Shown here in pieces: positions 1 to 64,000 of a stretch of DNA of 64,000 nucleotides. The notes under the pieces are model-generated. The model was not told where the DNA came from and ran no database searches. It worked only from the letters and a program-made list of their open reading frames with translations. Both the position numbers and the translations under genes were made by a program. Source of the DNA: Candidatus Fermentithermobacillaceae bacterium (GTDB lineage: Bacteria > Bacillota > Sulfobacillia > Fermentithermobacillales > Fermentithermobacillaceae). The DNA lies in the NCBI GenBank assembly GCA_012841375.1, contig DUUV01000002.1:17828-81827 (forward strand). The letters run 5' to 3'. Numbering within the stretch: the first letter of the stretch is position 1; every line of letters starts with the position of its first letter.

Positions 1-737
1 TCCTTCGCCAAGAGGTCCTCCATGCTGAGCTGCAGGTACTGCTGGTCTACGTCGCCGGCGATGTTGGCCCCGCCGGCCGCGGTTATGACGTCGTCTATGA
101 AGGACCCTCCGCCTGAGGTCCAGAGCTCGCTGTCGAAGGTAATGAACACCTTGGGTCTGGGAGCGCCTTCGGGGAACGCAGCTCTCACCGCTTCCAGGTC
201 TTCCTCTAGCTCCGCCGCCAGCTCTTCGCCTTTCTTCTCCACTCCCAGCACTTTTGAAAGGGCCTCAATGTCTTGAAGGACCTCGGCCACAGTTGAGGGG
301 CCTGATGCCCATGCGGGAATTCCCAGACGGGCGAGGTCTTTTTCCACCTGACTCTCCTGGTCCCGGGAACCGGCCACCAAGACGAGATCTGGTTTGAGGG
401 ATACCAGTTTTTCGGTGTTCAACGTAAACGCGTCTCCGACTTTCTCTATCTCGAGAGCTTCCGGAGGTCTGTTGCAGAACGTGCTGACGCCGACCAACCG
501 GTCGCCTGCTCCCAGCGAAAACACGGCCTCGGTGAGCGCCGGAGACAGCGACACGATCCTCTTGGGCGTCCCTTCCAAGGAAACCGTCTTTCCCAGACCG
601 TCTGTATAGGTCCTGGGGCCGCGACGACAACCCGCCAGGAAGGCCGTAGAGACCATAGCCGCGATCGCCAAGGCCAAGACCAGAGCCGCGGACTTTCGAA
701 ACACCCCTTTCGGAGCGTTGGTTGTTCCTGTCACCAT
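1..737 (-). CDS. ABC transporter periplasmic substrate-binding protein, BtuF/FecB-like (cobalamin / Fe-siderophore class). The N-terminus is in the window; the 3' end runs off the window start.
   Basis: Reverse-strand translation from ATG at 737..735 gives MVTGTTNAPKGVFRKSAALVLALAIAAMVSTAFLAGC (lipoprotein-like signal) followed by ...KRIVSLSPALTEAVFSLGAGDRLVGVS..., typical of class III binding proteins. AAGGAGG RBS lies 7 nt upstream. A cobalamin riboswitch sits immediately upstream. Confidence 0.7.
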   Translation of the reverse strand, partial: MVTGTTNAPKGVFRKSAALVLALAIAAMVSTAFLAGCRRGPRTYTDGLGKTVSLEGTPKRIVSLSPALTEAVFSLGAGDRLVGVSTFCNRPPEALEIEKVGDAFTLNTEKLVSLKPDLVLVAGSRDQESQVEKDLARLGIPAWASGPSTVAEVLQDIEALSKVLGVEKKGEELAAELEEDLEAVRAAFPEGAPRPKVFITFDSELWTSGGGSFIDDVITAAGGANIAGDVDQQYLQLSMEDLLAK

Positions 738-852
738 CAATCGAACCTCCTTATGACTGAAAGACCATGAGAGACGGAATGCCGGCTGCCCAAGATAGAA
801 ACCTGGGCCAATCAAGACATAGAGCCGGCCTATCTAGAAACACCCACCCTAC

Positions 853-1100
853 AGAAAACCCCGGCCGTTGGCCGGGGGTATACGCGTACGCACCGAAGCG
901 TTCCCCCCTTTCGCTCGAAGGCTAGGTAACGGAACGTTCAGGCAGGTCTCCTGGCTGCCGGATCCTCGCCTCCCGCGCCTTCCCGAAAACTCTTTTCAGT
1001 GGCGTCAGCGGTCGGCTCCCCGGTTACAGTGGCGGCACCGCGCCGGATTCGCGCGCTCACGCGCATCACCGGACTTCCCTATTCTCCCTTGCGGGCACCT
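853..1100 (-). promoter_or_regulatory. Cobalamin (B12) riboswitch with an intrinsic-terminator expression platform
   Basis: Minus-strand RNA contains AGGTGCC...AAGGGA...AGGGAAGTCCGGTGA...AATCCGGCGCGGTGCCGCCACTGTAACCGGGGAG...GGGAAGGC...GCCAGGAGACCTGCC (B12 box, 941-960). It is followed by the terminator CCCCGGCCaacGGCCGGGG+UUUUCU (853-877). Confidence 0.75.
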
Positions 1101-1191
1101 GAACGTCTGCGGATACTCGGTTCTTGTCTTAGGTTAGGGCGAACCTCCTCTTGGAATACTCACCTGTAGGACCACTTGGGAGGACCAACAG

Positions 1192-1449
1192 ATGCAGTTT
1201 GAGCGCAACAAAGATCTCGCTTGGGTTATTACTTTCACGGCGTTTCTCGTTTTCCTGCTTTCAGCCATAGCTTGTTCGGCGTTCGGCGGTTTGCCGTCAA
1301 AACAGCCACAGGCTATCGCGCTGGCAAACGCCTATCTCAGCAGGGCTTTCCTGGCCGCTCTCTCCAGTTTCCTCAAGTACACGTCTCTGGCCGTCGTGGC
1401 CTACGGTATCGTGGCCATCATCACCTGGCCGCCGGGTCCGCCCAACTGA
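1192..1449 (+). CDS. Hypothetical small hydrophobic membrane protein (85 aa)
   Basis: ORF with GGGAGG RBS 8 nt upstream of ATG. Two predicted TM helices. Divergent from the riboswitch. No recognisable family. Confidence 0.35.
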   Translation: MQFERNKDLAWVITFTAFLVFLLSAIACSAFGGLPSKQPQAIALANAYLSRAFLAALSSFLKYTSLAVVAYGIVAIITWPPGPPN

Positions 1450-1517
1450 CCCCAATGGGGGCCTGGGCGAGCCTCCCGGAGGCGCTGCGAGTCCACACTT
1501 TCAAGGGTCGCCGCCAG

Positions 1518-2546
1518 TTAGGCCATTCTCTTAAGTCTCGGGTTATGGACCGTCCCGGGAATGCGCCCTCGTTTCGCGATGGGGCGCCCCTCAATAGCCT
1601 TTATGTCCATGGTCATGTCCAGCGGCCTGGCCGACGAGATGTAGTGTCCCACCCCGAACGCATCGGCCCCTGCTTCTCTCAATCTCTGCATACGCTCGGG
1701 ATTCAGGCCGCCTGATACGAATATTCTCACGTGATCAAAACCGGCCAAGTCCAGCCTTGCCCGCACCTCGCGCACCAGCCCCTCGGTGACGCCTCCGCGC
1801 TCCGCAGGGGTGTCCAGCCTGACCGCGCCCATATCCTTGCCCAGGACCTCGGCTACTCTCAGCGCTTCTTCCGCCTCGTCGTGGAAGGTGTCAACCAAAA
1901 TGGTCCGGGGCGCGTCCGGGGGCATGTAGGTGTTATAGGCCAATGCCGTTTTGACGGTATCGCCCAAGATGAGGACCAAGGCGTGAGGGATGGTGCCCAC
2001 CGGCTCCAGCCCGGCCAGTTTGGCTCCCAGTATGCACGCGGCGCCATCGGCCCCGCCGACCACTGCCGCACGCTCCATTACGGAGGCGACCGCGGGGTGG
2101 ATATGCCTGGCCCCGAAGCAGTAGAAGGGCGCGTCGGGAACCGCGTTCCTGCACTCGCGCGCGGCAGTCGCCCAGCCGGATGAACTGGCAAGTATGCCAA
2201 GAAGAGCCGTTTCGTAGCGTCCAAAACTTGAGTAGGGCCCCGTGATCCTGAGGATAGTGTCTCTCTCGGAAAACGGCTCGCCTTCATCCATTCCCCATAC
2301 CTCAAGCGGCAGGCCTCTCAAGAGCTCCAAACACTCCGGCGTGCCGGCGACTATGCCCGAGCGACCCGAGAAAATCTCGACCGTCACAACCGTGTCGGCC
2401 TTGCCCTCGCGCTCAAGTATCTCTTGAGTACGCACGAAGTAGACGTCGGCCGTGGCGCCCGATCTTATCTCCTCATGGGTAGCCGAGAAGAGCCTCTTCC
2501 GGCCTGGAGCATAGTCTTTGACGTCCTGGGAAGTCTTGAATACCAC
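1518..2546 (-). CDS. pncB: Nicotinate phosphoribosyltransferase (pncB / NAPRTase family, archaeal-like subtype)
   Basis: ...RLFSATHEEIRSGATADVYFVRT...GGADGAACILGAKL...GTIPHALVLILGD...RLDTP...VSGGLN... matches the NAPRTase family. The long ORF start at 2648 overlaps rluB. A GTG at 2546 with GAAGGA upstream is the likely true start. Confidence 0.7.
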   Translation of the reverse strand: MVFKTSQDVKDYAPGRKRLFSATHEEIRSGATADVYFVRTQEILEREGKADTVVTVEIFSGRSGIVAGTPECLELLRGLPLEVWGMDEGEPFSERDTILRITGPYSSFGRYETALLGILASSSGWATAARECRNAVPDAPFYCFGARHIHPAVASVMERAAVVGGADGAACILGAKLAGLEPVGTIPHALVLILGDTVKTALAYNTYMPPDAPRTILVDTFHDEAEEALRVAEVLGKDMGAVRLDTPAERGGVTEGLVREVRARLDLAGFDHVRIFVSGGLNPERMQRLREAGADAFGVGHYISSARPLDMTMDIKAIEGRPIAKRGRIPGTVHNPRLKRMA

Positions 2547-2566
2547 ATCGTCCTTCTCGGTTTGTG

Positions 2567-3343
2567 TCACTCCTTGCGCTCCCCTTCCCAACCATTCCGT
2601 GCTCCTGCGTAGAGGTCCTTGACCTCCCGGGGGGTAAGGTACCGCCACGCGCCTCTATCGAGAGAACCCAGGCAAAGGGGTCCTACCTTGACGCGTATGA
2701 GCCGCTTGACTGTGTACCCAACGGAACGGCATATGTGCTTGACCAGATGCTTCTGGCCTTCGTGCACACCGATAACAAGAGTGAGCGGCCGGCCATCGCC
2801 GCCCTGAAACCGGGCATAATCCGCCTGAACCCTCTTGCCTCCAATGATTATACCTGAAAGGATCCTCTGAATCTTGCTTTCATCTCTGGGCCCGGCGACC
2901 GTAACGACATATTCCTTGATCACCTTGTGCTTCGGATGGGTCAGGAGGTAGGCGAGTTCGCCGTCGTTGGTCATGAACAGCAGTCCTTCTGCGTCGTAGT
3001 CAAGCCGGCCTACTGGGAACACTCTTGCCGACACGCCCTCCAACAGCGACATCACCGTCCGCCTGCCCCTTGGGTCGGCGCAGGTGGACAAGTATCCGGG
3101 CGGCTTGTTAAGGATGATGTAGACAGGTTCCTGAGCACCGCCGACTTCCCGGCCGTCAAGAAACACTCTGTCTTCAGCCGGACGGACCTTCTGCCCCAGG
3201 ACGGCCAACTTGCCGTTTACGGTCACCCGCCCTTCTGCTATTAGGGCGTCAACATGCCGGCGAGACGCGACGCCTGACCGCGCCAGAAACCTGGAGAGAC
3301 GTTCCTCTCCAACGGCGCTTCGCCCATCTTGCTGATTTCCCAC
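2567..3343 (-). CDS. rluB: Pseudouridine synthase, RsuA/RluB family (S4 domain + PSU synthase)
   Basis: N-terminal S4 motif ERLSRFLARSGVASRR. Catalytic region ...VFPVGRLDYDAEGLLFMTNDGELAYLLTHPKH... Confidence 0.8.
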   Translation of the reverse strand: MGNQQDGRSAVGEERLSRFLARSGVASRRHVDALIAEGRVTVNGKLAVLGQKVRPAEDRVFLDGREVGGAQEPVYIILNKPPGYLSTCADPRGRRTVMSLLEGVSARVFPVGRLDYDAEGLLFMTNDGELAYLLTHPKHKVIKEYVVTVAGPRDESKIQRILSGIIIGGKRVQADYARFQGGDGRPLTLVIGVHEGQKHLVKHICRSVGYTVKRLIRVKVGPLCLGSLDRGAWRYLTPREVKDLYAGARNGWEGERKE

Positions 3344-3354
3344 TCAAGATCCTC

Positions 3355-3813
3355 CTACGCGAGGAGAGCTATGAGTTCTACCTCCACACAAGCGTTGAGT
3401 GGTAGTTCCGCGACCCCGACGGCTGCCCTGGCATGCTGTCCGGCCTCTCCGAAGACCTGGGCAAGGAGCTCAGACGCTCCGTTTACAGCCTTCGGCTGGT
3501 CGTTAAATCCTGGCGCAGACGCCACGAACCCGGTCACCTTGACTATTCTCTCCACATTGTCGAGATCGCCCGCCACGCTCTTCAGTGCGGCAATGCAGTT
3601 TATGGCGCACTGTCTCGCCTCGGCCTGAGCCTCTTCAAGGGTGACATCTTTCCCCACTTTGCCTGTCTTGTCGAGTTTTCCCTGCCTGAACGGGAGCTGA
3701 CCCGATATGTACACCCACTTCCCCGCCAACACGGCAGGTACATACGCCGCCACCGGCTTGGCGACAGCCGGGATCTCGATCCCCAGTTCCTTGAGTTTCG
3801 CCTCAACCTTCAT
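3355..3813 (-). CDS. ridA: RidA/YjgF/TdcF family protein
   Basis: MKVEAKLKELGIEIPAVAKPVAAYVPAV...GKDVTLEEAQAEARQCAINCIAALK... The ATG at 3813 is preceded by TAAGGAGG at 8 nt spacing. The longer ORF from 3873 lacks an RBS. Confidence 0.75.
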   Translation of the reverse strand: MKVEAKLKELGIEIPAVAKPVAAYVPAVLAGKWVYISGQLPFRQGKLDKTGKVGKDVTLEEAQAEARQCAINCIAALKSVAGDLDNVERIVKVTGFVASAPGFNDQPKAVNGASELLAQVFGEAGQHARAAVGVAELPLNACVEVELIALLA

Positions 3814-3950
3814 TGAATGCGCCTCCTTATAGAAGATCATCCCATGATACCGCTTCCTCCCCTCACCGGACAACTCCTCCGGACCGGAAGCAGGATATCG
3901 CGGTATTATGACGAATTTTCTATGGAGAAGAGCGGGGAGGAGAATGGACC

Positions 3951-4589
3951 ATGATCATCCAAGCGCTGATGACCCCCAGGCCAGACGTACACTCGGTAAG
4001 ACCCGACGATACTCTGGGAAAGGCGTTAGAGGACCTCGAGTCTTTGGGCTTCACGGCTCTTCCCGTGTTGGAGGACAACAAGTTCCTGGGCGTCATCACG
4101 AGACGCAGGATTTTTGAACGTTACTTCAAGGGAGACGAGGTCGAGAAAGCGACTTTCCTGAAGACCAATCTGGTGAAGGATCACATCATAAGCGAGGTTC
4201 AGATAGCGCACAGCACCGATCCATTGGATGATGTGCTCTACAAGTTCCTTGACTCCAGATATGACTTCCTGCCCGTCATTTCGGAAGACCGGTTTCTCGG
4301 GATCGTGACAAGAAACAGCATGCTCAACGCCTTTTTGAAAAACACCGGCGCTGCGGAAAAGGCTCACCGCATCGCCATCGTAGTCGACGACTTCAAGGGC
4401 ACGCTGGCGCGCCTCACGGCTCTCATTTCCAGCCATGACGCCGACATATTGGGCATCGTCACCTTTGATCCTGAAGTCGCCGACCTCAAATTCATCGAGC
4501 TGACCGTCAGGGCGGATAATTCCAGAGAGCTCATCAACACCCTGACAGCCAATGGCTTCAGCGTCCGTGAAGCCAAGCTGGCAGGCTAA
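3951..4589 (+). CDS. CBS-pair plus ACT-like domain protein
   Basis: Two CBS-like segments (…LPVLEDNKFLGVITRRRI…, …LPVISEDRFLGIVTRNSM…) followed by a C-terminal ACT-like domain. GGGAGGAG RBS. Confidence 0.7.
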   Translation: MIIQALMTPRPDVHSVRPDDTLGKALEDLESLGFTALPVLEDNKFLGVITRRRIFERYFKGDEVEKATFLKTNLVKDHIISEVQIAHSTDPLDDVLYKFLDSRYDFLPVISEDRFLGIVTRNSMLNAFLKNTGAAEKAHRIAIVVDDFKGTLARLTALISSHDADILGIVTFDPEVADLKFIELTVRADNSRELINTLTANGFSVREAKLAG

Positions 4590-5116
4590 GTCACAATCAA
4601 ACGCCAGACCAGGAAACCCGCCAGAAATCCGCAGGCGTCGCCGATGAGACACGACGCCAGGACGTGGCGGGTTCTCTTTACCCCCACCGATCCGAAATAC
4701 AGGGTCACCACGTAGAACGTTGTATCTGTAGCCCCTTGAAGAATCGACGCCAAAATCCCCATGGGTGAATCCGGACCGTACGTCTGCAATAGGTCGCCGG
4801 TCAGGGCCAGGGCCCCGCTCCCGCTTACGGGACGGATGAGGAGGAGAGGCACCATGTCGGCAGGGACTCCCAGCGGCTTGAGTACGTTTCCCAAGAGAGA
4901 CGCGAAGAACTCAAGCGCCCCAGACCCGCGGAAACAGGAGATGGCGGCAAAGACGGCTACGAGATACGGCAGGGTACCGACTGCTATCTTGAGGCCCTCT
5001 TCCGCCCCTTTCACGAAAGTCTCATATACCCGGACGCCCTTCGACGCCGCGTAAAGCGGAACCCCTACAAGGATTACCGGAAAAGCATATGTGCCGAGAG
5101 CGGATAAGATCACCAA
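4586..5116 (-). CDS. spmB: Spore maturation protein B
   Basis: Nucleoside-transporter-like membrane protein with SpmB-like sequence. Adjacent to spmA, as in B. subtilis dacB-spmA-spmB. Confidence 0.8.
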   Translation of the reverse strand: MVILSALGTYAFPVILVGVPLYAASKGVRVYETFVKGAEEGLKIAVGTLPYLVAVFAAISCFRGSGALEFFASLLGNVLKPLGVPADMVPLLLIRPVSGSGALALTGDLLQTYGPDSPMGILASILQGATDTTFYVVTLYFGSVGVKRTRHVLASCLIGDACGFLAGFLVWRLIVT

Positions 5117-5700
5117 CGGCGGTCACCCGGCTTCCCGCCCCGGGACAAGAAGCGAAATGCCAGAAGGCCTCCGACGGTCGCCGCCAGGCCTGCGACTGCC
5201 GTCGGCCCGGCGATGACGGCCGGCGCTCTGGAACCCAAGGCTGCCCTGAGGGCTATGACGCCTGAGGGGAATATGCAGAAACCGGCAGCGTTTAGAATGA
5301 CCAGCCTGGCCATGGAATCGAATCCCGGGTCGCGGTCTCCAAAACGTTCCTTCATCTCGGCCATGGCCTTGAGCCCCAAGGGCGTCGAGGAGGAAAGCCC
5401 CAAGATATTTGAAAGGACTGACGCGGTGACCGTCCCGAGAGGTCGGGATAATCCTTTTAGTCCGGGAAATAACCTCGAAAAGACCGGGTTTACCGCCTTG
5501 GCCAGAGTGTCAATAAGACCTGACTCCTCGGCCAGCTTTTCGATGCCCACCCATAGGCAGAAGACGCCGGTAAGTCCAATGACCAGCTCTACTGCCCCGG
5601 TCACCCCGTCCAAGACCGAAGTCATCATGGCGTCCACTTGCCCGGTCATAACCGCCGCCACGCAACCGGCCGTAACCAAAAACCCCCATACCAGATTCAT
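5110..5700 (-). CDS. spmA: Spore maturation protein A
   Basis: Gate/nucleoside-recognition domain membrane protein immediately upstream of spmB, overlapping it by 7 nt. Confidence 0.8.
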   Translation of the reverse strand: MNLVWGFLVTAGCVAAVMTGQVDAMMTSVLDGVTGAVELVIGLTGVFCLWVGIEKLAEESGLIDTLAKAVNPVFSRLFPGLKGLSRPLGTVTASVLSNILGLSSSTPLGLKAMAEMKERFGDRDPGFDSMARLVILNAAGFCIFPSGVIALRAALGSRAPAVIAGPTAVAGLAATVGGLLAFRFLSRGGKPGDRRW

Positions 5701-5790
5701 GCTCTCTCACCCCGCGATTAGAAGCTATGAACGGGCGTGAGAGGGAAAGAACGGTTCCCCCCGGGAAACCGGGGGGACTTTGGGTTTTTG

Positions 5791-6039
5791 CTACCGCCGG
5801 CTTTGGTCCTTCACCATGTTGGCCTCGGCGTACTCGATCATCCTCTTGACCATCTGTCCGCCTAGCCGGCCTCCCAATCGACCGCCGATCCTACCGCATT
5901 CTCTGGAGGTCATGTCACCCCAGCCCACGGTATTCAGCTTGTCGAGGAGACCAAGCTCACCGGCTACCTCGAACTTCATCCGGTCAAGGTTCCTTCTGAG
6001 GTCCTCATCGGGCGGACCTCCGCCCCGGACGTACCCCAA
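5791..6039 (-). CDS. ssp: Small acid-soluble spore protein, alpha/beta type
   Basis: ...LDRMKFEVAGELGL...MTSRECGRIGG...GGQMVKRMIEYAEANM matches the SASP signature (QMKxEIAxExG...TSRxNG..GGxITKRLV). The ORF starts with TTG at 6039. An alternative ATG lies at 5979. Confidence 0.7.
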   Translation of the reverse strand: MGYVRGGGPPDEDLRRNLDRMKFEVAGELGLLDKLNTVGWGDMTSRECGRIGGRLGGRLGGQMVKRMIEYAEANMVKDQSRR

Positions 6040-6147
6040 CTCTTCCGCGACTTCGTACTTCAGCCTGTCAAGAGGGCGAACTGCGTCTGGGTTCAGCGGC
6101 CTCTTACGTCGTCTACCTAAGGAAGGTTCCCTCCTTCGGGCGGTAGC

Positions 6148-7083
6148 CTAATTATGTTGCCCTGCTAAGGCCGCTTTAAGAACCGGATCTATGTTCTGTT
6201 TTGTGGAAATGACGGGGAGAAACAGGTCGCCTGTCCGTTCAAGCCTGGACAAAGCCGTAGTGATGTTCCAAGCCTGAGGAGTAACCGTGTCCAGCTCATC
6301 CCAGTGAATGGGCATGGATACGGGGGCGCCGCGGGTCGCCCTCACTCCGTATACCGACCCGATGGTCTGGCCTCGCGCGTTCTGGGGGAAGTCTATGTAA
6401 ACCTTGCCGAAACGGTCCTTAACCTTACGTTCCAGCGTCACCTTTTCGGGATAGGCGTCCCGGATGAATTGGGCCCCGTACTTGACGAAAGCCTGGATCT
6501 CTTTGTACGTATACCTGGGCTCCACAGGAACGTAGACATGTACTCCGGTGGCCCCCGAAACCTTTGGAAATCCCAGCAGATTCCACTGGTCAAGGAGGCT
6601 TTTCACCATCTTGACCACTATCTTCACGTCTTCCCAAGTTGAGCCTTCTGAAGGATCGATGTCGAAGACGGCGAAATCCGGGTAATCCAGATTCGTATAC
6701 CTGGAGAGCCACGGGTTTATCTCAATCGCGCCTCCGTTGGCCATCCAGACCAAGGTCGAAACCGTGTCGCAGAGGATGAAGTTGATGTAGTCCTCTTTCT
6801 CCTTAGACATGACGGGCGCGATCCTCACCCATTCGGGCATTCCCTGAGGCGCGTCCTTCTGGTAGAAACCGTCCGATGAGACTCCCCCGGGGAACCGGAC
6901 CAGAGACAACGGCCTATCCTTCAGGTGCGGGAGAAGGTACTGCGACACGCTGTGGTAATATTCAATGAGGTCCCGCTTGGTATAACCGTCTTCGGGCCAA
7001 TAGACCTTATCGAGGTGGGTGAGCCGGACCTCGTGGTCGCCCACTCTCACCACTACGGCTTCCTCAGTTGCCGTTTTTTTCAC
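6148..7083 (-). CDS. ligD-pol: NHEJ DNA polymerase / primase, stand-alone LigD Pol-domain protein
   Basis: 311 aa with LigD polymerase-domain similarity throughout (...YVPVEPRYTYKEIQAFVK...). GTG start overlaps the upstream ligase gene by 20 nt. Confidence 0.8.
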   Translation of the reverse strand: MKKTATEEAVVVRVGDHEVRLTHLDKVYWPEDGYTKRDLIEYYHSVSQYLLPHLKDRPLSLVRFPGGVSSDGFYQKDAPQGMPEWVRIAPVMSKEKEDYINFILCDTVSTLVWMANGGAIEINPWLSRYTNLDYPDFAVFDIDPSEGSTWEDVKIVVKMVKSLLDQWNLLGFPKVSGATGVHVYVPVEPRYTYKEIQAFVKYGAQFIRDAYPEKVTLERKVKDRFGKVYIDFPQNARGQTIGSVYGVRATRGAPVSMPIHWDELDTVTPQAWNITTALSRLERTGDLFLPVISTKQNIDPVLKAALAGQHN

Positions 7084-8008
7084 CGCTCATCAAACCTTTG
7101 AACACAGGATGTCTCAGTTTTTTCTCGGGAGTCATCTCCGTGTAACTTACCTCTACACCGAGATGAGGCTTCACCCAGCGGATTTTCTGGATCTCCTTCC
7201 GGGAGGGAGGATTATATATGACGCCCCAATGAGAGATCAGGTCTTCGTATGACCCGGGCTCCAGAGCTTCCAGGAGTCGCCGCTCGTAGTCTCGATTAAG
7301 CCCCGACGACACTCGTCCGACCACTAGAAAGCCGTCGCCGTGCCGTTGGGCCACGACGAGAGAACCCAGGGTCCTTCCGGGCGAAGGGACGTATCCCAGT
7401 ACCCAAAAGCGTCCGTCACGCACGTTCTTGACCTTGAGCCAGTCGTCGGTGCGCTCACCGGGCCGGTACACACTCTCCTTCCTCTTGGCCATGATCCCCT
7501 CAAGTTCCCGCTCCCTGGCCCAGTCAAAGAGCGCTTTGCCGCTACCGTCGACCGCATGGGACAGCACAACCGGCCCCTCCGGATGGACAAACCGGGCAAG
7601 CTCAGCCTTCCGTTCAACCAGAGGGCTACCGGTAAGCAGGCGGCCGTCGACAGAAAGGATGTCGAAGACCACAAGAGTGACCGATGGCGGCCCGGTCCGG
7701 AGATAGGAAAAATCTACTCGTCCATCCCTAAACGCCACGATCTCGCCGTCCAGGAGGGCCGATTTGGCGCGTATCGCCAGAGGGACTCCCGACAGACCGG
7801 GAAACTGTGTGAGCAGGGGTTTACCGTTTCTTGAATCCAGGTAGACCTCATCACCTGATACGTAGGCCAAACAGCGATAACCGTCCCACTTCACCTCAAA
7901 AAGCCAGTCGTCATCGTCGAAAGGAGCCCCGGCCACCGAAGCCAGCATTGGCCGGAGCCTGGGCATGCCGAAGACGGTATTCCGTTTAGGGGGGAGGCGG
8001 CGCTGCAC
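7064..8008 (-). CDS. ligD-lig: ATP-dependent DNA ligase, stand-alone LigD ligase-domain protein
   Basis: PRLRPMLA...EVKWDGYR (KxDG adenylation motif I). GTG at 8008 with GGGGGAGG RBS. Overlaps the end of ku. Confidence 0.8.
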   Translation of the reverse strand: MQRRLPPKRNTVFGMPRLRPMLASVAGAPFDDDDWLFEVKWDGYRCLAYVSGDEVYLDSRNGKPLLTQFPGLSGVPLAIRAKSALLDGEIVAFRDGRVDFSYLRTGPPSVTLVVFDILSVDGRLLTGSPLVERKAELARFVHPEGPVVLSHAVDGSGKALFDWARERELEGIMAKRKESVYRPGERTDDWLKVKNVRDGRFWVLGYVPSPGRTLGSLVVAQRHGDGFLVVGRVSSGLNRDYERRLLEALEPGSYEDLISHWGVIYNPPSRKEIQKIRWVKPHLGVEVSYTEMTPEKKLRHPVFKGLMSGEKNGN

Positions 8009-8849
8009 TTTCCACGTCCTCCCCCGACACTTTTCTTCTCCGTCTGGGCTTCTTCACGGCCTCCCCGGTGGCAGGCGTCTTCTCGCTCTTGGCTTTCTCG
8101 ACGCTTCGCCGGAGGGCTTCCATTAAATCTATCACCTGAGCTCCGGCTTGGGGTTGTCGCACCACTTCCCTGCCCTGGATCTTCTTCTGGATCAGCTCGG
8201 ACACCGCTTCCCTCTGCCTGCTACGATACTTGGCAGGCTCAAATTCGGCCGAGAGCGTCTCAATGAGCGTCTTTGCCATGGAGAACTCGCGGTCGCCTAT
8301 CTCCGCCTCCTCCGGGATGCGGAGCTCATCGCCGGACCTCACTTCATCTGCCCAAAACATGGTCTCCAAGAGGATGAACTTGTCTCTATACGTCCTCACG
8401 ATCGCCAGGGTCTCTTTGGCCCTTATGGCGACTTTGGCCAAAGCCACCTTGCCTTGGTCTCGCATGGCCCCAAAGAGCAGAGAGTAGGCTTTCTCCGCCC
8501 CTTCGCGGGGTTCCAGGAAGAAACTTTTCTCGTAGTAGACCGGGTCTACATCATTCAGAGAGACGAAATCGAGGATCTCGATGACGTGAGCCGAAGGACC
8601 GGGGATGGCCTCCATGTCTTCTTCGGTGATGACGACATGCTCGCCCTTTTGGTACTCATAGGCCTTGACGATCTCGTCTTGGCGGAGGTCTCGTTCGCAG
8701 TTCGGGCACCATTTCATGTATCTGACAGGGGTATTGCATTCCTTGTGAAGCAGACGAAAGCTCACGTTCTTCCGTTCTGTGGCGGCGTACAACCTGACAG
8801 GGATGACGACCAGCCCGAATGTGATGGTCCCGTTCCACAGAGGGCGCAT
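7986..8849 (-). CDS. ku: Ku protein (NHEJ DNA end-binding)
   Basis: MRPLWNGTITFGLVVIPVRLYAAT... is the canonical bacterial Ku N-terminus, with a basic C-terminal tail. First gene of the ku-lig-pol operon. Confidence 0.85.
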   Translation of the reverse strand: MRPLWNGTITFGLVVIPVRLYAATERKNVSFRLLHKECNTPVRYMKWCPNCERDLRQDEIVKAYEYQKGEHVVITEEDMEAIPGPSAHVIEILDFVSLNDVDPVYYEKSFFLEPREGAEKAYSLLFGAMRDQGKVALAKVAIRAKETLAIVRTYRDKFILLETMFWADEVRSGDELRIPEEAEIGDREFSMAKTLIETLSAEFEPAKYRSRQREAVSELIQKKIQGREVVRQPQAGAQVIDLMEALRRSVEKAKSEKTPATGEAVKKPRRRRKVSGEDVESAAPPPP

Positions 8850-8855
8850 GGCCGG

Positions 8856-9440
8856 TTATCTCCCGTTCCGTTCGTAGCGGCGTTCCGAATCGTCGCTATG
8901 GACGATCACCGTCCTGCCTTCGCCGCGATGACCCTCTCCCGGCTCATGGTCACGCTCCTGTCCCCTATCCCTCTTCCTGAGAAGCCCCTTGACCCGTCCG
9001 GCGATTTCCCCTGCCCCTTCGCGGCCGCCGACTGCGGAGATCAGCTTATCCAAGAGTTCCGGTGCCTCATCGAGTAACCGGTCGTAGATGGCCTGGTTGT
9101 CCACAGGTATGAATCTCACTTTCGTTGGCCCAACCACCAAGAAACCTACCGGCCTCACCGTGACTCCCGCGCCTGAACCGCCGGTGAAAGGCATGGAGCC
9201 AAGGTCACCTTCCGTCCCGTAATCTTCCTCTTGACCCTGACTTCCGCCGGCGCCTCTTGAGCCTTGAGCGCCTTCATCGCCGCCTCCCGCCACAAAGCCA
9301 AAGGACACCCTGGACACGGGTACTATCACTGTCCCGTCCTTTGTCTCAACAGGCTCGCCAACCACCGTGTTTACGTCGACCATGGACTTTAGGCTCTCCA
9401 TGGTCGTCTTCATCAGGCTTTCAATTGGGTGTCCCGTCAT
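8856..9440 (-). CDS. ytfJ: Sporulation protein YtfJ/GerW family, with an unusual charged C-terminal extension
   Basis: MTGHPIESLMKTTMESLKSMVDVNTVVGEPVETKDGTVIVPVSRVSFGFVAGGG matches YtfJ. ATG at 9440 with AAGGAGG 8 nt upstream. The C-terminal ~45 aa are rich in R/E/D/G/H. Confidence 0.75.
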   Translation of the reverse strand: MTGHPIESLMKTTMESLKSMVDVNTVVGEPVETKDGTVIVPVSRVSFGFVAGGGDEGAQGSRGAGGSQGQEEDYGTEGDLGSMPFTGGSGAGVTVRPVGFLVVGPTKVRFIPVDNQAIYDRLLDEAPELLDKLISAVGGREGAGEIAGRVKGLLRKRDRGQERDHEPGEGHRGEGRTVIVHSDDSERRYERNGR

Positions 9441-9479
9441 CAGAAGAACCTCCTTGCTTTCACAATCCACCGGGTCACT

Positions 9480-10184
9480 TTAGTATTCCACGCTCTTCTG
9501 AGAAGATAGCCCGGTCTTCGCTCTTACAGGTCGCGGACCGAGCAATAGATGCCAAGTCTTTCCAGACACGTAGAGCATGGGGGCTAAGGCGAAGGAGATC
9601 TCAATCTCGGCGGAAAAGGAGAAATGGGCTCCGCCGAAAACCGGGTCCATACGTACGAGAGGTCTTTTGCGAAAGCGGGCTCCACGCCGCGCGGCAACAC
9701 TCACCAAGATGCCCGTCAACATGTTCGCGGCTCCGCATATAATCGCCGCTTCATAGGCGTCGCCGGTCCCGGCTTTCCCGGTGATCTTGACCCTCTCGAA
9801 GGTCACTTCGCTCATGATGAGGGCCGCGGCTTCTTTCATAGCCGGGTAACGGCTGCAAAACGCCTCGATTGAGTTCCGCGCCTGCCTCAATGTACCGGTG
9901 AGAGATCCTCCTTCATGATCGCCGGCACTCTCGGGCCCCTCTTTGGGCGCGGAAGCACTTGAGGACGTGGCGTTCGGGTCGGCTCCGGTCTCTTGTCTTG
10001 TGAGCCTTTTGGAGACCGGGGGCAGCTTCAGGTACCACGGGACCACGGGCGGCTTAATCCAGACCCTCGCAAGGAGCCTGCCCTGCAGGAGCTCCGCTCG
10101 CACCTTCACTTTGACGGGAAAAAACGCCCCAATCGCCAGAATAAGCGCCACAGAGAATAGAACCGCCGGGACGAAGACCCGCAT
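9480..10184 (-). CDS. ytfI: YtfI-like protein (DUF2953 family), membrane-anchored
   Basis: N-terminal TM helix. Position immediately upstream of ytfJ matches B. subtilis ytfI-ytfJ. Family assignment rests on context and general architecture. Confidence 0.55.
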   Translation of the reverse strand: MRVFVPAVLFSVALILAIGAFFPVKVKVRAELLQGRLLARVWIKPPVVPWYLKLPPVSKRLTRQETGADPNATSSSASAPKEGPESAGDHEGGSLTGTLRQARNSIEAFCSRYPAMKEAAALIMSEVTFERVKITGKAGTGDAYEAAIICGAANMLTGILVSVAARRGARFRKRPLVRMDPVFGGAHFSFSAEIEISFALAPMLYVSGKTWHLLLGPRPVRAKTGLSSQKSVEY

Positions 10185-10243
10185 CTACTCTTTCCTCCCC
10201 GGTAGTAGCATGTCCGCAAACCGGGAAGATCGCGCAAGGCGGG

Positions 10244-10801
10244 TTAGGGCTCAGGCACCAGTTTCAGAGTCTCGTCGCTCTCCGCGTCAAGCGGCGGCAA
10301 GTCTTCGATCGAGTTAAGACCCGCTTTTTTCAGAAATTCATCTGTGGTCTTGTACAGTTTGGGGCGCCCCAGTGTCTTCTTCCTGCCTGCCTCTTGGATG
10401 AGACCCTTTTCCAGCAAGGTCTCAAGGCTGGCTTCGGGGTTCACTCCCCTTGCCGCCTCGATGTCCTGTCTGGTGACAGGTTGCCTGTAGGCGATAACGG
10501 CCAGGGTCTCGACGGTACCCCTGGACAGCGACATGGCGATCTTTCGCGAGAGGGCTTTTTCAATAAACGAAGAGTATTCCGGGCGGGTGACGAGCATGAG
10601 TCCCCCGGCGACTCGCTCCAGCATTATCCCCCTGCCCTCATACAGCTTGTCTAGCGCAGACGCGGCCTCACGCACCTCGGCCTCAGTCGTCCCAATGGCT
10701 TCAGCCAGGCGGGCGACGGGCACGGGTTCGTCCGCGGAGAACAGGATGGCCTCAAGGAGGGCAGGAATTGACATAGACTTTGGGGCGTACCCTTCTCTCA
10801 C
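10244..10801 (-). CDS. scpB: Segregation and condensation protein B
   Basis: ...PALLEAILFSADEPV...ETLAVIAYRQPVTRQDIEAARGV... ScpB winged-helix pair. Overlaps scpA by 4 nt. Confidence 0.85.
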   Translation of the reverse strand: MREGYAPKSMSIPALLEAILFSADEPVPVARLAEAIGTTEAEVREAASALDKLYEGRGIMLERVAGGLMLVTRPEYSSFIEKALSRKIAMSLSRGTVETLAVIAYRQPVTRQDIEAARGVNPEASLETLLEKGLIQEAGRKKTLGRPKLYKTTDEFLKKAGLNSIEDLPPLDAESDETLKLVPEP

Positions 10802-11478
10802 CGGGCTTCTACCTCCTCGGGTCTAATCTGTTCTCTGTCAGGCGAGAACACGATCTCGCCGAACAACGACCGCTGTCGAGCATATAACCTGCGCCTCCGG
10901 ACCAGCTCGAGAAAGGCGAGGAAGTTCAGGATGGCGTCCATTTTGGTCTCTCCCAGGAACCGTGAGAACCTGAGGACGCCGCCTCTGGAAGCCAGACGCC
11001 GCACTTCTCGCCAGAAGTCCCGGAGGTGGCTCAGGAAGCTCCAGCGGGGCAGCACAATCCTCCGCTCAGCCGGTACTTCCTTGACCTTCACGGCCAGCAT
11101 CGCCTTTTTGAGGTCCTGGGGATCGATGCTTGAGACCTCCACACGGCGCTTGTCTCCAATGGGAACGGCATTCCCCCGGGTGAACTTGGACTGCGCCCTC
11201 CTCATGGCTTCCCTCACCCATGAAGCGGCCTCAAGGACCTCCTCCGGCTCCATCACCGCGAGCCTTGTGGCTGCCTCCAGAGAGCCGCCGTCTTCCAGGG
11301 CTTCCTCCTGGGACTCGAACTCTTCGGCCTGAGGGTTGGGCAGGAGCCAGCGCACCTTGAAGAGGACCAGTTCGGAAGCGTACGACAGATCCCGTACCGA
11401 CTCCTCCAGAGGGATGGCGCCGGATTCAACCTGTTCTCTGAGCCGCCTCACCAGCGGAGCCAACCGGAGGATATCCAT
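10798..11478 (-). CDS. scpA: Segregation and condensation protein A
   Basis: C-terminal ...MDAILNFLAFLELVRRRRL... matches the ScpA kleisin. Upstream of scpB. Confidence 0.8.
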   Translation of the reverse strand: MDILRLAPLVRRLREQVESGAIPLEESVRDLSYASELVLFKVRWLLPNPQAEEFESQEEALEDGGSLEAATRLAVMEPEEVLEAASWVREAMRRAQSKFTRGNAVPIGDKRRVEVSSIDPQDLKKAMLAVKVKEVPAERRIVLPRWSFLSHLRDFWREVRRLASRGGVLRFSRFLGETKMDAILNFLAFLELVRRRRLYARQRSLFGEIVFSPDREQIRPEEVEAR

Positions 11479-11481
11479 AGA

Positions 11482-12141
11482 CTAAACCGGGAACAGGAGA
11501 AGAGATATCCGCAGGGCGACCCGGTACACTATCGACATGTAGGCTTGAATCAGCGGGTGGATGATCCCGCCTACAATTCCGAGATACACGAGTCCCATAA
11601 GGATCAAGAAGCCGTATCTCTCGACAAAGTCCCAGAGCCCCTCCATCGAATACGGGAGGTAAACTCTGAGGATCTTCGAACCGTCAAGCGGCGGAAGCGG
11701 GATCAAGTTGAAAAACGCAAGGGCAGCGTTGACTATAGCCCCTGACCGGAGAATGTCTGTCAAGTAGTTCCACGGAGTGCCGGCAAGGCGCACCTTGGTG
11801 AACACCAGCACGGCTACGGTCTCCAATAAGAAGGCTGCCAGGAGGTTCGCCACGGGACCGGCGAGCGCCACCTTGGCCATGTCCTTTCGCGGATTTCTGA
11901 GACGGTAAGGATCGACCGGAACGGGCCTGGCCCACCCGAAACCGAAGACCAATAGCATCAGGGCTCCGATTGGGTCCAGGTGCGCCCAGGGCTCGACGGT
12001 CATCCGCCCTGCCCTGGCTGCGGTATCGTCGCCCAAACGGTATGCCATTCTGGCATGCGCATATTCATGTATGCTAATCCCCAGAAGGAATCCGGGTACT
12101 CTGAGGATCAAGTCTACGATTCTGAGAGCTCTCAGAGTCAA
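11482..12141 (-). CDS. Site-2 protease family (peptidase M50) membrane metalloprotease
   Basis: HEYAHA (HExxH) in a TM helix, with a downstream LDG motif (NLIPLPPLDGSK). Confidence 0.75.
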   Translation of the reverse strand: MTLRALRIVDLILRVPGFLLGISIHEYAHARMAYRLGDDTAARAGRMTVEPWAHLDPIGALMLLVFGFGWARPVPVDPYRLRNPRKDMAKVALAGPVANLLAAFLLETVAVLVFTKVRLAGTPWNYLTDILRSGAIVNAALAFFNLIPLPPLDGSKILRVYLPYSMEGLWDFVERYGFLILMGLVYLGIVGGIIHPLIQAYMSIVYRVALRISLLLFPV

Positions 12142-12157
12142 ACCTCCCTCGTGGGCC

Positions 12158-13375
12158 CTAACGGGAGCCGAGCGTAACGTCCATGGTCATCTTACGGTCG
12201 CCCCTCCAGAGCTCAACGGTCACTCGGTCGCCGGGCTTTTGATTAAGTATTAATTGTGACAGGTCTGAACCGGAAACCGGCACACCCTGGACGGCGACGA
12301 TGAGGTCGCCGCCTACCTGAAACTCCAGTCCCGCTACCATAACCTTCTTTGTCCAGCCTTTTATCCCTGCTCGTTCTCCGGGACTTCCGGGCTCCACTTC
12401 CGTCACCAAGGCACCCATCTCCGACGGAAGGTCCAGAGCGGAGATAACCTCATCGCCGTAGGCCTTCCTCAGCGCGTCCAGAGGTAAGTAGGAGATGCCC
12501 ATGTAGGCGCGTCGCACTTGGCCCGTGGATATGATCTCGGGGACGACCTCGGCCACTACGTTGCAGGGAATGGCGAACCCGATCCCGCTGGCTGAGTCTA
12601 TGATAGCGGTGACAACGCCGACGACTTCGCCGCTTGAATTCAGTAACGGCCCGCCGCTGTTGCCGGGGTTTACTGCCGCGTCGGTCTGGAGGAGGTTCTC
12701 AACGGTGAAGTCGTTGACTCCCGGTTTGGTCCTGCTCTCAATGGGCAGTGACCGGTCCTTGGCGCTGATGACTCCGGTGGTCACCGTCGGAGACCTGTCG
12801 AGACCCATGTTTGACCCGGTGGCCAGAGGCATCCCTATGGCGATGGCCTTCTGCCCCACCTTGATTCCGTCATAGTCGGCCAGGCTGAGGGCCACGGCGT
12901 CACCGGCCTCCACATTGACTTTGAGTACGGCCAAGTCCGTCAGCCTGTCCGAGCCCACTACAGACGCCTTGTAGACCCTGCCTGAGTGAGTGTGGACCAG
13001 GATATGAGACGCGTCCTCAATCACGTGGTAGTTGGTCACGATGTGGCCGCTCCTATCTACGAAAAAACCCGAACCGTTGCCCCTCCTGGAGAAAGAGCCC
13101 AAGACCGACGAGCCGCCGGTGGTCTCTTCGGTAGAGACCATGACCACCCCGTGCTTAACCGCGTTGTATACCGAAATGGTGTTGTCTTCATCCTGGACGC
13201 GCCAGACGTGCTCGTTATCGTGCTCAGGCTTTGTGGCAGTGGGAATGCCTGGGTCCGGCGAGGCACCTGCCGAAAGGTTCCGACCAAGGGTCGCCAGGCC
13301 TCCCAGGACCAGACCCAGGATGGCAAAGATGATCAACCAAGTCTCGGCCCTCGCGGTCAGCGGAGTCTTCTTCAT
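12158..13375 (-). CDS. htrA: HtrA/DegP-family serine protease (S1C) with C-terminal PDZ domain
   Basis: Catalytic-triad contexts (HVIEDASH...DLAVLKV...GNSGGPLLN). N-terminal TM anchor. PDZ region ...GALVTEVEPGSPGERAGIK... Confidence 0.85.
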   Translation of the reverse strand: MKKTPLTARAETWLIIFAILGLVLGGLATLGRNLSAGASPDPGIPTATKPEHDNEHVWRVQDEDNTISVYNAVKHGVVMVSTEETTGGSSVLGSFSRRGNGSGFFVDRSGHIVTNYHVIEDASHILVHTHSGRVYKASVVGSDRLTDLAVLKVNVEAGDAVALSLADYDGIKVGQKAIAIGMPLATGSNMGLDRSPTVTTGVISAKDRSLPIESRTKPGVNDFTVENLLQTDAAVNPGNSGGPLLNSSGEVVGVVTAIIDSASGIGFAIPCNVVAEVVPEIISTGQVRRAYMGISYLPLDALRKAYGDEVISALDLPSEMGALVTEVEPGSPGERAGIKGWTKKVMVAGLEFQVGGDLIVAVQGVPVSGSDLSQLILNQKPGDRVTVELWRGDRKMTMDVTLGSR

Positions 13376-13496
13376 CGGTCCCCTCCGGTCGGAGCTTATA
13401 CGTACGTCTCTAGTCTACAATGGTTTTGCCCGCTTTTCCAGGCATGTCCCAGAATACTACCCACGGAAGGGGATGCCGGAACCCTGCCGGCAAGCG

Positions 13497-13847
13497 CTAA
13501 CCCTTCGGGTTGAAGAGCACTGCCATCAGGTAACCGAATATGATCGCGGCCATCAGGCCCGAAGCGGTCGCGCGAAGTCCTCCCGTAAACAGCCCGAACC
13601 ACCCCAGGCGTCCCGCGTCCTCAAGCATCCCCGTTACCAGGCTATGACCGAATCCGAAGAGCGGCGTAGCCGCCCCTGCCCCGGCGAAATCAACCAGGGG
13701 TCCATACAGGCCAAGCCCTGACAGCACGGCGCCTATACTGACGGCCGAAACCATGACGAAGGCCGGGTTGGTCTTGGTTGCATCGACAACGATCTGGGCC
13801 AGAGCGCAAAGCGCCCCCCCAACCAAGAAGGCATACAAGAGAGTCAT
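13497..13847 (-). CDS. spoVAEB: Stage V sporulation protein AEB
   Basis: MTLLYAFLVGGALCALAQIVVD... matches the SpoVAC/SpoVAEB family. Last gene of spoVAC-AD-AEB. Confidence 0.75.
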   Translation of the reverse strand: MTLLYAFLVGGALCALAQIVVDATKTNPAFVMVSAVSIGAVLSGLGLYGPLVDFAGAGAATPLFGFGHSLVTGMLEDAGRLGWFGLFTGGLRATASGLMAAIIFGYLMAVLFNPKG

Positions 13848-14875
13848 GATCCACCTTCCCCCCATTCAGGGTAGACCAGTGAAACCGCGTGGGCTACGGA
13901 CGGAATGGACTCGGCCTGCTGGCAGGTGGTCGGACTGTGCAAGGCTCCGGTCGGCACCAATAGCACCCTCTTCAATTTGCCCGACCGGACTTCGGGATAT
14001 ATCTTCGCGGCGAACACCGACGCCACGCATCCGCAGCCTGAGGCTCCGGAGCATATCTCAGGTTCCATGTCGTAGATCATGAGGCCCGTATCTTGGTGGA
14101 CCCCTTCCAGATCGATGCCGCGTTTCTTGAGAAGGTAGAGGGCGGCCTTGGAACCCACCCTGCCCAGATCCCCCGAGAATATGGCGTCATAGTCTTCGGG
14201 GGCTCGCCCCATGTCGCTGAGATGACGCCAGATGGTGTCGGCGAACGCCGGGGCCATGGCCGACCCCATGTCATTGGCGTCTGAGATACCGTAGTCGGTC
14301 ACCCGCCCCACCGTGACGGCCTCGACCTTAGGGCCATATCCTTGCGAAGACAGGACGACCGCGGCAGCGGCCGTGACCGTCCACTGGCTTGGAGGGACCC
14401 GCTGGTATCCGAATTCCGTTGGATACCTGTACTGCCTTTCAGCGGTGTCGTGGTGGCTGGAGGAAGCGGCAAGCACGTTCCGGGCAAATCCCCCGTGTAT
14501 GAGGAAGGAGCCCAGTGCAATTGCCTCGCCCATAGTGGAGCAAGCTCCGTATAGACCCAGGAAAGGTATATCCTTGTCCCGGGCAGTGAAGCTGGAAGAG
14601 ATGATCTGGTTCAGGAGATCTCCGGCCAGGAAAAAGTCTACATGAGCATCTTCAATGCCGGCTTTGGCCTGAGCCAGATCGGTGGCCTGCCTCAGCATTT
14701 TCGTCTCGGCCTTCTCCCAAGACATCTCGCCGCACAGGGTATCTTTGCACACAAGGTCGAAGAGCGGGCCCAGAGGGCCTTTGCCTTCCCTGGGTCCAAC
14801 CACCGATGCGGCAGAGATTATGGCCGGCATGGCCGAAAATACGCAAGTAGAAGCGCCCCTTCGGTTCAGAGTCAA
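13844..14875 (-). CDS. spoVAD: Stage V sporulation protein AD (thiolase-like fold)
   Basis: ...VFSAMPAIISAASVVGPREGKGPLGPLFD... matches the SpoVAD N-terminus. 343 aa. Confidence 0.85.
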   Translation of the reverse strand: MTLNRRGASTCVFSAMPAIISAASVVGPREGKGPLGPLFDLVCKDTLCGEMSWEKAETKMLRQATDLAQAKAGIEDAHVDFFLAGDLLNQIISSSFTARDKDIPFLGLYGACSTMGEAIALGSFLIHGGFARNVLAASSSHHDTAERQYRYPTEFGYQRVPPSQWTVTAAAAVVLSSQGYGPKVEAVTVGRVTDYGISDANDMGSAMAPAFADTIWRHLSDMGRAPEDYDAIFSGDLGRVGSKAALYLLKKRGIDLEGVHQDTGLMIYDMEPEICSGASGCGCVASVFAAKIYPEVRSGKLKRVLLVPTGALHSPTTCQQAESIPSVAHAVSLVYPEWGEGGS

Positions 14876-14892
14876 CCTACCGCCCCCGGAAG

Positions 14893-15342
14893 TTACTTGA
14901 ACACGTACAATCGGAGAATCGAGACCAGGAGAGCCGATAGGGAGCCGTACACGATCACCGGTCCGGCGACCTGGAACATCCGCGCCGCGACACCCAGTAC
15001 GAAGCCCTCGCGCTTGTACTCCATGGCCGGAGATACCACAGAGTTTGCGAAGCCGGTTATGGGCAACGCCGCTCCCATGCCCGCGAAACGCCCTATTTCA
15101 TCGTACACACCGAGCCCGGTCAGAAACGCGCCCAAGAACACCATGGCCGTTGACGTCATGGCGGCCGCCTGGGTCTTCGGCATCTTGGTCAACAGGTAGT
15201 CCAGGATAACCTGAGCAACCGTGCAGATAGCGCCTCCGACCAAGAAAGCCATGAGGGTGTTGCGCAGGATGGGCCGTGGGGTGTGAAACGATTGGGCAAG
15301 CCGGTTGTACTCATCCCTCTCTCTCGTCCCCGGTCGGGTCAT
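14893..15342 (-). CDS. spoVAC: Stage V sporulation protein AC
   Basis: ...AFLVGGAICTVAQVILDYL...FANSVVSPAMEYKREG... matches SpoVAC. Confidence 0.85.
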   Translation of the reverse strand: MTRPGTRERDEYNRLAQSFHTPRPILRNTLMAFLVGGAICTVAQVILDYLLTKMPKTQAAAMTSTAMVFLGAFLTGLGVYDEIGRFAGMGAALPITGFANSVVSPAMEYKREGFVLGVAARMFQVAGPVIVYGSLSALLVSILRLYVFK

Positions 15343-15545
15343 TGTGGATCGTCCAGGTAAGCTACCTTCACATCGGCCTTATATTCCGTGATCGCGCCGT
15401 CCTTGACATTGGCGGTCCAGTTCAGTACCTCGACACCCACAATGCTCCCGAGGCGCGAAGAGGCTTCCCTCACGGCCTGGTTGGCCGCGTCGCTCCAGTC
15501 CTTGTTAGACGTCCCTACAAGCTCAAGCACCTTGACTACAGGCAT
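15339..15545 (-). CDS. Dodecin-family (flavin-binding) protein
   Basis: MPVVKVLELVGTSNKDWSDAANQAVREASSRLGSIVGVEVLNWTANVKDGAITEYKADVKVAYL is dodecin-like. ATG at 15545 with AAGGAG 8 nt upstream. Confidence 0.6.
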   Translation of the reverse strand: MPVVKVLELVGTSNKDWSDAANQAVREASSRLGSIVGVEVLNWTANVKDGAITEYKADVKVAYLDDPQ

Positions 15546-15581
15546 GAGAATCACTCCTTGAGGTTCGTGTTGGAGACACGC

Positions 15582-16301
15582 CTAGGGTAGTATCCCCTCT
15601 TGAGCCGAGAGGTACACCCGGAGCCTGGCCAGCGCGGCCTTCTCCAGCCTGCATACTTGCGCTTGAGACACACCCAGTTCCCGTGCCAGCTCGGTTTGAG
15701 TCTTGCCGTGAAAAAACCTGCCTTCAACGATGTGCCGCACGTGATCGTCCAGCATTCCCAGGGCGTCTTTCAGTTCGATGGAATCGGCCTGGGCGCCTGG
15801 GGACCCGTGATCGGTGGTCTTGTCCGGCCTCGTGCCGTAAGAAGCGATGTCTTCAAGGTACCCGGGCGGAGTCGTCGCCTCCATCGCTTCCACGAGAGTA
15901 TCCACGGCAACGTCGAGTTCCTGAGCCACTTCGGCAAGAGGCGGGTCACACCCGGTCTCGGCTCTCCGCCGGTCGATGACACGGCCGGCCCGGTAAGCGA
16001 TCTCCTTGAGACGCCGCTCTACTTTGATGGGAGTATTGTCCCTCAGGTAGCGCCTGATCTCCCCCAAAATGTGGGGCACGGCATAGGTAGAGAACATGAC
16101 TCCGTAGGAAGGGTCATACCGGTCTACCGCTTTGAGAAGGCCAATGGCCCCCAACTGGTAGAGGTCATCCCTCTCTAAGAGCCCTGTATACTTGCGAAGG
16201 CAAGCCCAGATAAGGCCTGTGTTGGCCTGGAACAGGGCTTCGCGGGCTTCCTTGTCGCCTTGCCTCGCCCTCTGGAAAAGCGCGCAGTCTACTGCCTGCA
16301 C
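15582..16301 (-). CDS. sigF: RNA polymerase sporulation sigma factor F
   Basis: Sigma-70 regions 2-4 (…LIWACLRKY…, …DLYQLGAIGLLKAVDRYD…, …TQTELARELGVSQAQVCRLEKAAL…). Follows spoIIAA-spoIIAB. Confidence 0.9.
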   Translation of the reverse strand: MQAVDCALFQRARQGDKEAREALFQANTGLIWACLRKYTGLLERDDLYQLGAIGLLKAVDRYDPSYGVMFSTYAVPHILGEIRRYLRDNTPIKVERRLKEIAYRAGRVIDRRRAETGCDPPLAEVAQELDVAVDTLVEAMEATTPPGYLEDIASYGTRPDKTTDHGSPGAQADSIELKDALGMLDDHVRHIVEGRFFHGKTQTELARELGVSQAQVCRLEKAALARLRVYLSAQEGILP

Positions 16302-16720
16302 TGCCGCTTGACCATCCTGACCAGCGTCCCTTTTTCGGGTTGAGACTCCAGGAAGAGGCTGTCCATGAAAGACTCCATGAATGAAAAGCCGAGGCCCATA
16401 TGCTCAGGGATAGTGGAGTAACCCGGTTCCTTTGCCTTGGCGATGTCGCCGATGCCGGTGCCGTGGTCCATTACCTCTACCACCAGCTCTCCCCGGCCGG
16501 ATTCATTTTCCTCATGAATAGCCCTGACGGTAACCTCGCCCGTTCCATCCGGATAGGCGTGGAGGACCGAATTTGAGACCGCTTCTGAGACCGCGACCTT
16601 GATCTCCTCGATCTCCGCAACGGAAAAACCTTGGGAAGCAGCGAAGGTCGCCACAGCGATCCTGGCCACGGCGACATTGGAGGGGATTGAGACAAGCGTG
16701 AGACGCATCTCGTTCTTCAC
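16289..16720 (-). CDS. spoIIAB: Anti-sigma F factor (GHKL serine kinase)
   Basis: MKNEMRLTLVSIPSNVAVARIAVATFAASQGFS...ELVVEVMDHGTGI... matches SpoIIAB. Confidence 0.9.
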   Translation of the reverse strand: MKNEMRLTLVSIPSNVAVARIAVATFAASQGFSVAEIEEIKVAVSEAVSNSVLHAYPDGTGEVTVRAIHEENESGRGELVVEVMDHGTGIGDIAKAKEPGYSTIPEHMGLGFSFMESFMDSLFLESQPEKGTLVRMVKRQCRQ

Positions 16721-17076
16721 CTGGGAGCACCTCCTTGGAGGGCCGAACCAATGACCCGTAAAGCATCCCTGTCTGTCCTCTCAGACGGGAGGACAGAGGC
16801 GAGCCCGGCCATCTCCAGCATGGACTGGACTTTGGGAGGAACCGCCGTGAGTATCATCTTGCCGCCACCCAACGTGACCTGGCGGTGACGGCCGAATATG
16901 GCGCCGAGTCCAGTCGAGTCAACGAAGTCCAACCCTTCAAGATTGAGAATGAGGTTTGGGGCCCCTGTTCTTCTGAGTTCCTCGTCCACTTTGTCCCTGA
17001 ACACGCCGGCTGAAGAAAGATCCAGCTCACCCGACATCCTGACTATCAGGCACGAAGGGGACCGGTGAAATGACAA
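16717..17076 (-). CDS. spoIIAA: Anti-sigma F factor antagonist (STAS domain)
   Basis: ...LIVRMSGELDLSSAGVFRDKV...LNLEGLDFVDSTGLGAIFG... matches SpoIIAA. Likely TTG start near 17076 (GAGGG 7 nt upstream). The ORF drawn from 17151 is too long. Confidence 0.8.
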   Translation of the reverse strand: MSFHRSPSCLIVRMSGELDLSSAGVFRDKVDEELRRTGAPNLILNLEGLDFVDSTGLGAIFGRHRQVTLGGGKMILTAVPPKVQSMLEMAGLASVLPSERTDRDALRVIGSALQGGAPR

Positions 17077-17111
17077 ATTCAAGCCCTCGCACCGTCCTTG
17101 GCAAAGATTTC

Positions 17112-17146
17112 CTTTCCATTCTACGGTCGCGAGGGCATTTCCTCTA
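17112..17146 (-). promoter_or_regulatory. Candidate sigma-H-type promoter for the spoIIA operon
   Basis: Minus strand reads AGGAAAT-15 nt-GAAT (AGGAAATgccctcgcgaccgtaGAATgg). This resembles the sigma-H consensus (AGGAwwT ... RnnGAAT) in the dacF-spoIIAA intergenic region. Confidence 0.3.
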
Positions 17147-17234
17147 GTCACGTCACGAAACTGTGATCCGGGTTGCCGGTCCCCGTCTCAGAACTCCCGA
17201 GAATCCCCGGTAGACTCACCGGCGGGACTTCCCT

Positions 17235-18443
17235 CTACCTGCCCACGGTAAACGCCCGAAAATACCTCATGGCGTAGTCCAGGAAACCTGCTCGCTCTAC
17301 GCTTTCCTTGGCGATCAGCGGTATCTGGGCTACCTTCTCACCATCGACATGGACGGTGATCGCTCCTACGGCGGCTCCCTCCACTACCGGGGCGACGACC
17401 TTTTGGACATCAACATATTGCTTGACCTCGCCTTTCTGCCCCCTCCTCAAAGTCACGGCGAATGGGCGCTCGGGGATGACCGTCACCGTATCCGCCTTGC
17501 CTTTGAGGACCCTCGCCTGGGCAACCACCTCGCCCGGGTCCAGGATGGGGAGAGACCGGAAATTCGCGAACGCCCAGTCCAGGAGGCGCGAAGCATCGGC
17601 AAGCCTCTGATCCGGTGTTTCGGCCCCCATGAGCACGACGATGAAACGGGAACCCTTTTCGTGGGCGGTTACCGATATGCAGTAGCCCGACTTGTTGGTG
17701 AACCCCGTCTTGAGGCCGTCGCAGCCGGGATACAAGAGGACCAGTTTATTGAAGTTCACGAGTTCGTTCTTTCCGCCGCGAAACGGCATCTGGTAGATCT
17801 TGGTGTAATCCAGTAGATGAGGGACTTGGGTTGCGGCCCTTGATAGAATGGCCAGGTCCATTGCGGTGGTCACATGGTTGTCGGCGTCCAGCCCGTGGGA
17901 GTTCTGGAAGGTTGTATCAACCATCCCCAGTTCCCTGGCTCTTTCGTTCATCCTGGCCACAAACGCTTCCTCGGTGCCCGAAATGTACTCGGCCAGTATC
18001 ACGGCTCCGTCGTTGGCGGACGCGACTGCCACGGCCTTGATCCACTCTTCCAGTTCCATTGTCTCTCCCGGTTCGGCCCAGACTTCAGTGCCTCCCATCT
18101 CCCAGGCGTTGGCCGAAGCGGTGACTTGGTCGCTCAAGGCGACTTTTCCCGCGGCCACATCCTCGAGGGTCAAAAGGAGCGTCATGATCTTGGTGACGCT
18201 GGCCGGGTGACGCTTTTCACGGGAGTTCTTCTCGAAGAGGACTTCGCCCGAGACGGCGTCCATCACCACGCAGGAAGGTGAGTCGCACCGGGGAGGCGGT
18301 ACCTCGGCCGGGGCAGCGTAGCCGGCCGTAACGGCAGGGACAAAGGCGAAGATGAGGGCCAAGACCGCCGGCATAACGGCGCGGGCCGCTATGCCATAGA
18401 AAAGCCTTGCGTACCGGGTCATGTTCATTTGGCGTTCCTCCAA
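17235..18443 (-). CDS. dacF: D-alanyl-D-alanine carboxypeptidase (S11 penicillin-binding protein)
   Basis: SVTK (SxxK) active-site motif and signal peptide. Position directly upstream of spoIIAA, as for B. subtilis dacF. Confidence 0.8.
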   Translation of the reverse strand: MEERQMNMTRYARLFYGIAARAVMPAVLALIFAFVPAVTAGYAAPAEVPPPRCDSPSCVVMDAVSGEVLFEKNSREKRHPASVTKIMTLLLTLEDVAAGKVALSDQVTASANAWEMGGTEVWAEPGETMELEEWIKAVAVASANDGAVILAEYISGTEEAFVARMNERARELGMVDTTFQNSHGLDADNHVTTAMDLAILSRAATQVPHLLDYTKIYQMPFRGGKNELVNFNKLVLLYPGCDGLKTGFTNKSGYCISVTAHEKGSRFIVVLMGAETPDQRLADASRLLDWAFANFRSLPILDPGEVVAQARVLKGKADTVTVIPERPFAVTLRRGQKGEVKQYVDVQKVVAPVVEGAAVGAITVHVDGEKVAQIPLIAKESVERAGFLDYAMRYFRAFTVGR

Positions 18444-18498
18444 GTCTTGATATCCTTGACTTAGGATTCCCGCCGGATTTTGACCCTACGCTTGGCGC

Positions 18499-19386
18499 CT
18501 ACGCCCTCGGGTGGCTTTTCGCGTATACATCCTTCAAGCGGTCTTTCGCGACGTGAGTGTATATCTGGGTTGTAGATATGTCCGCATGGCCCAACATCTC
18601 CTGAACTGCCCTTATGTCCGCGCCGTTCTCCAGAAGGTGCGTGGCGAAAGAGTGCCTGAGGGTGTGGGGAGTGATCTCTTTGCGGATCTGCGCCTGGGTG
18701 GCGTACTTCTTGACGATCTTCCAAAAGCCCTGACGGGTAAGCCGTTTGCCGTGATGGTTCACAAACACGGCCCTTTCCTTTGGATCTGCTACCAGCCTGC
18801 TCCTGGCGCCTTCCAGGTAAGCCCTGAGTGACGACACGGCGATATCGCCCATGGGCACTACCCTTTCTTTGGAGCCTTTGCCCAGGCAGCGAACGAAACC
18901 TTCCTTGAGGTCCACGTCCAGGATGTTGAGGTTCACCAATTCGGAAACGCGGATGCCTGTGGCGTACAAGAGCTCGAGCATGGCCTTGTCGCGCTTCCCT
19001 GCGGGAGTGCTCAAGTCCGGCTGGTTGAGAAGACGCTCGACCTCGTCCACGGTTAGGACTTTCGGCAGCTTCCTCACCAGTTTGGGAGACGAGAGATCAT
19101 CGGTTGGGTCCGAAGTCACATAGTTCTCTTTCACGAGGAACTGATAGAAAGCCTTGAGAGCCGCGAGCCTGCGCGCGATAGTGGCAGTGGCTTTGCCTTG
19201 CTTCCGGAGATACATGAGGTAAGCCACGATGGTTGACTGAGATGCGTTCTCAAGAGAGGCAGTCGAATCGCCGGACAAGAAGCCATAGTATTGCTTAAGG
19301 TCACGGCTGTACGACTCCAGCGTGTTTGTCGCAAGCCCTTTTTCATGCCCCAGGTAGTCTATGAACTCCTGTATCAGGCTTTCCAT
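18499..19386 (-). CDS. xerD: Tyrosine site-specific recombinase XerD
   Basis: MESLIQEFIDYLGHEKGLATNTLESYSRDL...HTLRHSFATHLLENGADIRAVQEMLGHADISTTQIYTHV matches XerD. ATG at 19386 with GGAGG 9 nt upstream. Confidence 0.85.
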   Translation of the reverse strand: MESLIQEFIDYLGHEKGLATNTLESYSRDLKQYYGFLSGDSTASLENASQSTIVAYLMYLRKQGKATATIARRLAALKAFYQFLVKENYVTSDPTDDLSSPKLVRKLPKVLTVDEVERLLNQPDLSTPAGKRDKAMLELLYATGIRVSELVNLNILDVDLKEGFVRCLGKGSKERVVPMGDIAVSSLRAYLEGARSRLVADPKERAVFVNHHGKRLTRQGFWKIVKKYATQAQIRKEITPHTLRHSFATHLLENGADIRAVQEMLGHADISTTQIYTHVAKDRLKDVYAKSHPRA

Positions 19387-19556
19387 TGACACCATCCTCC
19401 CCCCGGTAGATACCCGGACGGCCCATGTCACGGGCCGACCAACGCTCGTCTATCCGCTTTTCTATGTTTCCCTTGAGTGGGGGAAATATCCTACTTGTAG
19501 AAATGCCTTCCTGCAAGAGTCTTATGTCAGGTTGACGGCGATTATGCAACCGGCTG

Positions 19557-19594
19557 TCAATTCAAAGAGGGGCCCTTCGACAGGACCCCTCTCC
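19557..19594 (-). terminator. Candidate intrinsic terminator after ald
   Basis: Minus strand reads AGAGGGGTCCtgtcgaaGGGCCCCTCT followed by TTTGAATT. GC-rich stem with a modest U-tract. Confidence 0.4.
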
Positions 19595-19616
19595 GCTCTG
19601 AAACCAAAACCCTCTC

Positions 19617-20735
19617 CTAGCCAATGACCTCCGAAAGCGGGGTATAGGGCAGATTCAGGTCTCTGGCGACTTCCTGGTATGTGACTTTTCCGGCCGTGAC
19701 GTTTACACCCTTTGAGAGCGGGACGTTGGACTTCACGGCTTCTTTGAAGCCCTTGTTGGCGAGAAGGAGAGCATAAGGCATGGTCGCGTTGGTGAGCGCG
19801 AACGTCGAGGTGCGGGGAACGGCACCCGGGATGTTGGGCACCGAGTAGTGGACCACACCGTGTTTCACAAAAGTCGGGTTCGAGTGGGTGGTCGTATGGT
19901 CCATGGTGGCGATGCATCCTCCCTGGTCAATAGCCACGTCTACCATGACCGAACCCGGCTTCATCTCTGCGACCATCTCCTCGGTCACCAGTTTGGGAGC
20001 CTTGGCGCCGGGGATAAGGACGGAACCTACAACCAGATCGGCCTTCTTTACGGCCTGGGCGATGTTGTAGGGGTTAGATGCGAGCGTCTGGACCTTGGTC
20101 CCGAAGATGTCGTCGAGGTATCTCAGCCTGTCAAGATTGACGTCCACGATGGTCACTTTGGCGCCCAGGCCCACCGCCATCTTGGCCGCGTTTGTACCCA
20201 CAACGCCACCGCCGATGATTACAACCTCGCCGGGAAGGACGCCCGGGACTCCGCCGAGAAGGACGCCGATGCCACCGTGACGCTTCTCAAGGAAGTGGGC
20301 TCCGACCTGAATCGACATGCGCCCGGCGATCTCGCTCATGGGAGTGAGAAGCGGAAGCGCCCTGGACGGAAGCTGTACGGTCTCATATGCGACGGCGTCT
20401 ACCTCTTGCTCAATGAGGGCCTGGGTCAGCGCGGGTTCGGCTGCCAGATGGAGATAAGTGAAAAGCAGGAGGCCTTTCTTCATGAGCGGATACTCGGGCG
20501 GAAGGGGCTCCTTGACCTTCATGATCATGTCTGCCGTCTCCCAAACCTCTCCGGCGGTGGGAAGAATGGTGGCTCCGGCCGCTATGTAATCTGCGTCTTC
20601 AATGCCGCTGCCTGTCCCGGCGCCGATTTCCACTACCACCTGATGCCCCTGGGACACCAGTGCGTAGACCCCGGCGGGCGTCAACGCAACTCGGTTCTCA
20701 TCAGGCTTAATCTCTTTCGGTACTCCGACTCTCAA
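19617..20735 (-). CDS. ald: Alanine dehydrogenase
   Basis: TTG start at 20735 gives [23 protein letters not shown]..., the canonical Ald N-terminus (AGGAGG 9 nt upstream). NAD-binding [10 protein letters not shown]. Confidence 0.9.
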
Positions 20736-20883
20736 ACCACTCAACCTCCTTGACATTGAAAAAAGCAATGTTAAAATGCCCAGATATCCAATTCCACATC
20801 GACCCTGAAGATCCTTCAGTAGAGCTCTCTAGCCGGGCAAATTGCGCCTTTACGAATAACTGCCAAGAGGCTTTAGACCCGGC

Positions 20884-21477
20884 CTACAATCCGGTGGAGC
20901 GTGACAGGAGGAGAGGCGATACAAACGCTTCGACGGCCGACGCCAGAAAGAGCCCGGCGGCGACCATTAGGAATCGCCAGGTATAAGTGGCGACCATCTT
21001 CCACAAGCCGCCGTAGTTCCATGGCCGCTCCCTAAGCAGGGCCACCGAGAACGAGATAGACATGGCCGACAGCGAGAGGAGCGCGGGGATCGCGATCAGG
21101 TTGTGGGGCACCATCCCAGAGAGAAACATGGTGAGGCCGCCGGACGTGACCTCGCGCAACAAGAACATGGCTCCAAACCCTGCGGCAAATCCACGCACAA
21201 ATATGAGGACGCACGTGAGCGGCGCTCCGATGACGGCCAGGCCGAATGCCCATATGAAGAGCGCGGTCCGGGCGTTTTGCTCCAGGGATAACCGGAAGAT
21301 CGCCTTTGGGTCAAGCCCCGGGTTGTGGACGCCTCGCATGAAGACTTCGAGATAGGCCACGAGTTCGGCCTTTTCGTCGGGCGAAAGCACGCGGAGTCCT
21401 AAGATGCCCATGACCAGCCCGGAAGCGAACAGCGCCAGCGTCAGGAGCAAAGGAGAGAACTTGAGGGTTCTACGCAT
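20884..21477 (-). CDS. spoIIM: Stage II sporulation protein M
   Basis: 197-aa polytopic membrane protein with SpoIIM-like (DUF95) topology and sequence. Confidence 0.7.
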   Translation of the reverse strand: MRRTLKFSPLLLTLALFASGLVMGILGLRVLSPDEKAELVAYLEVFMRGVHNPGLDPKAIFRLSLEQNARTALFIWAFGLAVIGAPLTCVLIFVRGFAAGFGAMFLLREVTSGGLTMFLSGMVPHNLIAIPALLSLSAMSISFSVALLRERPWNYGGLWKMVATYTWRFLMVAAGLFLASAVEAFVSPLLLSRSTGL

Positions 21478-21543
21478 CGCAAAAGCCTCCGCATCGTCTT
21501 GCCATATGCAACACTATGAGGAAGCTCGGCCGAGTTATTACTC

Positions 21544-22398
21544 CTAAGACCTATCCCCCGGTTCGGTCTCCGGCTTAGGGGGACCCGGCCTATCCGGCGG
21601 GGCGCCGTCGTCCGTCTTGTCAAAAGGCTTGAGATCGGGCAGTTCCATCTGTCCGGGCCGGTCCTCCGGGGGTGCGGCTACTGGCACCACTCTCTTCGAG
21701 TCGCCGTCCGCGCTCTCCATGGCGCCTGAGGAAATGGGTCTCGGGGGGAGGACTTCCAGACGCCGGTTCATGGCATCGAGGGTAGCTCTCACGCACGCTT
21801 CTCGTATGTCCCTCTTCACCAAAGCGCAGCCAACCAACTGCTCGTGGTTTCTCCGGGGGGTCAGGAGGTCAACGAGAACCGCCACGGCGCTCCTCTCTCC
21901 TATGGTCAGAGTCGTAACGTCGTCGACGAAAAACGCGTTTGGGGGCGTCAGGGTCAGATTTGCCGCGAGGCAAGTTGCCCTGGCCACCCCCAACAGCATC
22001 GCCACTTCAGATGAATCGGTGACGGCTCTACCAACGTAGACCGCGGTCTGTTTCTCAATGGCGCGGTCAAGCGTCACCGCTATCTCCGACTTGCCCGTCC
22101 TCGCGTTCGTCTTCACCTCTATGCCGACGTAACGAATACGCCCGGGCTGAGCGGGAAGGCTCGTCTGGACTTGCGCGACCGACACCTTTCTCCGGTCAAC
22201 AGTAATGTCCCATTGCGCCTTCAACGCGCTCTGGACGTCTCTCACAATCTGCTTGGGGTTTCTGCCCAGTCCGGTGAGGATGTGGATCTCCTCGATGGCC
22301 CCCCAGTCATTCACAACTACCCGTGCCTTCTGAATACCCGGAAGACAAACCAGGAGAGACTCAATATCCCTCACACTCACCGTTTTTTTCTCGCTCAC
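21544..22398 (-). CDS. Hypothetical protein with three tandem divergent ~75-aa modules and a Pro/acidic C-terminal tail
   Basis: ORF with internal repeats (VSVRDIESLLVCLPGIQKARVV… / RIRYVGIEVKTNARTGKSEIAV… / AFFVDDVTTLTIGERSAVAVLV…). No confident family. Lies between korC and spoIIM. Confidence 0.5.
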   Translation of the reverse strand: MSEKKTVSVRDIESLLVCLPGIQKARVVVNDWGAIEEIHILTGLGRNPKQIVRDVQSALKAQWDITVDRRKVSVAQVQTSLPAQPGRIRYVGIEVKTNARTGKSEIAVTLDRAIEKQTAVYVGRAVTDSSEVAMLLGVARATCLAANLTLTPPNAFFVDDVTTLTIGERSAVAVLVDLLTPRRNHEQLVGCALVKRDIREACVRATLDAMNRRLEVLPPRPISSGAMESADGDSKRVVPVAAPPEDRPGQMELPDLKPFDKTDDGAPPDRPGPPKPETEPGDRS

Positions 22399-22430
22399 TA
22401 AGGCTCACCCCAACGGGGATGCCATACGAT

Positions 22431-22988
22431 TCAGGAGCCCTCAGCCATCTTAGCCTTGACGAGCCGGTAGCCTCTCCAAAGCGCCTCTTCGTTGAGCGGG
22501 AGAAGGCTATGGTGCCTCTGGCTTATCACCTTGGGAAGCACCTCTATAACCGTTTCAACCTTGACGATCTCTCGGGCTCCCAGGAGGGCCCCGAGGCAGA
22601 CCATATTGGCGATGCGGTCGGAACCCAGCTCTCTCGCTTCATCATTGGCCGGAATCCTGTAGACTTCGACGTCCCCTCTAATATCTTCGTCTGGAATCAA
22701 CGACGCGTTAACAATCAAAACTCCGCCCGGTTGCACCGCGTTCTTGAACTTGTCGAAGGACGGCCTGTTCATTACTATCGCCGCCGTAGGCTCGACGACC
22801 ACGGGAGAAGCTATCGCGTCTTCAGATACACACACCGCGCAGTTGGCGGTACCTCCACGCATTTCGGGTCCGTAAGAAGGCAGCCAAGATACTGCCTTGC
22901 CTTCTTCCTTGCCGGCGTAGGTCAGGAGAGTCCCTATGAGCATGATACCCTGACCGCCGAAACCTGCCATAATGATCTCGTGGCCCAT
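22431..22988 (-). CDS. vorC: 2-oxoacid:ferredoxin oxidoreductase gamma subunit (VOR/KOR type)
   Basis: MAGFGGQGIMLIGTLL... matches the gamma subunit. Last gene of the delta-alpha-beta-gamma order. Confidence 0.85.
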   Translation of the reverse strand: MGHEIIMAGFGGQGIMLIGTLLTYAGKEEGKAVSWLPSYGPEMRGGTANCAVCVSEDAIASPVVVEPTAAIVMNRPSFDKFKNAVQPGGVLIVNASLIPDEDIRGDVEVYRIPANDEARELGSDRIANMVCLGALLGAREIVKVETVIEVLPKVISQRHHSLLPLNEEALWRGYRLVKAKMAEGS

Positions 22989-22990
22989 GC

Positions 22991-23734
22991 TTACTCTCCC
23001 TCCCCTGTCTTGAACTCACCCAGCGGGTACTCAGGAAGCATATTCTCTTCGAGCCACTTGAGCGCGTTCTGTGGAGTCATACCCCAGTTCGTTGAGCAGG
23101 TTGAGAGTAGTTCGACCAACGAGAACCCTTTCCCTTCGATCTGGTTCTGGAAGGCCTTCTTGATACCCTGCTTGGCTCTCTGGATGTTGGCAGGATTGTG
23201 CAACGAGAACCTGGCCACGTAGTGTGCGCCCTTCACGGTCGCCAGGAGCTCGGACACCTTGACCGGGTATCCCTGGGTCTTTGGATCCCTACCAAAGGGC
23301 GAAGTTGTTGTCTTCTGCCCGACCAGGGTTGTCGGCGCCATCTGTCCGCCGGTCATGCCGTAGATTGCGTTGTTGATGAACACCACGGTGATGTTTTCAC
23401 CGCGGACGGCCGCGTGCACGATCTCGGCCATACCGATGGAGGCCAAGTCGCCGTCGCCCTGGTAGGTGAACACGATGGAGTCCGGAGTGACTCTCTTGAT
23501 TCCCGTGGCCACTGCCGGAGCCCTTCCGTGAGCCGCCTGCTGGAAATCCACGTCGAAGTAATTGTAGGCGAAAACCGAGCAACCTACGGAAGCCACTCCG
23601 ACGGTCTTCCCTTGTATGCCCAACTCATCGATAGTCTCTGCCACGAGACGGTGGGCGATGCCGTGAGGGCATCCGGGGCAGTAGTGAGTGACGACATTGG
23701 TCAGGGATTTGGGGCGCGTGTAGACTGGGATCAC
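22991..23734 (-). CDS. vorB: 2-oxoacid:ferredoxin oxidoreductase beta subunit (TPP-binding)
   Basis: CPGCPHG, then ...QGDGDLASIGMAEIVHAAVRGENITVVFINNAIYGMTGGQ... (TPP / [4Fe-4S] motifs). Confidence 0.9.
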   Translation of the reverse strand: MIPVYTRPKSLTNVVTHYCPGCPHGIAHRLVAETIDELGIQGKTVGVASVGCSVFAYNYFDVDFQQAAHGRAPAVATGIKRVTPDSIVFTYQGDGDLASIGMAEIVHAAVRGENITVVFINNAIYGMTGGQMAPTTLVGQKTTTSPFGRDPKTQGYPVKVSELLATVKGAHYVARFSLHNPANIQRAKQGIKKAFQNQIEGKGFSLVELLSTCSTNWGMTPQNALKWLEENMLPEYPLGEFKTGEGE

Positions 23735-24840
23735 GATTTCCCACCTCCTACTCTGTCGAAGTAGTCGCTCTGGCTCGGGACTCTTCCTTCAATAACGTCC
23801 CGGAGGCGTCGCTCGACCGACCTGGGCGTGGGAACGGCGCCGCCTGTCCTTCCGTAGAAGTAGACCGGCTTCCGCCCGTTGACCGCGAGCCGTACATCTT
23901 CCACCATCTGACCTGTAGACATCTCTACCGTAAGGAACCCCTTGGCCTGACCGACCACCTTCTCGAAAGCCTCGTCGGGGAACGGCCACAGGCTGATGGG
24001 CCTCACCAAACCAACCTTCACTCCGTCCTTGCGGAGTCTCTGGATTACCGACATACAGATCCTGGCGACGGTACCGTAGGCAACGAAGAACCACTCGGCA
24101 TCATCGCCGTGGACTATCTCGTACCGTACCTCGTTCTCCCGAACCTTCCTGTACTTCTCTTCCAGCTTCCAGTTGTGGGTGTCCAGCTCTTCCGGGTCGA
24201 GATAGATCGAGTTGATGAGGTTCGCCTTCCTGCCCTCGTTGCCCGTGGTGGCCCACGGCTTGGCGGGAAGGCCGGCAACGTCCACGACCTCCGGGAAGAC
24301 TACCGGCTCCATCATTTGGCCGATCATCCCGTCGCCCAAGATCATGACGGGGTTCCGGTACTTGTCGGCCACATCAAAGGCGGTAGCCATAAGGTCGCAA
24401 CCTTCCTGAATGGTCGCCGGGGCGAATACTATTATGCGGTAGTCGCCGTGCCCGCCGCCCTTGGTGGACTGGAAGTAGTCTGACTGGGACGGCTGGATGC
24501 CGCCCAAACCGGGACCTCCGCGGGACATATTCACTATGACGCAGGGGAGTTCGGCCCCGGCGATATACGAAATGGCCTCCTGCATGAGACTGATTCCGGG
24601 GCTCGATGACGAGATGAGGACTCTTCCGCCGGCACCGGCGGCTCCGTAGACCATGTTTATGGAAGAAACCTCGCTCTCGGCCTGCACGAAGACGCCCCCG
24701 TGCTCGCCGATCCTTCTCGCCATGTACTCAGAGATCTCATTTTGCGGCGTAATCGGATATCCGAAGTAGAACCTGCAACCGGCGCGAATGGCCGCCTCGG
24801 CCAACGCCTCGTTGCCTTTCATGAGCATGGATTCGCTCAC
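23731..24840 (-). CDS. vorA: 2-oxoacid:ferredoxin oxidoreductase alpha subunit
   Basis: MKGNEALAEAAIRAGCRFYFGYPITPQNEI... matches the alpha-subunit N-terminus. Confidence 0.9.
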   Translation of the reverse strand: MSESMLMKGNEALAEAAIRAGCRFYFGYPITPQNEISEYMARRIGEHGGVFVQAESEVSSINMVYGAAGAGGRVLISSSSPGISLMQEAISYIAGAELPCVIVNMSRGGPGLGGIQPSQSDYFQSTKGGGHGDYRIIVFAPATIQEGCDLMATAFDVADKYRNPVMILGDGMIGQMMEPVVFPEVVDVAGLPAKPWATTGNEGRKANLINSIYLDPEELDTHNWKLEEKYRKVRENEVRYEIVHGDDAEWFFVAYGTVARICMSVIQRLRKDGVKVGLVRPISLWPFPDEAFEKVVGQAKGFLTVEMSTGQMVEDVRLAVNGRKPVYFYGRTGGAVPTPRSVERRLRDVIEGRVPSQSDYFDRVGGGKS

Positions 24841-24855
24841 TTACCTCCACCTCCT

Positions 24856-25074
24856 CTATTGCGGTCTTCTTACCTCTATGACGGCATCAGGACACATCCT
24901 GGCGCACAAGGCGCAAGAGATGCACTTATCCTGGTCTTCATCGCTGACGAAGGCCGGATGATAGCCCTGGCGGTTTAGCTCGGTCCTGAGTTTGATTATC
25001 TTCTTTGGACAAATACCGACACAGAGCTCGCAGCTCTTGCAGTGGTCCTCGTTGAAAACGACTCTCTTCTCCAT
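24856..25074 (-). CDS. vorD: 2-oxoacid:ferredoxin oxidoreductase delta subunit (2x[4Fe-4S] ferredoxin)
   Basis: CKSCELCVGICP and CISCALCARMCP motifs. ATG at 25074. Confidence 0.8.
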   Translation of the reverse strand: MEKRVVFNEDHCKSCELCVGICPKKIIKLRTELNRQGYHPAFVSDEDQDKCISCALCARMCPDAVIEVRRPQ

Positions 25075-25097
25075 ACGTCTCCCTCCCATCCGCCGGA

Positions 25098-25778
25098 TCA
25101 TTCTGTGGTTTCCCAAGGCTTGAGCAGGTGACGCTCAAGGTACAGCGGGGGGACCCCGCCAAGGACCTTTGCCAGCCCTTCGTCTCGCGATTTGAGCCAA
25201 TCCGGGACTCCCACCATGACCACCGGGAGACCCAGGCAGAGGCCAAGAGACCCGGTGAATTCCAGGCCCTTCGCGATATGCTCGATTCGGGTCGACTCAC
25301 CGAGGTGCGTGTTTGACACCAGCCCTCCAGGAGGAAGTCCGGCCGACGATGTAACCCCTCGCACTGCTTCTTGAGCTTCGTCCAGAGTCCTGGAGAACGG
25401 CCTCATCGCGTTCACCACAAACAGCCCTCGGGCGTCGGGCCTCAGCGCGTCTTTCAGTCCACCCAAAACCCTGGCACCTGTCGGGTCGCCGCCTACATCG
25501 ACGACAACATCTCCTTCACCCTGCAAGAGGACTGTGCGAATGCCCTCCGGCAGCACCGGAAGGTCGGCATGGCGGATAGAATCCTTGGGCGACACAACGT
25601 TGACACCCGCCGCCAAGAGCCGCTCTCTAACGTCTCTCACTCTGAAGTAGGGCGTTACGGCGTCGAGATCGACAATGGTGACGGCCCGTCCTTTCTCGGC
25701 CAAACGGAGGGCGTAGTTGATGGATACCTCTGACTTGCCGCTTCCGTACAGGCCGTAGAACACAGTCACTTCAGACAA
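25098..25778 (-). CDS. P-loop NTPase of unknown function (Walker A GLYGSGKSE)
   Basis: Likely TTG start at 25778 (AGAAGGGG RBS 8 nt upstream), overlapping the upstream buk-like gene by 8 nt. Walker A near the N-terminus. Confidence 0.5.
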   Translation of the reverse strand: MSEVTVFYGLYGSGKSEVSINYALRLAEKGRAVTIVDLDAVTPYFRVRDVRERLLAAGVNVVSPKDSIRHADLPVLPEGIRTVLLQGEGDVVVDVGGDPTGARVLGGLKDALRPDARGLFVVNAMRPFSRTLDEAQEAVRGVTSSAGLPPGGLVSNTHLGESTRIEHIAKGLEFTGSLGLCLGLPVVMVGVPDWLKSRDEGLAKVLGGVPPLYLERHLLKPWETTE

Positions 25779-26805
25779 CGTCAGGACCCCTTCTCTCTGA
25801 ATGTGATAGCAGGCTCTCGGCAGTAAGGGCCGCCGACCCTTCCCGGGCCAGCACCCGCATGCAATCGTCTTGCGCGACGCAAGCGACCCTGCACCACTTG
25901 GCCACTCTCTCCTCAATGCCCGATAGAAGCAGATCCAGTGAAGCCCCCGGACCCGTAAGCACGATGACCTCGGCGCGTCCTTTGAGCGCGGCCATCGCCC
26001 GGCCGATCTCCTTGGAGACCTGGTAGGCCATGGCTCTTACGGCCCGTGTGGCTTGGAGGCTCTCGCGGGCAAGCTCCCGCCGGAGTTCAGTCATGGAAGT
26101 CACTCCGGCATAGGCGAAAACACCCGATCGCCGCTTCAGACTCTCCCGTATCTCGTCGCCGGAACCGGATCCCCTCCCGGTCTCATCGAGCCAGTCGATG
26201 AACGCGGTGGCAGGTAGAGTCCCCGCGCCGGTCATTCCGAAGGGACCTTCGCAGGCTATGGGGTCTCCTGTAGCCATCGCGCGCGACCCGTGGTGGGACG
26301 CTACCGAAACCTCATCGCCCAGATATGCCGAAATCCCCCGGGCGACTTCCGGGTCGAGTCCGAGGGACGCGCATGCTGAAACAAAAGCCGGTCGCTCAGG
26401 AAAAGCGTAGTAGATGCCGCGCCTCTCCACCATGGTACTTCCTGTGAACCTTGCCTCCTCAGGAAGCACGACGGAGGACATGGGATCCACTGCCACGCCC
26501 GGAATTCCGTGTCGCCGGCAATACTCGAAAGCGCGGACTGTCATCCGATTCCTGGGATGCCAACCGGCAAGTCTCGCGGCATCTTCTGCCATGCGCTCAT
26601 CAATCGGGTAGGTCCCCGGTGAGCACGGCGCGTAGTAACCACCGGCTATGACAATGCCCGACGGGCAAGCTCCGTACCGTCCCTCGAACCACCCGAAGGG
26701 GTCCACCGAAGGGCGAAGCGTGTGAAGCTCCGCTTCGCCGCCCGGAGCGAGGACCGCGACCCGGACTTCTGAGAAGCCCGGGTCTATGGCCAAGACCTCT
26801 GTCAT
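25771..26805 (-). CDS. ASKHA-superfamily kinase, divergent butyrate-kinase paralog
   Basis: MTEVLAIDPGFSEVRVAVL... and C-terminal ...EVIVLTGPGASLDLLLSGIEERV... align with Buk motifs (LVVNPGSTSTK... / ...VVLTGGLANSADFVAMVRE...) but are degenerate. Confidence 0.6.
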   Translation of the reverse strand: MTEVLAIDPGFSEVRVAVLAPGGEAELHTLRPSVDPFGWFEGRYGACPSGIVIAGGYYAPCSPGTYPIDERMAEDAARLAGWHPRNRMTVRAFEYCRRHGIPGVAVDPMSSVVLPEEARFTGSTMVERRGIYYAFPERPAFVSACASLGLDPEVARGISAYLGDEVSVASHHGSRAMATGDPIACEGPFGMTGAGTLPATAFIDWLDETGRGSGSGDEIRESLKRRSGVFAYAGVTSMTELRRELARESLQATRAVRAMAYQVSKEIGRAMAALKGRAEVIVLTGPGASLDLLLSGIEERVAKWCRVACVAQDDCMRVLAREGSAALTAESLLSHSERRGPDVV

Positions 26806-27866
26806 TTCGGAAGGTACATCCCTTTTTGGGCGAGGGCTTTGGCGATTCGTTCTTCGGCGACCATGTCGGCCGCTTCATGGGTTCCAACGCCCTTCTCCTC
26901 GGCAGTCTTGAATACCTTGAGGGCGGTATTGTATATGCCCTCGACTTTCTTGAGAGCGCGTTCACGGTTGTAGCCGCCGACATTAACCTCATCGGCAACG
27001 TTGATTACGCCTCCACCGTTGGCGATGAAGTCGGGAACATAGAGAATCCCCTTGTCTGCCAGGACCTTTCCATGCCTGGGCTCTAGGAGCTGGTTGTTGG
27101 CCGAACCGCACACGATGGAAGCTTTGAGTCTCGGCACAGTCTCATCGTTGATCACCGCACCCAGGGCGCAAGGCGCGAAAATGTCGCACTCCTGGTCGAA
27201 TACCTCGTCCACCGGTACCGAGACCGCGCCGATCTTTACGGCCTCCTGAACCTTGTCCGGGAAGATATCCGACACGAAGACCTTGGCACCGGCGTCAATC
27301 AGCCGCTTGACCAGGGCGAGCCCTACCGCGCCAACGCCCTGCACCGTGACAGTCTTTCCCGAAAGGTCGTCGCTTCCGAAGATCTTAAAGACCGCGGCCT
27401 GCATGGCTTTGAAAACCCCGTACGCAGTCACAGGAGAGGGGTCGCCGCTGGTGTCCGCCAGACCCTTGACGTGGGGCGTCTCGGTCCTGATGATGGCCAT
27501 ATCATCTGTGGTCGTGCCCACGTCTTCAGCAGTGATGTACCTTCCGCCCAGGGAGTGTACGAACCGGCCGAAAGCCCTGAACATCTCCTCGCTCTTGTCG
27601 GTCCTGGGATCGCCGATTATGACGGCCTTTCCTCCACCTATGTTGAGTCCCATGGCCGAGTTCTTGTAGGTCATACCTCGGGAAAGCCTCAGGACGTCAA
27701 ACAAGGCCTCCTCCTCGGTCTTGTACGGCCACATCCTGGTGCCGCCCAGCGCGGGGCCCAAGGTGGTGTCGTGAATACCGATTATCGCCTTGAGTCCCGA
27801 AGTCTTGTCATAGCAGAAAACTACCTGCTCATGCCCGTACTCTGCCATGCTCTCCAGTACTTTCAC
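26802..27866 (-). CDS. ldh: Leucine dehydrogenase (Glu/Leu/Phe/Val dehydrogenase family), copy 1
   Basis: MKVLESMAEYGHEQVVFCYDKTSGLKAIIGIHDTTLGPALGGTRMWPY... matches B. subtilis Bcd. Confidence 0.85.
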   Translation of the reverse strand: MKVLESMAEYGHEQVVFCYDKTSGLKAIIGIHDTTLGPALGGTRMWPYKTEEEALFDVLRLSRGMTYKNSAMGLNIGGGKAVIIGDPRTDKSEEMFRAFGRFVHSLGGRYITAEDVGTTTDDMAIIRTETPHVKGLADTSGDPSPVTAYGVFKAMQAAVFKIFGSDDLSGKTVTVQGVGAVGLALVKRLIDAGAKVFVSDIFPDKVQEAVKIGAVSVPVDEVFDQECDIFAPCALGAVINDETVPRLKASIVCGSANNQLLEPRHGKVLADKGILYVPDFIANGGGVINVADEVNVGGYNRERALKKVEGIYNTALKVFKTAEEKGVGTHEAADMVAEERIAKALAQKGMYLPK

Positions 27867-27883
27867 AGTTCTCTTCCTCCTCC

Positions 27884-28783
27884 TCAGATTAAGGCTCTGG
27901 CCATCGCGATGGAATTGAGTTTCACCTGGGCCGTATCAGCCCTGGATATGACAACCACCGGCGCGGCAGCCCCGACTATAACTCCGCCCATGACAGCGCG
28001 GGCGAAGTACTGCATGCTCTTGGCGATGCTGTTGCCTGAGACAACATCCGGCGCCACAAGCACGTCGGCCCGTCCCGGAACCTGTCCGGTCATGCCCTTT
28101 ATGCTTGCGGCCTCGGGCGATACCGCGGCGTCCAGTGCCATTGGCCCTTCCACGAACGCTCCGGGGAAGCGGCCCTCTCTCGACATCCGGGCAAGCTCCA
28201 CCGCATGCACGCTGGCTTCGGAATCAGGATTGGGCACCTCAGAAGGCGCCAGCACCGCCACTCTGGGCGTCTCCACTCCCATGAGCCGGGCCACATCGAT
28301 GGCGTTGGACACAATCTCCGCCTTCTTTGGAAGGTCCGGGCGCAATACGACACCGCCGTCGGTCACGAAGATGAAGCGGTCATAGCCCGGCACTTCCAGA
28401 CATGCAACGTGGCTCAATATCCGCCCGGTCCTCAGGCCTTCTTCCCTATCCAAGACCGCCTTCATGAGGCTCCCGGTCCCGATCTTGCCTTTCATCAGGA
28501 TCCGGCACGTACCCTCACGGACAAGGCGTGTTCCTGCTCTCGCGGACTCCAGGGGGCCCTGGGCTTCCACAATGACGGGATTCTGAAGCCGCGCGCCCGA
28601 GGACTCTATCGCCCTTTCTATCTTGTCAGGATCGCCCATCAAGAACGGCAGCGCGAACCCCTCAGATTCGGCTTCGGCCAGGGCCAGCAGGGCTTCTTCG
28701 TCGAAAGCCTCAACAAGGCTGATGCCGACGCTCCCCATTCTCTTTACTCTCTCGCGGAAACCGTAGAACAGGTGGCTCATCAA
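27884..28783 (-). CDS. ptb: Phosphate butyryl/branched-chain acyltransferase
   Basis: Pta/Ptb family (…LPFLMGDPDKIE…, …ISRADTAQVKLNSIA…). Overlaps buk. Confidence 0.85.
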   Translation of the reverse strand: MMSHLFYGFRERVKRMGSVGISLVEAFDEEALLALAEAESEGFALPFLMGDPDKIERAIESSGARLQNPVIVEAQGPLESARAGTRLVREGTCRILMKGKIGTGSLMKAVLDREEGLRTGRILSHVACLEVPGYDRFIFVTDGGVVLRPDLPKKAEIVSNAIDVARLMGVETPRVAVLAPSEVPNPDSEASVHAVELARMSREGRFPGAFVEGPMALDAAVSPEAASIKGMTGQVPGRADVLVAPDVVSGNSIAKSMQYFARAVMGGVIVGAAAPVVVISRADTAQVKLNSIAMARALI

Positions 28784-29862
28784 ACCGCCTCCGTCTCAGG
28801 ATAGACGCGGGTGGTTTCTTCCCCGCGGAGCACCCGAAGGGCTCCGGCAGCCAGCGCCTCCATTTCGTCCTCTCCCGGGTAGACCAAATGCCTCCCGAGG
28901 AAACCCGTATACTCCCTGACCATTGCCACGAAATCCGCCGAATTCGCCAGTCCTCCGGTCAAGACCACGGCGTCGAGTTTTTCGGGGTAACTGGCAGCCA
29001 TGGCGCATATCTCCTGAGCTACGCCAAAAGCCAGGCCCTCCCACACGACTCTCGTGTGTCTGTCTTCTTTGGCCTTCTTCTCTACGGCCCGCGCGTCTTT
29101 GGTTCCCAGATAACCGAACATCCCCGACCTTGAGGTAAGGCGGTGCTTCAGTTCGCGACCACCGAGTCTCCTCCAGAGCTCCAGCAAGGCCAAAGCAGGA
29201 AGCGTCCCGGCCCTCTCAACCGTGAAAGGGCCCTCCTCGTTTGAGTTGTTTACATCTCTCATGGCCCCCCGGTAGAACGGGCATATTGAGAAGCCGCCTC
29301 CAAGGTGCGCTATAACCAGATAGAGGCCCGCGAGATCCCTCCCCAAGTCCCTTGACGCTCTCCTGGCGCAGGCGCGGATGTTCAGGGCGTGCAGCAGGCT
29401 CTTCCTCGGGATCGAGGGAAACCCCGATAGCCTCGCTTCAGGGCCTAACTCGTCCACCGAGACCGCGTCCACGATGAACGAAGGGATCCGGCCCTCCGAA
29501 GAAAGTTCCCATGCGATAAGGCCACCCAGATTGGCTGCGTGCCGCCCGCCTACGCCGTCTCGGAGATCGGCGACCATCGCCTCGTTGACGAGATAGGCGC
29601 CCGATCTCACCGGTCTCAACAGTCCTCCCCGCGCCACGATCCCAACGAGCGATCCGGGACCTATCCCATGCTCCTTAAGGAACTCTCTTACCATCCGGAC
29701 CCTGTGCGGGAGCTGGTCGATTACCTCCCTAGAAGTCGCCCAGGGCGCCCCGGAATGGTCAAGGGAAGCGCCCGCGACGACGGTCTCGCCGCGGTAGAGA
29801 GCAACCTTCGTTGACGTCGATCCCGGATTTACCACCAGCAACAGCTCACCGGTCAATGCCAA
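28780..29862 (-). CDS. buk: Butyrate / branched-chain fatty-acid kinase
   Basis: LLLVVNPGSTSTKVALY...IDAVVLTGGLANSADFVAMVREYTGFLGRHLVYPGEDEMEALAAG matches canonical Buk. Confidence 0.9.
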   Translation of the reverse strand: MALTGELLLVVNPGSTSTKVALYRGETVVAGASLDHSGAPWATSREVIDQLPHRVRMVREFLKEHGIGPGSLVGIVARGGLLRPVRSGAYLVNEAMVADLRDGVGGRHAANLGGLIAWELSSEGRIPSFIVDAVSVDELGPEARLSGFPSIPRKSLLHALNIRACARRASRDLGRDLAGLYLVIAHLGGGFSICPFYRGAMRDVNNSNEEGPFTVERAGTLPALALLELWRRLGGRELKHRLTSRSGMFGYLGTKDARAVEKKAKEDRHTRVVWEGLAFGVAQEICAMAASYPEKLDAVVLTGGLANSADFVAMVREYTGFLGRHLVYPGEDEMEALAAGALRVLRGEETTRVYPETEAV

Positions 29863-29874
29863 TTCCTTCTCCCT

Positions 29875-30948
29875 CTACGTCATGGTTGCTTTGAGTCTTA
29901 GTACTCCGGCGATCCGCTCTTCTACCATCCGGGTCGCCGCCAGTTCAGTGTTGATGCCTTCGCGCTTTGAAATAGTGAATATCGTCTTCAACAGTGAGGG
30001 AATCCGTTCCACCTTCAGCCTCGCCCGCTCTTTGTTGAACCCGAGAAGCTCATCGGCAACCTGAATGACCCCACCTGCGTTTACCACATAGTCAGGAGCG
30101 TACAGAATGCCCCGCCTGTAGAGCCTTTCGGCATCATCAGGCGTCGCCATCTGATTGTTCGCGCCGCCGCAGACGATCCCGCATTTGAGAAGCGGTATGG
30201 TCTTCTCGTTGAGGACTGCGCCCAGCGCGTTTGGGGAAAACACGTCGGCCTGGACCGACAGTATGTCTTCGGGATCTACGTAGGTGCCCCCGACCTCTTC
30301 GGCAACTCTGAGGGCTACATCTTTTCGCACGTCCGTCAGGACGACGGAAGCTCCCGCTTCACTCAGGTGACGGCAGACCTTTGAGCCAACCTTGCCGGTC
30401 CCCTGGACGGCCACCTTCACACCTTTGAGGTCGCTCTTACCGGTCGCTTCCAAGACACTGGCCCCTATCGCCAGGAAAACGCCGTATGCCGTGAGGACAG
30501 AGGTATCGCCGCTGCCGCCGTATTCGACAGGCAAGCCCACCACATACTTGGTCTCGGAACCGACATCAACGAAGTCCGCTGAGTATGTGCCCACATCGGT
30601 GCCGGTGATGAATCTTCCTTTCAGTCCCTCGATAAACCGACCGTACGCTCTGAGCAGGAGCTCGTCTTTGTCCTTCTCCGGATCTCCCCAGATAATCCCC
30701 TTCACTCCGCCGTGATGAAGGCCGCTGGCTCCTGATTTCAGCGTCATACCCTTAGAGAGCCTAAGGGCGTCAATCACGGCTTCCTCCTCTGACGCGTAAG
30801 GATACATTCGGGTACCGCCCAAAGGCGGTCCCAGCGTGGAATCATGGAACGCTACAATGGACTTGAGTTTTCCGCCTGCCTTGTCCCGGAAAAACATGAC
30901 CTGCTCGTGGCCTTCCGCGGCCATCTTCTTGAAGAGGTCCAAGCGCAT
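29875..30948 (-). CDS. ldh2: Leucine dehydrogenase, copy 2
   Basis: MRLDLFKKMAAEGHEQVMFFRDKAGGKLKSIVAFHDSTLGPPLGGTRMYPY... ATG at 30948. The longer ORF to 31113 has no support. Confidence 0.85.
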   Translation of the reverse strand: MRLDLFKKMAAEGHEQVMFFRDKAGGKLKSIVAFHDSTLGPPLGGTRMYPYASEEEAVIDALRLSKGMTLKSGASGLHHGGVKGIIWGDPEKDKDELLLRAYGRFIEGLKGRFITGTDVGTYSADFVDVGSETKYVVGLPVEYGGSGDTSVLTAYGVFLAIGASVLEATGKSDLKGVKVAVQGTGKVGSKVCRHLSEAGASVVLTDVRKDVALRVAEEVGGTYVDPEDILSVQADVFSPNALGAVLNEKTIPLLKCGIVCGGANNQMATPDDAERLYRRGILYAPDYVVNAGGVIQVADELLGFNKERARLKVERIPSLLKTIFTISKREGINTELAATRMVEERIAGVLRLKATMT

Positions 30949-31115
30949 CCCTCCACGAATTGTTCTCACCCGGATACAAGCAAGACTCATGCCGGATCTC
31001 CGGGGCGCGATGGTCGCGCTCCCGACACTCGTTGCCAGTCGCAAACATCCGCTCACCAGGGGAACGTCTCGGGTGCAAGCCTCCGGGAGAAGCGGCCTTC
31101 CCTCCGGGGTCATAT

Positions 31116-31145
31116 GCAGTGACTTTCACATATGCAAGTCACTGC
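31116..31145. promoter_or_regulatory. Perfect 10-bp inverted repeat (GCAGTGACTT-N10-AAGTCACTGC), candidate regulator-binding / upstream activating site
   Basis: Seen directly in the sequence, ~170 bp upstream of the ldh2 start and immediately downstream of the sigma54-activator gene. Confidence 0.45.
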
Positions 31146-31195
31146 ACGCAGGACCCGTCAAACCGGGGGCGGCCGCACGCCCCGAGTCCGAGAGA

Positions 31196-32965
31196 TCAAC
31201 ATCGGTCCTTTGCCTCGAGTTCCTTGATGCCGTACCGCTCAAGCTTGTTGTAGAGACTCCTTAGGCTGATGCCCAAGAGCCGCGCGGCCTTTGTCTTGTT
31301 GTTCCCGGTCTTCTGAAGTGCGCTCAGGATGGTCGCCCGCTCCGCGCTATCCACCGCCTCCCTGAGGCTTCCTGCGATCAGCGTAGGCGCCGGCCCAACC
31401 GGTCCCATATCTCCTTCGGCCGCTCTCCCCAGTCTCTCGCCTCCCATAGACATGGGCGGCAGGTGCTCCGGCAGGATGACCGTCTCCTGGAACTTCATGT
31501 TCATCATCGCCCTGCCGATGACGTTCTCCAGTTCCCTCACATTGCCCGGCCACCTGTAGGTCTTGAACACCTCCATCACCTGGGGGCTTACGCTTTCCAC
31601 GGAGCGCCCGTATTCCTGGTTGAGCTTCTTGAGAAGCCGTTCGCAGAGGAACGGGAGGTCGTCTGTACGCTGCCTGAGCGGCGGAATGAAGATGGGAATA
31701 ACGTTTAGACGATAGTATAGGTCCTCCCTGAACCGGCCCTCCGCCACCAACTGCTCCAACGAGACGTTGGTGGCGGCTATTACGCGAACGTTGACGGGGG
31801 TAGGCTTGGAGTCGCCCACTCTCATGATCTCCTTCTCCTGAAGGACTCTGAGGAGCTTTGCCTGCAGCGCAAGATTCGTGACCCCAACTTCATCCAAGAA
31901 CAGGGAGCCGCCTTCCGCTTCCTCGAACAAACCCTTCCTGCCGCCTCGCTTGGCGCCGGTAAAGGCGCCGTCGACGTATCCAAAGAGCTCGGACTCAAGC
32001 AGACTCTCGCTGAGCGCCGCGCAGTTCACCCTCACGAACGGCTTATTCCTCCTGGGCGAGGCGCTGTGGATGGCGTGAGCGAAGAGCTCTTTGCCTGTCC
32101 CGCTCTCTCCCCGTAGGAGGACCGTCGCCGTCGTGGACGCCACTCTCCTTGCCTGTTCCACCGCCTGTGAGACCAGAGGGTTGACCGACACCACTTCTTC
32201 AAACGTGTACTTGGCCTCAAGCTGTCTCACGATCTTCTTCATACGGTCGAGTTCCTCTGTGAGGCGTATGATCTCAGACACGTCACGGACAACTCCCACG
32301 CTGCCCTTAAGCTCGTCACCGACGAACACGGGGTCTACCGAGACCACGACCTGCCTGCGCATGGGTCCTACCCTCATGGGCACGTTCTTCACCGGCTGCC
32401 TGGTCCTCAAAACCTGCATATGCATGCTGGGGCCCTCGGCTATGTCGACCGTGGCCGGCTTCCCTATCACGTCCTTTTCGGTTAGCCCCGTGAGCCTGGT
32501 GTAGGCCTGGTTGATGAGGAGACCGTTTCCGTTTGCGTCGGCAACCGAGATCGCGTCTTGGGTGGCTCCAATGATGGCGGTCAGAAACGACTGGATCTCC
32601 CTTAGGTTCGTGATCTGTCCTGCCAAATTCTGGACCTCGGTTAGGTCCCGGAAGACGGCGACAGCCCCGACGACCTTTCCGCTCTCGTCTCGCACAGGCA
32701 CCCTGTTGGTGATGATCTCCGTCGTCCCTACCGACTGCCTTTGGTTCAGCTGGGCCTCGCCCGTATCCAAGACCTCATCGAGCTTCGTCGTGGCTATCAC
32801 GTCCCGGACGTGAGCGCCCATCACATCAGAGGCTTTCTTGCCGAGTATCTTCTCTGCCGAAGGGTTGAAGACAAAGACATGACCGGAGGCGTCAACCGCC
32901 ACTATTGCATCGTGAGTAGCGTTTAGGATGAGATCAAGCAGTCTGACTCGTGCAGAATCCTGCAC
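31196..32965 (-). CDS. bkdR: Sigma-54-dependent transcriptional activator with two PAS domains (BkdR/AcoR-like enhancer-binding protein)
   Basis: Central AAA+ sigma54-interaction domain (GESGTGKE...GAFTGA...). C-terminal Fis-type HTH ...KTKAARLLGISLRSLYNKL... Probable GTG start at 32965 (GGAGGTG RBS). The ORF drawn from 32995 uses TTG. Confidence 0.85.
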   Translation of the reverse strand: MQDSARVRLLDLILNATHDAIVAVDASGHVFVFNPSAEKILGKKASDVMGAHVRDVIATTKLDEVLDTGEAQLNQRQSVGTTEIITNRVPVRDESGKVVGAVAVFRDLTEVQNLAGQITNLREIQSFLTAIIGATQDAISVADANGNGLLINQAYTRLTGLTEKDVIGKPATVDIAEGPSMHMQVLRTRQPVKNVPMRVGPMRRQVVVSVDPVFVGDELKGSVGVVRDVSEIIRLTEELDRMKKIVRQLEAKYTFEEVVSVNPLVSQAVEQARRVASTTATVLLRGESGTGKELFAHAIHSASPRRNKPFVRVNCAALSESLLESELFGYVDGAFTGAKRGGRKGLFEEAEGGSLFLDEVGVTNLALQAKLLRVLQEKEIMRVGDSKPTPVNVRVIAATNVSLEQLVAEGRFREDLYYRLNVIPIFIPPLRQRTDDLPFLCERLLKKLNQEYGRSVESVSPQVMEVFKTYRWPGNVRELENVIGRAMMNMKFQETVILPEHLPPMSMGGERLGRAAEGDMGPVGPAPTLIAGSLREAVDSAERATILSALQKTGNNKTKAARLLGISLRSLYNKLERYGIKELEAKDRC

Positions 32966-33044
32966 AAAAAACACCTCCGCCTGTGAATTCAACAAGCGGA
33001 GGGTGTAGTCCTCTAACCTGCACTAACTTGCACAATTTACCGGA

Positions 33045-33809
33045 TCAGGCACCCAGTCTAAGCCTGTCGGCCACCATGGCGATGAACTCGGAGTTGGTCG
33101 GTTTGCCTTTCTCCTGGCTGATGGTGTGCCCGAAGACCCTCTGGATAAACTCCATGTTCCCCCGGTCCCAGGCAACCTCGATCGCGTGGCGTATGGCTCT
33201 CTCAACACGGCTGGGAGTGGTGGTGTATCGCTGAGCAATGGTGGGATAGAGTTCTTTGGTTATCTTTGACAGGAGATCGACCCGGTCTACCACCATAATG
33301 ATAGCGTCGCGGAGGTACAAATAGCCCTTTATATGGGCAGGGATTCCCAGTTCGTGCATCATGGTGGTTACACGGGAATCCTGGCTCTTGTCTCTCTCTC
33401 TGACCGACGGAGCAGGTCTTGGAGAGGCCCCCTCCTTCGACCACAGCTGTCGAAGCCTCTCCGCGAGGATGTTGAGATCAAAAGGCTTCAATATGTAGTA
33501 GTCGGCCCCCAGCTCCACGACCCTGTGAGTGATTGATTCCTGCCCAAACGCGGTAAGCATCACAATCTTGGGGCGCGTTGACGCATCCTCCTTGGCCAGT
33601 CGCTCGAGGACACCGATCCCGTCCAGATACGGCATGATGATGTCAAGGACCACGATGTCGGGCTTGAGCTCCTGAATGGACTCCAGCGCCTCCACGCCGT
33701 TATACGCCACGCCTGCGACCTCGATGTCATCCTGTTTTTCCAGAAACTCGCGAAGTAGACCCACGAATTCTTTGTTGTCGTCAACCACAAGGACCCGCAT
33801 TTTCCGCAT
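33045..33809 (-). CDS. spo0A: Sporulation master response regulator Spo0A
   Basis: [12 protein letters not shown]...DIIMPYLDG... receiver domain. C-terminal Spo0A-specific region ...[17 protein letters not shown]...[16 protein letters not shown]... GGGGGAG RBS. Confidence 0.9.
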
Positions 33810-34055
33810 CCGGTGACTCCCCCTGATTTCGCGACGATAACACCAGCCGCGTGTACTTACAAACTATTCCAGGACAAATCTTACCATCTGGCTACATCGT
33901 TGACAATACAAGCCCGAGACTTAATGTCAAAAATTGGTTGCATCGGGCTGCCTGAGACCTAGATCCGAGTCGTTTGCCGGGGGAAGGCTAACGTTTACAG
34001 GCGATCCTCTCGAATATGGCACTGACGACCAGCGCAGAAAGGCTCGCCGGATGGG

Positions 34056-34310
34056 GTGTTTGGCATGGAAGTCGGCCCGAAGGACCTCACTGAGGCAACT
34101 CAGGCAATGGAAAGCTACAGGGAACGACTTGTAGGTTTGGTCGCGTCAGGGCGCTCAATGACAGACATGGATGTAGTGAGGTTGTCTCAAGAGGTCGACC
34201 GGTGTATCAACCTCATCTACCGGTTGTCGCACGCTTCCGCCGGGCCCGGCGCCAACTTGGCAAGAGCCGCCCCGGCCTCTGGCAACTCCACCGTGCCGCT
34301 CAGCATATAG
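34056..34310 (+). CDS. Spo0E-like sporulation regulatory phosphatase family protein (candidate)
   Basis: ...MESYRERLVGLVASGRSMTDMDVVRLSQEVDRCINLIYRL matches the Spo0E-family motif (…LSQeLDxlI…Y). Plus-strand ORF, convergent with spoIVB and overlapping its 3' end. ATG at 34065 as an alternative start. Confidence 0.45.
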   Translation: MFGMEVGPKDLTEATQAMESYRERLVGLVASGRSMTDMDVVRLSQEVDRCINLIYRLSHASAGPGANLARAAPASGNSTVPLSI

Positions 34311-35572
34311 GCGTTGCGCGCCATCCACTCCGCGAAGGTACCGTATCCCCTGGCAGGGTCATTGACCAATACATGGGTAATGGCTCCCACCAGATATCCG
34401 TCTTGTATTATGGGACTCCCGCTCATCCCTTGAACGATTCCGCCGGTGAGAGACAGAAGCCTCGGGTCGGTAACCCTCACGACAAAGCCTTTGGATAAGC
34501 TCTGGGACCCCGTGAAGATCTGCTCGATCTCTACTGAAAATCTCTCTATGGACGTGCCTTCAATGGTAGTCAGGACCTCGGCCGGCCCCCTTCGTAGTCG
34601 CCCCTGAAGGCCCAGGGGAATCGGTTCGGGGTAGTGACCGTTATCGAGTGGCTCGGACAGAACGCCTGAAATGCCGCACTCGCCGTTCTGCAGGATCGTC
34701 CCGATGACGTCGTGCCCTTCCAGGAAGGTACCCAAGACTTCGCCGGGGAGGCCTTTTCTCGAAGGGTTGACCCCCGTGACCGTGGCTCGCACTATGTGAC
34801 CCTCGTTCATGGATACGGGCCGTCTCGAGTCTCCCTCTGAGATCATGTGACCGAGGGCCGTGTAGAGACCCGTGTCCGCGTCGTAGAAGGTAAGCGTCCC
34901 CACTCCCGCCAGAGCGTCTTTGACAAGGAGTCCTATCTGGAAGCCCCCGTTTCGGTGCCTCACAGGCATGAGCGTCCTGCGAACGGCCGAGCCGTCGGCT
35001 TTTTCCACAAGGATGTCCACCCAGCGGCCCTCTCTCCCCGCCCGGTCTATGATGAGCGCGAACTCTTCCTTAGTGCCGATCTTCTGGTCTCCCACCGAGA
35101 TGATCACGTCGCCGGCTTCCAAATCGGCGTTGCGAGCCGGCCACACGTGTCTCCCGTCTACCGTCTCTACCGGCGCGAGCCCCGTGATCAAGAGACCACT
35201 GCTTCGAAGGACCACACCTATCGAATGCCCGCCCGGAACCACCATGACGGGTTCCTGGACACTCAGGGACACCCGCCTAATAGGGATAAGGCCGAAAAGG
35301 CGAAACTCTACGGCGGTGTGACCTGTCTCCTTGGTGTCGAGAGAGAGACGCGTGGAGGTTCCGCTCCAGGGCAGCAAGTTGGAGATCGGTGCATCGGAAG
35401 GGCTCACCGAGACCACGGGAGAGCCGGTGTCTATGACAAAATCCTGCCCCTTCAATAGGGTCATCTCAGACGGGAACGAAAAGGCCAGCCGGAAGGAGCC
35501 TGACATGCAGACGGCCACGACAAGCAAGCTCAAGAAGACTCCCAGCATCATTCGGGTTCTTTGTGTGATCAC
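34217..35572 (-). CDS. spoIVB: Stage IV sporulation protein B (S55 signalling peptidase with PDZ)
   Basis: N-terminal TM region plus PDZ and S55 domains (…GIVQGMSGSPIIQDGYLVGAITHV…). Immediately upstream of spo0A, as in B. subtilis. Confidence 0.85.
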   Translation of the reverse strand: MITQRTRMMLGVFLSLLVVAVCMSGSFRLAFSFPSEMTLLKGQDFVIDTGSPVVSVSPSDAPISNLLPWSGTSTRLSLDTKETGHTAVEFRLFGLIPIRRVSLSVQEPVMVVPGGHSIGVVLRSSGLLITGLAPVETVDGRHVWPARNADLEAGDVIISVGDQKIGTKEEFALIIDRAGREGRWVDILVEKADGSAVRRTLMPVRHRNGGFQIGLLVKDALAGVGTLTFYDADTGLYTALGHMISEGDSRRPVSMNEGHIVRATVTGVNPSRKGLPGEVLGTFLEGHDVIGTILQNGECGISGVLSEPLDNGHYPEPIPLGLQGRLRRGPAEVLTTIEGTSIERFSVEIEQIFTGSQSLSKGFVVRVTDPRLLSLTGGIVQGMSGSPIIQDGYLVGAITHVLVNDPARGYGTFAEWMARNAYMLSGTVELPEAGAALAKLAPGPAEACDNR

Positions 35573-35708
35573 CGGGAGTCATCTCTCCTTTGCTCGAAGC
35601 TGACAAGTATTAAGGTTCGCCGGGCAAAGGGGATTTATTAGCGTGGTAGAAGAAGGCTTAAGTTTCGAGCCACCGGGGGCTGCAACACCGGGCCGGGCAG
35701 GAGAGAGG

Positions 35709-37475
35709 TCAGCCGCGCGGCTGTATAGCCCGACTTTTCAGTAGCTCTCTGGCGTGTTCCAGGGAGACCGGATCTTCGGTACCACTCAGCATCCGGGCGA
35801 CCTCGTGCACCCGCTCTTCTCCCGATAGAAGCCGGACGGTGGCGTGGGTCCGACCTCCTTCCTCGACTTTGGATACCAGGTAATGACTGTCAGCGGCGGC
35901 GGCGATGGAAGCCAGGTGAGTCACGCAAAGCACTTGGTGAGAGCGGCCCAGTTTCCAGAGGCTTTCGGCCACGGCTTGTCCGGCTTTGCCGCCAATACCT
36001 GCGTCGATTTCGTCGAAAATGAGGGTTGGAACCGGATCCGTGCTCTCCAGGAAAGACTTGATAGCCAGCATGAGCCTGGAAAGCTCCCCGCCTGAAGCCA
36101 CTTTGTGGACCGGCATGGGCGCCTCGCCCGTGTTGGCGGTGAATAGGAAACTGACCCGGTCGTAGCCCCACGGGAGAGGGTCGTCGCCCGATTCGACCAG
36201 GGCCGAGAAACATGCCCCCGGCATCCCCAACTCCCTGAGCGACGAAGTGACGCTCCCCGACATCCGTAGCGCCGTGTCCCGCCTGAGAGCCGACATCGAC
36301 TCGCCCACTTCCCGCATCCGTGACTCAAGAGCTGCCAGCTTGTCCTTCATCTTAGAAAGGGTTTCGTCCGCGCTGAGGAGCTCATTCAGACGGGCTTCCG
36401 CCTTCTTGGCGTAATCGAGCACCGATTCCACCGAATCACCGTACTTGGACTTGAGCCTCTGGATAAGGTCCAGCCGGTCCGAGACCAACTTGAGGCGGCC
36501 CGGGTCGAGAGACAAGCCTCTCCGGTACTGGCGGAGGGCGTCCAGCCCTGCCTCCAGAGCGAAGGCCGCTTGTTGGAGGGTATCCAAAGGTCCCGCCGCC
36601 CTTTCGTCTATTGAGGAGGCTCTTTTCAGGCACTCCACGGCCTCGTCGAGGAGCTCAAATGCCGCCCCCCGGGGACCCCGGCTGTCGTATAGGGCAGAAT
36701 AGCACCGCTCGGCCAGCTCCACGAGCCTTTCCTGGGAAGACAACACTGCGAACTCGCGGCGAAGTTCTTCTTCCTCGCCGGGGCGAATCTTGGCGTCGCC
36801 TATCTCCCGAACTTGATAGGACAAGAGGTCTATCTCCCTCTGTCTTTCCCTGTCGCCCCTTCCCAAGTCCGCCATCCTGGAGAGGACTTCTTGGCGCTCC
36901 CGGTACATGAGTTGAAAATCCCGCCTACAGGGCTCAATCGAGCTCCTGCTCAGACCGTCAAGTATCCCTAGATAGTTCTGTGGCCTGAGGAGCGAGTGGT
37001 GTTCTTGCTGCCCGTGGATGTCGACAAGGCGTCCGCCCAACTCCTGCGCCAACGAAGAAGTGGCCAGGCGGCCGTTCAGTCTGAGGTATGACCTGTCGGG
37101 TAGGATGTCTTTCTGGAGGATGATCTCCCGGGAGCCCTCAAGGAACGAAGCCAGCGGGTCTTCCCCTTCTCCGGGACTCTCAGATATCCGGGAGTCGTCA
37201 GGATTCTCAGAGCACCCGGGACCTCCCGAGTCTCCGGGACCATCCCGGTCTCCCTGCCGGTCGGGTATGGAAGCGACAAGCTCTATGACTGCCCGTTCCT
37301 CGCCGGCCCTCAATAGGTCCCTGGGAGTCCGCTGCCCGAGGCACGCCATTACCGCGTCGACAAGCATCGATTTTCCCGCTCCGGTCTCTCCCGTGAACAC
37401 AGTCAGTCCGGGGGCGAGCTCCAACTCCACGTCCTTGAATATTCCAAAGTTGCGGATCCTGAGATATGACAGCAT
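35709..37475 (-). CDS. recN: DNA repair protein RecN, with a low-complexity acidic/Gly-Pro insertion in the N-terminal region
   Basis: MLSYLRIRNFGIFKDVELELAPGLTVFTGETGAGKSML... (Walker A). C-terminal signature ...LSGGE.. / ...LIFDEIDAGIGG... Confidence 0.9.
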   Translation of the reverse strand: MLSYLRIRNFGIFKDVELELAPGLTVFTGETGAGKSMLVDAVMACLGQRTPRDLLRAGEERAVIELVASIPDRQGDRDGPGDSGGPGCSENPDDSRISESPGEGEDPLASFLEGSREIILQKDILPDRSYLRLNGRLATSSLAQELGGRLVDIHGQQEHHSLLRPQNYLGILDGLSRSSIEPCRRDFQLMYRERQEVLSRMADLGRGDRERQREIDLLSYQVREIGDAKIRPGEEEELRREFAVLSSQERLVELAERCYSALYDSRGPRGAAFELLDEAVECLKRASSIDERAAGPLDTLQQAAFALEAGLDALRQYRRGLSLDPGRLKLVSDRLDLIQRLKSKYGDSVESVLDYAKKAEARLNELLSADETLSKMKDKLAALESRMREVGESMSALRRDTALRMSGSVTSSLRELGMPGACFSALVESGDDPLPWGYDRVSFLFTANTGEAPMPVHKVASGGELSRLMLAIKSFLESTDPVPTLIFDEIDAGIGGKAGQAVAESLWKLGRSHQVLCVTHLASIAAAADSHYLVSKVEEGGRTHATVRLLSGEERVHEVARMLSGTEDPVSLEHARELLKSRAIQPRG

Positions 37476-37481
37476 GTCCCA

Positions 37482-37937
37482 TCACAGCCCGGCGATTTTT
37501 CTTAAGGAGTCAAGAACCTCCTGGGAAGAGGTCTCCTGACGTACGACCACCAAGACTGCGTCATCTCCCGCGACACATCCCAAGATGCCCGGGAGGTTTA
37601 GGGCATCAATGGCCTGTCCAACAGCGGCAGCCGTGGCTTCGATGGTCTTCACCAAAATGATGTTGCCCGACCGGTCCATATCAAGACAACAGTCCGAGAA
37701 CAACCGCCTGAACCTCTCCCGGTACACGGACGAAGGGTCTCCCGGCATAAGAGCATACTTGTACCGGCCGTCTCCCGATGGAACCCTCACAAGGTTGAGT
37801 TCTTTAATGTCCCGCGATATGGTTGCCTGGGTGACACGGATGCCTTCTCGGGCAAGCGCCTCGCACAGGACTTCCTGGCTTGTTATCACATTCTGTGACA
37901 CAAGTTCGATAATCCTCATCTGCCTCTTGGCCTTCAA
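37482..37937 (-). CDS. argR: Arginine repressor
   Basis: ...RQMRIIELVSQNVITSQEVLCEALAREGIRVTQATISRDIKELNLVRV... matches ArgR/AhrC. Confidence 0.85.
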   Translation of the reverse strand: MKAKRQMRIIELVSQNVITSQEVLCEALAREGIRVTQATISRDIKELNLVRVPSGDGRYKYALMPGDPSSVYRERFRRLFSDCCLDMDRSGNIILVKTIEATAAAVGQAIDALNLPGILGCVAGDDAVLVVVRQETSSQEVLDSLRKIAGL

Positions 37938-37959
37938 TGGAAACCCCTCCCGGCTTGGT

Positions 37960-38844
37960 CTACCGTGGAAGCCTATCGGCGCCTTCTTTCATCTTCCGGC
38001 GCAGCACGTGGTAGAAGGACCAGTTCTCGCGTCTTAGGAGCGTCACTTTAGGGCCCGCTACCGCAACTCTGACTCTGTCGCCCCTCTTCAGAGCGAAAAA
38101 CTCCTGGCCGTCAACGCAAAGAGATGTCGAATGGCTCGGTTCTATGACCTCGATCTCGCATGGCTCTTGAGCCGGGAGCACGATCGATCGCGAATAGAGC
38201 GTGTGTGCGCAAACCGGAGTCACCAAGAGCGCTTCAATTGAGGGCTCCATAAGCGGTCCGCCCGCCGACAGTGAGTAGGCTGTGGACCCCGTAGGAGTGG
38301 CGATGATCACGCCGTCGGCCGAGTACGTATCAACGATGTTTCCGCCTACCCTTAAGGTCGTGACTATCATCCGTCCGTAGGGCCCCTTGACCACGCACGC
38401 CTCGTTCATGGCGAGCCCCGTCCGGATCACCTGATCGCCCCTTATCACCGAGGCCCGGAGGAAAATCCTCCTATCCTCTATAAACCGTCCCGACAAAAAC
38501 GAAGGGAGCGTAGAGAACAGCTCTTCGGACTCAAGTTCGGTGAGAAAGCCGAAATGGCCCAGGTTGACTCCCAGGAGGGGGACTCCCTTAGACCCCAGTC
38601 CCCGGGCGGCAGCGAGTAACGTACCGTCCCCTCCGAGCACTACAGCGAATCTGACCCGTTCGGGCCAAAGACGCATGGGTAAACCGTGTCCAGGTCGTCC
38701 GACAACCTGAGTGAGACACGACGGTACGCGCCCGGCGTAGCCCTCAGAGTCAAGCCAATCGAGAAGCCGTCCGGAGAGCTCCAGACTATCTTCCTTCAAG
38801 AGGTTTGGAAGCACACCTATTATGAGGTCTTTGTTACCGGTCAT
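37960..38844 (-). CDS. nadK: NAD(+) kinase
   Basis: GGDGT motif (VVLGGDGTLL), then ...NEACVV...DGVIIATPTGSTAYSLSAGGP... Confidence 0.85.
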   Translation of the reverse strand: MTGNKDLIIGVLPNLLKEDSLELSGRLLDWLDSEGYAGRVPSCLTQVVGRPGHGLPMRLWPERVRFAVVLGGDGTLLAAARGLGSKGVPLLGVNLGHFGFLTELESEELFSTLPSFLSGRFIEDRRIFLRASVIRGDQVIRTGLAMNEACVVKGPYGRMIVTTLRVGGNIVDTYSADGVIIATPTGSTAYSLSAGGPLMEPSIEALLVTPVCAHTLYSRSIVLPAQEPCEIEVIEPSHSTSLCVDGQEFFALKRGDRVRVAVAGPKVTLLRRENWSFYHVLRRKMKEGADRLPR

Positions 38845-40720
38845 AGGCCTCCTTCACCAGGCGCCGGACGCGCTCGGCAATAGACTCTGCGTCCAGCCCC
38901 GACAGCTTTCTAAGCTCGGATTGCGGGCCGTGCTGAACAAAAGCGTCCGGCAGAGAGAGCGTCGCCACCTCCCGGTGTTCGCCGGTACCGGCCGCGAAGC
39001 TCAGGACGGCTTCGCCTAACCCACCTGCCGGCACATTCTCTTCCACCACAAGCAGCGGCCCGGTCTTCACCAATCGCGCCACGAGTTCGCGGTCAAAGGG
39101 CTTTACGAACCGCGCGTTGACTACAGCGCACGAGACTCCTTCCCCCGATAGGATCTCAGCCGCTTGAAGGGCAGGGTAGACCGCGCTTCCTACTGCCATG
39201 ACTGTGACATCGCTGCCCGATTGCAGGACTTCGGCTTTGCCCGTTTCCAACAGCTCGGGTTTCTCCAGCGCCTCACGGTAGTCCGCTCCAATGGCCGCCC
39301 CTCTCGGGTACCTGACTGCGCACGATTCGGGGATTTGAAAAGCCGTGTGCAGCATGTTGACCAGTTCGATCTCGTCTTTGGGAGCCATCACGACCATACC
39401 GGGAACTGTCCGGAGATAGCTCAGGTCAAACTCACCGTGATGGGTTTCTCCGTCGTCTCCGACAAGTCCTGCTCTGTCAATGGCGAACACCACCTTGAGC
39501 CGCTGCTGGGAGACATCCTGAACTATCTGGTCATAGGACCTCTGAAGGAAAGTAGAGTATATGGCGACCACCGGAAGCATCCCGCCTTGGGCCAGTCCCG
39601 CCGCATACGTAACGGCGTGACTCTCGGCGATCCCGACATCGAAGAACCGGTCGGGGAATAGCTCCTTGAACTCGCCCAGTCCGGTGCCATCCGACATGGC
39701 CGCCGTAATGGCGACCAATCTGGGATTGGTCTTGGCGAAAGCGCACATGGCCTCTCCGAACACCTTGTTCCAGGCAGGAGGGCCGTCCTTCCGGTATATT
39801 TCTCCGGTGGCCGGGTCAAAGGGACCGGGACCGTGGTACCTTTCAGGGTCCTTCTCCGCAGGCTCGTATCCCTTGCCCTTCTTGGTGACAACATGCACTA
39901 TGACGGGCTCCTTGAGAGCTTTGGCATCCCGCAACACACGCTGCATGCCCTCTATGTCATGTCCGTCTATGGGTCCGTAGTAGCTGAATCCCAGAGACTC
40001 AAACCAGGCTTCCGGGAACAAGAGGTGCTTCAGGCCCCCTTTCAGTCTCCGGAGCATCTCTACGGCCTGAGGGCCAAGGCTTGGCATCCTATCCAGCACC
40101 TTCTCAAGCCTTTCCTTAGCGGACCTATATATCGGCGCCATCCGGATAGCCGTGAGGTGGAATGAGAGCCCCCCGACATTTTCCGAAATGGACATGGAGT
40201 TGTCGTTGACCACGACGATAAGCCTGCTGCCCAGCCCGCCTGCATTGTTCAGCCCTTCGAAGGCCAATCCGGACGTGAGGGACCCATCTCCTATCACCGC
40301 CACAACGTGGTAGTCTTCCCCCCTCAGGTCTCGCGCCTTGGCGAGCCCCAAGGCATAGGAGATAGAGCCTGAGGCGTGACCTGTGTCGTATACGTCATAC
40401 GGGCTCTCCGCCCGCTTGGGAAATCCCGAAAGCCCCCCAAGCCGTCGCAACGTGTGAAAGCGGTGAGACCGGCCGGTGACAAGCTTGTGGGCGTATGATT
40501 GGTGACCCACGTCCCAGACTATCTTGTCTTTGGGAGTATCAAACACGGTGTGCAGAACCAGTGTCAGCTCGACGACACCTAGGGACGACGCCAAGTGGCC
40601 TCCGTTCTTCGACACGGTGTCGATGATGCGGGCGCGAAGATCCGCCGCGAGCGCGCGCAGCTCTTTGGGTGACAAGCGCTTAAGGTCCTCGGGTGACTTG
40701 ATATCGAAGGATTCTGACAT
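38834..40720 (-). CDS. dxs: 1-deoxy-D-xylulose-5-phosphate synthase
   Basis: ...DVGHQSYAHKLVTGR...GHASGSISYALGLAKA...GDGSLTSGLAFEGLNNAG... TPP / transketolase-like. 628 aa. Confidence 0.9.
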   Translation of the reverse strand: MSESFDIKSPEDLKRLSPKELRALAADLRARIIDTVSKNGGHLASSLGVVELTLVLHTVFDTPKDKIVWDVGHQSYAHKLVTGRSHRFHTLRRLGGLSGFPKRAESPYDVYDTGHASGSISYALGLAKARDLRGEDYHVVAVIGDGSLTSGLAFEGLNNAGGLGSRLIVVVNDNSMSISENVGGLSFHLTAIRMAPIYRSAKERLEKVLDRMPSLGPQAVEMLRRLKGGLKHLLFPEAWFESLGFSYYGPIDGHDIEGMQRVLRDAKALKEPVIVHVVTKKGKGYEPAEKDPERYHGPGPFDPATGEIYRKDGPPAWNKVFGEAMCAFAKTNPRLVAITAAMSDGTGLGEFKELFPDRFFDVGIAESHAVTYAAGLAQGGMLPVVAIYSTFLQRSYDQIVQDVSQQRLKVVFAIDRAGLVGDDGETHHGEFDLSYLRTVPGMVVMAPKDEIELVNMLHTAFQIPESCAVRYPRGAAIGADYREALEKPELLETGKAEVLQSGSDVTVMAVGSAVYPALQAAEILSGEGVSCAVVNARFVKPFDRELVARLVKTGPLLVVEENVPAGGLGEAVLSFAAGTGEHREVATLSLPDAFVQHGPQSELRKLSGLDAESIAERVRRLVKEAYDR

Positions 40721-41272
40721 TTACCCTTTCCTCTCCCGAATGATTCTCTGCCGAATTCTGCCGAGGATTAGGATTATGCTTTCAGCGTACTTCAAAGTCA
40801 CAGGCTTGAAAAGTGCCTTCCCCCCAACACTGAGCATGGATGCTATCCCCACGGCGACGCTGGTTGCCACCGCCCAGTCTATATACGGTATGTACTGCCC
40901 CACCCTGTACACAAGCGCCACCGCCAGAGCCCCGGCCATGGTGGCCGCGACGTCGCCTGCCAGATCACTAAAGACGGATGACACCCTGGGAGCGTTCCTC
41001 ACAAACCATACCGCCTCGCGGGCTCCCGGCACCCTCCTTGAGGCCATGGAGAGAAGAGACTCTTCTCTTGCCCTGGTCGCCGCCAACCCCACCGCGTCGC
41101 TCGCGATGCCCAAGGCTATCACCAAAAGAAAAAGAGGCACCCCGAAGTATGGCGGGATGGCCTCATACAATCGCTCAAACGCCAGGTTCATTAAAAGGCT
41201 CAGGACAAAGGCGCTGAGCGCGAAAGCAAAGATGCCGGCATATAAACCTCGCTCTCTTTTCTTCCTGCTCAT
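40721..41272 (-). CDS. oapA: OLE-associated protein A-like small 4-TM membrane protein (inferred from genomic context)
   Basis: 183-aa, four-helix membrane protein encoded immediately downstream of the large structured RNA and abutting dxs. This is the position OapA occupies in ispA-OLE-oapA-dxs loci. Confidence 0.5.
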   Translation of the reverse strand: MSRKKRERGLYAGIFAFALSAFVLSLLMNLAFERLYEAIPPYFGVPLFLLVIALGIASDAVGLAATRAREESLLSMASRRVPGAREAVWFVRNAPRVSSVFSDLAGDVAATMAGALAVALVYRVGQYIPYIDWAVATSVAVGIASMLSVGGKALFKPVTLKYAESIILILGRIRQRIIRERKG

Positions 41273-41275
41273 GCC

Positions 41276-41790
41276 GTCGTCATCTCGCCTCCGAGGGGCA
41301 GCGCTCGCAGTAAATCTTGTGACTTAAGGTCCAGCAGGCTTTCCCGCCGGCCGACCGGGGCTTGCGCCCCTGGCGGTTCCCCTTTAGGGCCGGCCTGCCG
41401 CGTCGCCGCAAGCAGAGCTGGATCACCACTTAGTTCACACCGTAACCCCACAAGCGCCCAAGTGAGACGGTCTAGGAGTTTTCCTCAAGGGCCCCCATCC
41501 CTAGCCTTTATTGCAGCAAACGGGTTTTCAGGAGGAACCTTCCTACCCGGCCACTCAAGACAGGTCATTTCCCTAGACCGGGATGCAACCGTAGGGACAG
41601 GTGTCCCCGCGAAACCAGGGAGGACACCTACATGCCGTTGTAGGTTTCCCTGATTTCCTTCTCCCTAAAGGGACCGGAAGCTGGGCGCAACCGGCCCTCT
41701 CCAGGGCGAACCGGTATGACCGGTGACGGATTTTTAGCCCCGCCTTTGAGATGGGTCAGCCCACTAGAATACCGCGCCCACTCGGAGTGC
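41276..41790 (-). ncRNA. ole: Candidate OLE (ornate large extremophilic) RNA
   Basis: ~515-nt non-coding, highly structured region with many GC hairpins (e.g. GGUGUCCuccc..GGACACC; CCUACAacggcaUGUAGG). It is preceded by a strong sigmaA promoter and lies between ispA and the oapA-like gene upstream of dxs. No RNase P, tmRNA or SRP hallmarks were seen. Confidence 0.55.
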
Positions 41791-41797
41791 ACATTAA

Positions 41798-41826
41798 ATT
41801 ATACTCTAACTGGGGTTTTGCCTCAA
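41798..41826 (-). promoter_or_regulatory. SigmaA-type promoter (TTGAGG-17 nt-TATAAT) for the OLE-like RNA
   Basis: Perfect -10 TATAAT (complement of 41798-41803). The -35 TTGAGG (complement of 41821-41826) overlaps the ispA stop codon. Confidence 0.45.
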
Positions 41827-42731
41827 GAAGGAGAGGCAGAGGGAGAGTCAGCGGCCAGCTTGGTTGCAAGGTAGTGCTTGGACAGACGGGCAAGAAACCA
41901 ATCCGGTCCGGCCAAACGTATGCTTCTCTCTAGGGCCGAAGCAGCCTCTCTGCGTGCCGCGTCCAAAGACACCCGCTTGACCAAAGTATCTTTTTGGTCT
42001 TCGGAGCCGCCCTGGACTGAATCGTCAATATCATCCATAATCTGGAACGCAAATCCGAAACACATGCCTGCCTCCCCTGCGCGGGCCACGGTCGTCGCAG
42101 GCGCTCCGGCGAGGATGGCTCCGAGTTTGGCGGCAGTCTCAAAAAGCCTACCGGTCTTCAGCCGGTATGTGAGACGGACACGGTCGGCGGGGTCGTCGCC
42201 GTTGGAGCCCCGGTGAACGGACGGGCCGCCACCGGTCGAGATACCGGGCTGCAGGTCAAGGACTTGCCCTCCGACCATCCCTGCGGCCCCTGCCCCGTAG
42301 GCCAGGGCTCTTATGCCCTCGACGACCCGGTAAGGCGGAAGGTCGGAAGAGGCCGCCGTCTCAAACGCCAGAGTCAAGAGGGCATCGCCTGCCAGGACCC
42401 CTATGGCTTCGCCGTATTTCCTGTGGCAGGTAGGCCGCCCCCGGCGCATATCGTCATCATCCATGCAGGGCAAGTCGTCGTGAACAAGGGAGTATGCGTG
42501 GACCATCTCCATGGCAAGGGCAAAGGGCATGGCATCGCCGTCCCCACCCAGGCTCGCGTAGGTTGAGAGGACGATGGCGCCGCGAAGGCGCTTTCCGCCC
42601 CCCGCAGAGTAGGCCATGGCTTCGCGGATCAATGGGACGTCGCAACGGTATCCGCTTACCGCCGCTCCCATGGCTTTGTCAATTGATTCCTTCAAGAGGC
42701 CTAGCTCTCTCGTGAGGTCCTCTGAGGACAT
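41823..42731 (-). CDS. ispA: Farnesyl-diphosphate (polyprenyl) synthase
   Basis: Two Asp-rich motifs (VHDDLPCMDDDDMRRGRP and FQIMDDIDD). Probable start at MSSEDL (ATG 42731). The ORF drawn from 42911 overlaps xseB. Confidence 0.85.
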   Translation of the reverse strand: MSSEDLTRELGLLKESIDKAMGAAVSGYRCDVPLIREAMAYSAGGGKRLRGAIVLSTYASLGGDGDAMPFALAMEMVHAYSLVHDDLPCMDDDDMRRGRPTCHRKYGEAIGVLAGDALLTLAFETAASSDLPPYRVVEGIRALAYGAGAAGMVGGQVLDLQPGISTGGGPSVHRGSNGDDPADRVRLTYRLKTGRLFETAAKLGAILAGAPATTVARAGEAGMCFGFAFQIMDDIDDSVQGGSEDQKDTLVKRVSLDAARREAASALERSIRLAGPDWFLARLSKHYLATKLAADSPSASPS

Positions 42732-42822
42732 GGCCTTACCTCCAATACGCGTATGTCCGCCTGACGTACACGGCATTTCAGCCGGACGTCCGGCCGTTCC
42801 CAGGGCAAGAAGACCCTTTTCG

Positions 42823-43068
42823 TTACTCCGGCTCGCCTTCTTGCTTCGCCACACCTGATGCTCCGGGTTCCTTGGAGCCCGAGAGGATCTCCTCCACCTT
42901 GCGTTCGGCACTATCCAGGATACCCTCTAAGCGGCGGGCCAACTTGATGCCCTCCTCAAACTTGGCGAGTGAATCCTCCAGTGAAAGCTCACCGCTCTCC
43001 AATTGCTTCACGGTTTCTTCCAGTTGTCTTAGAGCTTTGGCGAAATCCATGTCCTCAGGCACGCTCAT
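42823..43068 (-). CDS. xseB: Exodeoxyribonuclease VII small subunit
   Basis: 81 aa (…DFAKALRQLEETVKQLESGELSLEDSLAKFEEGIKLARRL…) matches XseB. Confidence 0.85.
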   Translation of the reverse strand: MSVPEDMDFAKALRQLEETVKQLESGELSLEDSLAKFEEGIKLARRLEGILDSAERKVEEILSGSKEPGASGVAKQEGEPE

Positions 43069-44309
43069 TTGCCATCCTCCTCACCTTCACCGATCAAGTC
43101 GCTCTCTGTTAACGATTCCTCAACCCGGCAGACCAGTGATCCCCGCATCAACGAGACTTCCACCTCTGTACCTTTAGGCGCGAGCCTTGCGTCCCGTACA
43201 ATCACCCCGTCGGGCATCCTGCGCACCAGACTGAACCCCCGGGAAAGCACCCTGAGCGGGCTCAAAGCATCGAGCTTGGCGGTAGTCTTCATAAAGGCGT
43301 TTGACTTCTTCTCCATGACGGCGGCCATGCCGGCCTCCAGCTGGCGGGCCAGCCTTATGAGAGTCTCTCTCGATGAGACCAGGAACCAGTCGGGCCTCTC
43401 GAGGGCAGGCCGCGACCGAAGAAGGCTCAGTGTCTGGCGATACCCGCCGATCATTTTGTAGATTTCGTTCCTTAGGTCTTCCCTGCGCGAGCTGACGGTT
43501 GTGAGGAGGTCCGCGGCTGCCGGTACAACCAGTTCGGCTGCTTGAGAGGGAGTCGCGGCTCTGGCGTCGGCCACCAGGTCGGCCACGGTCACGTCTCTCT
43601 CATGGCCTACGGCTGAGACCACAGGTACCCTGGAAGCGTAGATGGCCCGGGCCAGAGTCTCATCGTTGAAGACAAAGAGGTCCTCCTGGGAGCCGCCGCC
43701 CCGGCCAATTATGATGACGTCCACTCCCGGCACCTCGTTGAGAGCTTGAATCCCCCGCACCATGGTACCGGCGGCGCCTTCTCCCTGGACCTTGGAATCA
43801 GCTACCACAAATGACACACCCCTGAAGCGGCGCCTACCGACGCTTATGATGTCCTTGATGGCCGCTCCACGGATGGACGTGACAAGTCCGATTTTCCGCG
43901 GGAAAAAGGGCAAAGGCCGCTTTCTCTCCTGCCGGAACAACCCTTCCTTCTCCAACTTCTCTTTCAGCTTTTCAAGGGCCGCGTAAAGGGCTCCGAGCCC
44001 GGAGGGCTCCATAAAGCTGACGTAAAGCTGGTAGACTCCGTCACGCTCAAACACCGATACACTGCCGGCCGCGATCACCTGGGCGCCTTCTGACGGGACG
44101 AACGAGAGCCTCGACGCGTCACTCCGCCACATCACGGCCTTGATGCTGGCCTTCTCATCCTTCAGGGTGAAGTAAAGGTGGCCCTGGTAGTTGCGGAGGT
44201 TCCCGATCTCGCCTCGCACCATGACCTCGCGAAGGAAATCGTCCGAACGGAAAAGGTCTCGCACATAAGCGTTCAGCCTGGATACGGTTATCGCCTTGTT
44301 TGGGTCCAT
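43065..44309 (-). CDS. xseA: Exodeoxyribonuclease VII large subunit
   Basis: N-terminal OB fold (...VRGEIGNLRNYQGHLYFTLKDEKASIKAVMWRS...). 414 aa. Confidence 0.9.
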   Translation of the reverse strand: MDPNKAITVSRLNAYVRDLFRSDDFLREVMVRGEIGNLRNYQGHLYFTLKDEKASIKAVMWRSDASRLSFVPSEGAQVIAAGSVSVFERDGVYQLYVSFMEPSGLGALYAALEKLKEKLEKEGLFRQERKRPLPFFPRKIGLVTSIRGAAIKDIISVGRRRFRGVSFVVADSKVQGEGAAGTMVRGIQALNEVPGVDVIIIGRGGGSQEDLFVFNDETLARAIYASRVPVVSAVGHERDVTVADLVADARAATPSQAAELVVPAAADLLTTVSSRREDLRNEIYKMIGGYRQTLSLLRSRPALERPDWFLVSSRETLIRLARQLEAGMAAVMEKKSNAFMKTTAKLDALSPLRVLSRGFSLVRRMPDGVIVRDARLAPKGTEVEVSLMRGSLVCRVEESLTESDLIGEGEEDGK

Positions 44310-44451
44310 GGCGGCGAATCACCTCTTGTGATGAAGGATACCGGCCAACTCTTGGCCGGTATCCGGTTTTGTCCGCGAGCCTAACTTCGAGCTCCTGCGA
44401 CCACATCCCTCCTCTGACCGGGAGCGTCAAGGAGGGCCTATCGAGGACCTC

Positions 44452-45849
44452 TTACCACTTATCCTGCGGCCCCGATAGATACTCGTGAATGTCCTTGGCT
44501 GCCGCTTTACCGGCTCCCATGGCCAGAATGACTGTGGCCGACCCGGTCACGGCGTCTCCACCTGCCCAGATCCTCTGCCTGGTCGTCCTGCCGGTCTTCT
44601 CATCGGCGATGAGCCCGCCCCAGGATTGGGCGTCCAGGCCGGACGTGGTCTGAGAAAGGATCGGGTTGGGCGAGGTGCCCAGCGACATGATCACGGTATC
44701 GCAGTCCATGACGAACTCGGAACCCTCTATGGGCACCGGACGTCGCCTTCCTGACTTATCGGGTTCGCCCAGCTCCATCTTCACGCACTTTAGACCTTTG
44801 ACCCAACCCTTTTCGTCTCCAAGGACCTCTACGGGGTTGGTGAGGAAGTGGAACTTGACGCCCTCTTCTTCCGCGTTCTCAACTTCTTCGGCTCTGGCAG
44901 GCATTTCAGCGCGGCTACGCCTGTAGATGATGGAGGCTTCCTCGGCGCCGAGCCTGAGAGCGCACCGGACGGCGTCCATGGCAACGTTGCCCGCTCCCAC
45001 TACCGCCACCTTCTTGCCCTTCTTGACGGGGGTATCCCATTCGGGGAACAGGTAAGCCTTCATGAGGTTTATCCTGGTGAGCCACTCGTTGGCCGAGTAC
45101 ACGCCGTTCAGGTTTTCACCGGGGATACGCATGAACATGGGGAGTCCGGCACCGGTTCCCACGTACACAGCCTCAAAACCCTCGTCAAACAGGTCATCTA
45201 TGGTGAAGGTGCGTCCTACGACAACGTCGGTCACGATCTTCACGCCCAAAGCCTTGACGTAATCAACTTCCCGCCTGACTACGTCCTTCGGGAGCCTGAA
45301 CTCAGGGATCCCGTAGATGAGAACACCGCCGGGAGCGTGGAGCGACTCGTATATGGTCACGTCATAGCCCAATTTGGCCAGATCGCCTGCGGCGGTAAGT
45401 CCTGACGGGCCCGCTCCTACCACGGCGACCTTCTTGCCGTTGGGGGCAGGCTTCTCGGGGACAAGGGCTCCGCCCTTAGCCTCCCAGTCTGCGGCGAACC
45501 GCTCCAGTCGACCGATGGCTATAGGGTGTCCGGTCCGGAGAAGCACGCACTTGGACTCGCACTGAGACTCTTGCGGACAGACCCGCCCGCAGACGGCCGG
45601 GAGGTTGTTTGTTTGTTTGATCGTTTCAATGGCCTCGCGATACTTTCTCTCTTTGATGAGTCCGATGAACGTAGGTATCTGAACCGATACGGGACAGCCC
45701 TCTACGCACCGGGGATTCTTGCACTGGAGGCAGCGTGAGGCTTCAGCCAGCGCCATTTCCTCAGTATATCCAGTCGCCACCTGGGAGAAGTTGCGTGCCC
45801 GCTCGGCGGGGTCCTGCATTGGCATAGGCGTTCTCTCTTTGACGGCCAT
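44452..45849 (-). CDS. nfnB: NADPH-dependent glutamate-synthase small-subunit homolog (NfnB / SudA / GltD-like: 2x[4Fe-4S] + FAD + NAD(P) binding)
   Basis: ...CLQCKNPRCVEGCPV...CGRVCPQESQCESKC..., then two Rossmann motifs (VAVVGAGPSGL..., VAVVGAGNVAMD). Confidence 0.8.
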   Translation of the reverse strand: MAVKERTPMPMQDPAERARNFSQVATGYTEEMALAEASRCLQCKNPRCVEGCPVSVQIPTFIGLIKERKYREAIETIKQTNNLPAVCGRVCPQESQCESKCVLLRTGHPIAIGRLERFAADWEAKGGALVPEKPAPNGKKVAVVGAGPSGLTAAGDLAKLGYDVTIYESLHAPGGVLIYGIPEFRLPKDVVRREVDYVKALGVKIVTDVVVGRTFTIDDLFDEGFEAVYVGTGAGLPMFMRIPGENLNGVYSANEWLTRINLMKAYLFPEWDTPVKKGKKVAVVGAGNVAMDAVRCALRLGAEEASIIYRRSRAEMPARAEEVENAEEEGVKFHFLTNPVEVLGDEKGWVKGLKCVKMELGEPDKSGRRRPVPIEGSEFVMDCDTVIMSLGTSPNPILSQTTSGLDAQSWGGLIADEKTGRTTRQRIWAGGDAVTGSATVILAMGAGKAAAKDIHEYLSGPQDKW

Positions 45850-46682
45850 TACTTACCACCTCCGCACTGGCAGCTCTCTACGGCTACCTTCTCTTCATCC
45901 CTGTACATCCCAGCCCTTCGCCAAGCTTCGGCCCAGTCAACCTCGTGACCGTCAAACATCGGGCCGTCGACACACACAAACTTGGTCTGGCCGCCGACAG
46001 TGATGCGGCAGGCACCGCACATACCGGTGCCGTCCACCATTATGGGGTTCATGGACACCCAGGTCTTGAGTCCGTAAGGCCTTGTGGTCTCACAGGTGGC
46101 GCGCATCATGGGGATGGGACCGACGGCGACTACCTCATCGCACTTGAGTCCTCCGTCTATGAGTTCCTTAAGCTTGTCCGAAACAAAGCCCTTGAACCCG
46201 CGGCTTCCGTCGTCGGTGCAGATGTGGACTTCGCTCGAGCACGCCCTCATCTCGTCCTCCAGGATGATGAGGTCTTCTGAACGGGCTCCGATGATGCTCA
46301 CGACATTGACTCCGCGTTTGTGGAGTTCCTTGCACTTGGGCAGAATGGGAGCCACACCAACTCCGCCTCCGACGGCAACGACGGTTCCGCTTGTGGGAAG
46401 CTCGGCAGGGATTCCCAGGGGCCCCACCAGGTTCAGTATTGAGTCACCGACCTCGAGCTTGCCCAGGAGCTTAGTGCTGAACCCGACTTCCTGGAAGACC
46501 AGCGTAATGGTGTCTTCTTCCCGGTCGAAGTCGGCAATGGTAAGGGGGATTCTCTCGCCGTTCTCCCTTACGCGCAGGATGATGAATTGGCCCGGCTGGG
46601 CCTTTGCCGCAACATAGGGGTTCCTGACAACAATGAGCTTCGTTACAGGGGTGAGATCCTTCTTCACCAGTATCTCGTTCAT
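45849..46682 (-). CDS. nfnA: Ferredoxin-NADP reductase-like / PyrK-like subunit (NfnA / SudB-type: FAD + [2Fe-2S])
   Basis: C-terminal Cys cluster (...CGACRITVGGQTKFVCVDGPMFDGHEVDW...). ATG at 46682 with GGGAGGAAG RBS. Adjoins the nfnB stop. Confidence 0.8.
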   Translation of the reverse strand: MNEILVKKDLTPVTKLIVVRNPYVAAKAQPGQFIILRVRENGERIPLTIADFDREEDTITLVFQEVGFSTKLLGKLEVGDSILNLVGPLGIPAELPTSGTVVAVGGGVGVAPILPKCKELHKRGVNVVSIIGARSEDLIILEDEMRACSSEVHICTDDGSRGFKGFVSDKLKELIDGGLKCDEVVAVGPIPMMRATCETTRPYGLKTWVSMNPIMVDGTGMCGACRITVGGQTKFVCVDGPMFDGHEVDWAEAWRRAGMYRDEEKVAVESCQCGGGK

Positions 46683-46735
46683 CCGGCTTCCTCCCACTTT
46701 TCACTTTGCGCCCTAAAGCACCACCTCACATTGTA

Positions 46736-47176
46736 CTAAACATCACGGAAAATGCCCATAATGACCCCGTTCACAAATCTAGGACTTGCGTGGGTGCTGA
46801 ATTCCTTGCACATCTCCAGGGCTTCGTCTATGACGACTTCGAAGGGCGCCTCTTTCACGTACAGTATCTCGCCGACGGCAAGCCTCAAAATAGCCAGGTC
46901 GACTCTGGGCATTCTTGAGAGGGCCCACCCTTGGGAGGCGCGGGATATAAGGGCGTCGATCTCGCCTACGTGGTTCACAGTCTCGAGGAAGAGCCGTTTG
47001 GCGTAGTGAAGCCTGCCGGGTACGTCCTCTGGAGCGGGGTCTCCGAAGAAGTCCCGGGCTACATCATGGAATATGGACTCAGGGTCGCCTTCCTTGAGGC
47101 TTTCCCAACAATAGAGCACCGAAAGCGCAAGGATCCTGGAGTCACGCCGTCTAAGCGAAGCCTTCTTTGTCTTCAA
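46736..47176 (-). CDS. nusB: Transcription antitermination factor NusB
   Basis: ...RRRDSRILALSVLYCWE...VDLAILRLAVGEILY... matches NusB. Confidence 0.85.
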   Translation of the reverse strand: MKTKKASLRRRDSRILALSVLYCWESLKEGDPESIFHDVARDFFGDPAPEDVPGRLHYAKRLFLETVNHVGEIDALISRASQGWALSRMPRVDLAILRLAVGEILYVKEAPFEVVIDEALEMCKEFSTHASPRFVNGVIMGIFRDV

Positions 47177-47442
47177 TGGAAATCAGGTCTTCCCGGAAGC
47201 TTTTCTTCCAGGAACTCCTTAATACCCCTTCCTTCATCGTCGGTCCACTTGCCTATAGAATACCCGAGAAACCCGAACGTCCCCAGGACCAGTGTCTTCC
47301 ACAAGCCGAGGGAGATGAGGCACACGCCGCACAGAAGTCCCAGGGTTGTGCCGACAACTCTGCCCGGATAATCCCTTATGTACTGGAGGAGCCTCTCCCA
47401 TACTTGCGACATGCGGAAGTACCTCCTAGCGCCTGGAGTCAA
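47173..47442 (-). CDS. Small integral membrane protein (DUF2273-like, YqhY-operon member)
   Basis: 89 aa with a central TM hairpin. Conserved position between amaP and nusB. Confidence 0.55.
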   Translation of the reverse strand: MTPGARRYFRMSQVWERLLQYIRDYPGRVVGTTLGLLCGVCLISLGLWKTLVLGTFGFLGYSIGKWTDDEGRGIKEFLEEKLPGRPDFH

Positions 47443-47956
47443 GAGCGATGTCGGACACCGCTACCTTCACCGAATCAACGGTAACGCCTACGATATCGCG
47501 GACATAGGTCGCGGTGGCTTTCTGAATCTTGTCGGAGAGATCGGGCAAGTTCGCGTCAAGAGCGGCTTTCACATCCAGGGCCACCGAAATGCCTGTCCCT
47601 CCCTTGGACAAAAAGACCCGCGTCTTTACCTCTCTGACACCGGGGATCTTGGACGCGACCCTCGTAACCAGACTCTTCACCGCGACCAGGGAGATGCGGA
47701 CTTCTCCCATCTCGCCGTCGTGGATGACCGCCTGGTCGGGTACCCTCTTGAAGGCGTAGTAGATGAACCTGATTCCGGCCAGGACTATGAGAGATGATAC
47801 GACCCCCACGGTAGTCCTGCCTTGCGACGACATCATCGTGTCCTGGAACCACCTTGCGGGAGCCTCCCAGCCAAACGTCACCAAGAGCGTGAACAAAGAC
47901 ATTACCGTGAAAGCCAATGCATACAGGCTAAGAACTACCCTATCAAGTATCCCCAT
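47426..47956 (-). CDS. amaP: Alkaline-shock response membrane anchor protein (AmaP-like)
   Basis: N-terminal TM helices plus a C-terminal domain. Directly downstream of asp23. Confidence 0.6.
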   Translation of the reverse strand: MGILDRVVLSLYALAFTVMSLFTLLVTFGWEAPARWFQDTMMSSQGRTTVGVVSSLIVLAGIRFIYYAFKRVPDQAVIHDGEMGEVRISLVAVKSLVTRVASKIPGVREVKTRVFLSKGGTGISVALDVKAALDANLPDLSDKIQKATATYVRDIVGVTVDSVKVAVSDIALDSRR

Positions 47957-47973
47957 GCGACCACCCCACCGGA

Positions 47974-48381
47974 TTATTGGTCATGAGCGTCGGAGCTTCC
48001 TTGGTCATGGAACGTTACTCCTTGAACGTGGATGTTGACCTGAGTCACCTTGAGATCGGTCATACTCTCCACCGACTTCTTGACGCTCTCCTGAACCTTA
48101 TACGCGACTTCCGGTATGCGGGCTCCGTACCTCACCGAAAGGTAGAGGTCCAAAGCCACTTCGCTGTCGTTTGATATGACGCGAACTCCCTTGGTAGGGT
48201 TCTTCCTTCCCAGGATAGCTCCGCCTATATCGCCCACAATGCTGCTGGACATCCCGGCGACTCCCTGAACTTGTGACGCTGCGGTACTCGCTATGGCTCC
48301 GATCACTTCATCGGATATTTTGACTTCTGATTCGGCGCGAACACCGGTGTCGAGCCCGGTAGGTTCTTCTTCTGGCACCAA
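47974..48381 (-). CDS. yqhY: Asp23/Gls24 family protein (YqhY-like)
   Basis: ...ISDEVIGAIASTAASQVQGVAGM... matches the Asp23 family. TTG start with AGGAGG RBS. Confidence 0.8.
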   Translation of the reverse strand: MVPEEEPTGLDTGVRAESEVKISDEVIGAIASTAASQVQGVAGMSSSIVGDIGGAILGRKNPTKGVRVISNDSEVALDLYLSVRYGARIPEVAYKVQESVKKSVESMTDLKVTQVNIHVQGVTFHDQGSSDAHDQ

Positions 48382-48458
48382 AACAGCCTCCTAAACCGGC
48401 CCCGGGGACACAGGAACCCTGAGTCTCACCGTTCTCTCCGGTTGACACTATATGAACC

Positions 48459-48488
48459 ATTATACAGACCGTTCCAGTCTACCTGCAA
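48459..48488 (-). promoter_or_regulatory. SigmaA-type promoter (TTGCAG-18 nt-TATAAT) for the asp23-amaP-nusB operon
   Basis: Minus strand reads TTGCAGgtagactggaacggtctgTATAAT, ~80 nt upstream of the asp23 start. Confidence 0.45.
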
Positions 48489-48568
48489 CGACGGCCCTCC
48501 GGCTGCCCGGGCGGCAGTCCGGCGACGGGACTTTGCGCCACCTGCCCGGCCATCATCTCCCGGTAGCC

Positions 48569-49102
48569 TCAGGGACAAGAGAACACGGTGATCTTCTCGA
48601 GTCCCAGTTTAGTCACCTTTTTGACGGCTTCCCCGATCTGGGCGACATCCCGCTCGCCTAGAGACTCTGCCCTTACTGCCACGGTACAGGCGTCGGGAGA
48701 CAGGAAGACCAGAGAGTCCCATCCTTTCGCCTTGAGAAGCCCCTCCACCTTTAGCTCCTTCCCCATAGTGTCTACAAGGAAGAGATACTGGGCATGGGCG
48801 GCGTCCCGCGCCTCCTTCGACGCCTTGGAATCATTCATCACGGCCTTGATCATATCGACCTGCTCTTTGTGGGTCTTCTCCCTGTCCAGGCGGAACTCAA
48901 TGAAGAAGTCGGTGCCTCCGTCGTGCCCGGCAGTTGCCGGCACGGCGCCGTCTTCCGAGAAGAACAAAGCGAAACGAGACCAATTGGACCCCACATAATA
49001 GAGGAGAAGCCCCAACACCACAAGATACAAGATGGCTCTCCAGTTGACCCTCTTCCACAGACGGACACCCGTCACGCCACTTGAGAAACTTGCGAACCTC
49101 AC
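48569..49102 (-). CDS. spoIIIAH: Stage III sporulation protein AH
   Basis: N-terminal TM helix. ~20% K/E mid-region plus a C-terminal YscJ-like domain. Last gene of the spoIIIA operon. Confidence 0.75.
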   Translation of the reverse strand: MRFASFSSGVTGVRLWKRVNWRAILYLVVLGLLLYYVGSNWSRFALFFSEDGAVPATAGHDGGTDFFIEFRLDREKTHKEQVDMIKAVMNDSKASKEARDAAHAQYLFLVDTMGKELKVEGLLKAKGWDSLVFLSPDACTVAVRAESLGERDVAQIGEAVKKVTKLGLEKITVFSCP

Positions 49103-49103
49103 G

Positions 49104-49652
49104 CTAGTCTCCTCCTTTCATGGGAGCGACCTCTATCCTGTAGAGAGGAATACCCAAGAGGGCCTGGGCTGCCCGGTAGATATCTTCCTTTACGCCTGAC
49201 GCGGACGCGCCCTGGGCGACTATGAGGCAACCTGCCACTTGGCCGGGGATTATCCTCTCGAGAAGCGGCGTCTCGGATGAGCCGAAACGGCCGCTGACCG
49301 GCTGAGAAGACTCGTTCTCCGAGAGATTCTGCCTCATCTGGCCGCCTTCCAAGGTCTCTGTCTGAGATGTGCTGGACCTCGTCACGTTCTCGGCGTACAC
49401 ATTTTCAGGACCTGATGATAGCGTGACTCTTGCGCGGACCTTGCCCACGCCGCGGATGGAGCCAATGGCCTCCTCAAGGGCGGCCTCGATCAGCCTGGCC
49501 TGCTCCACTAGATCGGCTATCGGCGTGCCTTCGGCGCCCTGGCTCTTGGGGCGAGCGCTCACGAACGTCCCAACAAGAATCAAAGCCACTCCTATGAGAG
49601 CCAGCACTAAAAGTCGCAGGTTTTGCGGCTTGAGAACAGCTTTCAAATCCAT
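49104..49652 (-). CDS. spoIIIAG: Stage III sporulation protein AG
   Basis: Signal/TM anchor plus the C-terminal ...GQVAGCLIVAQGAS...LGIPLYRIEV... conserved SpoIIIAG region. Confidence 0.75.
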   Translation of the reverse strand: MDLKAVLKPQNLRLLVLALIGVALILVGTFVSARPKSQGAEGTPIADLVEQARLIEAALEEAIGSIRGVGKVRARVTLSSGPENVYAENVTRSSTSQTETLEGGQMRQNLSENESSQPVSGRFGSSETPLLERIIPGQVAGCLIVAQGASASGVKEDIYRAAQALLGIPLYRIEVAPMKGGD

Positions 49653-49770
49653 ACTCCTTGGTTTCGCCTCCTCTCGCGTCTTGAAGGTGATGTCCCCTCC
49701 TCTCTAGAGTTCACGGGGCCGGGTTCTACAGCCGCCCGGTATCCGGGGCCCAAGCTCTTGCAGGAAATCA

Positions 49771-50250
49771 TCAGGGACCGGACACCAGGATCTCGACCTT
49801 GTCTTCCGGGATTCCCGTGTAGACCCCGATAGCCTCGCGGAACGTTTCCAGCCGGTCCTCCGGAGAACCCGGCATTACCGCGACCAGAACCCTATCCAGG
49901 GAAAATCCTCCGTCTTTGGTGGTTACCGAGACCTCCTGGGTCTCGACCCCGCACTTGCCGGCCAACTCGGCTATGCGCTGGGCCGTCTCCATAGAGTAGA
50001 ACTGGCCCAGCGAAAAATCGGTAAAGGCAGTGGGTAGTGAGGTCGGCTGAGGGCCGGCAGTTCCCGATCTCAAGAGCCCTGCGAGCGGCACTATGACGCA
50101 CAGCAAGAGAAGCATTTCCGAAACGAACTTGGCCTGCTTGATGAAGGACTTGGGCACGAGAAGCATCACGGTCGACGAAAACACCGCAAGCAGAAACACG
50201 CCTCGCGCCCACACTTTGACCGACTCCATAGGCCTAACCCTCCTTACCAA
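49771..50250 (-). CDS. spoIIIAF: Stage III sporulation protein AF
   Basis: Two N-terminal TM helices plus a small C-terminal domain. Position between AE and AG. Confidence 0.7.
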   Translation of the reverse strand: MVRRVRPMESVKVWARGVFLLAVFSSTVMLLVPKSFIKQAKFVSEMLLLLCVIVPLAGLLRSGTAGPQPTSLPTAFTDFSLGQFYSMETAQRIAELAGKCGVETQEVSVTTKDGGFSLDRVLVAVMPGSPEDRLETFREAIGVYTGIPEDKVEILVSGP

Positions 50251-50334
50251 AGGCCCAAGACCCTGCCCCGCGTTTTGCGCCCTTCGTCCGCCTGCGGCTC
50301 ACGCCTGGCCTCGTACGCTCTCGGAGGGGCGCCC

Positions 50335-51588
50335 TCACACCGGCCTTACTGCCCGGGCCACCAGCGACAGGCAGATGACAAACACGAAACAAGTGACGAA
50401 CACCGCCATGGCCAGAAGGGCAATTCCGTCGGCCATGCTCTTCAGGGACTTGTGAACCGAGTTCCCGCACAGGGGCCCGAGGACGGCCACCGAGATCTTC
50501 CAGACAACCAGGCAGGACAGTATCTCAAGTAAGGGTGAGAAGAGAGCGCCGAACAAAGCGATGCTGCCCACAAGCCCTATGGCTGATTTCAGACTGTAGG
50601 CCGAACAGAAAAACATATCCATGGTGTCGCTAACGAGTTTCCCCGCGACGGGGATGAAAGTACCGCTCATATACTTGGCGGTCCTGAAAGCCATCCCGTC
50701 GGCCAGTCCGGAGGCCGCCCTCTGCCCGGCCACCGCTCCAACGAAACACGCCATAAGCACTCCGGTCCCTAAGAAGGCCGCCTGCCGCAGCATGGACGCG
50801 ACACCCGAGGCGCGGTCTCCGCCGCCGAGATTGCCGGCCATGTCCACAGCGATCGACGTGTATATCATGGGAAACGCCACATCCAGGACGAATACGCTTG
50901 CCATGGTCCCCATCCCAAACACGAGAGGATGAACCACCGACGCCGTCACGGGCATGCCAGAAACCAGCGAGAGGCTGGAAAGGGCCGGGACGAACGCGAA
51001 AAACGCGGCACGTAGGTTCTCCATGGCAGTCCTGGCGATCCCCAGGACGTCCCGGAAGGAGAGGACGGCCAGAGCAATGAGGGCCAGATGAGACGCCCAC
51101 ATGGCCAGCTTGCTGGATCCTCCGGGCGAGATGGTGTTGGTGAGGATCTCCAGGCAAGCCATGGCAACGCCTATGAGGACGATCTTCCCCAGGATCTTTG
51201 AGTTGGCCAAGAGGCCACCGGCGACGGTCTTGGAGAACGCTCGACCCAATTCTGAGAAATCCAGCCCCTTACCTGTAAGGATGCCGGAAACCATTTCCCG
51301 CCAATTCAGCCCCCCGTCTCCGATGATGTCCCGGAAAACCCTGTCGATTGGGCTGGTTACCCCGGAATCTTCCAGGTTCCGGAGAGAAGAACTCCACGAT
51401 GGAAGGCTTCCCGCAGGATGCCCAACGTCACCGGGCTCTCCTCCGGAGGACTCAAGGGGCTCGAGGGTGCCGGACGGAAGCGCAGCGGCGCACGACAAAA
51501 AGGCCAAGATGCCCAGTACCATAACAAGCGTTGTCATGCTGCTTTTCTTGCGCGGTCTTCTCACCCTCTCACCTCCACACGCCCTCAC
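50335..51588 (-). CDS. spoIIIAE: Stage III sporulation protein AE (polytopic membrane)
   Basis: 417-aa multi-TM protein with signal peptide. Conserved position. Confidence 0.8.
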   Translation of the reverse strand: MRACGGERVRRPRKKSSMTTLVMVLGILAFLSCAAALPSGTLEPLESSGGEPGDVGHPAGSLPSWSSSLRNLEDSGVTSPIDRVFRDIIGDGGLNWREMVSGILTGKGLDFSELGRAFSKTVAGGLLANSKILGKIVLIGVAMACLEILTNTISPGGSSKLAMWASHLALIALAVLSFRDVLGIARTAMENLRAAFFAFVPALSSLSLVSGMPVTASVVHPLVFGMGTMASVFVLDVAFPMIYTSIAVDMAGNLGGGDRASGVASMLRQAAFLGTGVLMACFVGAVAGQRAASGLADGMAFRTAKYMSGTFIPVAGKLVSDTMDMFFCSAYSLKSAIGLVGSIALFGALFSPLLEILSCLVVWKISVAVLGPLCGNSVHKSLKSMADGIALLAMAVFVTCFVFVICLSLVARAVRPV

Positions 51589-51980
51589 GTCATAAGCAGC
51601 CTTATCACGTTCAACACTTCCTGAACGATGGGCAAAGCCGATACGAGGATCAGGATCTTCCCTGCCATCTCTACCCGTGTAGCCACCACTTCCTCGCCAG
51701 CGTCCCTGCAGATGGAAGCTCCCAGGTCGGAGATGTACGAGATAGCGAGGACCTTTAGGATGATTCCGAAATACAAGGGCTCTAGGCCGGACTCGGTAGC
51801 CAACACCCCGAAAACGGCAATGACCGACGATAGCCTGGGCAATATCATGAAGAACAGCATGAGTCCCACCACGAGCGCCAAGCCCAGGGACAGTTCGGGC
51901 CTCTCTTTCCGTATGAGGAGCAAGACGACGCTGGCGACGATGCCCAGCCCGGCTACCTGGAAGATGTCCACCGGAAACAC
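51585..51980 (-). CDS. spoIIIAD: Stage III sporulation protein AD
   Basis: 131 aa, 4 TM. MFPVDIFQVAGLGIVASVVLLLIR... Confidence 0.8.
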   Translation of the reverse strand: MFPVDIFQVAGLGIVASVVLLLIRKERPELSLGLALVVGLMLFFMILPRLSSVIAVFGVLATESGLEPLYFGIILKVLAISYISDLGASICRDAGEEVVATRVEMAGKILILVSALPIVQEVLNVIRLLMT

Positions 51981-51981
51981 C

Positions 51982-52182
51982 TCATGGCAACTGGAATGTG
52001 GAACGTACTGCGTCGAAGAAGTCTGCGATCAATCCCGTAACCAACGTAAGCACTATGACTATGCCGGTAAGAGTGACCAGCCACGCGTACTCCTCTTTGC
52101 CCGCCTGCTTGAGGACTGAGTGCAGGACGGAAACGATTATCGCCAGCCCGGCGATCTTGAAGATGAGGTCAACGCTTAGCAT
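51982..52182 (-). CDS. spoIIIAC: Stage III sporulation protein AC
   Basis: 66 aa, 2 TM. ...IFKIAGLAIIVSVLHSVLKQAGKEEYA... Confidence 0.8.
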   Translation of the reverse strand: MLSVDLIFKIAGLAIIVSVLHSVLKQAGKEEYAWLVTLTGIVIVLTLVTGLIADFFDAVRSTFQLP

Positions 52183-52198
52183 GGACTAACCTCCTCGT

Positions 52199-52723
52199 CT
52201 AGATGAGCACGATCACGGCCATGAGTCCGCCGAGAACCCCCAGATACCTGTACATCCTGGCCCTTTTCCCGTATTCAACTTCCATGGAACTGAGGAACGA
52301 CCTGACTCTGTCTATGGACATGTCTATATGCCTGACTTGCTCCGTATGACCGCTTGTACCCAAAGATTTGACCAGTTCTCCAATGGTCTCCCTGGCAAGC
52401 CGGGGCAGTTCGCCCAGACACGTCTCATTCAACACCGTCTCCAGGGCGTCTTCCGGAGTGCGCCTGCCGGATAACCCGGAGCGGCTGCCCAACAAGCAGA
52501 ACAACTCGCCGACAGCGCCCCCTGCCCTCTGACCCGCTGCAGTGAGGGCCTGAGGCAGCGGTTTCAGCACATACGATACTTCCGTTGAAAGCGCCTGGAG
52601 GGCGGTCACAAGCCTCCGGAGCTCCTCAATCTGACCCTCCACCCCACGGGCAGTGCCAAAACCTGCGGCTGCAGCCGTCCCCAGAAGCAAGAACGACCCG
52701 GCCAGTTTCAAGAACACCTTCAC
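52199..52723 (-). CDS. spoIIIAB: Stage III sporulation protein AB
   Basis: 174 aa. N- and C-terminal TM helices flank a cytoplasmic domain, as in SpoIIIAB. Confidence 0.8.
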   Translation of the reverse strand: MKVFLKLAGSFLLLGTAAAAGFGTARGVEGQIEELRRLVTALQALSTEVSYVLKPLPQALTAAGQRAGGAVGELFCLLGSRSGLSGRRTPEDALETVLNETCLGELPRLARETIGELVKSLGTSGHTEQVRHIDMSIDRVRSFLSSMEVEYGKRARMYRYLGVLGGLMAVIVLI

Positions 52724-52799
52724 ACCTCCTCATGGGGGCGCGTCCTCTGCCTTGCCGGCGGCGTTCGGGACGGGCACCCCAGGGGCCTCCCGGAGGGCG

Positions 52800-53831
52800 C
52801 TAAGTCCGCGGGAGGTCCCCGGCATACTCGACAGTCCCGGGGCCTTTCCGCCTTGAGAGAACGACAGCCTTATCGAAGTAGCCCTCACTCAAGAGCCATC
52901 TTGAATATGGGCGCTTCCTCACCTGTTCCAGGTCGTTTCCATGGCACGTGGCCAGCACCACGGCACCGCCTGAAATGGCTGCCGCGACGGCCCTGGCGTC
53001 TTCCTCTCCTCCGAGTTCGTCTGTGGCGATAACCTCCGGTCCCATGGAACGCATGACCATCATGATTCCCCTGGCTTTGGGACACCTGTCAAGCACGTCT
53101 GCGCGAGGCCCGACGTCGTGCTGGGGGATACCGCCGTAACACGCCGCTATCTCGGAACGTTCATCTACGATGCCTACCTGGGAGGGCCGGATCCCCGCCT
53201 CCGGCATCCCCTCGCCCGAGATGCGGCATAGGTCGCGCAAGAGTGTCGTCTTGCCCGCTCCGGGGGGTGAGACTATCAGTGTTGACGCCAACCGCCCGTA
53301 TGACCCGGCCAGTTCTCGAGCCAAACGAGCGCCGGCTCCCTTGACCGCCCTGGCTATCCTGAAACTGAGCCCCGAGACGTCGCGTATTCGTACGGTTCCG
53401 TCGGCCCAGACGGCAGCCTGTCCGGTAAGCCCAACCCTGTGCCCCCCGGGAATGGTGATGTAGCCGTTGGCGAACTCGCTCTCCAGGGCGTAATATGAAC
53501 AGTCGCTTACGAGAGAGAGGGTGCGCCCGATCTCCTCTCCGGTGGCGATCAGGCAAGGGACGCTTGGACCTGACCCGTCAAAGAGTATGTCTCGCGCCGG
53601 CAGTACCGCGCAGACCGGCAGGCCTGCCCGCAGCCGCAATTCGTTGACGGCCATCCCCCGGGGCAAGGAGGCGAGTATGCCGAGCCTGATCCGGTCGGGT
53701 ACAAGCGGAAGGATATCGCGCTCAAAGGCCTCCCACCCGGCATCCCATGACGCCGGCGGCGAGTATACAGAACTCCGGTTGGGCGGAGCAGGGGCCGGCA
53801 AAACGCCTGTTCTCGCTGGGGAACCTATCAA
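52800..53831 (-). CDS. spoIIIAA: Stage III sporulation protein AA (AAA+/secretion-ATPase-like)
   Basis: Walker A STLIVSPPGAGKTTLLRD. ...YITIPGGHRVGL... matches SpoIIIAA. The start is uncertain. The ORF drawn from GTG 53873 lacks an RBS. A TTG at 53831 has GGGAGA 9 nt upstream. Confidence 0.8.
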   Translation of the reverse strand: MIGSPARTGVLPAPAPPNRSSVYSPPASWDAGWEAFERDILPLVPDRIRLGILASLPRGMAVNELRLRAGLPVCAVLPARDILFDGSGPSVPCLIATGEEIGRTLSLVSDCSYYALESEFANGYITIPGGHRVGLTGQAAVWADGTVRIRDVSGLSFRIARAVKGAGARLARELAGSYGRLASTLIVSPPGAGKTTLLRDLCRISGEGMPEAGIRPSQVGIVDERSEIAACYGGIPQHDVGPRADVLDRCPKARGIMMVMRSMGPEVIATDELGGEEDARAVAAAISGGAVVLATCHGNDLEQVRKRPYSRWLLSEGYFDKAVVLSRRKGPGTVEYAGDLPRT

Positions 53832-53892
53832 TCGCTTCACTCTCCCGTTGTCATAACATATTTTGGAAGTCACGTCTGTATGACTGGGGAGG

Positions 53893-53925
53893 CCTCAAAA
53901 GGAAAGGCGCCCTTTCGGGCGCCTC
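53893..53925 (-). terminator. Intrinsic terminator (GGCGCCCgaaaGGGCGCC + UUUCCUUUU) after the acidic Zn-ribbon gene
   Basis: Perfect 7-bp GC stem with a tetraloop, followed by a U-rich tract on the minus strand. Separates the upstream gene from the spoIIIA operon. Confidence 0.6.
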
Positions 53926-54006
53926 TTTACTCGGTCAGTCAGGAGACACGGTTCTAGGGCAACTAGGGGCCCAACCCGGTCTCCGGCAGAATCGCTCTAC
54001 CGGATC

Positions 54007-54465
54007 TTAGTCCTTCTCCGGCTCCTCATCGTCGTCATCGTCACACGAGCACGACTCGTCATCGTCGCAATCGCATTCGAGCTCGACGTCCAGATCGTCG
54101 TAGTCATCCCATTCGATGTCATCTTGAGAGAACGAATCTCCGCACTCAGGGCAGACTATCTGGTTCTCGGGATCGTCCAGAACCGATGCCTCAATCTCCA
54201 GAAGTTCCCCGCAGTTGGGACACTCGATCTCCACGAAGTCACTGCCGTACACGGTTTCCTCGACATCTGAAAGGTCCTCGTCGACCGATTCCACGTAGTC
54301 TTCCAAATCGTCCTGGGCCTCAGCCAGTTTCTCAATGGCCTGGGCCATCTCCTTGAGCACGTCTGAAATGACTTTTATAGCCTTTCCTTCCTTGGTGCTG
54401 TCCGATATGTCCAGGCCTTCAATGAGTCCCTGGAGATACGAGACTCTCTCCCTCAATTGAGACAT
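54007..54465 (-). CDS. Hypothetical coiled-coil + zinc-ribbon protein with a poly-acidic Cys/Asp C-terminal tail
   Basis: Strong RBS (GAAGGAGGGG 5 nt upstream). CPNCGELLEIEASVLDDPENQIVCPECG (CxxC...CxxC). C-terminus ELECDCDDDESCSCDDDDDEEPEKD. Occupies the yqhV-like position between efp and spoIIIAA. Confidence 0.65.
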   Translation of the reverse strand: MSQLRERVSYLQGLIEGLDISDSTKEGKAIKVISDVLKEMAQAIEKLAEAQDDLEDYVESVDEDLSDVEETVYGSDFVEIECPNCGELLEIEASVLDDPENQIVCPECGDSFSQDDIEWDDYDDLDVELECDCDDDESCSCDDDDDEEPEKD

Positions 54466-54563
54466 CTGAACCCCTCCTTCTGTTGTCGTCTCCCGGAACG
54501 GTCTTGCTCACAGAGATGCCTGCCGCCTGCGGTCGCCACGGCACGTTATTACCCGTGCAGGCG

Positions 54564-55121
54564 CTATACCCGCTCGATATACGTGCCCGTGCGAGTGTCC
54601 ACTTTCAGGACATCGCCCACGTTCACGAAGAGCGGGACCTTCACCGTTGCTCCGGTCTCGAGCTTGGCGAGTTTGGTACCGCCTGTCGCCGTATCGCCTT
54701 TGAAGCCGGGCTCGGTCTCAACCACCGCGAGCTCTACGAAATTAGGCACCTCGACACCAATCACCCTGTTATCATAGCTCAATATGACGACGTTCATGTT
54801 CTCTTTCAGGTAGTTGGCGCCGTCGCCTATGTCTTCCCGCGTCACGGTGATCTGCTCGTAAGTCTGGTTATCCATGAGCGTGTAATCGTCGCCGACGGCA
54901 TAGAGGAACTGGGCCTCCCTACGCTCGATGTGAGCCCTGGGGAGCTTCTCGCCGGCGTTGAAGGTCCGCTCGAGCACCGCTCCCGTTATGACGTTCTTGA
55001 TCTTGGCCCGCACAAAAGCAGAGCCTTTTCCGGGCTTGACATGCTGGAAATCAACGACCACCCAAGGTTGGCCGTCAATCTCAACCGTCACTCCGGTGCG
55101 AAAATCGTTTGTAGATATCAT
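54564..55121 (-). CDS. efp: Elongation factor P
   Basis: [43 protein letters not shown]... matches EF-P. 185 aa. Confidence 0.9.
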
Positions 55122-55133
55122 GCGGACACCTCG

Positions 55134-56252
55134 CTAACCTATTACCGTCAATTCTTTCGGGCTTCCGGAGAGTATCTCCTTGCCGCTCTCGGTTATGACG
55201 ATCAAGTCCTCGATGCGGCATCCCCCGAACCCGGGTATGTAGATGCCTGGCTCCACCGTGATCACCATGCCGGGCTCCAACAAGGTCTCGCCTTTCTTTC
55301 CGGCGCTGGGCCCCTCGTGTACAGCGAGGCCGACCCCGTGACCGGTCCCATGGCCAAAATACTGGCCGTATCCTGCGTCTTCGATGACTTTCCTGGCCGC
55401 GGCATCTACATCCTTGCCCGGGACTCCGGGCTTAGCCGCCTCCAAACCCGCAAGTTGAGCCTCCAACACAACCTTGTATATCTCTTCGTGCTTCTTGTCC
55501 AAAGGATCGATGACAAACGTCCTCGTTTCATCAGAGCAATACCCTTTATACCTTGCCCCAAAGTCAAACGTGAGGAAGTCGCCGGGGGCTACTTTGTTGT
55601 CGGTAGGTTGTCCGTGAGGCAGCGATGATCTGGCGCCGCTCACAGCAATTATGGGGAAAGCCAGCCCGTCGGCCCCGAGCCTGCGCATGGTGAACTCAAG
55701 CTCCAGCGCCAGTTCGTTTTCGGTGGCCCCTACTCTTATAGCCCTCGATGCCAATGAGAACGCCTCATCGGCGATTTCCTGAGCCTTGGCAATCAACGCG
55801 ATCTCTTCAGGACTCTTGACCATCCGGAGGCCTTCGATCCAGCGAGACACGCCCTCAAGCCGGATCCCTTCGAACCTCTCCTGCATCCTCTCAAAATTGG
55901 CGTAAGTGACCTGGTCCTTCTCGAAGGCCAGAGAGCGCACGCCCTCTTTCTTCAGAGCATCCTTCAGGGGGTCTATATCCACACCGGTCTCAACCACATT
56001 GAAATCGGGAGCTTCTTCGGCAGCTATTTCTGTGTACCGGGAATCGGTGAAAAGGTAGCTAGAATTCTCCGTGATCAGGACCTGCCCGGCATCACCCGTA
56101 AACCCCGACAGGTACCGCCAGTTCAGGTATGTAGTGACGAGAAAAGCGTCGACGCCTTCTCCGGCCATCTTCTCGCGAATCTTGGCCAGTTTCATCTGAG
56201 AATCCACGAATTCACCCCCGGGATGGGAATTTTTGCTTGCCAATTCTACCAT
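55134..56252 (-). CDS. pepP: Xaa-Pro aminopeptidase (M24B)
   Basis: C-terminal pita-bread domain (...HGTGHGVGLAVHEGP...). Metal-ligand residues are conserved. The start may be a downstream ATG (56195). Confidence 0.85.
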   Translation of the reverse strand: MVELASKNSHPGGEFVDSQMKLAKIREKMAGEGVDAFLVTTYLNWRYLSGFTGDAGQVLITENSSYLFTDSRYTEIAAEEAPDFNVVETGVDIDPLKDALKKEGVRSLAFEKDQVTYANFERMQERFEGIRLEGVSRWIEGLRMVKSPEEIALIAKAQEIADEAFSLASRAIRVGATENELALELEFTMRRLGADGLAFPIIAVSGARSSLPHGQPTDNKVAPGDFLTFDFGARYKGYCSDETRTFVIDPLDKKHEEIYKVVLEAQLAGLEAAKPGVPGKDVDAAARKVIEDAGYGQYFGHGTGHGVGLAVHEGPSAGKKGETLLEPGMVITVEPGIYIPGFGGCRIEDLIVITESGKEILSGSPKELTVIG

Positions 56253-56306
56253 AGACGGGCCCGCTCCGGTAGCCGAGAGAACGGGCCCATCTTCTCAAGA
56301 CCGTAG

Positions 56307-57542
56307 TTATAGGTAGAAGGGGAATTTCCCTGTCAGTTCCTTGACCTCGGCGGCGATCTTCCGCTCACTCGCTTCGTCGCCAATGGCCGAAAGGGTCCGG
56401 TCGATGAGCTCCCCGATGACCTTCATCTCGGGTTCCTTCATTCCCCTGGTGGTTACGGCGGGGCTTCCAATGCGGATCCCGCTTGTGATCATGGGCTTCT
56501 TGGTGTCAAACGGGATGCCGTTCTTGTTGACCGTGATGCCGACCTTGTCGAGGGCGACTTCCGCGTCCCTTCCGGTTATACCCTTTGAGGTCAGGTCGAC
56601 CAGCATGAGGTGGTTGTCAGTTCCACCCGACACCAACCTGTAGCCCCGTTCCATCAAAGACTCTGCCAGCGCTTTGGCGTTCTTGAGGACCTGGGCCTGG
56701 TACTCTTTGAAAGACGGCTCGAGGGCTTCCTTGAATGAGACAGCCTTGGCGGCTATCACATGCATGAGCGGTCCGCCCTGGATTCCCGGGAAAATGGCCT
56801 TGTCGATGGCGGTGGCCCACTCCTTGGTGCACAGGATCATCCCCCCACGGGGTCCTCTCAGGGTCTTGTGCGTAGTAGTGGTGACGAACTGGGCGTGCGG
56901 GACAGGTGATGGATGAAGCCCTGCCGCCACCAGTCCGGCGATGTGGGCCATATCGACCATGAGTAGGGCTCCCACTTCATCGGCGATGGACTTGAACGCC
57001 TCAAAGTCGATGATCCGCGGATAGGCGCTGGCGCCGGCCACGATCAGCCGGGGCTTGGATTCCTTGGCTATCTCCCGCACACGGTCGTAGTCGATGCGCT
57101 CGGTCTTCCGGTCGACCCCATAGGCCACGAAATTGTAGTACTTCCCGGACATGTTCACCGGGCTGCCGTGGGTGAGGTGACCACCGTGGGCCAAGTTCAT
57201 CCCGAGGACCGTATCCCCCGGCTTCAGACATGCGAAGTACACGCCGGTGTTCGCCTGCGCTCCTGAATGGGGCTGGACGTTGGCGTGATCCGCGCCGAAT
57301 ATGGCCTTTGCTCTGTCCCTCGCCAGGTTCTCGGCGATGTCCACAACCTCGCAACCGCCATAGTACCGCTGACCTGGATAACCTTCCGCGTACTTGTTGG
57401 TCATGACGGAACCCATGGCCTGAAGCACGGCTTCGGTTACAAGGTTCTCGGAAGCGATGAGCTCGATAACACTCATTTGCCTCTCTTTTTCATCCTGAAT
57501 CGCGGCGTAGATCTCCGGGTCTCGATGGGCCAGTGGATTCAT
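56307..57542 (-). CDS. glyA: Serine hydroxymethyltransferase
   Basis: ...[18 protein letters not shown]... and the PLP lysine context ([15 protein letters not shown]). Confidence 0.9.
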
Positions 57543-57593
57543 CTCTCTCCCGCCTTTCTGATGAAATGCTGCTCTCTACCTCTGGAACGCTCC

Positions 57594-58988
57594 CTACCTC
57601 GTAATCATGTGGATGGGCTTCTCGCTCACTCCGTGCATGGCCTCAAACATGGCCTCGGGAAGAGTCGGATGGGCATGGATCATGCTCGCGACCTCCTTGG
57701 CCGTCATGTCCGCCTGCATGGCAAGGGCGGCTTCGTGGATAAGGTCGTCGGCGTGAGGCCCGAGGATATGGACCCCCAGGATCTTGCCTGTGTCGGCGTC
57801 GCCAATGACCTTGACCAGACCTTCGGTCTCGCCGATGGACAAAGCCCGCCCGTTGGCGCTGAAGGGGAACTTGGAGACCTTGACGTTGTATCCCTTCTCC
57901 TTCGCCTGTGACTCCTTCAAGCCGACCGACGCGCATTCGGGGATGGAAAACACGCAGGCAGGGACAACCCTGTAGTCCATGTGGGACTCGTGCCCGAATA
58001 TGTTCTCCATAGCCACAATACCTTCTACCGATGCGACAGGCGCCAGGAAGGTCTTGCCGACAACATCTCCTATGGCGTAGATGCCCTTGACGTTGGTCTG
58101 CATGGTGTCGTCGGTCTTGATGCCGTACTTGTCATGCTCAACGCCCAGAGCCTTGAGGTCAATGCCTCCGAAGTGAGGCACTCTTCCCATGGCTATGAGG
58201 ATGGTATCGGCGCGGAACTCTTTCCTTTCTCCTTCTTTCGTGTCTGCCACGAGGACCTTTTCGCCGCCCTCTTCGCGCATCTCCTTGATGTAGATGCCCG
58301 AATGGACGTTTATGCCTTTGCGCTTCAGAATCGGCATGAGACGCCTGGAAATCTCCTCATCCACAGGCGGGAGGATGAGGGGCGAACGCTTCACCATATC
58401 GATCTTGGACCCGAAGGCGTTCCAGATGCAGGCAAACTCGACGCCCAACACGCCACCGCCTATGACCAGCATCCTCTCGGGGACGTGGTCAAGCTCCAGA
58501 GCGTCATCTGAGGAAATGGCGTGGGCCAGGCTCTCTTTGGGCACGGGAGGAAGCTGCTGGCTGGAACCGGTGGCAAGAATGATGTTCTTCGTCTCCAGGG
58601 TCTCCTTGGAGCCGTCCTCGTAGGTGACTTCAACCTTGCCCGGAGCAGGGACGTTGGCCCAACCCCGGTACACCGTTATCCCATTGCCTTTGAGAAGCAT
58701 CTCTACGCCGCCCACAAGCCGCTTCACGGTATTGGACTTATGAGCCATGGCACCGGCAAGGTTCAGCTTTACTTCTCCTACCTCGACGCCGTACTTGTGG
58801 GACTCCTTGGCGTTTAGGTAGGTAGTTGCTGCGTGGACAAGTGCTTTTGTCGGAATGCACCCGACGTTAAGGCAGCAGCCTCCTATCTTGTGTCCTTCCA
58901 CCAAGGCGATCTTTCCGCCCAACTGGGCTCCTTTGATGGCGGCCACGTATCCGCCCGGGCCACTGCCTATGACGACTACATCAAACAC
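57594..58988 (-). CDS. lpd: Dihydrolipoyl dehydrogenase (E3 / glycine-cleavage L protein)
   Basis: FAD-binding N-terminus MFDVVVIGSGPGGYVAA. Redox disulfide GGCCLNVGCIPTK. Confidence 0.9.
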   Translation of the reverse strand: MFDVVVIGSGPGGYVAAIKGAQLGGKIALVEGHKIGGCCLNVGCIPTKALVHAATTYLNAKESHKYGVEVGEVKLNLAGAMAHKSNTVKRLVGGVEMLLKGNGITVYRGWANVPAPGKVEVTYEDGSKETLETKNIILATGSSQQLPPVPKESLAHAISSDDALELDHVPERMLVIGGGVLGVEFACIWNAFGSKIDMVKRSPLILPPVDEEISRRLMPILKRKGINVHSGIYIKEMREEGGEKVLVADTKEGERKEFRADTILIAMGRVPHFGGIDLKALGVEHDKYGIKTDDTMQTNVKGIYAIGDVVGKTFLAPVASVEGIVAMENIFGHESHMDYRVVPACVFSIPECASVGLKESQAKEKGYNVKVSKFPFSANGRALSIGETEGLVKVIGDADTGKILGVHILGPHADDLIHEAALAMQADMTAKEVASMIHAHPTLPEAMFEAMHGVSEKPIHMITR

Positions 58989-59012
58989 TGTCTCTCCTCC
59001 TTAGCGCTCTTC

Positions 59013-59855
59013 CTAATGCAACTCCTCGTCCTGCCTGCCCCGTTCCCTGGTCCAGGCGGAACACCCGTATTTCTTCTCGATAAGTCTCAGGGTTTCGTCT
59101 TCTTCCTTCTGCGTTAGGTTACCCGGCTCGAGCCTCCAGCCCAAGGCCGTCCCGAATCCTGCCTTGAGGTGCTCCTCAAGCTCGGTCCTCAGGCAATCAC
59201 GCCCCAAGGCCTCGAAAATCCCAGCTGCCTTCCTCTGTAACATCGCCCGGCTCCGTTCGGCGTGTTCGGGTGAACTCGTCTTCAGACACTTAACGAGTTT
59301 GGCCGCGTCAAATCTGAAGGGGATTGAGCCGTGCTGCAGGATCACTCCGTTCTTCCGGTTCTGGGCAGAGCCGATAAGCTTCTTCCCGTCCCATAGGATC
59401 TCAAACCAAGAAGGGGCAGAGAAGCATGCGGCTTGCCTGAACCTCGGATCTCTGGAAGTGACCCCCCGCTCCAAAGCCGCTATGGCCGCCGGGATACCCA
59501 TGAGGCGAAGTCCCTCGACCAACGCCTGAGAGATTCGCCGGTACGTCTCCAACACCGACCCCGGCAGCATCTTCTCCGGTACTACAACGCTGTAGGTAAT
59601 CTCGTCATCGTGAAGGACCGCCTTGCCGCCTGTCAGCCTTCTCACCAGGTCAACTCCTAGAGACGGCAGCGCCTCCACGTCCACTTCTCTGGATAGGTCC
59701 TGGAAATACCCCAAGGACAGACACGCAGGGTCCCACTGATAAAAACGCAATGTAGGTCCGGTGTCGCCCCGTGCGCAAGACCTTAGGATGGCCTCGTCCA
59801 CGGCCATATTACGACTGCCTTTCGCCGGCCCATGAGAAAGCAGGCGGACCTTCAT
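59013..59855 (-). CDS. lplA: Lipoate/octanoate-protein ligase-family protein (BPL/LPL catalytic domain only; LplA-N / LipM-like)
   Basis: ...RRLTGGKAVLHDDEITYSVVVPE...GKKLIGSAQNRKNGVILQHGSI... BPL/LPL catalytic-domain motifs. 280 aa, no C-terminal accessory domain. Confidence 0.75.
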   Translation of the reverse strand: MKVRLLSHGPAKGSRNMAVDEAILRSCARGDTGPTLRFYQWDPACLSLGYFQDLSREVDVEALPSLGVDLVRRLTGGKAVLHDDEITYSVVVPEKMLPGSVLETYRRISQALVEGLRLMGIPAAIAALERGVTSRDPRFRQAACFSAPSWFEILWDGKKLIGSAQNRKNGVILQHGSIPFRFDAAKLVKCLKTSSPEHAERSRAMLQRKAAGIFEALGRDCLRTELEEHLKAGFGTALGWRLEPGNLTQKEEDETLRLIEKKYGCSAWTRERGRQDEELH

Positions 59856-59883
59856 TCAGTAATTCCCCTCCCTAAGGTGTGGG

Positions 59884-60861
59884 TTAAGCCAGCCCGCTCT
59901 CCTTCCTCGCCTGTTCCGCTTCGTTCGCAGTGAGAACCCTCGGGTAGTTCATCATCACTTGTCCCGGACGCTCGGTGTAATACGGCCTGTTGCAGTACAG
60001 GCATCCTGACGTCTCAAAGGGTTTGCCCGAGAGTATCTCTTCCCTGAGGCCGGGCCGGTCCAGGTCGATACTCACTATCTTCCCGTCGTTCACTTCGATT
60101 TTCCCCGCGTCTCCTCCTCTTTTGAGGAAGTATGCCGCCAACTGCACTCTACGGTAGTGGCCCACATCCGGCGGGGACATCTTTTCCATGGCAGTGCCTC
60201 TCACCGGCGTGAACGCAAATAGACCTACGGTCACTCCGGCCGACTGTGCCCTTACCAAGAACCGGACCGCGTCCTCCTCTGTCTCTCCGAGTCCCACGAT
60301 AAGGTGGGTCGAGATCCGGCCGGGCCACCGCGCGGCGGCCTTTTCCAGCACAGCCCAGGCCCCTTCGAACGACCCGCCTTTGACCTTGGCGTATATCTCG
60401 GCGCTCGCCGCGTCCAACGGCAGCCCCACGTTGGTCGCTCCGGCGGCGAAAAACAGCTCCACTCTGGCGACCGACGCGGGCGTCACTGCGACGCTCAATA
60501 GCACTGAAGGCGACATGGCCCTCACCTGGCGTAGAAAAGCGAGAGCAGGTCCCTGAGAGTTAGGGCATTCCACCGTCTGAACGCAGACCCGCTTCAGGAC
60601 CCTGGCTGAAATGGCCGAGGCAAGAGGCCCTTTGAGCCTGTCCCATGAGAACCTGGGCCAGGTAACCCTGGAAAGGTGGTTGGGAGCGGACTTGCTCCCC
60701 CTGGCCTGGGCACAAAAGGAGCAGTTCCTCAGGCAATCCTCTCCGAACAGGACGTGGGCGGTGGTAGGTTTCTCCATGAGCCTGGCCCGAACAAGGCCCA
60801 AGACTGAAGCCGTGCCCGACGAGACTCCGATGGGGGTGGTTTCCAGGTCAAATCCTGTCAA
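59884..60861 (-). CDS. Radical-SAM protein (CxxxCxxC = CLRNCSFC), candidate LipS-type lipoyl synthase component
   Basis: Radical-SAM core near the N-terminus plus extra Cys pairs (CVQTVEC; C-terminal CLYC). Overlaps the upstream radical-SAM gene by 14 nt. Lies in the gcvP-lplA-lpd-glyA locus. Confidence 0.75.
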   Translation of the reverse strand: MTGFDLETTPIGVSSGTASVLGLVRARLMEKPTTAHVLFGEDCLRNCSFCAQARGSKSAPNHLSRVTWPRFSWDRLKGPLASAISARVLKRVCVQTVECPNSQGPALAFLRQVRAMSPSVLLSVAVTPASVARVELFFAAGATNVGLPLDAASAEIYAKVKGGSFEGAWAVLEKAAARWPGRISTHLIVGLGETEEDAVRFLVRAQSAGVTVGLFAFTPVRGTAMEKMSPPDVGHYRRVQLAAYFLKRGGDAGKIEVNDGKIVSIDLDRPGLREEILSGKPFETSGCLYCNRPYYTERPGQVMMNYPRVLTANEAEQARKESGLA

Positions 60862-61768
60862 ATGAGCAGCACTCTTCCTTCCTGATCACTGTAAGCCCCA
60901 GAGCTTCGGCCTCCCGAAGCGCGTCGGGGTGAGGCAGCACTATCCGGTCGCATCCGGCCCGGACCGCCAGCGGGTCCAAGACCTGCCTGTACTTGCCTCT
61001 GGGCCGCATGCAGCCAAGCGAAATGTCCAGCCGGGGAGCTCGCACCCTTGTCCAGGCCATGAGACGGGCGACTTCTTGTGGCTCCGGGGGGGGGTAGTCC
61101 TGCCATGCCGTGCCCTCCGTAGGGATGAAGACGATAAAGATAATCCGGTCTATCCCCTCTTTGAGGAGGAAATCCACGGCGTCATACTCGCCCTTCAAGG
61201 CGCCCTTATGGAGCCCAACCAAGACATGGGGCACTACCTCGGCCTTTCCTCTCCGTAGGTTCCTCAGGGTCTCCACGTAGTCGCGGCCCGTCCACTTTCC
61301 GTGAAAAGCCTCTCTGATTGTCTCCTCGTCCAGCACGAAATCGAAGGAGATCACCGATGCGGCTTCCGCTATGGCCCGGGCCGCCGGAGGAGCCGCCACT
61401 CCCGGGTGGACATTCACCCTGAACCCTCTTCCCTCAGATTCCAGGCGGCGGGACAACTCGGATACCTCATCCAGTGAGGAAAGGAGCGGGACTGCTCCCG
61501 AAGTGTCACACCCCCCTGAAAGGAGAATGCTCCTGGGCTTCTTTTTCTCGATTGCCTCGGGCAGGTGTCTCACGTCCACCATGTGCTTCAGGTAATGTCC
61601 GCCGCAGTGAGAACACCCCAGAGCGCACGCAGTCCCCGTCACGCTTACTGCCATGGTCTCAACCGGGTACACGGCCCAGAAGACCGGCGGGCGACCTGTT
61701 GCGCGCGCCGCCGTAGCCTCCTCAAGGATTTGGTCCGGGTGGTGACTCCGGTCCCTCTCCAATCTCAC
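60848..61768 (-). CDS. Radical-SAM protein (CxxxCxxC = CALGCSHC), candidate LipS-type lipoyl synthase component
   Basis: Radical-SAM motif at residues ~47-54 and a C-terminal ...EECCSF... The start is likely a GTG/TTG near 61768-61760 (AGGTGG RBS). Confidence 0.75.
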   Translation of the reverse strand: MRLERDRSHHPDQILEEATAARATGRPPVFWAVYPVETMAVSVTGTACALGCSHCGGHYLKHMVDVRHLPEAIEKKKPRSILLSGGCDTSGAVPLLSSLDEVSELSRRLESEGRGFRVNVHPGVAAPPAARAIAEAASVISFDFVLDEETIREAFHGKWTGRDYVETLRNLRRGKAEVVPHVLVGLHKGALKGEYDAVDFLLKEGIDRIIFIVFIPTEGTAWQDYPPPEPQEVARLMAWTRVRAPRLDISLGCMRPRGKYRQVLDPLAVRAGCDRIVLPHPDALREAEALGLTVIRKEECCSFDRI

Positions 61769-61770
61769 AC

Positions 61771-61830
61771 CACCTGTCTCTCTACGCTTCTCTCTCTACC
61801 CGTCTCTCCATCTACGTGTCTCTCTATATG
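61771..61830. repeat. Four imperfect tandem ~13-15-nt GA-rich repeats (GUAGAGAGAN... on the mRNA strand) in the gcvPB / radical-SAM intergenic leader
   Basis: Plus strand reads tctctctacgcttctctctctacccgtctctccatctacgtgtctctctata. Seen directly in the sequence. Confidence 0.5.
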
Positions 61831-61836
61831 AGCGGT

Positions 61837-61865
61837 GTCGGGAGGAGGGCAAACCTCCTCCCGAC
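61837..61865. other. Perfect 12-bp GC-rich hairpin (GTCGGGAGGAGG-gcaaa-CCTCCTCCCGAC) just downstream of the gcvPB stop, with no U-tract
   Basis: Seen directly in the sequence. Candidate RNA processing / stability element or protein-binding site rather than a canonical terminator. Confidence 0.5.
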
Positions 61866-61940
61866 GGTGTTACCGTTATTCCCATAGAACCCCCATCGAG
61901 CCTCGCCGGGGGACGGGCCGACAAGGATCCTACAGGCCGG

Positions 61941-63404
61941 TTACATTCCTTTACGCCACCTGAGCCTCGGATTCTTGGCGGCGCCCGCCTCGTCAAGACG
62001 GCCAACCACCGTGGTGTGAGGCGCCTTGTGGAGCATCTCGGGGTTCGAGTACGCTTCCTTGGCGATGGCGATGAGCGCGTCGGCGAAGTAGTCCAAGGAG
62101 TCCTTGGACTCTGTCTCCGTCGGCTCTACCATGATGGCCTCATCCACGATAAGCGGGAAGTAGTTGGTGGGCGGGTGTACGCCGTAGTCAAGGAGACGCT
62201 TGGAGATGTCCATTGTGTGGCATCCGGTCTCCTTCTTTATCCTCTGGGGCGAGACCACGAACTCGTGCTTGCAGTGCCTATCGTAAGGCAGGTCGTAGTA
62301 CTCGGTTATGCGCCGGAGGAGATAGTTGGCGTTCAGCACCGCGTCCTTGCTGGCCTCCCGGAGTCCGTCGGGGCCCAACGACCTGATATACGCGTATGCC
62401 TTGACCATGACCAGGAAGTTGCCGTAGAAGGACTTCACCCGGCCGATGGTGTTGGGCACATCGTAGTTCAGGAAGTACTTCTCCCCGTCAAACTCAACGA
62501 CCGGTACGGGCAGGAACGGGGCCAAGTCCTTCTTGACGGCGACCGGGCCCGATCCGGGACCGCCGCCGCCGTGAGGCGTCGAGAACGTCTTGTGCAGGTT
62601 GAAGTGCAAGACGTCGAACCCCATGTCGCCCGGACGGGCGATACCCATGATGGCGTTGGCGTTCGCCCCGTCGTAGTACAGGAGTCCTCCCCTCTTATGG
62701 ACGATCTCTTGGATCTTCTCGATGTTCTCATCAAAAAGACCAAGCGTGTTGGGGTTGGTCAGCATGAGCCCCGCCACTGTCTCGTCCATCACCTTATCAA
62801 GAGCCTCGATGTCCACTCCGCCGCGGCTGTTCGAAGGTATCTGGACAGTCTGGAATCCGGCCAGCACACCCGAGGCCGGGTTTGTGCCGTGAGCGGCGTC
62901 GGGGATGAGGATCTTCGTCCTTGCCGAGTCGTTCCTTGACTCGTGATACGCCCGGATGATGTGAATCCCGGTAAGCTCGCCGTGAGCTCCCGCCGCAGGC
63001 TGGAGGCTCACTTTGTCCATACCTGCGATCTCGGCCAGATACTCCTGCAGTTCGTACATCATCTGCAGGGCTCCCTGGACGGTCTCCTCAGGCGCGTACG
63101 GGTGGATGTCGGTGAACCCCGGAAGGTTGGCGACTTCCTCGTTGATCTTGGGATTGTACTTCATGGTGCAAGAGCCCAAGGGATAGAACCCGATGTCGAC
63201 GCCGTGATTGAGCTGGGAGAGCCTCGTGAAGTGCCTGACAAGGTCAACTTCGGCGACTTCCGGAAGCTCGGCCGGGGCCTCTCTGAGCTCGCCTCCGGGC
63301 AGGTACTCGCTCATAGGCTTCTTCTCGACCTCAAGCGCAGGGAGAGAGTATGACTTCCTTCCCGGCTTGGATACTTCGAAGATCAAGGGCTCAAGGCCTC
63401 TCAT
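61941..63404 (-). CDS. gcvPB: Glycine dehydrogenase (decarboxylating) subunit 2
   Basis: ...[16 protein letters not shown]...[13 protein letters not shown]... matches GcvPB. 487 aa. Confidence 0.9.
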
Positions 63405-64000
63405 GCCAATCCCTCCAATCCGGCAAGAAGGTCATCCATTTCCTTCTTGGTGCGCTTCTCGGTGACGGCGATTAGCAGGTGATCCTTGAGCTCCGGATAC
63501 GCCCTTCCCAGCGGGTATCCGGCCAGGATCTTCTTGGATACCAGTGACTTCACTATCTCCTCAGGGTCTACAGGACACTTCACGGCGAACTCGTTGAAGA
63601 ACGGAGTGTTCCACGCGAGGCTGTAGCCCTTTAGATTGGCAATTGCGTCCGCAAGATAGTGAGCCTTTGCGACGCAGTGCTCGGCCAGCTCCTTGAGACC
63701 TTCCTTGCCCAGCCAGCTCAGGTAGACCGTGGCGGCAAGCGCGTTCAGCGCCTCGTTGGAGCATATGTTGGAGGTCGCCCTATCTCTCCTGATGTGCTGC
63801 TCGCGAGTCTGAAGAGTGAGGACGAAACCCCGCTGCCCGCGGTTGTCGCTGGTCATTCCCACAAGCCTGCCCGGCATGCGCCTCAGGTACTTGTCTCTGA
63901 CGGCAAGGACTCCCAGGTAGGGACCTCCAAAAGCCATGGGGTTCCCGAATACCTGTCCCTCACCGACGACGATCTCTGCGCCGTACTCGGCAGGTGGCCG
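63401..64000 (-). CDS. gcvPA: Glycine dehydrogenase (decarboxylating) subunit 1 (C-terminal part only; the start lies beyond the window end)
   Basis: ...[27 protein letters not shown]...[22 protein letters not shown]... matches GcvPA. The reading frame stays open to position 64000. Confidence 0.85.

Follow-up and report, generated by a model that had tools for sequence, protein, structure and literature searches.

The window analysed here is a 64,000-nucleotide stretch of a Ca. Fermentithermobacillaceae MAG. It carries a bkd-like locus whose genes all lie on the minus strand between spo0A and spoIIM (Table 1), with recN, spoIVB and spo0A as upstream neighbours and spoIIM, ald, xerD and a D-Ala-D-Ala carboxypeptidase gene downstream. 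The gene order, the coordinates and an 8-nt gene overlap given by an earlier sequence-only reading were all correct when the window was re-read. That reading had also described an operon of the sigma-54/BkdR type that carries a four-subunit 2-oxoacid:ferredoxin oxidoreductase (VOR) instead of BCKDH E1/E2/E3, together with leucine dehydrogenase (LeuDH), Ptb and Buk, and the domain and family matches uphold this description. Based on its predicted gene products, the locus is a sigma-54-controlled operon for the anaerobic breakdown of branched-chain amino acids (BCAA).

Table 1. Features of the bkd-like locus, from the activator to the last gene.
Feature	Position in window	Strand	Description
BkdR-like sigma-54 enhancer-binding protein	31196..32995	-	PAS-PAS-AAA+-HTH_8 (Pfam); coordinates of the longest ORF
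Perfect 11-bp inverted repeat	31115..31146	-	TGCAGTGACTT-N10-AAGTCACTGCA; ~120 nt upstream of the -24 element
Sigma-54 type -24/-12 promoter element	30979..30994	-	CGGCATGAGTCTTGCT; GG and GC invariants kept; 31 nt upstream of the ldh2 ATG
ldh2	29875..30948	-	More divergent Leu/Val/Phe-type amino-acid dehydrogenase; ELFV_dehydrog_N + ELFV_dehydrog
buk	28780..29862	-	Canonical butyrate (branched-chain acyl) kinase; NF002834 402 bits (cut-off 222)
ptb	27884..28783	-	Phosphate butyryl/branched-acyl transferase; PTA_PTB 145 bits (Pfam)
ldh1	26802..27866	-	Leucine dehydrogenase; ELFV domains; leucine dehydrogenase 3vpx 452 bits
Degenerate butyrate-kinase paralogue (ASKHA)	25771..26805	-	344 aa; buk2 slot; NF002834 167.6 bits (cut-off 222)
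P-loop NTPase, SIMIBI class	25098..25778	-	226 aa; TTG start; heads the P-loop/delta/alpha/beta/gamma VOR module
vorD	~24856..25074	-	2x[4Fe-4S] ferredoxin-like delta subunit; Fer4_7, Fer4, Fer4_21 (Pfam)
vorA	23731..24840	-	VOR alpha subunit; NF005507 568.7 bits (cut-off 399); POR_N, PFOR_II
vorB	22991..23734	-	VOR beta subunit, binding TPP and a [4Fe-4S] cluster; TPP_enzyme_C; TIGR02177 120 bits
vorC	22431..22988	-	VOR gamma subunit; POR 115.6 bits; NF006323 and TIGR02175 matches
LeuA-allosteric-like protein	21544..22398	-	284 aa; AF2 pLDDT 84

Pfam searches identified two PAS stretches, Sigma54_activat (233 bits), AAA_lid_14 and HTH_8 in the activator. Its true start probably lies ~20 codons downstream of the TTG of the longest ORF, because a terminator-like hairpin of spo0A (32974-33002) overlaps that TTG; the orthologues are 573-579 aa long. 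The -24/-12 element ahead of ldh2 (TGGCAYG-N4-TTGCT) stands at the same relative position in 8/8 orthologous loci. Such elements are not enriched across the whole window, so it is position and conservation that carry weight. The inverted repeat further upstream is a candidate binding site of the activator, and no exact palindrome of this kind was found in the other orthologous loci. The BkdR-like protein would switch on the sigma-54 promoter ahead of ldh2.

The two dehydrogenases share 47% identity. For ldh2, which starts at an ATG with a GGAGGG ribosome-binding site, the best solved relative is leucine dehydrogenase 6acf (383 bits). All catalytic motifs are kept in Buk, which also matches TIGR02707 with 368 bits (cut-off 289). 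The ptb gene overlaps the buk stop by 4 nt, and its product scores 292 bits against TIGR02706, under the equivalog cut-off of 410. Within the VOR genes, the vorD start was set at the ATG at 25074 in an ORF that reaches 25116, and vorB (beta) overlaps the alpha stop by 4 nt; the NCBIfam name for the alpha-subunit family is 'VorB'. The route proposed earlier, from BCAA through keto-acid, acyl-CoA and acyl-phosphate to fatty acid plus ATP, holds by homology: both leucine-type dehydrogenases would deaminate Leu, Ile and Val, the delta-alpha-beta-gamma VOR would oxidise 2-oxoacids to acyl-CoA while reducing ferredoxin, and Ptb and Buk would turn acyl-CoA into branched-chain fatty acid and ATP. We infer the substrate specificity of the VOR clade, of both LeuDH paralogues, of Ptb and of Buk from sequence.

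The last gene encodes a 284-aa protein with no Pfam match. It had been described as a triple-repeat protein, which is no more than roughly right; the model holds one N-terminal alpha-beta-beta-alpha-beta domain and two beta-beta-beta-alpha units, not three repeats, followed by a disordered Pro/Asp-rich tail. The two units superpose on the LeuA allosteric domain (PF08502), including leucine-bound 3fig (E 3e-6 to 2e-5), and the top five Foldseek matches are M. tuberculosis LeuA (best E=3e-6). PF08502 is the commonest weak Pfam match in the family (6 of 21 homologues); for the 284-aa protein the sequence similarity is sub-threshold and leucine binding is predicted at most. Unlike LeuA, the protein stands alone, without the catalytic TIM barrel, and adds an N-terminal ferredoxin-like domain and the disordered tail. 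Its gene follows vorC in L003, L007-L009, L011 and L016 and follows ldh in a Sulfobacillus MAG, while in Desulfitobacterium the context is unrelated. The modelled fold suggests a candidate BCAA or keto-acid sensor.

The degenerate ASKHA gene overlaps the ldh1 stop by 4 nt, and its product is 29% identical to Buk. The closest solved relative is T. maritima butyrate kinase 2 (1SAZ/1X9J, E=4e-27, residues 49-306), compared with which it lacks PHOSPHATE1, PHOSPHATE2, the ADENOSINE motif, the catalytic Arg, His and Glu, and a ~22-residue segment of the N-terminal domain. The motifs NPGSTSTK, RGG, HxGGG, ER, TGG and GExE are all replaced in ~27 homologues, which have the new motifs YLGDEVSV, CEGPFG and GPGAS in common. 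A recent pseudogenising duplicate, which the sequence-only reading had considered, does not match what was found: the family comprises ~27 clusters, with identities down to 36%, confined to one Bacillota lineage. The aligned sequences indicate a gene that has lost all phosphoryl-transfer and nucleotide-binding motifs and is still kept under selection, and its product is probably a pseudoenzyme. By position, the gene corresponds to buk2 of the buk1-ptb-buk2-P-loop-vorDABC arrangement, which is widespread. The same operon in L011 has an intact buk2 in this slot, and intact Buk genes occupy it in Clostridium, Thermotogota (L061 and L070, again upstream of P-loop and VOR genes), Atribacterota and Negativicutes. 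The ASKHA protein would most likely be a non-catalytic partner that scaffolds or regulates Buk or the P-loop protein.

The single true unknown of the operon is the small nucleotide-binding protein encoded just upstream of the VOR, which occurs in many phyla and has never been characterised. Its gene shares exactly 8 nt with the end of the ASKHA gene, and its Walker A motif is GLYGSGKSE. Membership of a known housekeeping family had been raised earlier, and profile searches match no such named family: in Pfam, ParA (20.3, threshold 27.1) and CbiA (17.9, threshold 25.4) are sub-threshold, every one of 339 close homologues is labelled 'hypothetical', and none of the clusters at 50% identity (at least 976 at E<1e-30, 2179 at E<1e-10) is named. 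Because the Walker A Lys, DxD and Walker B DxGG are invariant across the homologues, the protein is probably an active NTPase. The fold of the AF2 model (pLDDT 85) is of the SIMIBI class, with best Foldseek matches to ATPase-type HypB (top match 5auq, E=4e-8, TM ~0.53), SRP GTPases and MinD. The protein shares Walker A, DxD and DxxG with HypB/Mrp/MinD-class ATPases, but it has neither the signature lysine of a deviant Walker A (KGG) nor a CxxC or other conserved Cys. The homologue alignment contains no conserved cysteine, so the protein cannot hold an Fe-S cluster or metal in the way of Mrp/NBP35, CooC or NifH. The family further differs by its own invariants (GSGK[ST]E, PYFRxR, RPF[TS], NTH and a C-terminal PW).

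Scanning species-representative genomes gave at least 517 matches to the P-loop protein, and the best 80 loci were examined. Among the 76 of these loci that were not cut by a contig end, 65, from at least 12 phyla, have vorD-A-B-C immediately downstream; the best 80 include such loci from Bacillota, Acidobacteriota, Zixibacteria, WOR-3, Ignavibacteria, Planctomycetota, Chloroflexota, Thermotogota, Atribacterota, Desulfobacterota and Calditrichota. In the reverse search, started from VorB, 47 of the 59 metagenomic VOR operons of this clade that could be evaluated have the P-loop gene in front. Most P-loop-VOR operons have neither ptb nor buk. The median gap between the P-loop stop and the vorD start is 21 nt, and the adjacency holds even in delta-beta-gamma-alpha order (L038, L085, L127, L137). 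Pairwise distances of the P-loop protein correlate with those of VorA, VorB and VorC at 0.69-0.79, which is the range among the Vor subunits themselves. Given this genomic linkage, the P-loop gene is likely to be functionally linked to this VOR clade. It is not obligatory in cis, since it is missing from 12 of the 59 operons even by HMM search (7 of the 12 form one subclade). Conversely, between spo0A and spoIIM Negativicutes have either buk-P-loop or just the P-loop gene and lack a neighbouring VOR, the gene stands alone in L024, L039 and L063, and in one Bacillota lineage it is fused to the FolC C-terminus; this fusion lies in a valS-folC-SPOR context, keeps every family motif and is conserved in four clusters. 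No fusion joins the P-loop protein to a Vor subunit.

We tentatively propose that the P-loop protein is an NTP-driven accessory factor of the VOR clade with a mechanism of assembly or maturation, most likely a switch for assembly or cofactor loading that would act on the delta subunit or the holoenzyme. The proposal is made by analogy with ATPase-type HypB and other MinD/Mrp-class maturation ATPases, and the gene has the same operon association with a metallo- or Fe-S enzyme as in the logic of HypB, CooC and NifH. A VOR-specific chaperone role does not obviously explain the FolC fusion. The conserved fusion and the stand-alone genes would fit a SIMIBI small-molecule enzyme (for example an ATP-dependent kinase or ligase resembling BioD or the N-domains of CTP synthase or Pta) that makes or modifies a metabolite or cofactor for VOR, Buk and FolC and does not act on a protein partner. 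Consistent with such an enzyme, the invariant polar residues E17, R46, R48, N123, R126 and H158 ring the predicted nucleotide site, and the Foldseek matches include CTP synthase ATPase domains. We nevertheless consider it unlikely: we can name no candidate substrate, the fold matches to enzymes (TM 0.44-0.53) are weaker than those to HypB, SRP and MinD-type switches, and so constant a position beside the delta-subunit gene would sooner be expected of a protein partner.

The ASKHA and P-loop proteins had been presented as one functional pair, and they could form a two-component kinase/NTPase unit that acts on acyl substrates or acyl-phosphates and is tied to Buk/Ptb, not VOR. Their genes overlap in the window, and any buk or ASKHA gene in the slot directly upstream of the P-loop gene is tightly coupled to it, often overlapping (gaps mostly -55 to +18 nt). 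A residual pairing signal also comes from Negativicutes, where buk-P-loop is retained without VOR, and in Chloroflexota L055 and L067 the P-loop gene lies between two ptb genes. However, in many phyla the P-loop gene adjoins vorDABC without ASKHA or Buk, and most loci consist of P-loop-vorDABC without buk, ptb or ASKHA. The ASKHA family, at the buk2 position in its one Bacillota lineage, is ~30-fold smaller than the P-loop family, Thermanaeromonas has buk-ptb-P-loop-vorDABC without a second ASKHA gene, and the ASKHA protein retains no residue needed for phosphoryl transfer. A joint unit therefore seems quite improbable, and the pair is better read as two separate issues.

We give very little credence to the idea that the P-loop protein senses the nucleotide state or phosphorylates proteins, like the MinD-related bacterial tyrosine kinases, and tunes VOR/Buk flux to energy charge. 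It shares the Walker A, A' (DxD) and B motifs of the MinD/BY-kinase group, its N-terminal part weakly matches the HMMs of BceF and CapB, and its gene sits at the junction of the ATP-yielding (ptb/buk) and redox (vor) modules; but these matches span just ~45 residues around the P-loop, the protein has no tyrosine cluster or activator domain, and we know of no precedent for OFOR regulation by phosphorylation. Scarcely credible is the view that the gene serves sporulation or cell division and is just a neighbour of the VOR operon in Firmicutes: the gene lies within the spo0A-spoIIM region, a SPOR-domain gene comes next after the FolC fusion, and the C. difficile protein CD0114, which is uncharacterised and ATPase-like, was found in a proteome study of vegetative cells and spores and reportedly shares 25% identity with CD3298, an ATPase linked to germination (bioRxiv 10.1101/598045), but the distribution largely refutes this, as most carriers belong to non-sporulating phyla and still have the gene adjoining vorD.

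Taking the preferred readings of the P-loop and ASKHA proteins together with the rest, we lean towards the locus being the anaerobic counterpart of the Bacillus bkd operon, in the same chromosomal place between spo0A and spoIIM. The spo0A ... spoIIM synteny is common to the window, L003, Negativicutes and Sulfobacillus, and the Bacillus operon also lies near spo0A, between spo0A and spoIIM. Like the B. subtilis operon (bkdR-ptb-bcd-buk-lpdV-bkdAA-bkdAB-bkdB), the window has a PAS/AAA+/HTH sigma-54 activator, a leucine-type dehydrogenase, Ptb and Buk. Where B. subtilis has BCKDH E1/E2/E3, the window has the ferredoxin-dependent delta-alpha-beta-gamma VOR, and its extra genes are the two LeuDH genes, a probably dead Buk paralogue, the P-loop gene and the LeuA-allosteric-like gene.

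The structural-gene core and its order are those of clostridial and Thermotogal buk1-ptb-buk2-(P-loop)-vorDABC operons, and buk-ptb-buk-P-loop-vorDABC is seen in L045, L048, L061, L070, L071, L080 and L168. The clostridial operons include CD0112-CD0118 of C. difficile, with CD0115 as the ferredoxin and CD0116-0118 as the alpha, beta and gamma subunits of a VOR to which isovalerate formation has been ascribed (PMC3933415). Its position and published description point to CD0114 as a member of the P-loop family and a probable orthologue. In the clostridial and Thermotogal operons buk2 is intact, whereas in the window it is degenerate, and the window adds two ldh genes and the activator in cis.

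The locus for branched-chain amino-acid fermentation comprises 12 co-directional genes on the minus strand, running from 32995 to 21544. Its gene order as given by the earlier sequence-only reading was borne out by ORF listing, translation and searches with Pfam and NCBIfam (table below). The ldh1 and ldh2 products have leucine dehydrogenases as their nearest solved structures (452 and 383 bits). VOR, a 2-oxoacid:ferredoxin oxidoreductase (OFOR) with delta, alpha, beta and gamma subunits, shows all four subunit features of the bacterial VOR-type (NF005507) clade: alpha scores above the cut-off, beta carries a TPP domain, gamma is a POR-domain protein and delta has a pair of 4Fe-4S motifs. From the family name, the co-location with leucine dehydrogenase, Ptb and Buk genes, and the assignment made in C. 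difficile, we infer that this VOR prefers branched-chain 2-oxoacids. The route from branched-chain amino acids to 2-oxoacids and then, through VOR, to acyl-CoA, followed by Ptb and Buk, is established in Stickland-type and thermophilic fermenters (PMC6384274). The operon as a whole is of an ordinary, already known kind. The genes flanking it (17235-21477 and 33045-37475) read recN-spoIVB-spo0A ... spoIIM-ald-xerD-dacF-like, which is a conserved neighbourhood of sporeformers. In Bacillus, the bkd operon occupies the same spo0A-spoIIM region.

Genes of the branched-chain amino-acid fermentation operon, in order along the minus strand
Gene	Coordinates	Strand	Product and matches
activator	31196-32995	-	PAS-PAS-Sigma54_activat-AAA_lid-HTH_8
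ldh2	29875-30948	-	ELFV dehydrogenase
buk	28780-29862	-	canonical butyrate kinase; NF002834 402 bits vs cut-off 222
ptb	27884-28783	-	PTA_PTB transferase
ldh1	26802-27866	-	second ELFV dehydrogenase; 47% identity to ldh2
ASKHA	25771-26805	-	weak butyrate-kinase relative; NF002834 167.6 bits vs 222; 29% identity to buk
P-loop	25098-25778	-	226 aa; ParA/CbiA matches all sub-threshold
vorD	24856-25074	-	Fer4_7; two CxxCxxCxxxCP motifs
vorA	23731-24840	-	alpha; NF005507 568.7 bits vs 399; POR_N, PFOR_II
vorB	22991-23734	-	beta; TPP_enzyme_C
vorC	22431-22988	-	gamma; POR domain
hyp284	21544-22398	-	284 aa; no Pfam hit

The activator combines a Sigma54_activat AAA+ domain (233 bits), an HTH_8 domain (49 bits) and two PAS stretches (Pfam). 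The interval between its gene and ldh2 is the sole sizeable intergenic gap of the operon. It contains CGGCATGAGTCTTGCT (30979-30994), which keeps the GG and GC invariants of sigma-54 promoters and lies 31 nt upstream of the ldh2 ATG; this ATG has GGAGGG just before it. For all eight orthologous loci examined, TGGCAYG-N4-TTGCT was the best match at the equivalent position. Across the window the consensus was not enriched (14 matches against 22.6 expected, with two mismatches allowed), so it is position and cross-locus conservation that support this site. About 120 nt upstream of the promoter, a perfect 11-bp inverted repeat, TGCAGTGACTT-N10-AAGTCACTGCA (31115-31146), is a candidate binding site for the activator; no exact palindrome was kept at this repeat in the orthologous loci. 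A strong terminator-like hairpin followed by a T-run (32974-33002) stands directly after spo0A. Because it overlaps the TTG of the longest activator ORF, the true start is probably about 20 codons downstream; activator orthologues are 573-579 aa long.

The ASKHA protein (344 aa) and the P-loop protein had been read as one functional pair, and the 8-nt overlap of the P-loop TTG start with the ASKHA stop was seen again here. The pair as a functional unit was not supported. Because the P-loop gene stands upstream of vorDABC in many phyla without buk, we separated it into a widespread, uncharacterised VOR-linked NTPase and a lineage-specific, apparently dead Buk. For the species scan, one genome was used per species; at least 517 P-loop matches were confirmed, and 80 loci were kept, onto which the window proteins were mapped. 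The sequence-only reading had proposed to test the co-occurrence of the pair with vor, ptb and buk; for the P-loop gene, co-occurrence with vor was found from both directions. Starting from the P-loop gene, vorD-A-B-C followed directly in 65 of 76 loci (of the 80, excluding those cut by a contig end), with a median of 21 nt between the P-loop stop and the vorD start. The carriers include Bacillota, Acidobacteriota, Zixibacteria, WOR-3, Ignavibacteria, Planctomycetota, Chloroflexota, Thermotogota, Atribacterota, Desulfobacterota, Calditrichota and others. For instance, the locus of Ca. Fermentithermobacillus has the same arrangement as the window, and Thermanaeromonas toyohensis has activator-buk-ptb-P-loop-vorDABC with the second ASKHA gene absent. 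In a Phycisphaerae genome, NuoE/NuoF-like genes come after P-loop-vorDABC, and ptb and buk are absent; two genes upstream of its P-loop gene, of 411 aa and 89 aa, gave no family match. Where the subunit order is delta-beta-gamma-alpha (L038, L085, L127, L137), the P-loop gene still abuts vorD.

Starting instead from VorB in metagenomes, we found the P-loop gene in 47 of 59 evaluable operons. The other 12 lacked it upstream, also by HMM search. Seven of these belong to one VorA subclade (L144, L152, L161, L162, L169, L142, L150) and five are scattered (L136, L139, L156, L160, L167); one of the latter, L156, reads buk-ptb-buk-vorDABC. In the operons lacking the P-loop gene, no substitute gene recurred and the HMM found no cryptic copy. 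Given the 47 operons with the gene and the 12 without, it is frequent and ancestral-looking, yet not obligatory in cis. Pairwise distances of the P-loop protein correlate with those of VorA, VorB and VorC at 0.69-0.79, against 0.76-0.83 among the Vor subunits, which shows that the P-loop and Vor proteins are co-inherited as a module, though these correlations are not independent of the species tree.

The VOR-linked loci vary in their other genes. Acidobacteriota-type loci (the four with delta-beta-gamma-alpha order, and L164 and L165) read P-loop-vorD-vorB-vorC-vorA, so that vorA has moved and the adjacency to vorD is kept. About 17 loci (the Phycisphaerae locus L005:11445-15054 and 16 more) continue after P-loop-vorDABC with NuoE-like, NuoF-like and Fer2/Fer4 genes, an extension that hints at a form of this VOR linked to NAD(P)H and possibly bifurcating. 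Two loci from Chloroflexota/Anaerolineae (L055:6096-8641 and L067:5112-8719) read ptb-P-loop-ptb-vorDABC, with the P-loop gene between ptb paralogues and buk absent from the locus.

Profile searches of the P-loop protein, also proposed in the sequence-only reading, led to no named family. Neither Pfam, NCBIfam nor the family profile against the PDB supplied a name, and all matches were sub-threshold and centred on Walker A. ParA (PF10609; 20.3 vs 27.1 bits) and CbiA (PF01656; 17.9 vs 25.4 bits) missed their gathering scores and covered about 40 residues around the P-loop. The best PDB match of the family profile (E=2e-4) was to the N-terminal part only of the Mrp-like protein 2ph1, and the matches to PDB sequences, from proteins of the Mrp, ArsA, FleN and MinD types, are confined to ~40-60 residues around the P-loop. 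The family itself is large: a word-indexed search returned 339 homologues, all labelled hypothetical, and in an exhaustive profile search of clusters at 50% identity, 976 had E<1e-30 and 2179 had E<1e-10. Among 20 diverse homologues, G9, G12, G14, K15, D37, D39, D94, G96 and G97 are invariant; they belong to Walker A (GxxGSGK[TS]E), Walker B (DVGGD) and the DxD that follows strand 2. The motifs PYFRxR, ADLP, RPF[TS], NTH and a C-terminal PW are specific to the family. The AF2 model (pLDDT 85, pTM 0.87) has a SIMIBI-class alpha/beta fold. Foldseek against the PDB placed ATPase-type HypB at the top (E=4e-8), followed by SRP GTPases (Ffh/FtsY), MinD, NifH and the ATPase domain of CTP synthase (E to 6e-6), with TM-scores of merely 0.44-0.61. 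On these comparisons of motifs, profiles and folds, the P-loop protein forms a separate family inside the known SIMIBI class.

What might such an NTPase do beside VOR? On the reading that we prefer, from gene linkage and by analogy with maturation ATPases, the P-loop protein would be an NTP-driven accessory factor of VOR, serving in assembly, cofactor loading or gating, and it would act most plausibly through the delta subunit. We propose only tentatively, and with some doubt, that in this family a widespread clade of bacterial OFORs has a so far overlooked accessory subunit or maturase that depends on NTP. In some lineages, the protein may work with the butyrate kinase or pseudo-butyrate kinase.

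Contexts outside VOR have to be weighed against this proposal. Between spo0A and spoIIM, Negativicutes (Lucifera, Sporomusa, Veillonellaceae, Selenomonadales) have just buk-P-loop or a solitary P-loop gene; Nudix and other genes come next, and VOR and ptb are absent within the locus. These loci look like an eroded remnant of the operon. In three further loci the P-loop gene stands in unrelated contexts. Moreover, four cluster representatives of 667-681 aa (P0302, P0310, P0329, P0334) are fusions of a FolC-type Mur ligase to a C-terminal P-loop domain (loci L089-L092, e.g. L089:7001-9046), in which every family motif is intact; their context is conserved in Bacillota MAGs as valS/PEPCK-folC::P-loop-SPOR followed by sensory-hydrogenase regulator genes. 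Because of the Negativicutes loci, the unrelated contexts and the fusions, none of which fits neatly, two alternatives stay alive: the P-loop protein might be a small-molecule enzyme, or its function might be shared with Buk. Two other candidates fell away. A carrier of Fe-S clusters or metal of the Mrp, CooC or NifH type is ruled out, as no Cys is found among the invariant or nearly invariant columns (n=20), and a G3E GTPase (UreG, HypB, MeaB), suggested by the resemblance of DVGGD and NTH, is backed by no search result, NKxD and metal-binding motifs both being missing.

Among the Negativicutes, the locus of Lucifera butyrica (L068:4744-10113) and six others (L010, L018, L026, L028, L030, L050) have an intact buk with the P-loop gene, whereas buk is missing from L062. 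Downstream of buk/P-loop, these loci continue with a Nudix gene and a gene for a 400-aa protein blank in Pfam.

For C. difficile, isovalerate formation is assigned to CD0115, a ferredoxin, together with CD0116-0118, the alpha, beta and gamma subunits of VOR (PMC3933415). From its position directly before these genes, CD0114 is a probable orthologue of the P-loop gene; the literature mentions it solely for its 25% identity to an ATPase, CD3298 (bioRxiv 10.1101/598045). We found no publication addressing the P-loop family, and this mention and the CD0115-0118 assignment are the leads that the literature offers.

The ASKHA protein falls below both butyrate-kinase cut-offs (for TIGR02707, 134.5 vs 289.1 bits), and its first 50 residues are unaligned in the NF002834 and TIGR02707 matches. 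Its nearest solved structure, T. maritima Buk2 (1SAZ/1X9J, E=4e-27), places it within the ASKHA fold on the Buk side. In the window protein, PHOSPHATE1 has changed from NPGSTSTK to DPGFSEVR, PHOSPHATE2 from HxGGG to YLGDE and ADENOSINE from TGG to TGP; among the catalytic Arg/Glu motifs, RGG reads AGG, ER reads TG and GExE reads QDD. The same holds across the family of ~27 homologues (DPGFSEVR-like; AGG/PGG; YLGDE; TS/TG for ER; (T/C)GP; xDD/xDL for GExE), where VDPxxVDE has also lost its DE. All of the 30-odd canonical Buks used in the comparison retain the PHOSPHATE1, PHOSPHATE2, ADENOSINE and catalytic motifs, and against them the N-terminal domain has a ~22-residue deletion. Judged by its sequence, the ASKHA protein is most likely a pseudoenzyme that has lost catalysis yet is maintained as a gene.

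A recent, unconserved pseudogene, one of two outcomes that the sequence-only reading had named as fatal to its case, is ruled out by intact ORFs of similar length in ~27 clusters, found only in uncultured Bacillota, down to 36% identity, and by new conserved motifs (WHPRN, YLGDEVSV, CEGPFG, GPGAS, KW). The slot directly upstream of the P-loop gene holds an intact Buk in Clostridium, Thermotogota, Atribacterota and Negativicutes, and one Bacillota MAG (L011) has exactly the architecture of the window, but with an intact buk2 in this slot. By position, the window ASKHA gene therefore corresponds to buk2. From the tight gene coupling, our guess is that its product serves Buk or the P-loop protein as a scaffold or regulator.

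The last gene, hyp284, has 117 homologues, all hypothetical; one deposited sequence, from a Candidatus Fermentithermobacillaceae MAG, is identical to it. It follows vorC in the relatives of the window, stands after ldh in a Sulfobacillus MAG where VOR is absent, and lies in an unrelated context in Desulfitobacterium; its occurrence without VOR in these two rules it out as a regular member of the VOR module. The predicted structure (pLDDT 84) has an N-terminal alpha-beta-beta-alpha-beta (ferredoxin-like) domain, two beta-beta-beta-alpha units of the kind that make up the regulatory domain of LeuA (strands 88-128 with helix 131-147, and strands 155-193 with helix 198-214) and a disordered Pro/Asp-rich tail. 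The sequence-only reading had described a triple repeat, which was approximate: repeated units are present, but there are just two, beside a distinct N-terminal domain. The top five Foldseek matches were all M. tuberculosis LeuA (probability 1.00), with a TM-score that is low (0.30) because merely ~180 of the 284 residues align; the aligned columns are presumably the C-terminal allosteric leucine-binding domain of LeuA. PF08502 gave no hit to hyp284 itself in Pfam and weak hits in 6 of 21 homologues (best E=0.006), and it is the most common weak Pfam match in the family. On the model, hyp284 is a candidate stand-alone sensor of leucine or a branched-chain ligand.

None of the three proteins changes the overall reading of the operon, which remains ordinary. 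OFORs are central in anaerobic carbon and amino-acid metabolism, and they are in general regarded as self-sufficient TPP/Fe-S enzymes. If the accessory-factor proposal were true, this VOR would, to our knowledge, be the first OFOR with assembly, cofactor loading or activity driven by nucleotide hydrolysis. An NTPase gene directly upstream of one OFOR clade in many phyla, with the pathogen C. difficile probably among the carriers (CD0114, upstream of the isovalerate-forming VOR), suggests that these enzymes have a requirement or a control step so far unstudied. Such a step could account for trouble with heterologous expression of these enzymes, and would offer a handle on branched-chain fatty-acid production by gut and digester communities. 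The ASKHA protein would add a conserved, dead butyrate kinase to the metabolic pseudoenzymes of bacteria.

Compared with known systems, the P-loop family differs from MinD/ParA in lacking the signature lysine of the deviant Walker A (xKGGxGK[ST]), having G-x-Y/F-G-S-G-K-[TS]-E instead, and from Mrp/NBP35/ApbC (CxxC), CooC (CxC) and NifH (cluster Cys) in having no conserved Cys ligands. The LeuA-allosteric-like hyp284 would, if our reading holds, be a stand-alone leucine sensor, differing from LeuA in that the domain stands by itself and is joined by a ferredoxin-like domain at its N-terminus and a disordered tail.

Follow-up and report, generated by a model that had tools for sequence, protein, structure and literature searches.

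A compact OLE RNA and an adjoining oapA gene between ispA and dxs in a Candidatus Fermentithermobacillaceae genome

Results

Gene order and transcription signals

The minus strand of the window, meaning the whole 64-kb stretch of DNA that was analyzed, carries genes in the order xseA-xseB-ispA-OLE-oapA-dxs-nadK-argR-recN, and within it 41826..40721 (-) is an ole-oapA locus made up of an OLE RNA and the gene for OapA, an identification to which we assign a probability of about 0.96. RNA and protein identity, conservation at the level of structure, linkage and promoter consensus were all observed at this locus. The sequence comes from a Ca. Fermentithermobacillaceae MAG (class DTU015, Bacillota) of an uncultured, thermophilic, anaerobic spore-former; in this MAG the RNA is unannotated and a protein identical to OapA (HHX27452.1/MGI6665845.1) is labelled "hypothetical protein". 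The principal features are as follows.

41798..41826, minus strand: sigmaA-type OLE promoter, TTGAGG-17-TATAAT
41279..41796, minus strand: OLE RNA, extent of the Rfam RF01071 match, 518 nt, 281.8 bits
40721..41272, minus strand: oapA, 183 aa, its TAA stop abutting the dxs ATG at 40720
38834..40720, minus strand: dxs, starting directly past the oapA stop (Pfam and NCBIfam)
38844..37960, minus strand: nadK, with an 11-nt overlap with dxs

An earlier sequence-only reading of this DNA had proposed the conserved neighborhood from xseA to recN, and both Pfam and NCBIfam now assign xseA, xseB, ispA, dxs, nadK, argR and recN. That reading gave no strand; all elements lie on the minus strand. It was also right that the RNA region holds no credible open reading frame, with only short, overlapping frames of 41-63 aa in the 550-nt gap between the ispA stop and the oapA start (41822..41273), and that tlyA is absent, the 11-nt overlap of nadK and dxs leaving no space for it. 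Two comparator loci, L026 and L027, have an S4+FtsJ gene 3′ of dxs, and L026 also places OLE between ispA and oapA/dxs of the xseA...recN cluster. RNase P, tmRNA and SRP had been discounted on inspection, and apart from OLE, Rfam at the gathering threshold matches only one element in the window, a cobalamin riboswitch (1117..924). A related-locus scan with a 36-sequence OapA alignment found no conserved stretch and worked with 23 closer sequences; in all 25/25 loci with OapA relatives, OLE lies directly upstream of oapA. Searches by tblastn and Pfam found no OapB (YbzG) or OapC (YbxF) gene in the window or the related loci, and tblastn likewise found no OapC or bS21 homologue there, as expected for OapC and bS21, whose genes are usually part of ribosomal operons.

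The best sigma-70-like site in 38.5-43.2 kb is the OLE promoter, with 10/12 matches. As had been described, its -35 hexamer TTGAGG (41826..41821) overlaps the ispA stop, with the TGA at 41825..41823 inside the hexamer; the -10 hexamer TATAAT occupies 41803..41798 and the predicted start site lies at ~41792-41789. A promoter scoring 9-11 of 12 was found at the equivalent place in 23/25 sequences, the other two having a TGnTATACT extended -10. Judging from sequence, OLE has its own predicted promoter 5′ of P1 with a placement conserved across the clade, and in B. halodurans experiments have shown activity of a proximal promoter lying just 5′ of P1 (PMC3413148). The functional RNA probably begins near 41791 and extends at least as far as 41288, where the terminal helix has its 3′ end. 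A terminator scan found no terminator-like site at either the OLE-oapA or the oapA-dxs junction, so that a discrete stable RNA would need 3′ processing, or else the RNA stays on the mRNA. Within oapA there is a terminator-like hairpin (41159..41138), but such hairpins occur at chance level (5 found, 3.2 expected). Co-transcription of dxs and nadK with OLE-oapA is probable.

Identity and conserved structure of the RNA

The RF01071 covariance model matched over its full extent (1-616, not truncated), scoring 281.8 bits (E 6e-79) where the threshold is 50. The earlier proposal of a large, OLE-like RNA thus stands, with the refinement that the copy is a compact variant rather than full-length. Folded as a single sequence, the RNA (60% G+C) had an MFE z of -4.03, with 0/100 shuffles folding as well. 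Independently of Rfam, MAFFT/RNAalifold on 25 copies gave 148 pairs, 66 of them with compensatory changes; 97.4% of cells were paired, 0/500 shuffles were as high, and slid controls gave 13-24. The conserved elements are listed below, with helix numbers from the clade alignment.

41776..41787, minus strand: terminal helix (P1-like), 5′ strand CUCCGAG-U-GGGC, pairing with 41299..41288
41288..41299, minus strand: terminal helix, 3′ strand GCCC-CUCGGAG-G
41764..41775, minus strand: P2-like helices, 5′ strand GCGG..UCUAG, pairing with 41475..41467 (CUAGACCGU); helices 2 and 3, almost invariant
41748..41762, minus strand: P3-like long-range stem, 5′ strand, pairing with 41501..41489; helix 4, 10/12 pairs compensatory
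41725..41744, minus strand: P4/P4a hairpin GGCGGGG-CUAAAAAU-CCGUC with an A-rich L4 loop, invariant in 25/25
41663..41706, minus strand: P5 hairpin with invariant L5 loop GCGCCCAGC; helices 6 and 7
41611..41657, minus strand: P6 and inner hairpin with invariant L6 loop CAAYGGCAUG; helices 8 and 9
41300..41486, minus strand: 3′ domain ("domain 2"); helices 16-26, many compensatory
41486..41476, minus strand: GAGGAAAACUC hairpin of the 3′ domain
41458-41448/41310-41300 and 41439-41435/41322-41318, minus strand: P12-type stems
41422-41417/41335-41330, minus strand: P12.2
41395..41415, minus strand: P13 hairpin CUGCU-U-GCG[GCGA]CGCGGCAG, capped by a GNRA tetraloop and carrying one bulged U; predicted OapB-binding site

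Both GGCGGGGCUAAAAAUCCGUC of the L4 loop and the UCUAG/CUAGA sequences of the P2/P4a OapA site are invariant in 25/25. We infer the label P2 for the helices at 41764..41775; their 5′ strand includes a CUAG palindrome, which has been assigned to one OapA-binding site (PMC12265935). A membrane-spanning role has been proposed in the literature for the P3-like stem, and the A-rich L4 loop corresponds to dimer bridge B1, which forms by A-A pairs and falls in the part of the RNA holding the second OapA site. The P6 region binds bS21 in H. halodurans (PMC12054373). In the 3′ domain, which also has P13, P14 and P14.1, the P13 loop reads G-GYGA-C in 25/25, and helix 21 has compensatory changes in 6/8 pairs with one extra 5′ column corresponding to the bulge; a GNRA tetraloop and a bulge of one nucleotide are what the OapB site requires (PMC7936274).

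The terminal helix (helix 1) was recovered in the MFE fold and has double changes in 5/9 pairs. Its 3′ strand includes GGAGG at 41292..41288, the only Shine-Dalgarno-like run ahead of oapA and 15 nt upstream of the ATG. This overlap of ribosome binding site and helix occurs in all related loci but not in the full-length comparator L026, where the Shine-Dalgarno sequence sits outside the helix, and an oapA Shine-Dalgarno within a covarying terminal helix may be a new detail of this lineage. A 4-codon mini-ORF overlapping the oapA AUG (AUG ACG ACG GCA UGA, 41283..41269) is missing in relatives and probably arose by chance.

Reduced and lost elements

At 518 nt the copy is 98 nt shorter than the 616-position model, and this compact form (504-547 nt) is common to 21/25 related species-level loci. 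The shortening falls on the following elements.

41608..41593, minus strand: reduced P7, a 5-6 bp mini-hairpin; 44 model positions to 16 nt
41590-41588/41565-41563 and 41583-41580/41573-41570, minus strand: reduced P8, with a GGU/ACC closure and a UCCC/GGGA mini-hairpin, respectively; 36 model positions to 18 nt
41504..41561, minus strand: truncated P9 with basal stems retained; distal extension from 48 model positions to 5 nt
41707..41724, minus strand: J4a/5, in which the consensus k-turn strand AUCGAUGAAG is replaced by ACCGGUUCG

The reduced P7 and P8, together spanning 41563..41608 (-), are supported as helices 10 and 11 in the clade alignment; neither is of full length, so the copy groups with published shortened variants. 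In full-length OLE the distal P9 ends in a GGCC kissing loop (L9.3) that forms dimer bridge B3, and L026 has the full P9 extension with a UGGCC loop, whereas the P9 terminal loop is variable in this clade and lacks the palindromic kissing loop. Sequence inspection gave ACC-GGU-UC-G at the base of P5 instead of the OapC k-turn (...UC-GAU-GA-AG), and the clade alignment has no conserved G-A pair at the k-turn position; L026 retains GUGAAA in the k-turn strand. The predicted J4a/5 hairpin ACCGGU-CAU-ACCGGU is specific to the window copy; as a clade-wide substitute for the k-turn it is convincing in that copy only, with its register shifting among relatives. CCUCC in the window P6 was considered as a mimic of the anti-Shine-Dalgarno bS21 site, but it is not conserved even in the nearest relatives and is probably due to chance; CCUCCU, the anti-Shine-Dalgarno mimic of P6, is not conserved across the 25-copy alignment. 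With the k-turn, the P9.3 loop, the bulk of P7/P8 and the P6 mimic missing, the partner set and dimer geometry may differ from those of the model species.

The OapA protein

The 183-aa protein had been described as a four-TM, OapA-like membrane protein abutting dxs, and each part of that description was borne out. Hydropathy gave four hydrophobic helices at approximately residues 10-32, 41-63, 103-122 and 131-151, and an AF2 model has long helices at those same segments (mean pLDDT 78.5). Residues 64-102 form a basic loop, and the C-terminal tail is basic as well. The DxxxD motif reads D103-L-A-G-D107, which aligns with DVIGD of Clostridium acetobutylicum OapA and in which D103, G106 and D107 are invariant in 36 sequences. 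Against that reference, a sequence from machine-read supplementary text in which small errors are possible, BLASTP gave 30% identity over 132 aa (E 2e-15) and hhalign a probability of 99.4% (E 1.8e-21). When the reference OapA was used as a tblastn query on the window plus the four nearest relatives, no match was found, which we attribute to seeding sensitivity rather than to missing homology.

Pfam and NCBIfam scans of the protein returned nothing usable because OapA has no model in either library, and its homology was therefore shown by homologues, motif, fold search and the reference sequence from the literature. The sole Pfam match was sub-threshold (Cation_efflux, 19.4 vs 26.6 bits), and no PF01595, CBS or CorC_HlyC match was found at E ≤ 0.01; distant relatives of this OapA carry PF01595. 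The top six PDB matches of the model in Foldseek were all CNNM/CorB/CorC transmembrane domains (probability 0.97-1.0, TM-score 0.50-0.61), with weak E-values (0.03-0.5); the next matches had a probability of 0.35 or less, leaving no competing fold. Searching PDB sequences with a profile made from the OapA alignment gave nothing meaningful, and fold comparison alone recovers CorB/CorC. A CNNM-like transmembrane fold has been published for OapA (PMC11332333).

Discussion

This locus is a genuine, shortened, otherwise ordinary member of the already known OLE family, in a host whose lifestyle matches the known distribution of OLE (PMC11332333). The mechanism we outline is drawn from previous work (PMC3413148, PMC7936274, PMC9723947, PMC12054373, PMC12286853, PMC12265935). 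A dedicated sigmaA-type promoter would fire 3-5 nt upstream of the first helix to give an OLE RNA of ~505 nt, and the terminal helix would join its 5′ and 3′ ends and so close the RNA around the P2/P3/P4 core, P5, P6, the reduced P7-P9 and a complete 3′ domain with an OapB-type GNRA hairpin. In B. halodurans OLE is abundant, long-lived and membrane-localized, and cooperative OapA binding to OLE RNA with membrane tethering has been shown for H. halodurans. By homology with Halalkalibacterium halodurans, OapA dimers may bind close to P2 and P4a and so keep the RNA at the membrane, the RNA may dimerize via the A-rich L4 loop, and the resulting RNP may help the cell withstand cold, short-chain alcohols, too much Mg2+, poor carbon sources and similar stresses; for this copy we infer binding, localization, dimerization and physiology from other species. 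The mechanism we judge most likely, at about even odds, is that OLE RNA acts as the sensing and regulatory module of a CNNM-type divalent-cation transporter, a module that MpfA/CorC proteins carry as CBS and CorC domains. This transporter-regulation step is offered as a hypothesis.

Alternatively, the structured region could be mainly a cis-acting 5′ leader for translation of oapA (and dxs-nadK), the terminal helix hiding the oapA Shine-Dalgarno sequence so that OapA is made only from incompletely folded OLE transcripts. The arrangement of the 3′ end is consistent with this, since GGAGG at 41292..41288 is 4/5 paired in the terminal helix, the overlap is kept in all related loci, where the helix exists in four or more independently compensated versions, and the Rfam match ends 6 nt from the oapA ATG with no terminator between. 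Moreover, when B. halodurans was exposed to ethanol, OLE rose ~7-fold and oapA mRNA modestly, and the authors suggested translational control (PMC3413148). A leader alone would not account for OLE being a stable, abundant and discrete RNA in that species (PMC3413148), nor for its ability to fold and dimerize alone (PMC12286853), and ~500 nt of conserved structure is far more than occlusion of a Shine-Dalgarno sequence needs; the position of this sequence outside the helix in L026 means that occlusion cannot be the general function of the family. As the main role of the region we find this unlikely, and it fits better as an extra layer specific to this lineage than as an alternative to an OLE RNA. 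A related and doubtful extension is that DTU015/Fermentithermobacillia has a natural minimal GC-rich OLE of ~505 nt without the OapC k-turn and P9.3 bridge and with the oapA ribosome binding site fused into the closing helix, in which OLE folding or processing would gate OapA translation, a control of RNA:protein stoichiometry undescribed for the family.

The deletions in P7-P9 and loss of the k-turn could instead mark a decaying, nonfunctional remnant of OLE, and the copy is indeed 98 nt below the model and scores 282 bits compared with 419.5 bits in the full-length comparator L026. Decay is nevertheless very hard to reconcile with a compact form shared by 21/25 related species-level loci, a conserved promoter and an intact oapA, and the covariation already speaks against it, compensatory changes being extensive with >200 invariant columns retained. 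Variants already in the literature whose P7/P8 are short or missing are regarded as functional, and P7/P8 are not dimer contacts (PMC11332333, PMC12265935). It would be just as improbable for the 183-aa protein to be a mere small CNNM/CorC-type Mg2+ transporter placed next to the RNA by coincidental synteny. This possibility draws on the CorB/CorC transmembrane fold and on PF01595 in distant relatives, but the protein is without CBS and CorC_HlyC domains, falls below every Pfam threshold, has the OapA-specific DxxxD and is homologous to OapA, and the gene adjoins OLE in 25/25 loci with its Shine-Dalgarno sequence inside the RNA.

Among conserved bacterial RNAs with an enigmatic biochemical role OLE ranks with the largest, so correctly annotated copies are useful. 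The copy described here is no new kind of element, and what it adds for the field is a compact, GC-rich OLE from a thermophile. It amounts to a natural deletion experiment, in which P9.3, most of P7/P8 and the k-turn are gone while the 3′ domain and OapB site are kept, indicating parts that are dispensable. A compact OLE may also behave better as a construct in structural studies of domain 2, and the placement of the Shine-Dalgarno sequence in P1 suggests a simple link between RNA folding and OapA synthesis.

Comparison with known systems

Full-length OLE RNAs, such as those of Halalkalibacterium halodurans, Clostridium acetobutylicum and C. botulinum, resemble this copy in the whole-model covariance match, the long-range P1/P2/P3 closure, the 3′ domain with its GNRA P13 hairpin, the position between ispA and oapA-dxs and the proximal promoter. 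Sequence blocks shared with them are the L4 loop CUAAAAAU, GCGCCCAG, CAAYGGCAUG, GAGGAAAACUCCUAGAC, ACUAAGUGGUGAUCC, UAAAGGGGAACCGCC, GGACCUNAAG and CACAAGAUU. They are ~577-671 nt long as opposed to 518 nt here, and the present copy is further unlike them in that P7/P8 are mini-hairpins, the distal P9 palindromic kissing loop is gone, the UGAA/GAUGA k-turn strand in J4a/5 is replaced, G+C is 60%, no terminator follows ispA, and in the outer part of P1 a pyrimidine-rich 5′ strand faces a purine-rich 3′ strand, the latter serving also as the oapA Shine-Dalgarno.

Shortening with the core retained is what the copy has in common with variants 1 and 2 of Fernando & Breaker 2024 (PMC11332333), of which variant 1 has short P7, P8 and P9 and variant 2 has lost P7/P8, the core being kept and both being scattered across many clades. 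Those variants are typified by reduced-genome gut symbionts (TANB77, RF39), often without the OapB site, whereas the host of this one is a thermophilic spore-former that is free-living and has a genome of the 2.3-Mb class, and the OapB site is intact. The published bit-score cut-offs of the variant bins refer to another covariance model than the one used here. On the protein side, likeness to the OapA family extends to a length of ~180-190 aa, four TM helices, DxxxD in TM3, a basic loop, a fold resembling CNNM and the placing of the gene directly 3′ of ole, with only 30% identity to C. acetobutylicum OapA. To the CNNM-family Mg2+ transporters MpfA/CorB/CorC the likeness is that of the transmembrane fold (top PDB matches 7M1T, 7CFF, 7CFG and 7M1U); OapA differs from them in that it lacks both the CBS pair and CorC_HlyC, has four helices where they have three, carries DxxxD, and is linked to an RNA instead of to regulatory domains made of protein.

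Identity and conservation of the locus

The locus between ispA and dxs is read here as ole-oapA, with a probability of about 96%. When the entire window was scanned against Rfam 15 at gathering thresholds, two matches were obtained, OLE (RF01071) at 41796..41279 and a cobalamin riboswitch. The OLE match is untruncated over model positions 1-616, with 281.8 bits against a threshold of 50 (E 6e-79), and a single-sequence fold recovered the same helices with z = -4.03 against dinucleotide shuffles. The covariance model thus supports the OLE-like RNA proposed in the sequence-only reading, which had also seen no RNase P, tmRNA or SRP; the riboswitch is the only other Rfam match. Every feature of the locus is on the minus strand, in the order that had been proposed.

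Gene neighbourhood in the window (ORF map, with Pfam/NCBIfam identifying all genes but oapA)
44309..43065, minus, xseA
43068..42823, minus, xseB
42911 to 41823, minus, ispA ORF, probable true start near 42728
550 nt, minus, gap between ispA and oapA
41272..40721, minus, oapA, 183-aa ORF
40720..38834, minus, dxs
38844..37960, minus, nadK
37937..37482, minus, argR
37475..35709, minus, recN

The sequence-only reading was accurate in each checkable detail. The ORF map shows only short, overlapping ORFs in the 550-nt gap, where no credible ORF had been claimed, and the dxs ATG directly follows the oapA TAA, as expected of a membrane-protein gene abutting dxs. The reported absence of tlyA was likewise confirmed: tlyA (S4+FtsJ) is kept between dxs and nadK or recN in two comparator loci (L026:3556-6217 and L027:805-3706) but is missing from the window cluster (38834..40720), which has no space for it because dxs abuts oapA on one side and shares 11 nt with nadK on the other. 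The window holds classic sporulation-region synteny (spoIIIA operon, asp23, nusB, xseAB, recN, spoIVB, spo0A, spoIIM, spoVA). In Bacillus the usual gene between nusB and xseA is folD; a gltD-like and ferredoxin-reductase-like gene pair (44452..46697) stands in its place.

A GTDB scan at one genome per species, using an OapA alignment, gave 25 loci, all from Ca. Fermentithermobacillaceae or Bacillota MAGs and including the closed genome of Ca. Fermentithermobacillus carboniphilus Bu02, and in all 25 an Rfam OLE match (250-310 bits) lies directly upstream of oapA. After MAFFT alignment of the 25 OLE copies, a structure predicted with RNAalifold independently of Rfam contained 148 pairs, 66 of them with both sides changed in at least one sequence, and standard pairs made up 97.4% of cells. 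None of 500 column shuffles reached the observed values on any measure, and sliding the 3' partners by 1-3 columns reduced the compensatory pairs to 13-24. The window copy forms 145 of the 148 pairs. With P-labels inferred from text descriptions in published papers, the helices correspond to the published OLE architecture. In order, they are a terminal helix joining the 5' and 3' ends, two nearly invariant P2-type helices with a CUAG palindrome, a P3-type stem with strong covariation, an invariant P4 hairpin with a CUAAAAAU loop, P5 and P6 with an invariant loop in each, the P7-P9 region, and a 3' domain with the P12-P15 four-way junction.

The OapA protein

Published descriptions of OapA give four transmembrane helices, a basic cytoplasmic cluster, a gene immediately 3' of ole, a DxxxD motif absent from CNNM domains and a CNNM-like fold resembling CorB (7M1U) (PMC11332333, PMC12265935), and the 183-aa protein has all of these. 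Hydropathy showed four segments, bearing out the four-TM prediction, and a basic loop at 64-102; D103, G106 and D107 are invariant across 36 sequences. The AlphaFold2 model (pLDDT 78.5) had CorB/CorC transmembrane domains as its six best PDB matches (7M1T, 7CFF, 7CFG, 7M1U; probability 0.97-1.0, TM-score at most 0.61), with probability at most 0.35 beyond these six. The suggested OapA relationship stood by homology to the reference, the C. acetobutylicum OapA of the cryo-EM study (BLASTP E 2e-15, hhalign 99.4%, DxxxD motifs in register), but the curated Pfam and NCBIfam searches gave no family, a sub-threshold Cation_efflux being the sole match. A search of a 5.8-billion-protein collection found the identical protein, labelled 'hypothetical protein', in NCBI MAGs of Ca. 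Fermentithermobacillaceae, together with graded relatives, of which those about 35% identical carry PF01595 (CNNM domain).

A compact OLE

Three segments of the Rfam model, of 44, 36 and 48 positions, correspond to 16, 18 and 5 nt in the window OLE. For direct comparison a full-length OLE was fetched via a distant OapA relative (L026; 671 nt, 419.5 bits). Its P7 and P8 stems are long, its P9 is complete with a UGGCC loop at the end, and its J4a/5 contains GUGAAA. The window copy has a 5-6-bp hairpin for P7 and a 4-bp hairpin within a 3-bp closure for P8, and it lacks distal P9, which forms kissing-loop bridge B3 in the OLE cryo-EM dimer. J4a/5 reads ACCGGUUCG rather than the consensus AUCGAUGAAG, so the tandem G-A pairs of the OapC k-turn cannot form on that strand, and no conserved replacement for this k-turn was found in the alignment of 25 copies. 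A perfect hairpin, ACCGGU-CAU-ACCGGU (41707..41724, minus), is predicted exactly at the k-turn strand of full-length OLE; it is window-specific, being present just partly in the closest relatives. The loops L4 (bridge B1), L5 and L6 are retained and invariant in the window and its relatives, as is the OapB site, which in the window comprises a P13 GNRA tetraloop (GCGA), a single bulged U and P12.2, the features required for OapB binding (PMC7936274).

Variant 1, with P7, P8 and P9 shortened, and variant 2, with P7/P8 missing, have been described previously (PMC11332333); these bins rest on bit scores of another model, and the window copy is therefore left without one. P7 and P8 are not dimer contacts (PMC12265935). 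Similarly compact OLE (504-547 nt) occurs in 21 of the 25 copies, the other four being longer (571-635 nt), three with repeat-like insertions at the P7 position. These insertions, of 60-100 nt (L009:2357-2983, L012:2350-2984, L020:164-753; alignment A3, columns 217-309), are direct repeats resembling CCCGGAUGAA/ACGGU, and look as though a stem that relatives keep minimal had re-expanded in a lineage-specific manner.

Expression signals and the oapA Shine-Dalgarno

The near-consensus promoter noted earlier, TTGAGG-17-TATAAT at 41826..41798 (minus), was the best promoter-scan site in 4.7 kb, and its -35 hexamer does contain the ispA TGA (41825..41823). In 23 of 25 sequences a promoter scoring 9-11 of 12 is found at the corresponding position, and the remaining two have a TGnTATACT extended -10; in most, the -10 ends 1-7 nt upstream of the Rfam match. 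This position parallels the proximal OLE promoter of B. halodurans, which is experimentally active with a start site at the foot of P1 (PMC3413148). A sequence scan of the window for terminator-like sites found none in the ispA-OLE or OLE-oapA intervals, unlike L026, where ispA is followed by a clear terminator.

The outer 7 bp of the terminal helix pair 5' CUCCGAG (41787..41781) with 3' CUCGGAG (41295..41289) on the minus strand. GGAGG (41292..41288), the only Shine-Dalgarno-like run upstream of oapA, falls in that 3' strand, so four of its five bases are paired; its spacer to the ATG is long (15 nt). The overlap is kept in all 25 related loci with compensatory changes, the helix having at least four versions (CUCUUUGAG:CUCAAAGAG, CCUGCGAGG:CCUCGCAGG, CUCUCC:GGAGAG and the window's own). 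In contrast, L026 has its Shine-Dalgarno, GAGTGAGGAA, about 20 nt beyond the helix, and the Rfam consensus, with a U-rich 3' tail, lacks the overlap. This arrangement suggests that in this clade the translation of OapA may be limited by the folding or 3' processing of OLE, which would fit the earlier finding that induction of OLE is not mirrored by oapA mRNA (PMC3413148).

A four-codon mini-ORF, AUG ACG ACG GCA UGA (41269..41283, minus), starts 4 nt past GGAGG, its stop overlapping the oapA AUG (AUGA); it is not found in relatives and is therefore probably chance.

Other features of the window

The cobalamin riboswitch (RF00174; 924..1117, minus) scored 111 bits (threshold 31.5, E 5.8e-27). 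A probable amino-acid fermentation operon occupies 25771..31113 (minus) as a tandem duplication-like block, in which genes for a Glu/Leu/Phe/Val dehydrogenase, an acetate/butyrate-kinase-like protein and a phosphotransacylase are followed by another dehydrogenase gene and another kinase-like gene; a sigma-54 activator with PAS domains (31196..32995) is encoded upstream. Three ORFs, 54483..55628 (plus), 49104..49652 (minus) and 49771..50250 (minus), had no Pfam match at E <= 0.001; the latter two, both small and inside the spoIIIA operon, probably represent divergent spoIIIAF and spoIIIAG positions.

Discussion

The finding is already known, since the OLE family, its OapA partner, the synteny and the shortened variants are all published and a 2024 GTDB-wide Infernal search would have covered the class, DTU015, although the available portions of its text and supplement do not name the lineage. 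What remains of value is that an unannotated locus is now correctly annotated, that it supplies a naturally minimal OLE from a thermophile, and that the Shine-Dalgarno lies within P1. The host lineage, candidate class DTU015, renamed Fermentithermobacillia, has uncultured, thermophilic, anaerobic, fermentative, spore-forming members, and a thermophilic anaerobic spore-forming host fits the known distribution of OLE.

In the model species, binding of OapA to OLE is cooperative and places the RNA at the membrane (PMC12265935), OLE dimerises (PMC12286853, PMC12265935), and OapB, OapC and bS21 bind defined sites on it (PMC7936274, PMC9723947, PMC12054373); cells that lose the complex become sensitive to Mg2+, cold, ethanol and poor carbon sources. 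OLE anticorrelates with MpfA, a CNNM Mg2+ transporter that carries CBS and CorC domains (PMC11332333). The functional reading preferred here, put at roughly even odds, is of OLE-OapA as a CNNM-type cation transporter and regulator made of RNA and protein.

Follow-up and report, generated by a model that had tools for sequence, protein, structure and literature searches.

We identified a locus that is very probably (probability of about 0.85) a self-contained glycine-cleavage operon, one that also encodes the enzymes assembling the lipoyl cofactor on the H protein of the same system. Sequence comparison supports the identification of two adjacent radical-SAM genes as a predicted two-protein LipS1/LipS2 lipoyl synthase, since both products pass the curated equivalog cutoffs and carry all the experimentally defined cluster ligands. 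The operon model is based on the family membership and conserved ligands of the proteins and on the order of the genes, itself conserved, all of which are shown here. The DNA comes from an uncultured spore-former that falls near Candidatus Fermentithermobacillaceae. Its capacity to sporulate had been proposed in a preliminary description of the locus and is supported by the presence of spoIIIA (AA, AB, AE, and AH), spo0A, spoIVB, spoVA, and spoIIM, together with a spoIIAA/AB/sigma-factor trio.

The window (the whole stretch of DNA analyzed, 64 kb) carries the genes from gcvPA to glyA on its minus strand. At its edge lies the 3′ part of gcvPA (glycine dehydrogenase subunit 1; ORF at 63401..64000), which runs past the window end; this fragment is 99.5% identical to the full 445-amino-acid GcvPA of a near-identical contig, L001. 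L001 (99.8% identity) covers a further 6.8 kb beyond the window and adds gcvT, gcvH, and, upstream of gcvT, a tandem glycine riboswitch; its GcvH carries the lipoyl-lysine motif ESVKA. gcvPA overlaps gcvPB by 4 nt (glycine dehydrogenase subunit 2, 487 amino acids; 61941..63404; Pfam GcvP2_C, 5e-28, and GDC-P, 2.1e-11). Downstream are lipS1 (306 amino acids, GTG start; 60848..61768), lipS2 (325 amino acids, TTG start; 59884..60861), the gene for the predicted LipM-type octanoyltransferase (280 amino acids; 59013..59855; Pfam LplA-B_cat, 7e-39), lpd (dihydrolipoyl dehydrogenase, the L protein, 464 amino acids; 57594..58988; TIGR01350 equivalog, 534.2 bits against a cutoff of 408.8), and glyA (serine hydroxymethyltransferase, 411 amino acids; 56307..57542; Pfam SHMT, 4.9e-176). 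Every ORF from gcvPA to glyA lies where the preliminary description had placed it, and the full gene order is gcvT-gcvH-gcvPA-gcvPB-lipS1-lipS2-lipM-lpd-glyA. The 14-nt overlap that it reported for the two radical-SAM genes is real provided that the TTG start of lipS2 is used. This start is supported by the LipS2 model, which aligns from residue 12, and by homologues at 79 to 81% identity that span 100% of the query. The lipM-type gene follows lipS2 after 28 nt, and gaps within the cluster range from −14 to 54 nt, with the exception of a single 172-nt spacer between gcvPB and lipS1.

The gcvPB-lipS1 spacer folds at −73.2 kcal/mol and contains a GC-rich hairpin with a perfect 12-bp stem (61837..61865, minus strand), GTCGGGAGGAGG-TTTGC-CCTCCTCCCGAC, without a U-tract. 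The stem GGGAG[GA]AGG/CCTCCTCCC recurs in the corresponding spacer of relatives L002, L006, L007, L010, L012, L014, and L018. There was no Rfam match to the spacer at gathering thresholds, and a promoter and terminator scan of positions 55000 to 64000 found nothing on the minus strand. The hairpin may influence how stable the mRNA is or cause partial attenuation of the genes downstream, and a spacer with so strong a hairpin could split the cluster into separate transcription units. We infer that the operon is cotranscribed under the upstream tandem glycine riboswitch.

The preliminary description had proposed that the radical-SAM pair is a LipS1/LipS2-type lipoyl synthase, and both proteins exceeded the equivalog cutoffs for these families. 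LipS1 scored 257.2 bits with NCBIfam NF053742 (cutoff, 230; model positions 3 to 268 of 268), and LipS2 scored 322.1 bits with NF053743 (cutoff, 270; model positions 2 to 292 of 292). The characterized Thermococcus kodakarensis proteins are TK2109 (LipS1) and TK2248 (LipS2), whose cluster ligands have been mapped by mutagenesis (Neti et al. 2022, PMC9585515); full-length identities were 33.5% for LipS1 with TK2109 and 34.9% for LipS2 with TK2248. Every one of the mapped ligands was present in both proteins: C48/52/55, C253, C300/C301, and H181 of LipS1 align with T. kodakarensis C27/31/34, C230, C276/277, and H159, and C43/47/50, C93, C287/C290, and H186 of LipS2 align with C39/43/46, C85, C276/279, and H178. 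The radical-SAM and auxiliary ligand residues, the histidines included, were invariant in 57 aligned LipS1 and 80 aligned LipS2 sequences. The 306-amino-acid protein is assigned as LipS1, predicted by analogy to insert the C6 sulfur into 8-mercaptooctanoyl-GcvH, and the 325-amino-acid protein is assigned as LipS2, predicted to act first and place a sulfur on C8 of octanoyl-GcvH.

Each protein has one radical-SAM CX3CX2C motif (C48/C52/C55 in LipS1 and C43/47/50 in LipS2), as had been described. The extra Cys motifs noted in the preliminary description are present: CLYC is LipS2 C287/C290, EECC is LipS1 C300/C301, and in CVQTVEC of LipS2 the first Cys alone (C93) is conserved. A further conserved Cys of LipS1, C253 in SLGCMRP, had been overlooked. 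LipS1 has one more Cys, C87 in SGGC, which is present in 56 of 57 aligned sequences and is Met in TK2109.

We compared both proteins with other radical-SAM families. The LipA and BioB models failed by a wide margin: with the LipA models (TIGR00510/PRK05481), LipS2 scored 23.9 bits against a cutoff of 310.25 and LipS1 gave no match. The LipA motifs CX4CX5C and RSSY were missing from both proteins, as previously noted, and were both found in E. coli LipA, which served as a positive control. HmdB, MSMEG_0568, and peptide maturase assignments were ruled out by HMM as well. Searches of PDB sequences with both proteins as queries returned no solved relative. No record matched the LipS2 of the window exactly, and a 99%-identical contig, P0001, was used instead. 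The AlphaFold2 model of LipS2 had a pLDDT of 87.7, and its closest solved folds by Foldseek were BioB, HydE, and LipA/LIAS. Its auxiliary CxxC loop (residues 285 to 300) had a pLDDT of <50, as expected for a model without the cluster.

Among 55 GTDB species-level loci with enough flanking sequence, 30 had the order gcv..PB-lipS1-lipS2-lipM, and in 20 of those 30, lpd was also downstream. lipS1 was directly upstream of lipS2 in 42 of the 55, and a lipM-type gene was directly downstream of lipS2 in 42. No lipA or lipB, and no lplA with two domains, lay within 10 kb in any of these loci. The complete gcvT-H-PA-PB-lipS1-lipS2-lipM-lpd-glyA operon shows wide conservation among anaerobic Firmicutes, with Sporomusa, Pelosinus, Desulfosporosinus, Desulfitobacterium, and Halothermothrix as examples, and a partial form, gcvH...lipS1-lipS2-lipM, is present in Clostridioides difficile. 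Linkage of the pair to a lipoate-ligase-family gene and to gcvH, whose co-occurrence had been suggested earlier as a check, is tight and conserved in many species.

A broader reading is that GcvH is the sole lipoylated protein of this lineage and that LipM, LipS1, and LipS2 form the only route to it, a GcvH-dedicated one without LipA, LipB, LipL, or Lpl. The route would then be transcribed together with its client from the tandem glycine riboswitch, such that synthesis of the maturation enzymes is limited to times when glycine induces the apoprotein, and the conserved U-less hairpin would determine how much structural protein is made relative to maturation protein. We put this reading forward tentatively. 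If it is true, the locus would give the first riboswitch-controlled lipoyl-cofactor biosynthesis and a bacterial LipM-LipS1/S2 system that is minimal and tractable in experiments.

A competing explanation is that LipS1/LipS2 are genuine but redundant, with a LipA elsewhere (with or without LipL) lipoylating other proteins and the pair serving GcvH only. In the Tanabe survey, 42 of 106 Firmicutes genomes with LipS1 and LipS2 also have LipA (PMC10332631), and the portion of the genome covered here is 64 kb plus the 6.8 kb from L001. However, tblastn and Pfam scans of the 64 kb turned up no lipA of the canonical type, no lipB, no second lplA, and no LplB domain, which agrees with the earlier statement about lipA. 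The best match to E. coli LipA in the window was LipS2 itself (25% identity), and no lipA lay within 10 kb of lipS2 in 80 related loci. The window also holds a branched-chain amino-acid cluster that relies on a 2-oxoacid:ferredoxin oxidoreductase, not on a lipoyl-dependent dehydrogenase, and strictly fermentative growth has been described for relatives (PMC10215811); GcvH as the main or only lipoyl protein fits both observations. We consider redundancy rather unlikely.

The preliminary description had called the partner gene lplA/lipM-like. With Bacillus subtilis LipM, the 280-amino-acid protein gave 41% identity over 274 amino acids (E value, 1e-68; 202 bits). Its C144 and K159 align with LipM C150 and K165, were invariant in 16 homologues, and were kept in 55 of 58 and 57 of 58 cluster-linked sequences, respectively. 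Christensen and Cronan reportedly identified Cys150 of LipM as the acyl-thioester site in 2010; in the literature text searched, C150 is mentioned for LipL only. The protein is single domain: the Pfam catalytic domain (PF03099/PF21948) covers residues 15 to 234 of 280, and no C-terminal domain was found. No ORF for LplB (PF10437) was found within the 64-kb window by tblastn or Pfam scans. PDB entry 2P5I, which we take to be a LipL homologue, had no match to the protein at an E value of ≤0.001. From the identity to B. subtilis LipM, the aligned Cys/Lys pair, and the absence of an LplB domain, we class the protein as a predicted LipM-type octanoyltransferase rather than an LplA/sLpl(AB) ligase. 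The LipM half of the earlier label thus stands. The LplA half does not, with scores far below cutoff for NCBIfam LplA_large (130.6 bits; cutoff, 480) and LplAB (102.4 bits; cutoff, 550). LipM is an ACP:GcvH octanoyltransferase (PMC6067878), and Tanabe et al. 2023 scored LipM by the threshold of HAMAP MF_02118 (PMC10332631).

The same protein could instead be the catalytic subunit of a bipartite LplAB-type ligase whose LplB is encoded elsewhere, in a salvage-type sLpl(AB)/LplAB-LipS1/S2 pathway in which ATP activates free octanoate or lipoate. Among solved proteins, it matches Thermoplasma acidophilum LplA subunit 1 best (E value, 5e-22), and LplA_large is its top NCBIfam match despite falling so far short of the cutoff. 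LipM and archaeal LplAB also belong to one subclade, in which several LplA-to-LipM transitions have been inferred (Tanabe 2023, PMC10332631). However, the match to B. subtilis LipM is far stronger than any ligase match; Thermoplasma LplA, as aligned, lacks the equivalent of LipM Cys150 that is conserved here; and the E. coli LplA C-terminal domain, like PF10437, had no match in the window, nor did it match in the 80 related loci. Characterized sLpl(AB) ligases are only 17 to 19% identical to LipM. We regard a bipartite ligase as improbable. A lipoate-ligase arrangement was what the preliminary description had in mind.

It is extremely improbable that the radical-SAM pair has no connection to lipoate and consists of biotin synthase paralogues or of some other BioB/HydE-like maturase: JGI labels homologues “biotin synthase-related,” and BioB and HydE are among the closest solved folds (TM-scores of ~0.5), but the BioB model TIGR00433 gave only 16.9 and 25.8 bits against a cutoff of 225, Pfam scans of the window found no bioA, bioD, or bioF, linkage of the pair to gcvH and lipM recurs in dozens of species, and the characterized LipS proteins were themselves misannotated as biotin synthases (PMC9585515). 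The labels “biotin synthase-related” and “lipoate-protein ligase A” should be dropped for such genes.

In the operon model, LipM would transfer an octanoyl group from octanoyl-ACP to its Cys144 and then to the lipoyl-lysine of GcvH. The radical-SAM [4Fe-4S] cluster of LipS2 would lead to abstraction of the C8 hydrogen, and a sulfur from the protein's own auxiliary [4Fe-4S] cluster, predicted to be held by C93, C287, C290, and H186, would be inserted. LipS1 would carry out the same chemistry at C6, with C253, C300, C301, and H181 as the putative auxiliary ligands, to give dihydrolipoyl-GcvH. Lpd would oxidize the cofactor and would afterwards be the L protein once the system is working. We infer the order (C8 and then C6), the sulfur source, the octanoyl-ACP donor, and the GcvH acceptor from the T. 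kodakarensis enzymes and B. subtilis LipM. For the T. kodakarensis proteins, LipS2 accepts only the octanoyl and LipS1 only the 8-mercaptooctanoyl substrate, and 34S data fit a supply of sulfur from the auxiliary clusters (PMC9585515).

The arrangement had been thought notable and barely characterized, but it is already catalogued and is common in anaerobic Firmicutes. Neti et al. 2022 described clustering of bacterial LipS1 and LipS2 with GcvH and a biotin/lipoate protein ligase (PMC9585515). Tanabe et al. 2023 proved a bacterial LipS1/S2 pathway experimentally, one that uses an sLpl(AB) ligase and not LipM, and inferred the logic of LipM followed by LipS1/S2 for bacteria without Lpl (PMC10332631). 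In that survey, 41 of the 106 tabulated Firmicutes genomes with LipS1 and LipS2 have LipM and no Lpl, and Sporomusa is named as an example of direct LipS1/S2-LipM linkage (PMC10332631). The locus described here has exactly the combination of the “LipSM” clusters of that study (S4 and S5 Tables; LipS1/S2 and LipM without Lpl), which are known by genome survey only. In the available text of Tanabe et al. 2023, there is no account of the complete gcvTHP-lipS1-lipS2-lipM-lpd-glyA operon or of the glycine riboswitch that goes with it. The locus leaves the current understanding of lipoate biosynthesis unchanged; what it provides is a clean case of LipM combined with LipS1/S2 in an uncultured lineage of thermophilic Firmicutes.

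The locus shares features with other known systems. As in T. kodakarensis, there are two BioB-like radical-SAM proteins with identical ligand sets (Cys3 plus His for each auxiliary cluster); in contrast, the T. kodakarensis genes are >130 genes apart and accompany a bipartite LplA, whereas here they overlap, within a gcv operon and with LipM. In the sLpl(AB)-LipS1/S2 system of Hyphomicrobium denitrificans and Thioalkalivibrio (PMC10332631), LipS1/LipS2 likewise adjoin the octanoyl-attaching enzyme. However, that enzyme is an ATP-dependent two-domain ligase, often found with the flavoprotein LipT, and the system serves the LbpA proteins of sulfur oxidation; the locus here has a single-domain enzyme of predicted LipM type and lacks lipT, and its evident target is GcvH. 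B. subtilis LipM, the 41%-identical relative, octanoylates GcvH as its first acceptor, but the LipM/LipA(/LipL) pathway of B. subtilis has one LipA in place of two single-sulfur enzymes. Canonical LipA/LIAS carries out the same overall reaction and shares the class of radical-SAM barrel fold (Foldseek TM-scores of 0.43 to 0.49); apart from the LipA motifs missing here, the difference lies in the order of sulfur insertion, which is reversed (C8 before C6) in the characterized LipS pair.

We searched the two adjacent radical-SAM proteins, which the preliminary description had proposed to be a LipS1/LipS2-type lipoyl synthase, against NCBIfam, where curated equivalog models exist for both LipS1 and LipS2. 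The 306-aa protein scored 257.2 bits with the LipS1 model (cut-off, 230), and the 325-aa protein scored 322.1 bits with the LipS2 model (cut-off, 270). Models for BioB and LipA gave only 17 to 26 bits against cut-offs of 225 to 310, and these identities were rejected. As described previously, each protein has one CX3CX2C motif, and both lack the CX4CX5C and RSSY motifs of LipA, which are present in an E. coli LipA control. Mutagenesis of the Thermococcus kodakarensis enzymes has identified cluster ligands in LipS1 (C27/31/34 plus C230, C276, C277, and H159) and LipS2 (C39/43/46 plus C85, C276, C279, and H178) (PMC9585515). We aligned the window proteins with the T. kodakarensis sequences printed in the supplement of that study (identity, 33.5% for LipS1 and 34.9% for LipS2). 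All ligands are present in window LipS1 (C48/52/55, C253, C300, C301, and H181) and LipS2 (C43/47/50, C93, C287, C290, and H186), and no substitution occurs at these positions across alignments of 57 LipS1 and 80 LipS2 sequences from GTDB species genomes. In the CVQTVEC Cys pair pointed out earlier, the first residue, C93, is conserved, and the second, C99, is not. Since both proteins pass the equivalog cut-offs and retain every archaeal ligand residue, we concluded that they were correctly identified as LipS1 and LipS2.

A sequence search found no solved structure for either family. An AlphaFold2 model of LipS2 (pLDDT, 87.7) had type II BioB, HydE, LIAS/LipA, and E. coli BioB as its closest folds, with TM-scores of ~0.5. 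LipS1 has a further Cys, Cys87 (LLSGGCDTSG; gene at 60848-61768, minus strand), which immediately follows the GG in the SAM-binding motif. The Cys is shared by 56 of the 57 LipS1 sequences aligned, whereas T. kodakarensis LipS1 has Met at the equivalent position. It could have an extra role at a cluster or in the active site of most LipS1 proteins.

The product of the next gene, a 280-aa protein, has a single catalytic domain (Pfam PF21948, residues 15 to 234) and scores far under the cut-offs of the LplA_large and LplAB models in NCBIfam; the best relative with a solved structure is Thermoplasma LplA subunit 1 (E, 5e-22). A B. subtilis LipM sequence, serving solely as a search query, retrieved entries that bear the name 'octanoyltransferase LipM [Bacillus subtilis]' and are 99-100% identical to it. 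The 280-aa protein is 41% identical to one such database entry (P0262) over 274 residues (E, 1e-68), with Cys144 and Lys159 aligned with LipM Cys150 and Lys165, the former reportedly the acyl-thioester site. The pair is fully conserved across 16 homologues, and among cluster-linked sequences Cys144 occurs in 55/58 and Lys159 in 57/58; in contrast, Thermoplasma LplA lacks the segment carrying Cys144. B. subtilis LipM is an ACP:GcvH octanoyltransferase, and the characterized sLpl(AB) ligases of sulfur oxidizers are only 17-19% identical to LipM (PMC6067878). Given the LipM match, the Cys/Lys pair, the failed LplA cut-offs, and the low identity of sLpl(AB) to LipM, the partner, previously described as having an lplA/lipM-like domain, is by sequence LipM type and not LplA type.

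The gene order reported earlier was borne out, with all open reading frames in the expected places on the minus strand: gcvPA (63401 to beyond 64000), gcvPB (61941-63404), lipS1 (60848-61768), lipS2 (59884-60861), the lipM-type gene (59013-59855), lpd (57594-58988), and glyA (56307-57542). Searches of Pfam and NCBIfam bore out GcvP and SHMT and showed that the lpd product is a genuine dihydrolipoyl dehydrogenase (TIGR01350, 534 bits; cut-off, 408.8). The 14-nt lipS1/lipS2 overlap also held, given a TTG start for lipS2; this start is backed by the LipS2 model, whose alignment begins at residue 12, and by homologues with 79-81% identity that span the entire query. Intergenic gaps from gcvPB to glyA are -14 to 54 nt, except for a 172-nt gcvPB-lipS1 spacer, and a scan across the operon region of the window detected no terminator-like sites on the minus strand. 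The window lacks lipA, as noted before, and neither lipB, a second lplA, nor an LplB domain was found within it.

The gcvPB-lipS1 spacer (61769-61940) holds a perfect 12-bp hairpin (61837-61865, minus strand; arms, GTCGGGAGGAGG/CCTCCTCCCGAC) without a U-tract; its two arms look like a Shine-Dalgarno sequence paired with an anti-Shine-Dalgarno sequence. Seven relatives keep the stem in the same spacer; more distant Firmicutes have no spacer. A GAGAGA-rich tract lies 3′ of the hairpin, immediately before the lipS1 start.

Genes upstream of gcvPA were identified in a JGI metagenome contig (L001) that matches the window at 99.8% identity over 14.1 kb and extends 6.8 kb further. There, gcvT and gcvH lie directly upstream of gcvPA, and GcvH has the lipoyl-lysine motif ESVKA. 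A tandem glycine riboswitch (L001 positions 4125-4372, plus strand; aptamers, 48.1 and 44.4 bits) precedes gcvT, corresponding in the L001/window alignment to a place about 2.7 kb past the high-coordinate end of the window. So placed, the riboswitch could govern the entire gcv-lipS1-lipS2-lipM-lpd-glyA operon, and from the gene spacing we infer that it co-regulates the gcv and lip genes.

A LipS2 alignment used to scan the species genomes of GTDB yielded at least 590 confirmed relatives. The best 80 loci were fetched, the operon proteins were mapped onto them, and the 55 with enough flank were counted. Among these 55, lipS1 is directly upstream of lipS2 in 42, and a lipM-type gene is directly downstream in 42; the full gcvH..gcvPB-lipS1-lipS2-lipM order occurs in 30, with lpd downstream in 20. 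None of the 55 has lipA, lipB, or a two-domain lplA within 10 kb. Among the hosts are Sporomusa, Pelosinus, Propionispira, Acidaminococcaceae, Desulfosporosinus, Desulfitobacterium, Halothermothrix, and Frackibacter. The Peptostreptococcaceae loci L042 and L061 (both Clostridioides difficile) and L083 (Paraclostridium) have gcvH...lipS1-lipS2-lipM without adjacent gcvT or gcvP; hence, the H-protein context that the LipS pathway serves in C. difficile may be a different one.

Clustering of the bacterial LipS1 and LipS2 genes with those for GcvH and a biotin/lipoate protein ligase had already been described by Neti et al. 2022 (PMC9585515). The bacterial LipS1/S2 pathway proven by Tanabe et al. 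2023 (PMC10332631) relies on an sLpl(AB) ligase, whereas the window locus has a LipM-type partner. The same study reported that lipS1/S2 co-occur with LipM where the ligase is missing and that canonical lipoate-synthesis genes are directly linked to lipS1/S2 in Sporomusa. It also compiled the LipM sequences of lipS1/lipS2 clusters into a dataset and uses the label 'LipSM' for clusters in its S5 Table. Its S4 Table lists 106 Firmicutes genomes with LipS1 and LipS2, including 42 that also have LipA, 64 with Lpl, and 41 with LipM but without Lpl; the window locus is thus a further member of a catalogued kind. Our earlier wording, "barely characterised," applies to the biochemistry only, as LipM-LipS1/S2 systems have yet to be tested at that level, and not to the arrangement, which is already catalogued (PMC10332631).

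The best-supported reading of the operon takes the donor and acceptor from B. subtilis LipM, and the insertion order, substrate specificity, and sulfur source from the archaeal enzymes. By these analogies, LipM would octanoylate GcvH from octanoyl-ACP, LipS2 would insert sulfur at C8, and LipS1 would then insert sulfur at C6, each synthase using one SAM and drawing sulfur from its own auxiliary [4Fe-4S] cluster; the cofactor would then be cycled by Lpd.

The MAGs that supplied close homologues were assigned to Candidatus Fermentithermobacillaceae (GTDB class DTU015), a group described as spore-forming thermophilic fermenters (PMC10215811). The suggestion that the host is a spore-former is supported by spoIIIA, spo0A, spoIVB, spoVA, and spoIIM genes in the window. 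A branched-chain amino-acid fermentation cluster (23731-32995, minus strand) encodes a sigma-54 activator with PAS domains, two Leu/Val-type dehydrogenases, two butyrate-kinase-like proteins, a phosphate butyryltransferase, and a 2-oxoacid:ferredoxin oxidoreductase subunit. The cluster is similar to the B. subtilis bkd operon, with the ferredoxin enzyme replacing the lipoyl-dependent dehydrogenase. Because of this replacement, GcvH is the only evident lipoyl client within the window.

The window also holds a full-length OLE (ornate large extremophilic) RNA (41279-41796, minus strand; Rfam RF01071, 281.8 bits) flanked on one side by a polyprenyl synthase gene (41823-42911) and on the other by a 183-aa open reading frame (40721-41272), after which comes dxs (38834-40720). 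Polyprenyl synthase/dxs surroundings are the usual OLE neighborhood. The 183-aa product has no Pfam match above the cut-off and may be the OLE-associated protein OapA. A cobalamin riboswitch lies at 924-1117 (minus strand; Rfam RF00174, 111 bits). At 6148-8008 (minus strand), adjacent genes for a LigD primase-polymerase and an ATP-dependent DNA ligase suggest a bacterial NHEJ module. Between efp and spoIIIAA, in a position kept in relatives, is a gene (54007-54465, minus strand) for a 152-aa protein that has only weak Pfam matches and combines a zinc-ribbon CxxC...CxxC core with a highly acidic C-terminal tail rich in Asp and Cys (…CDCDDDESCSCDDDDDEEPEKD).
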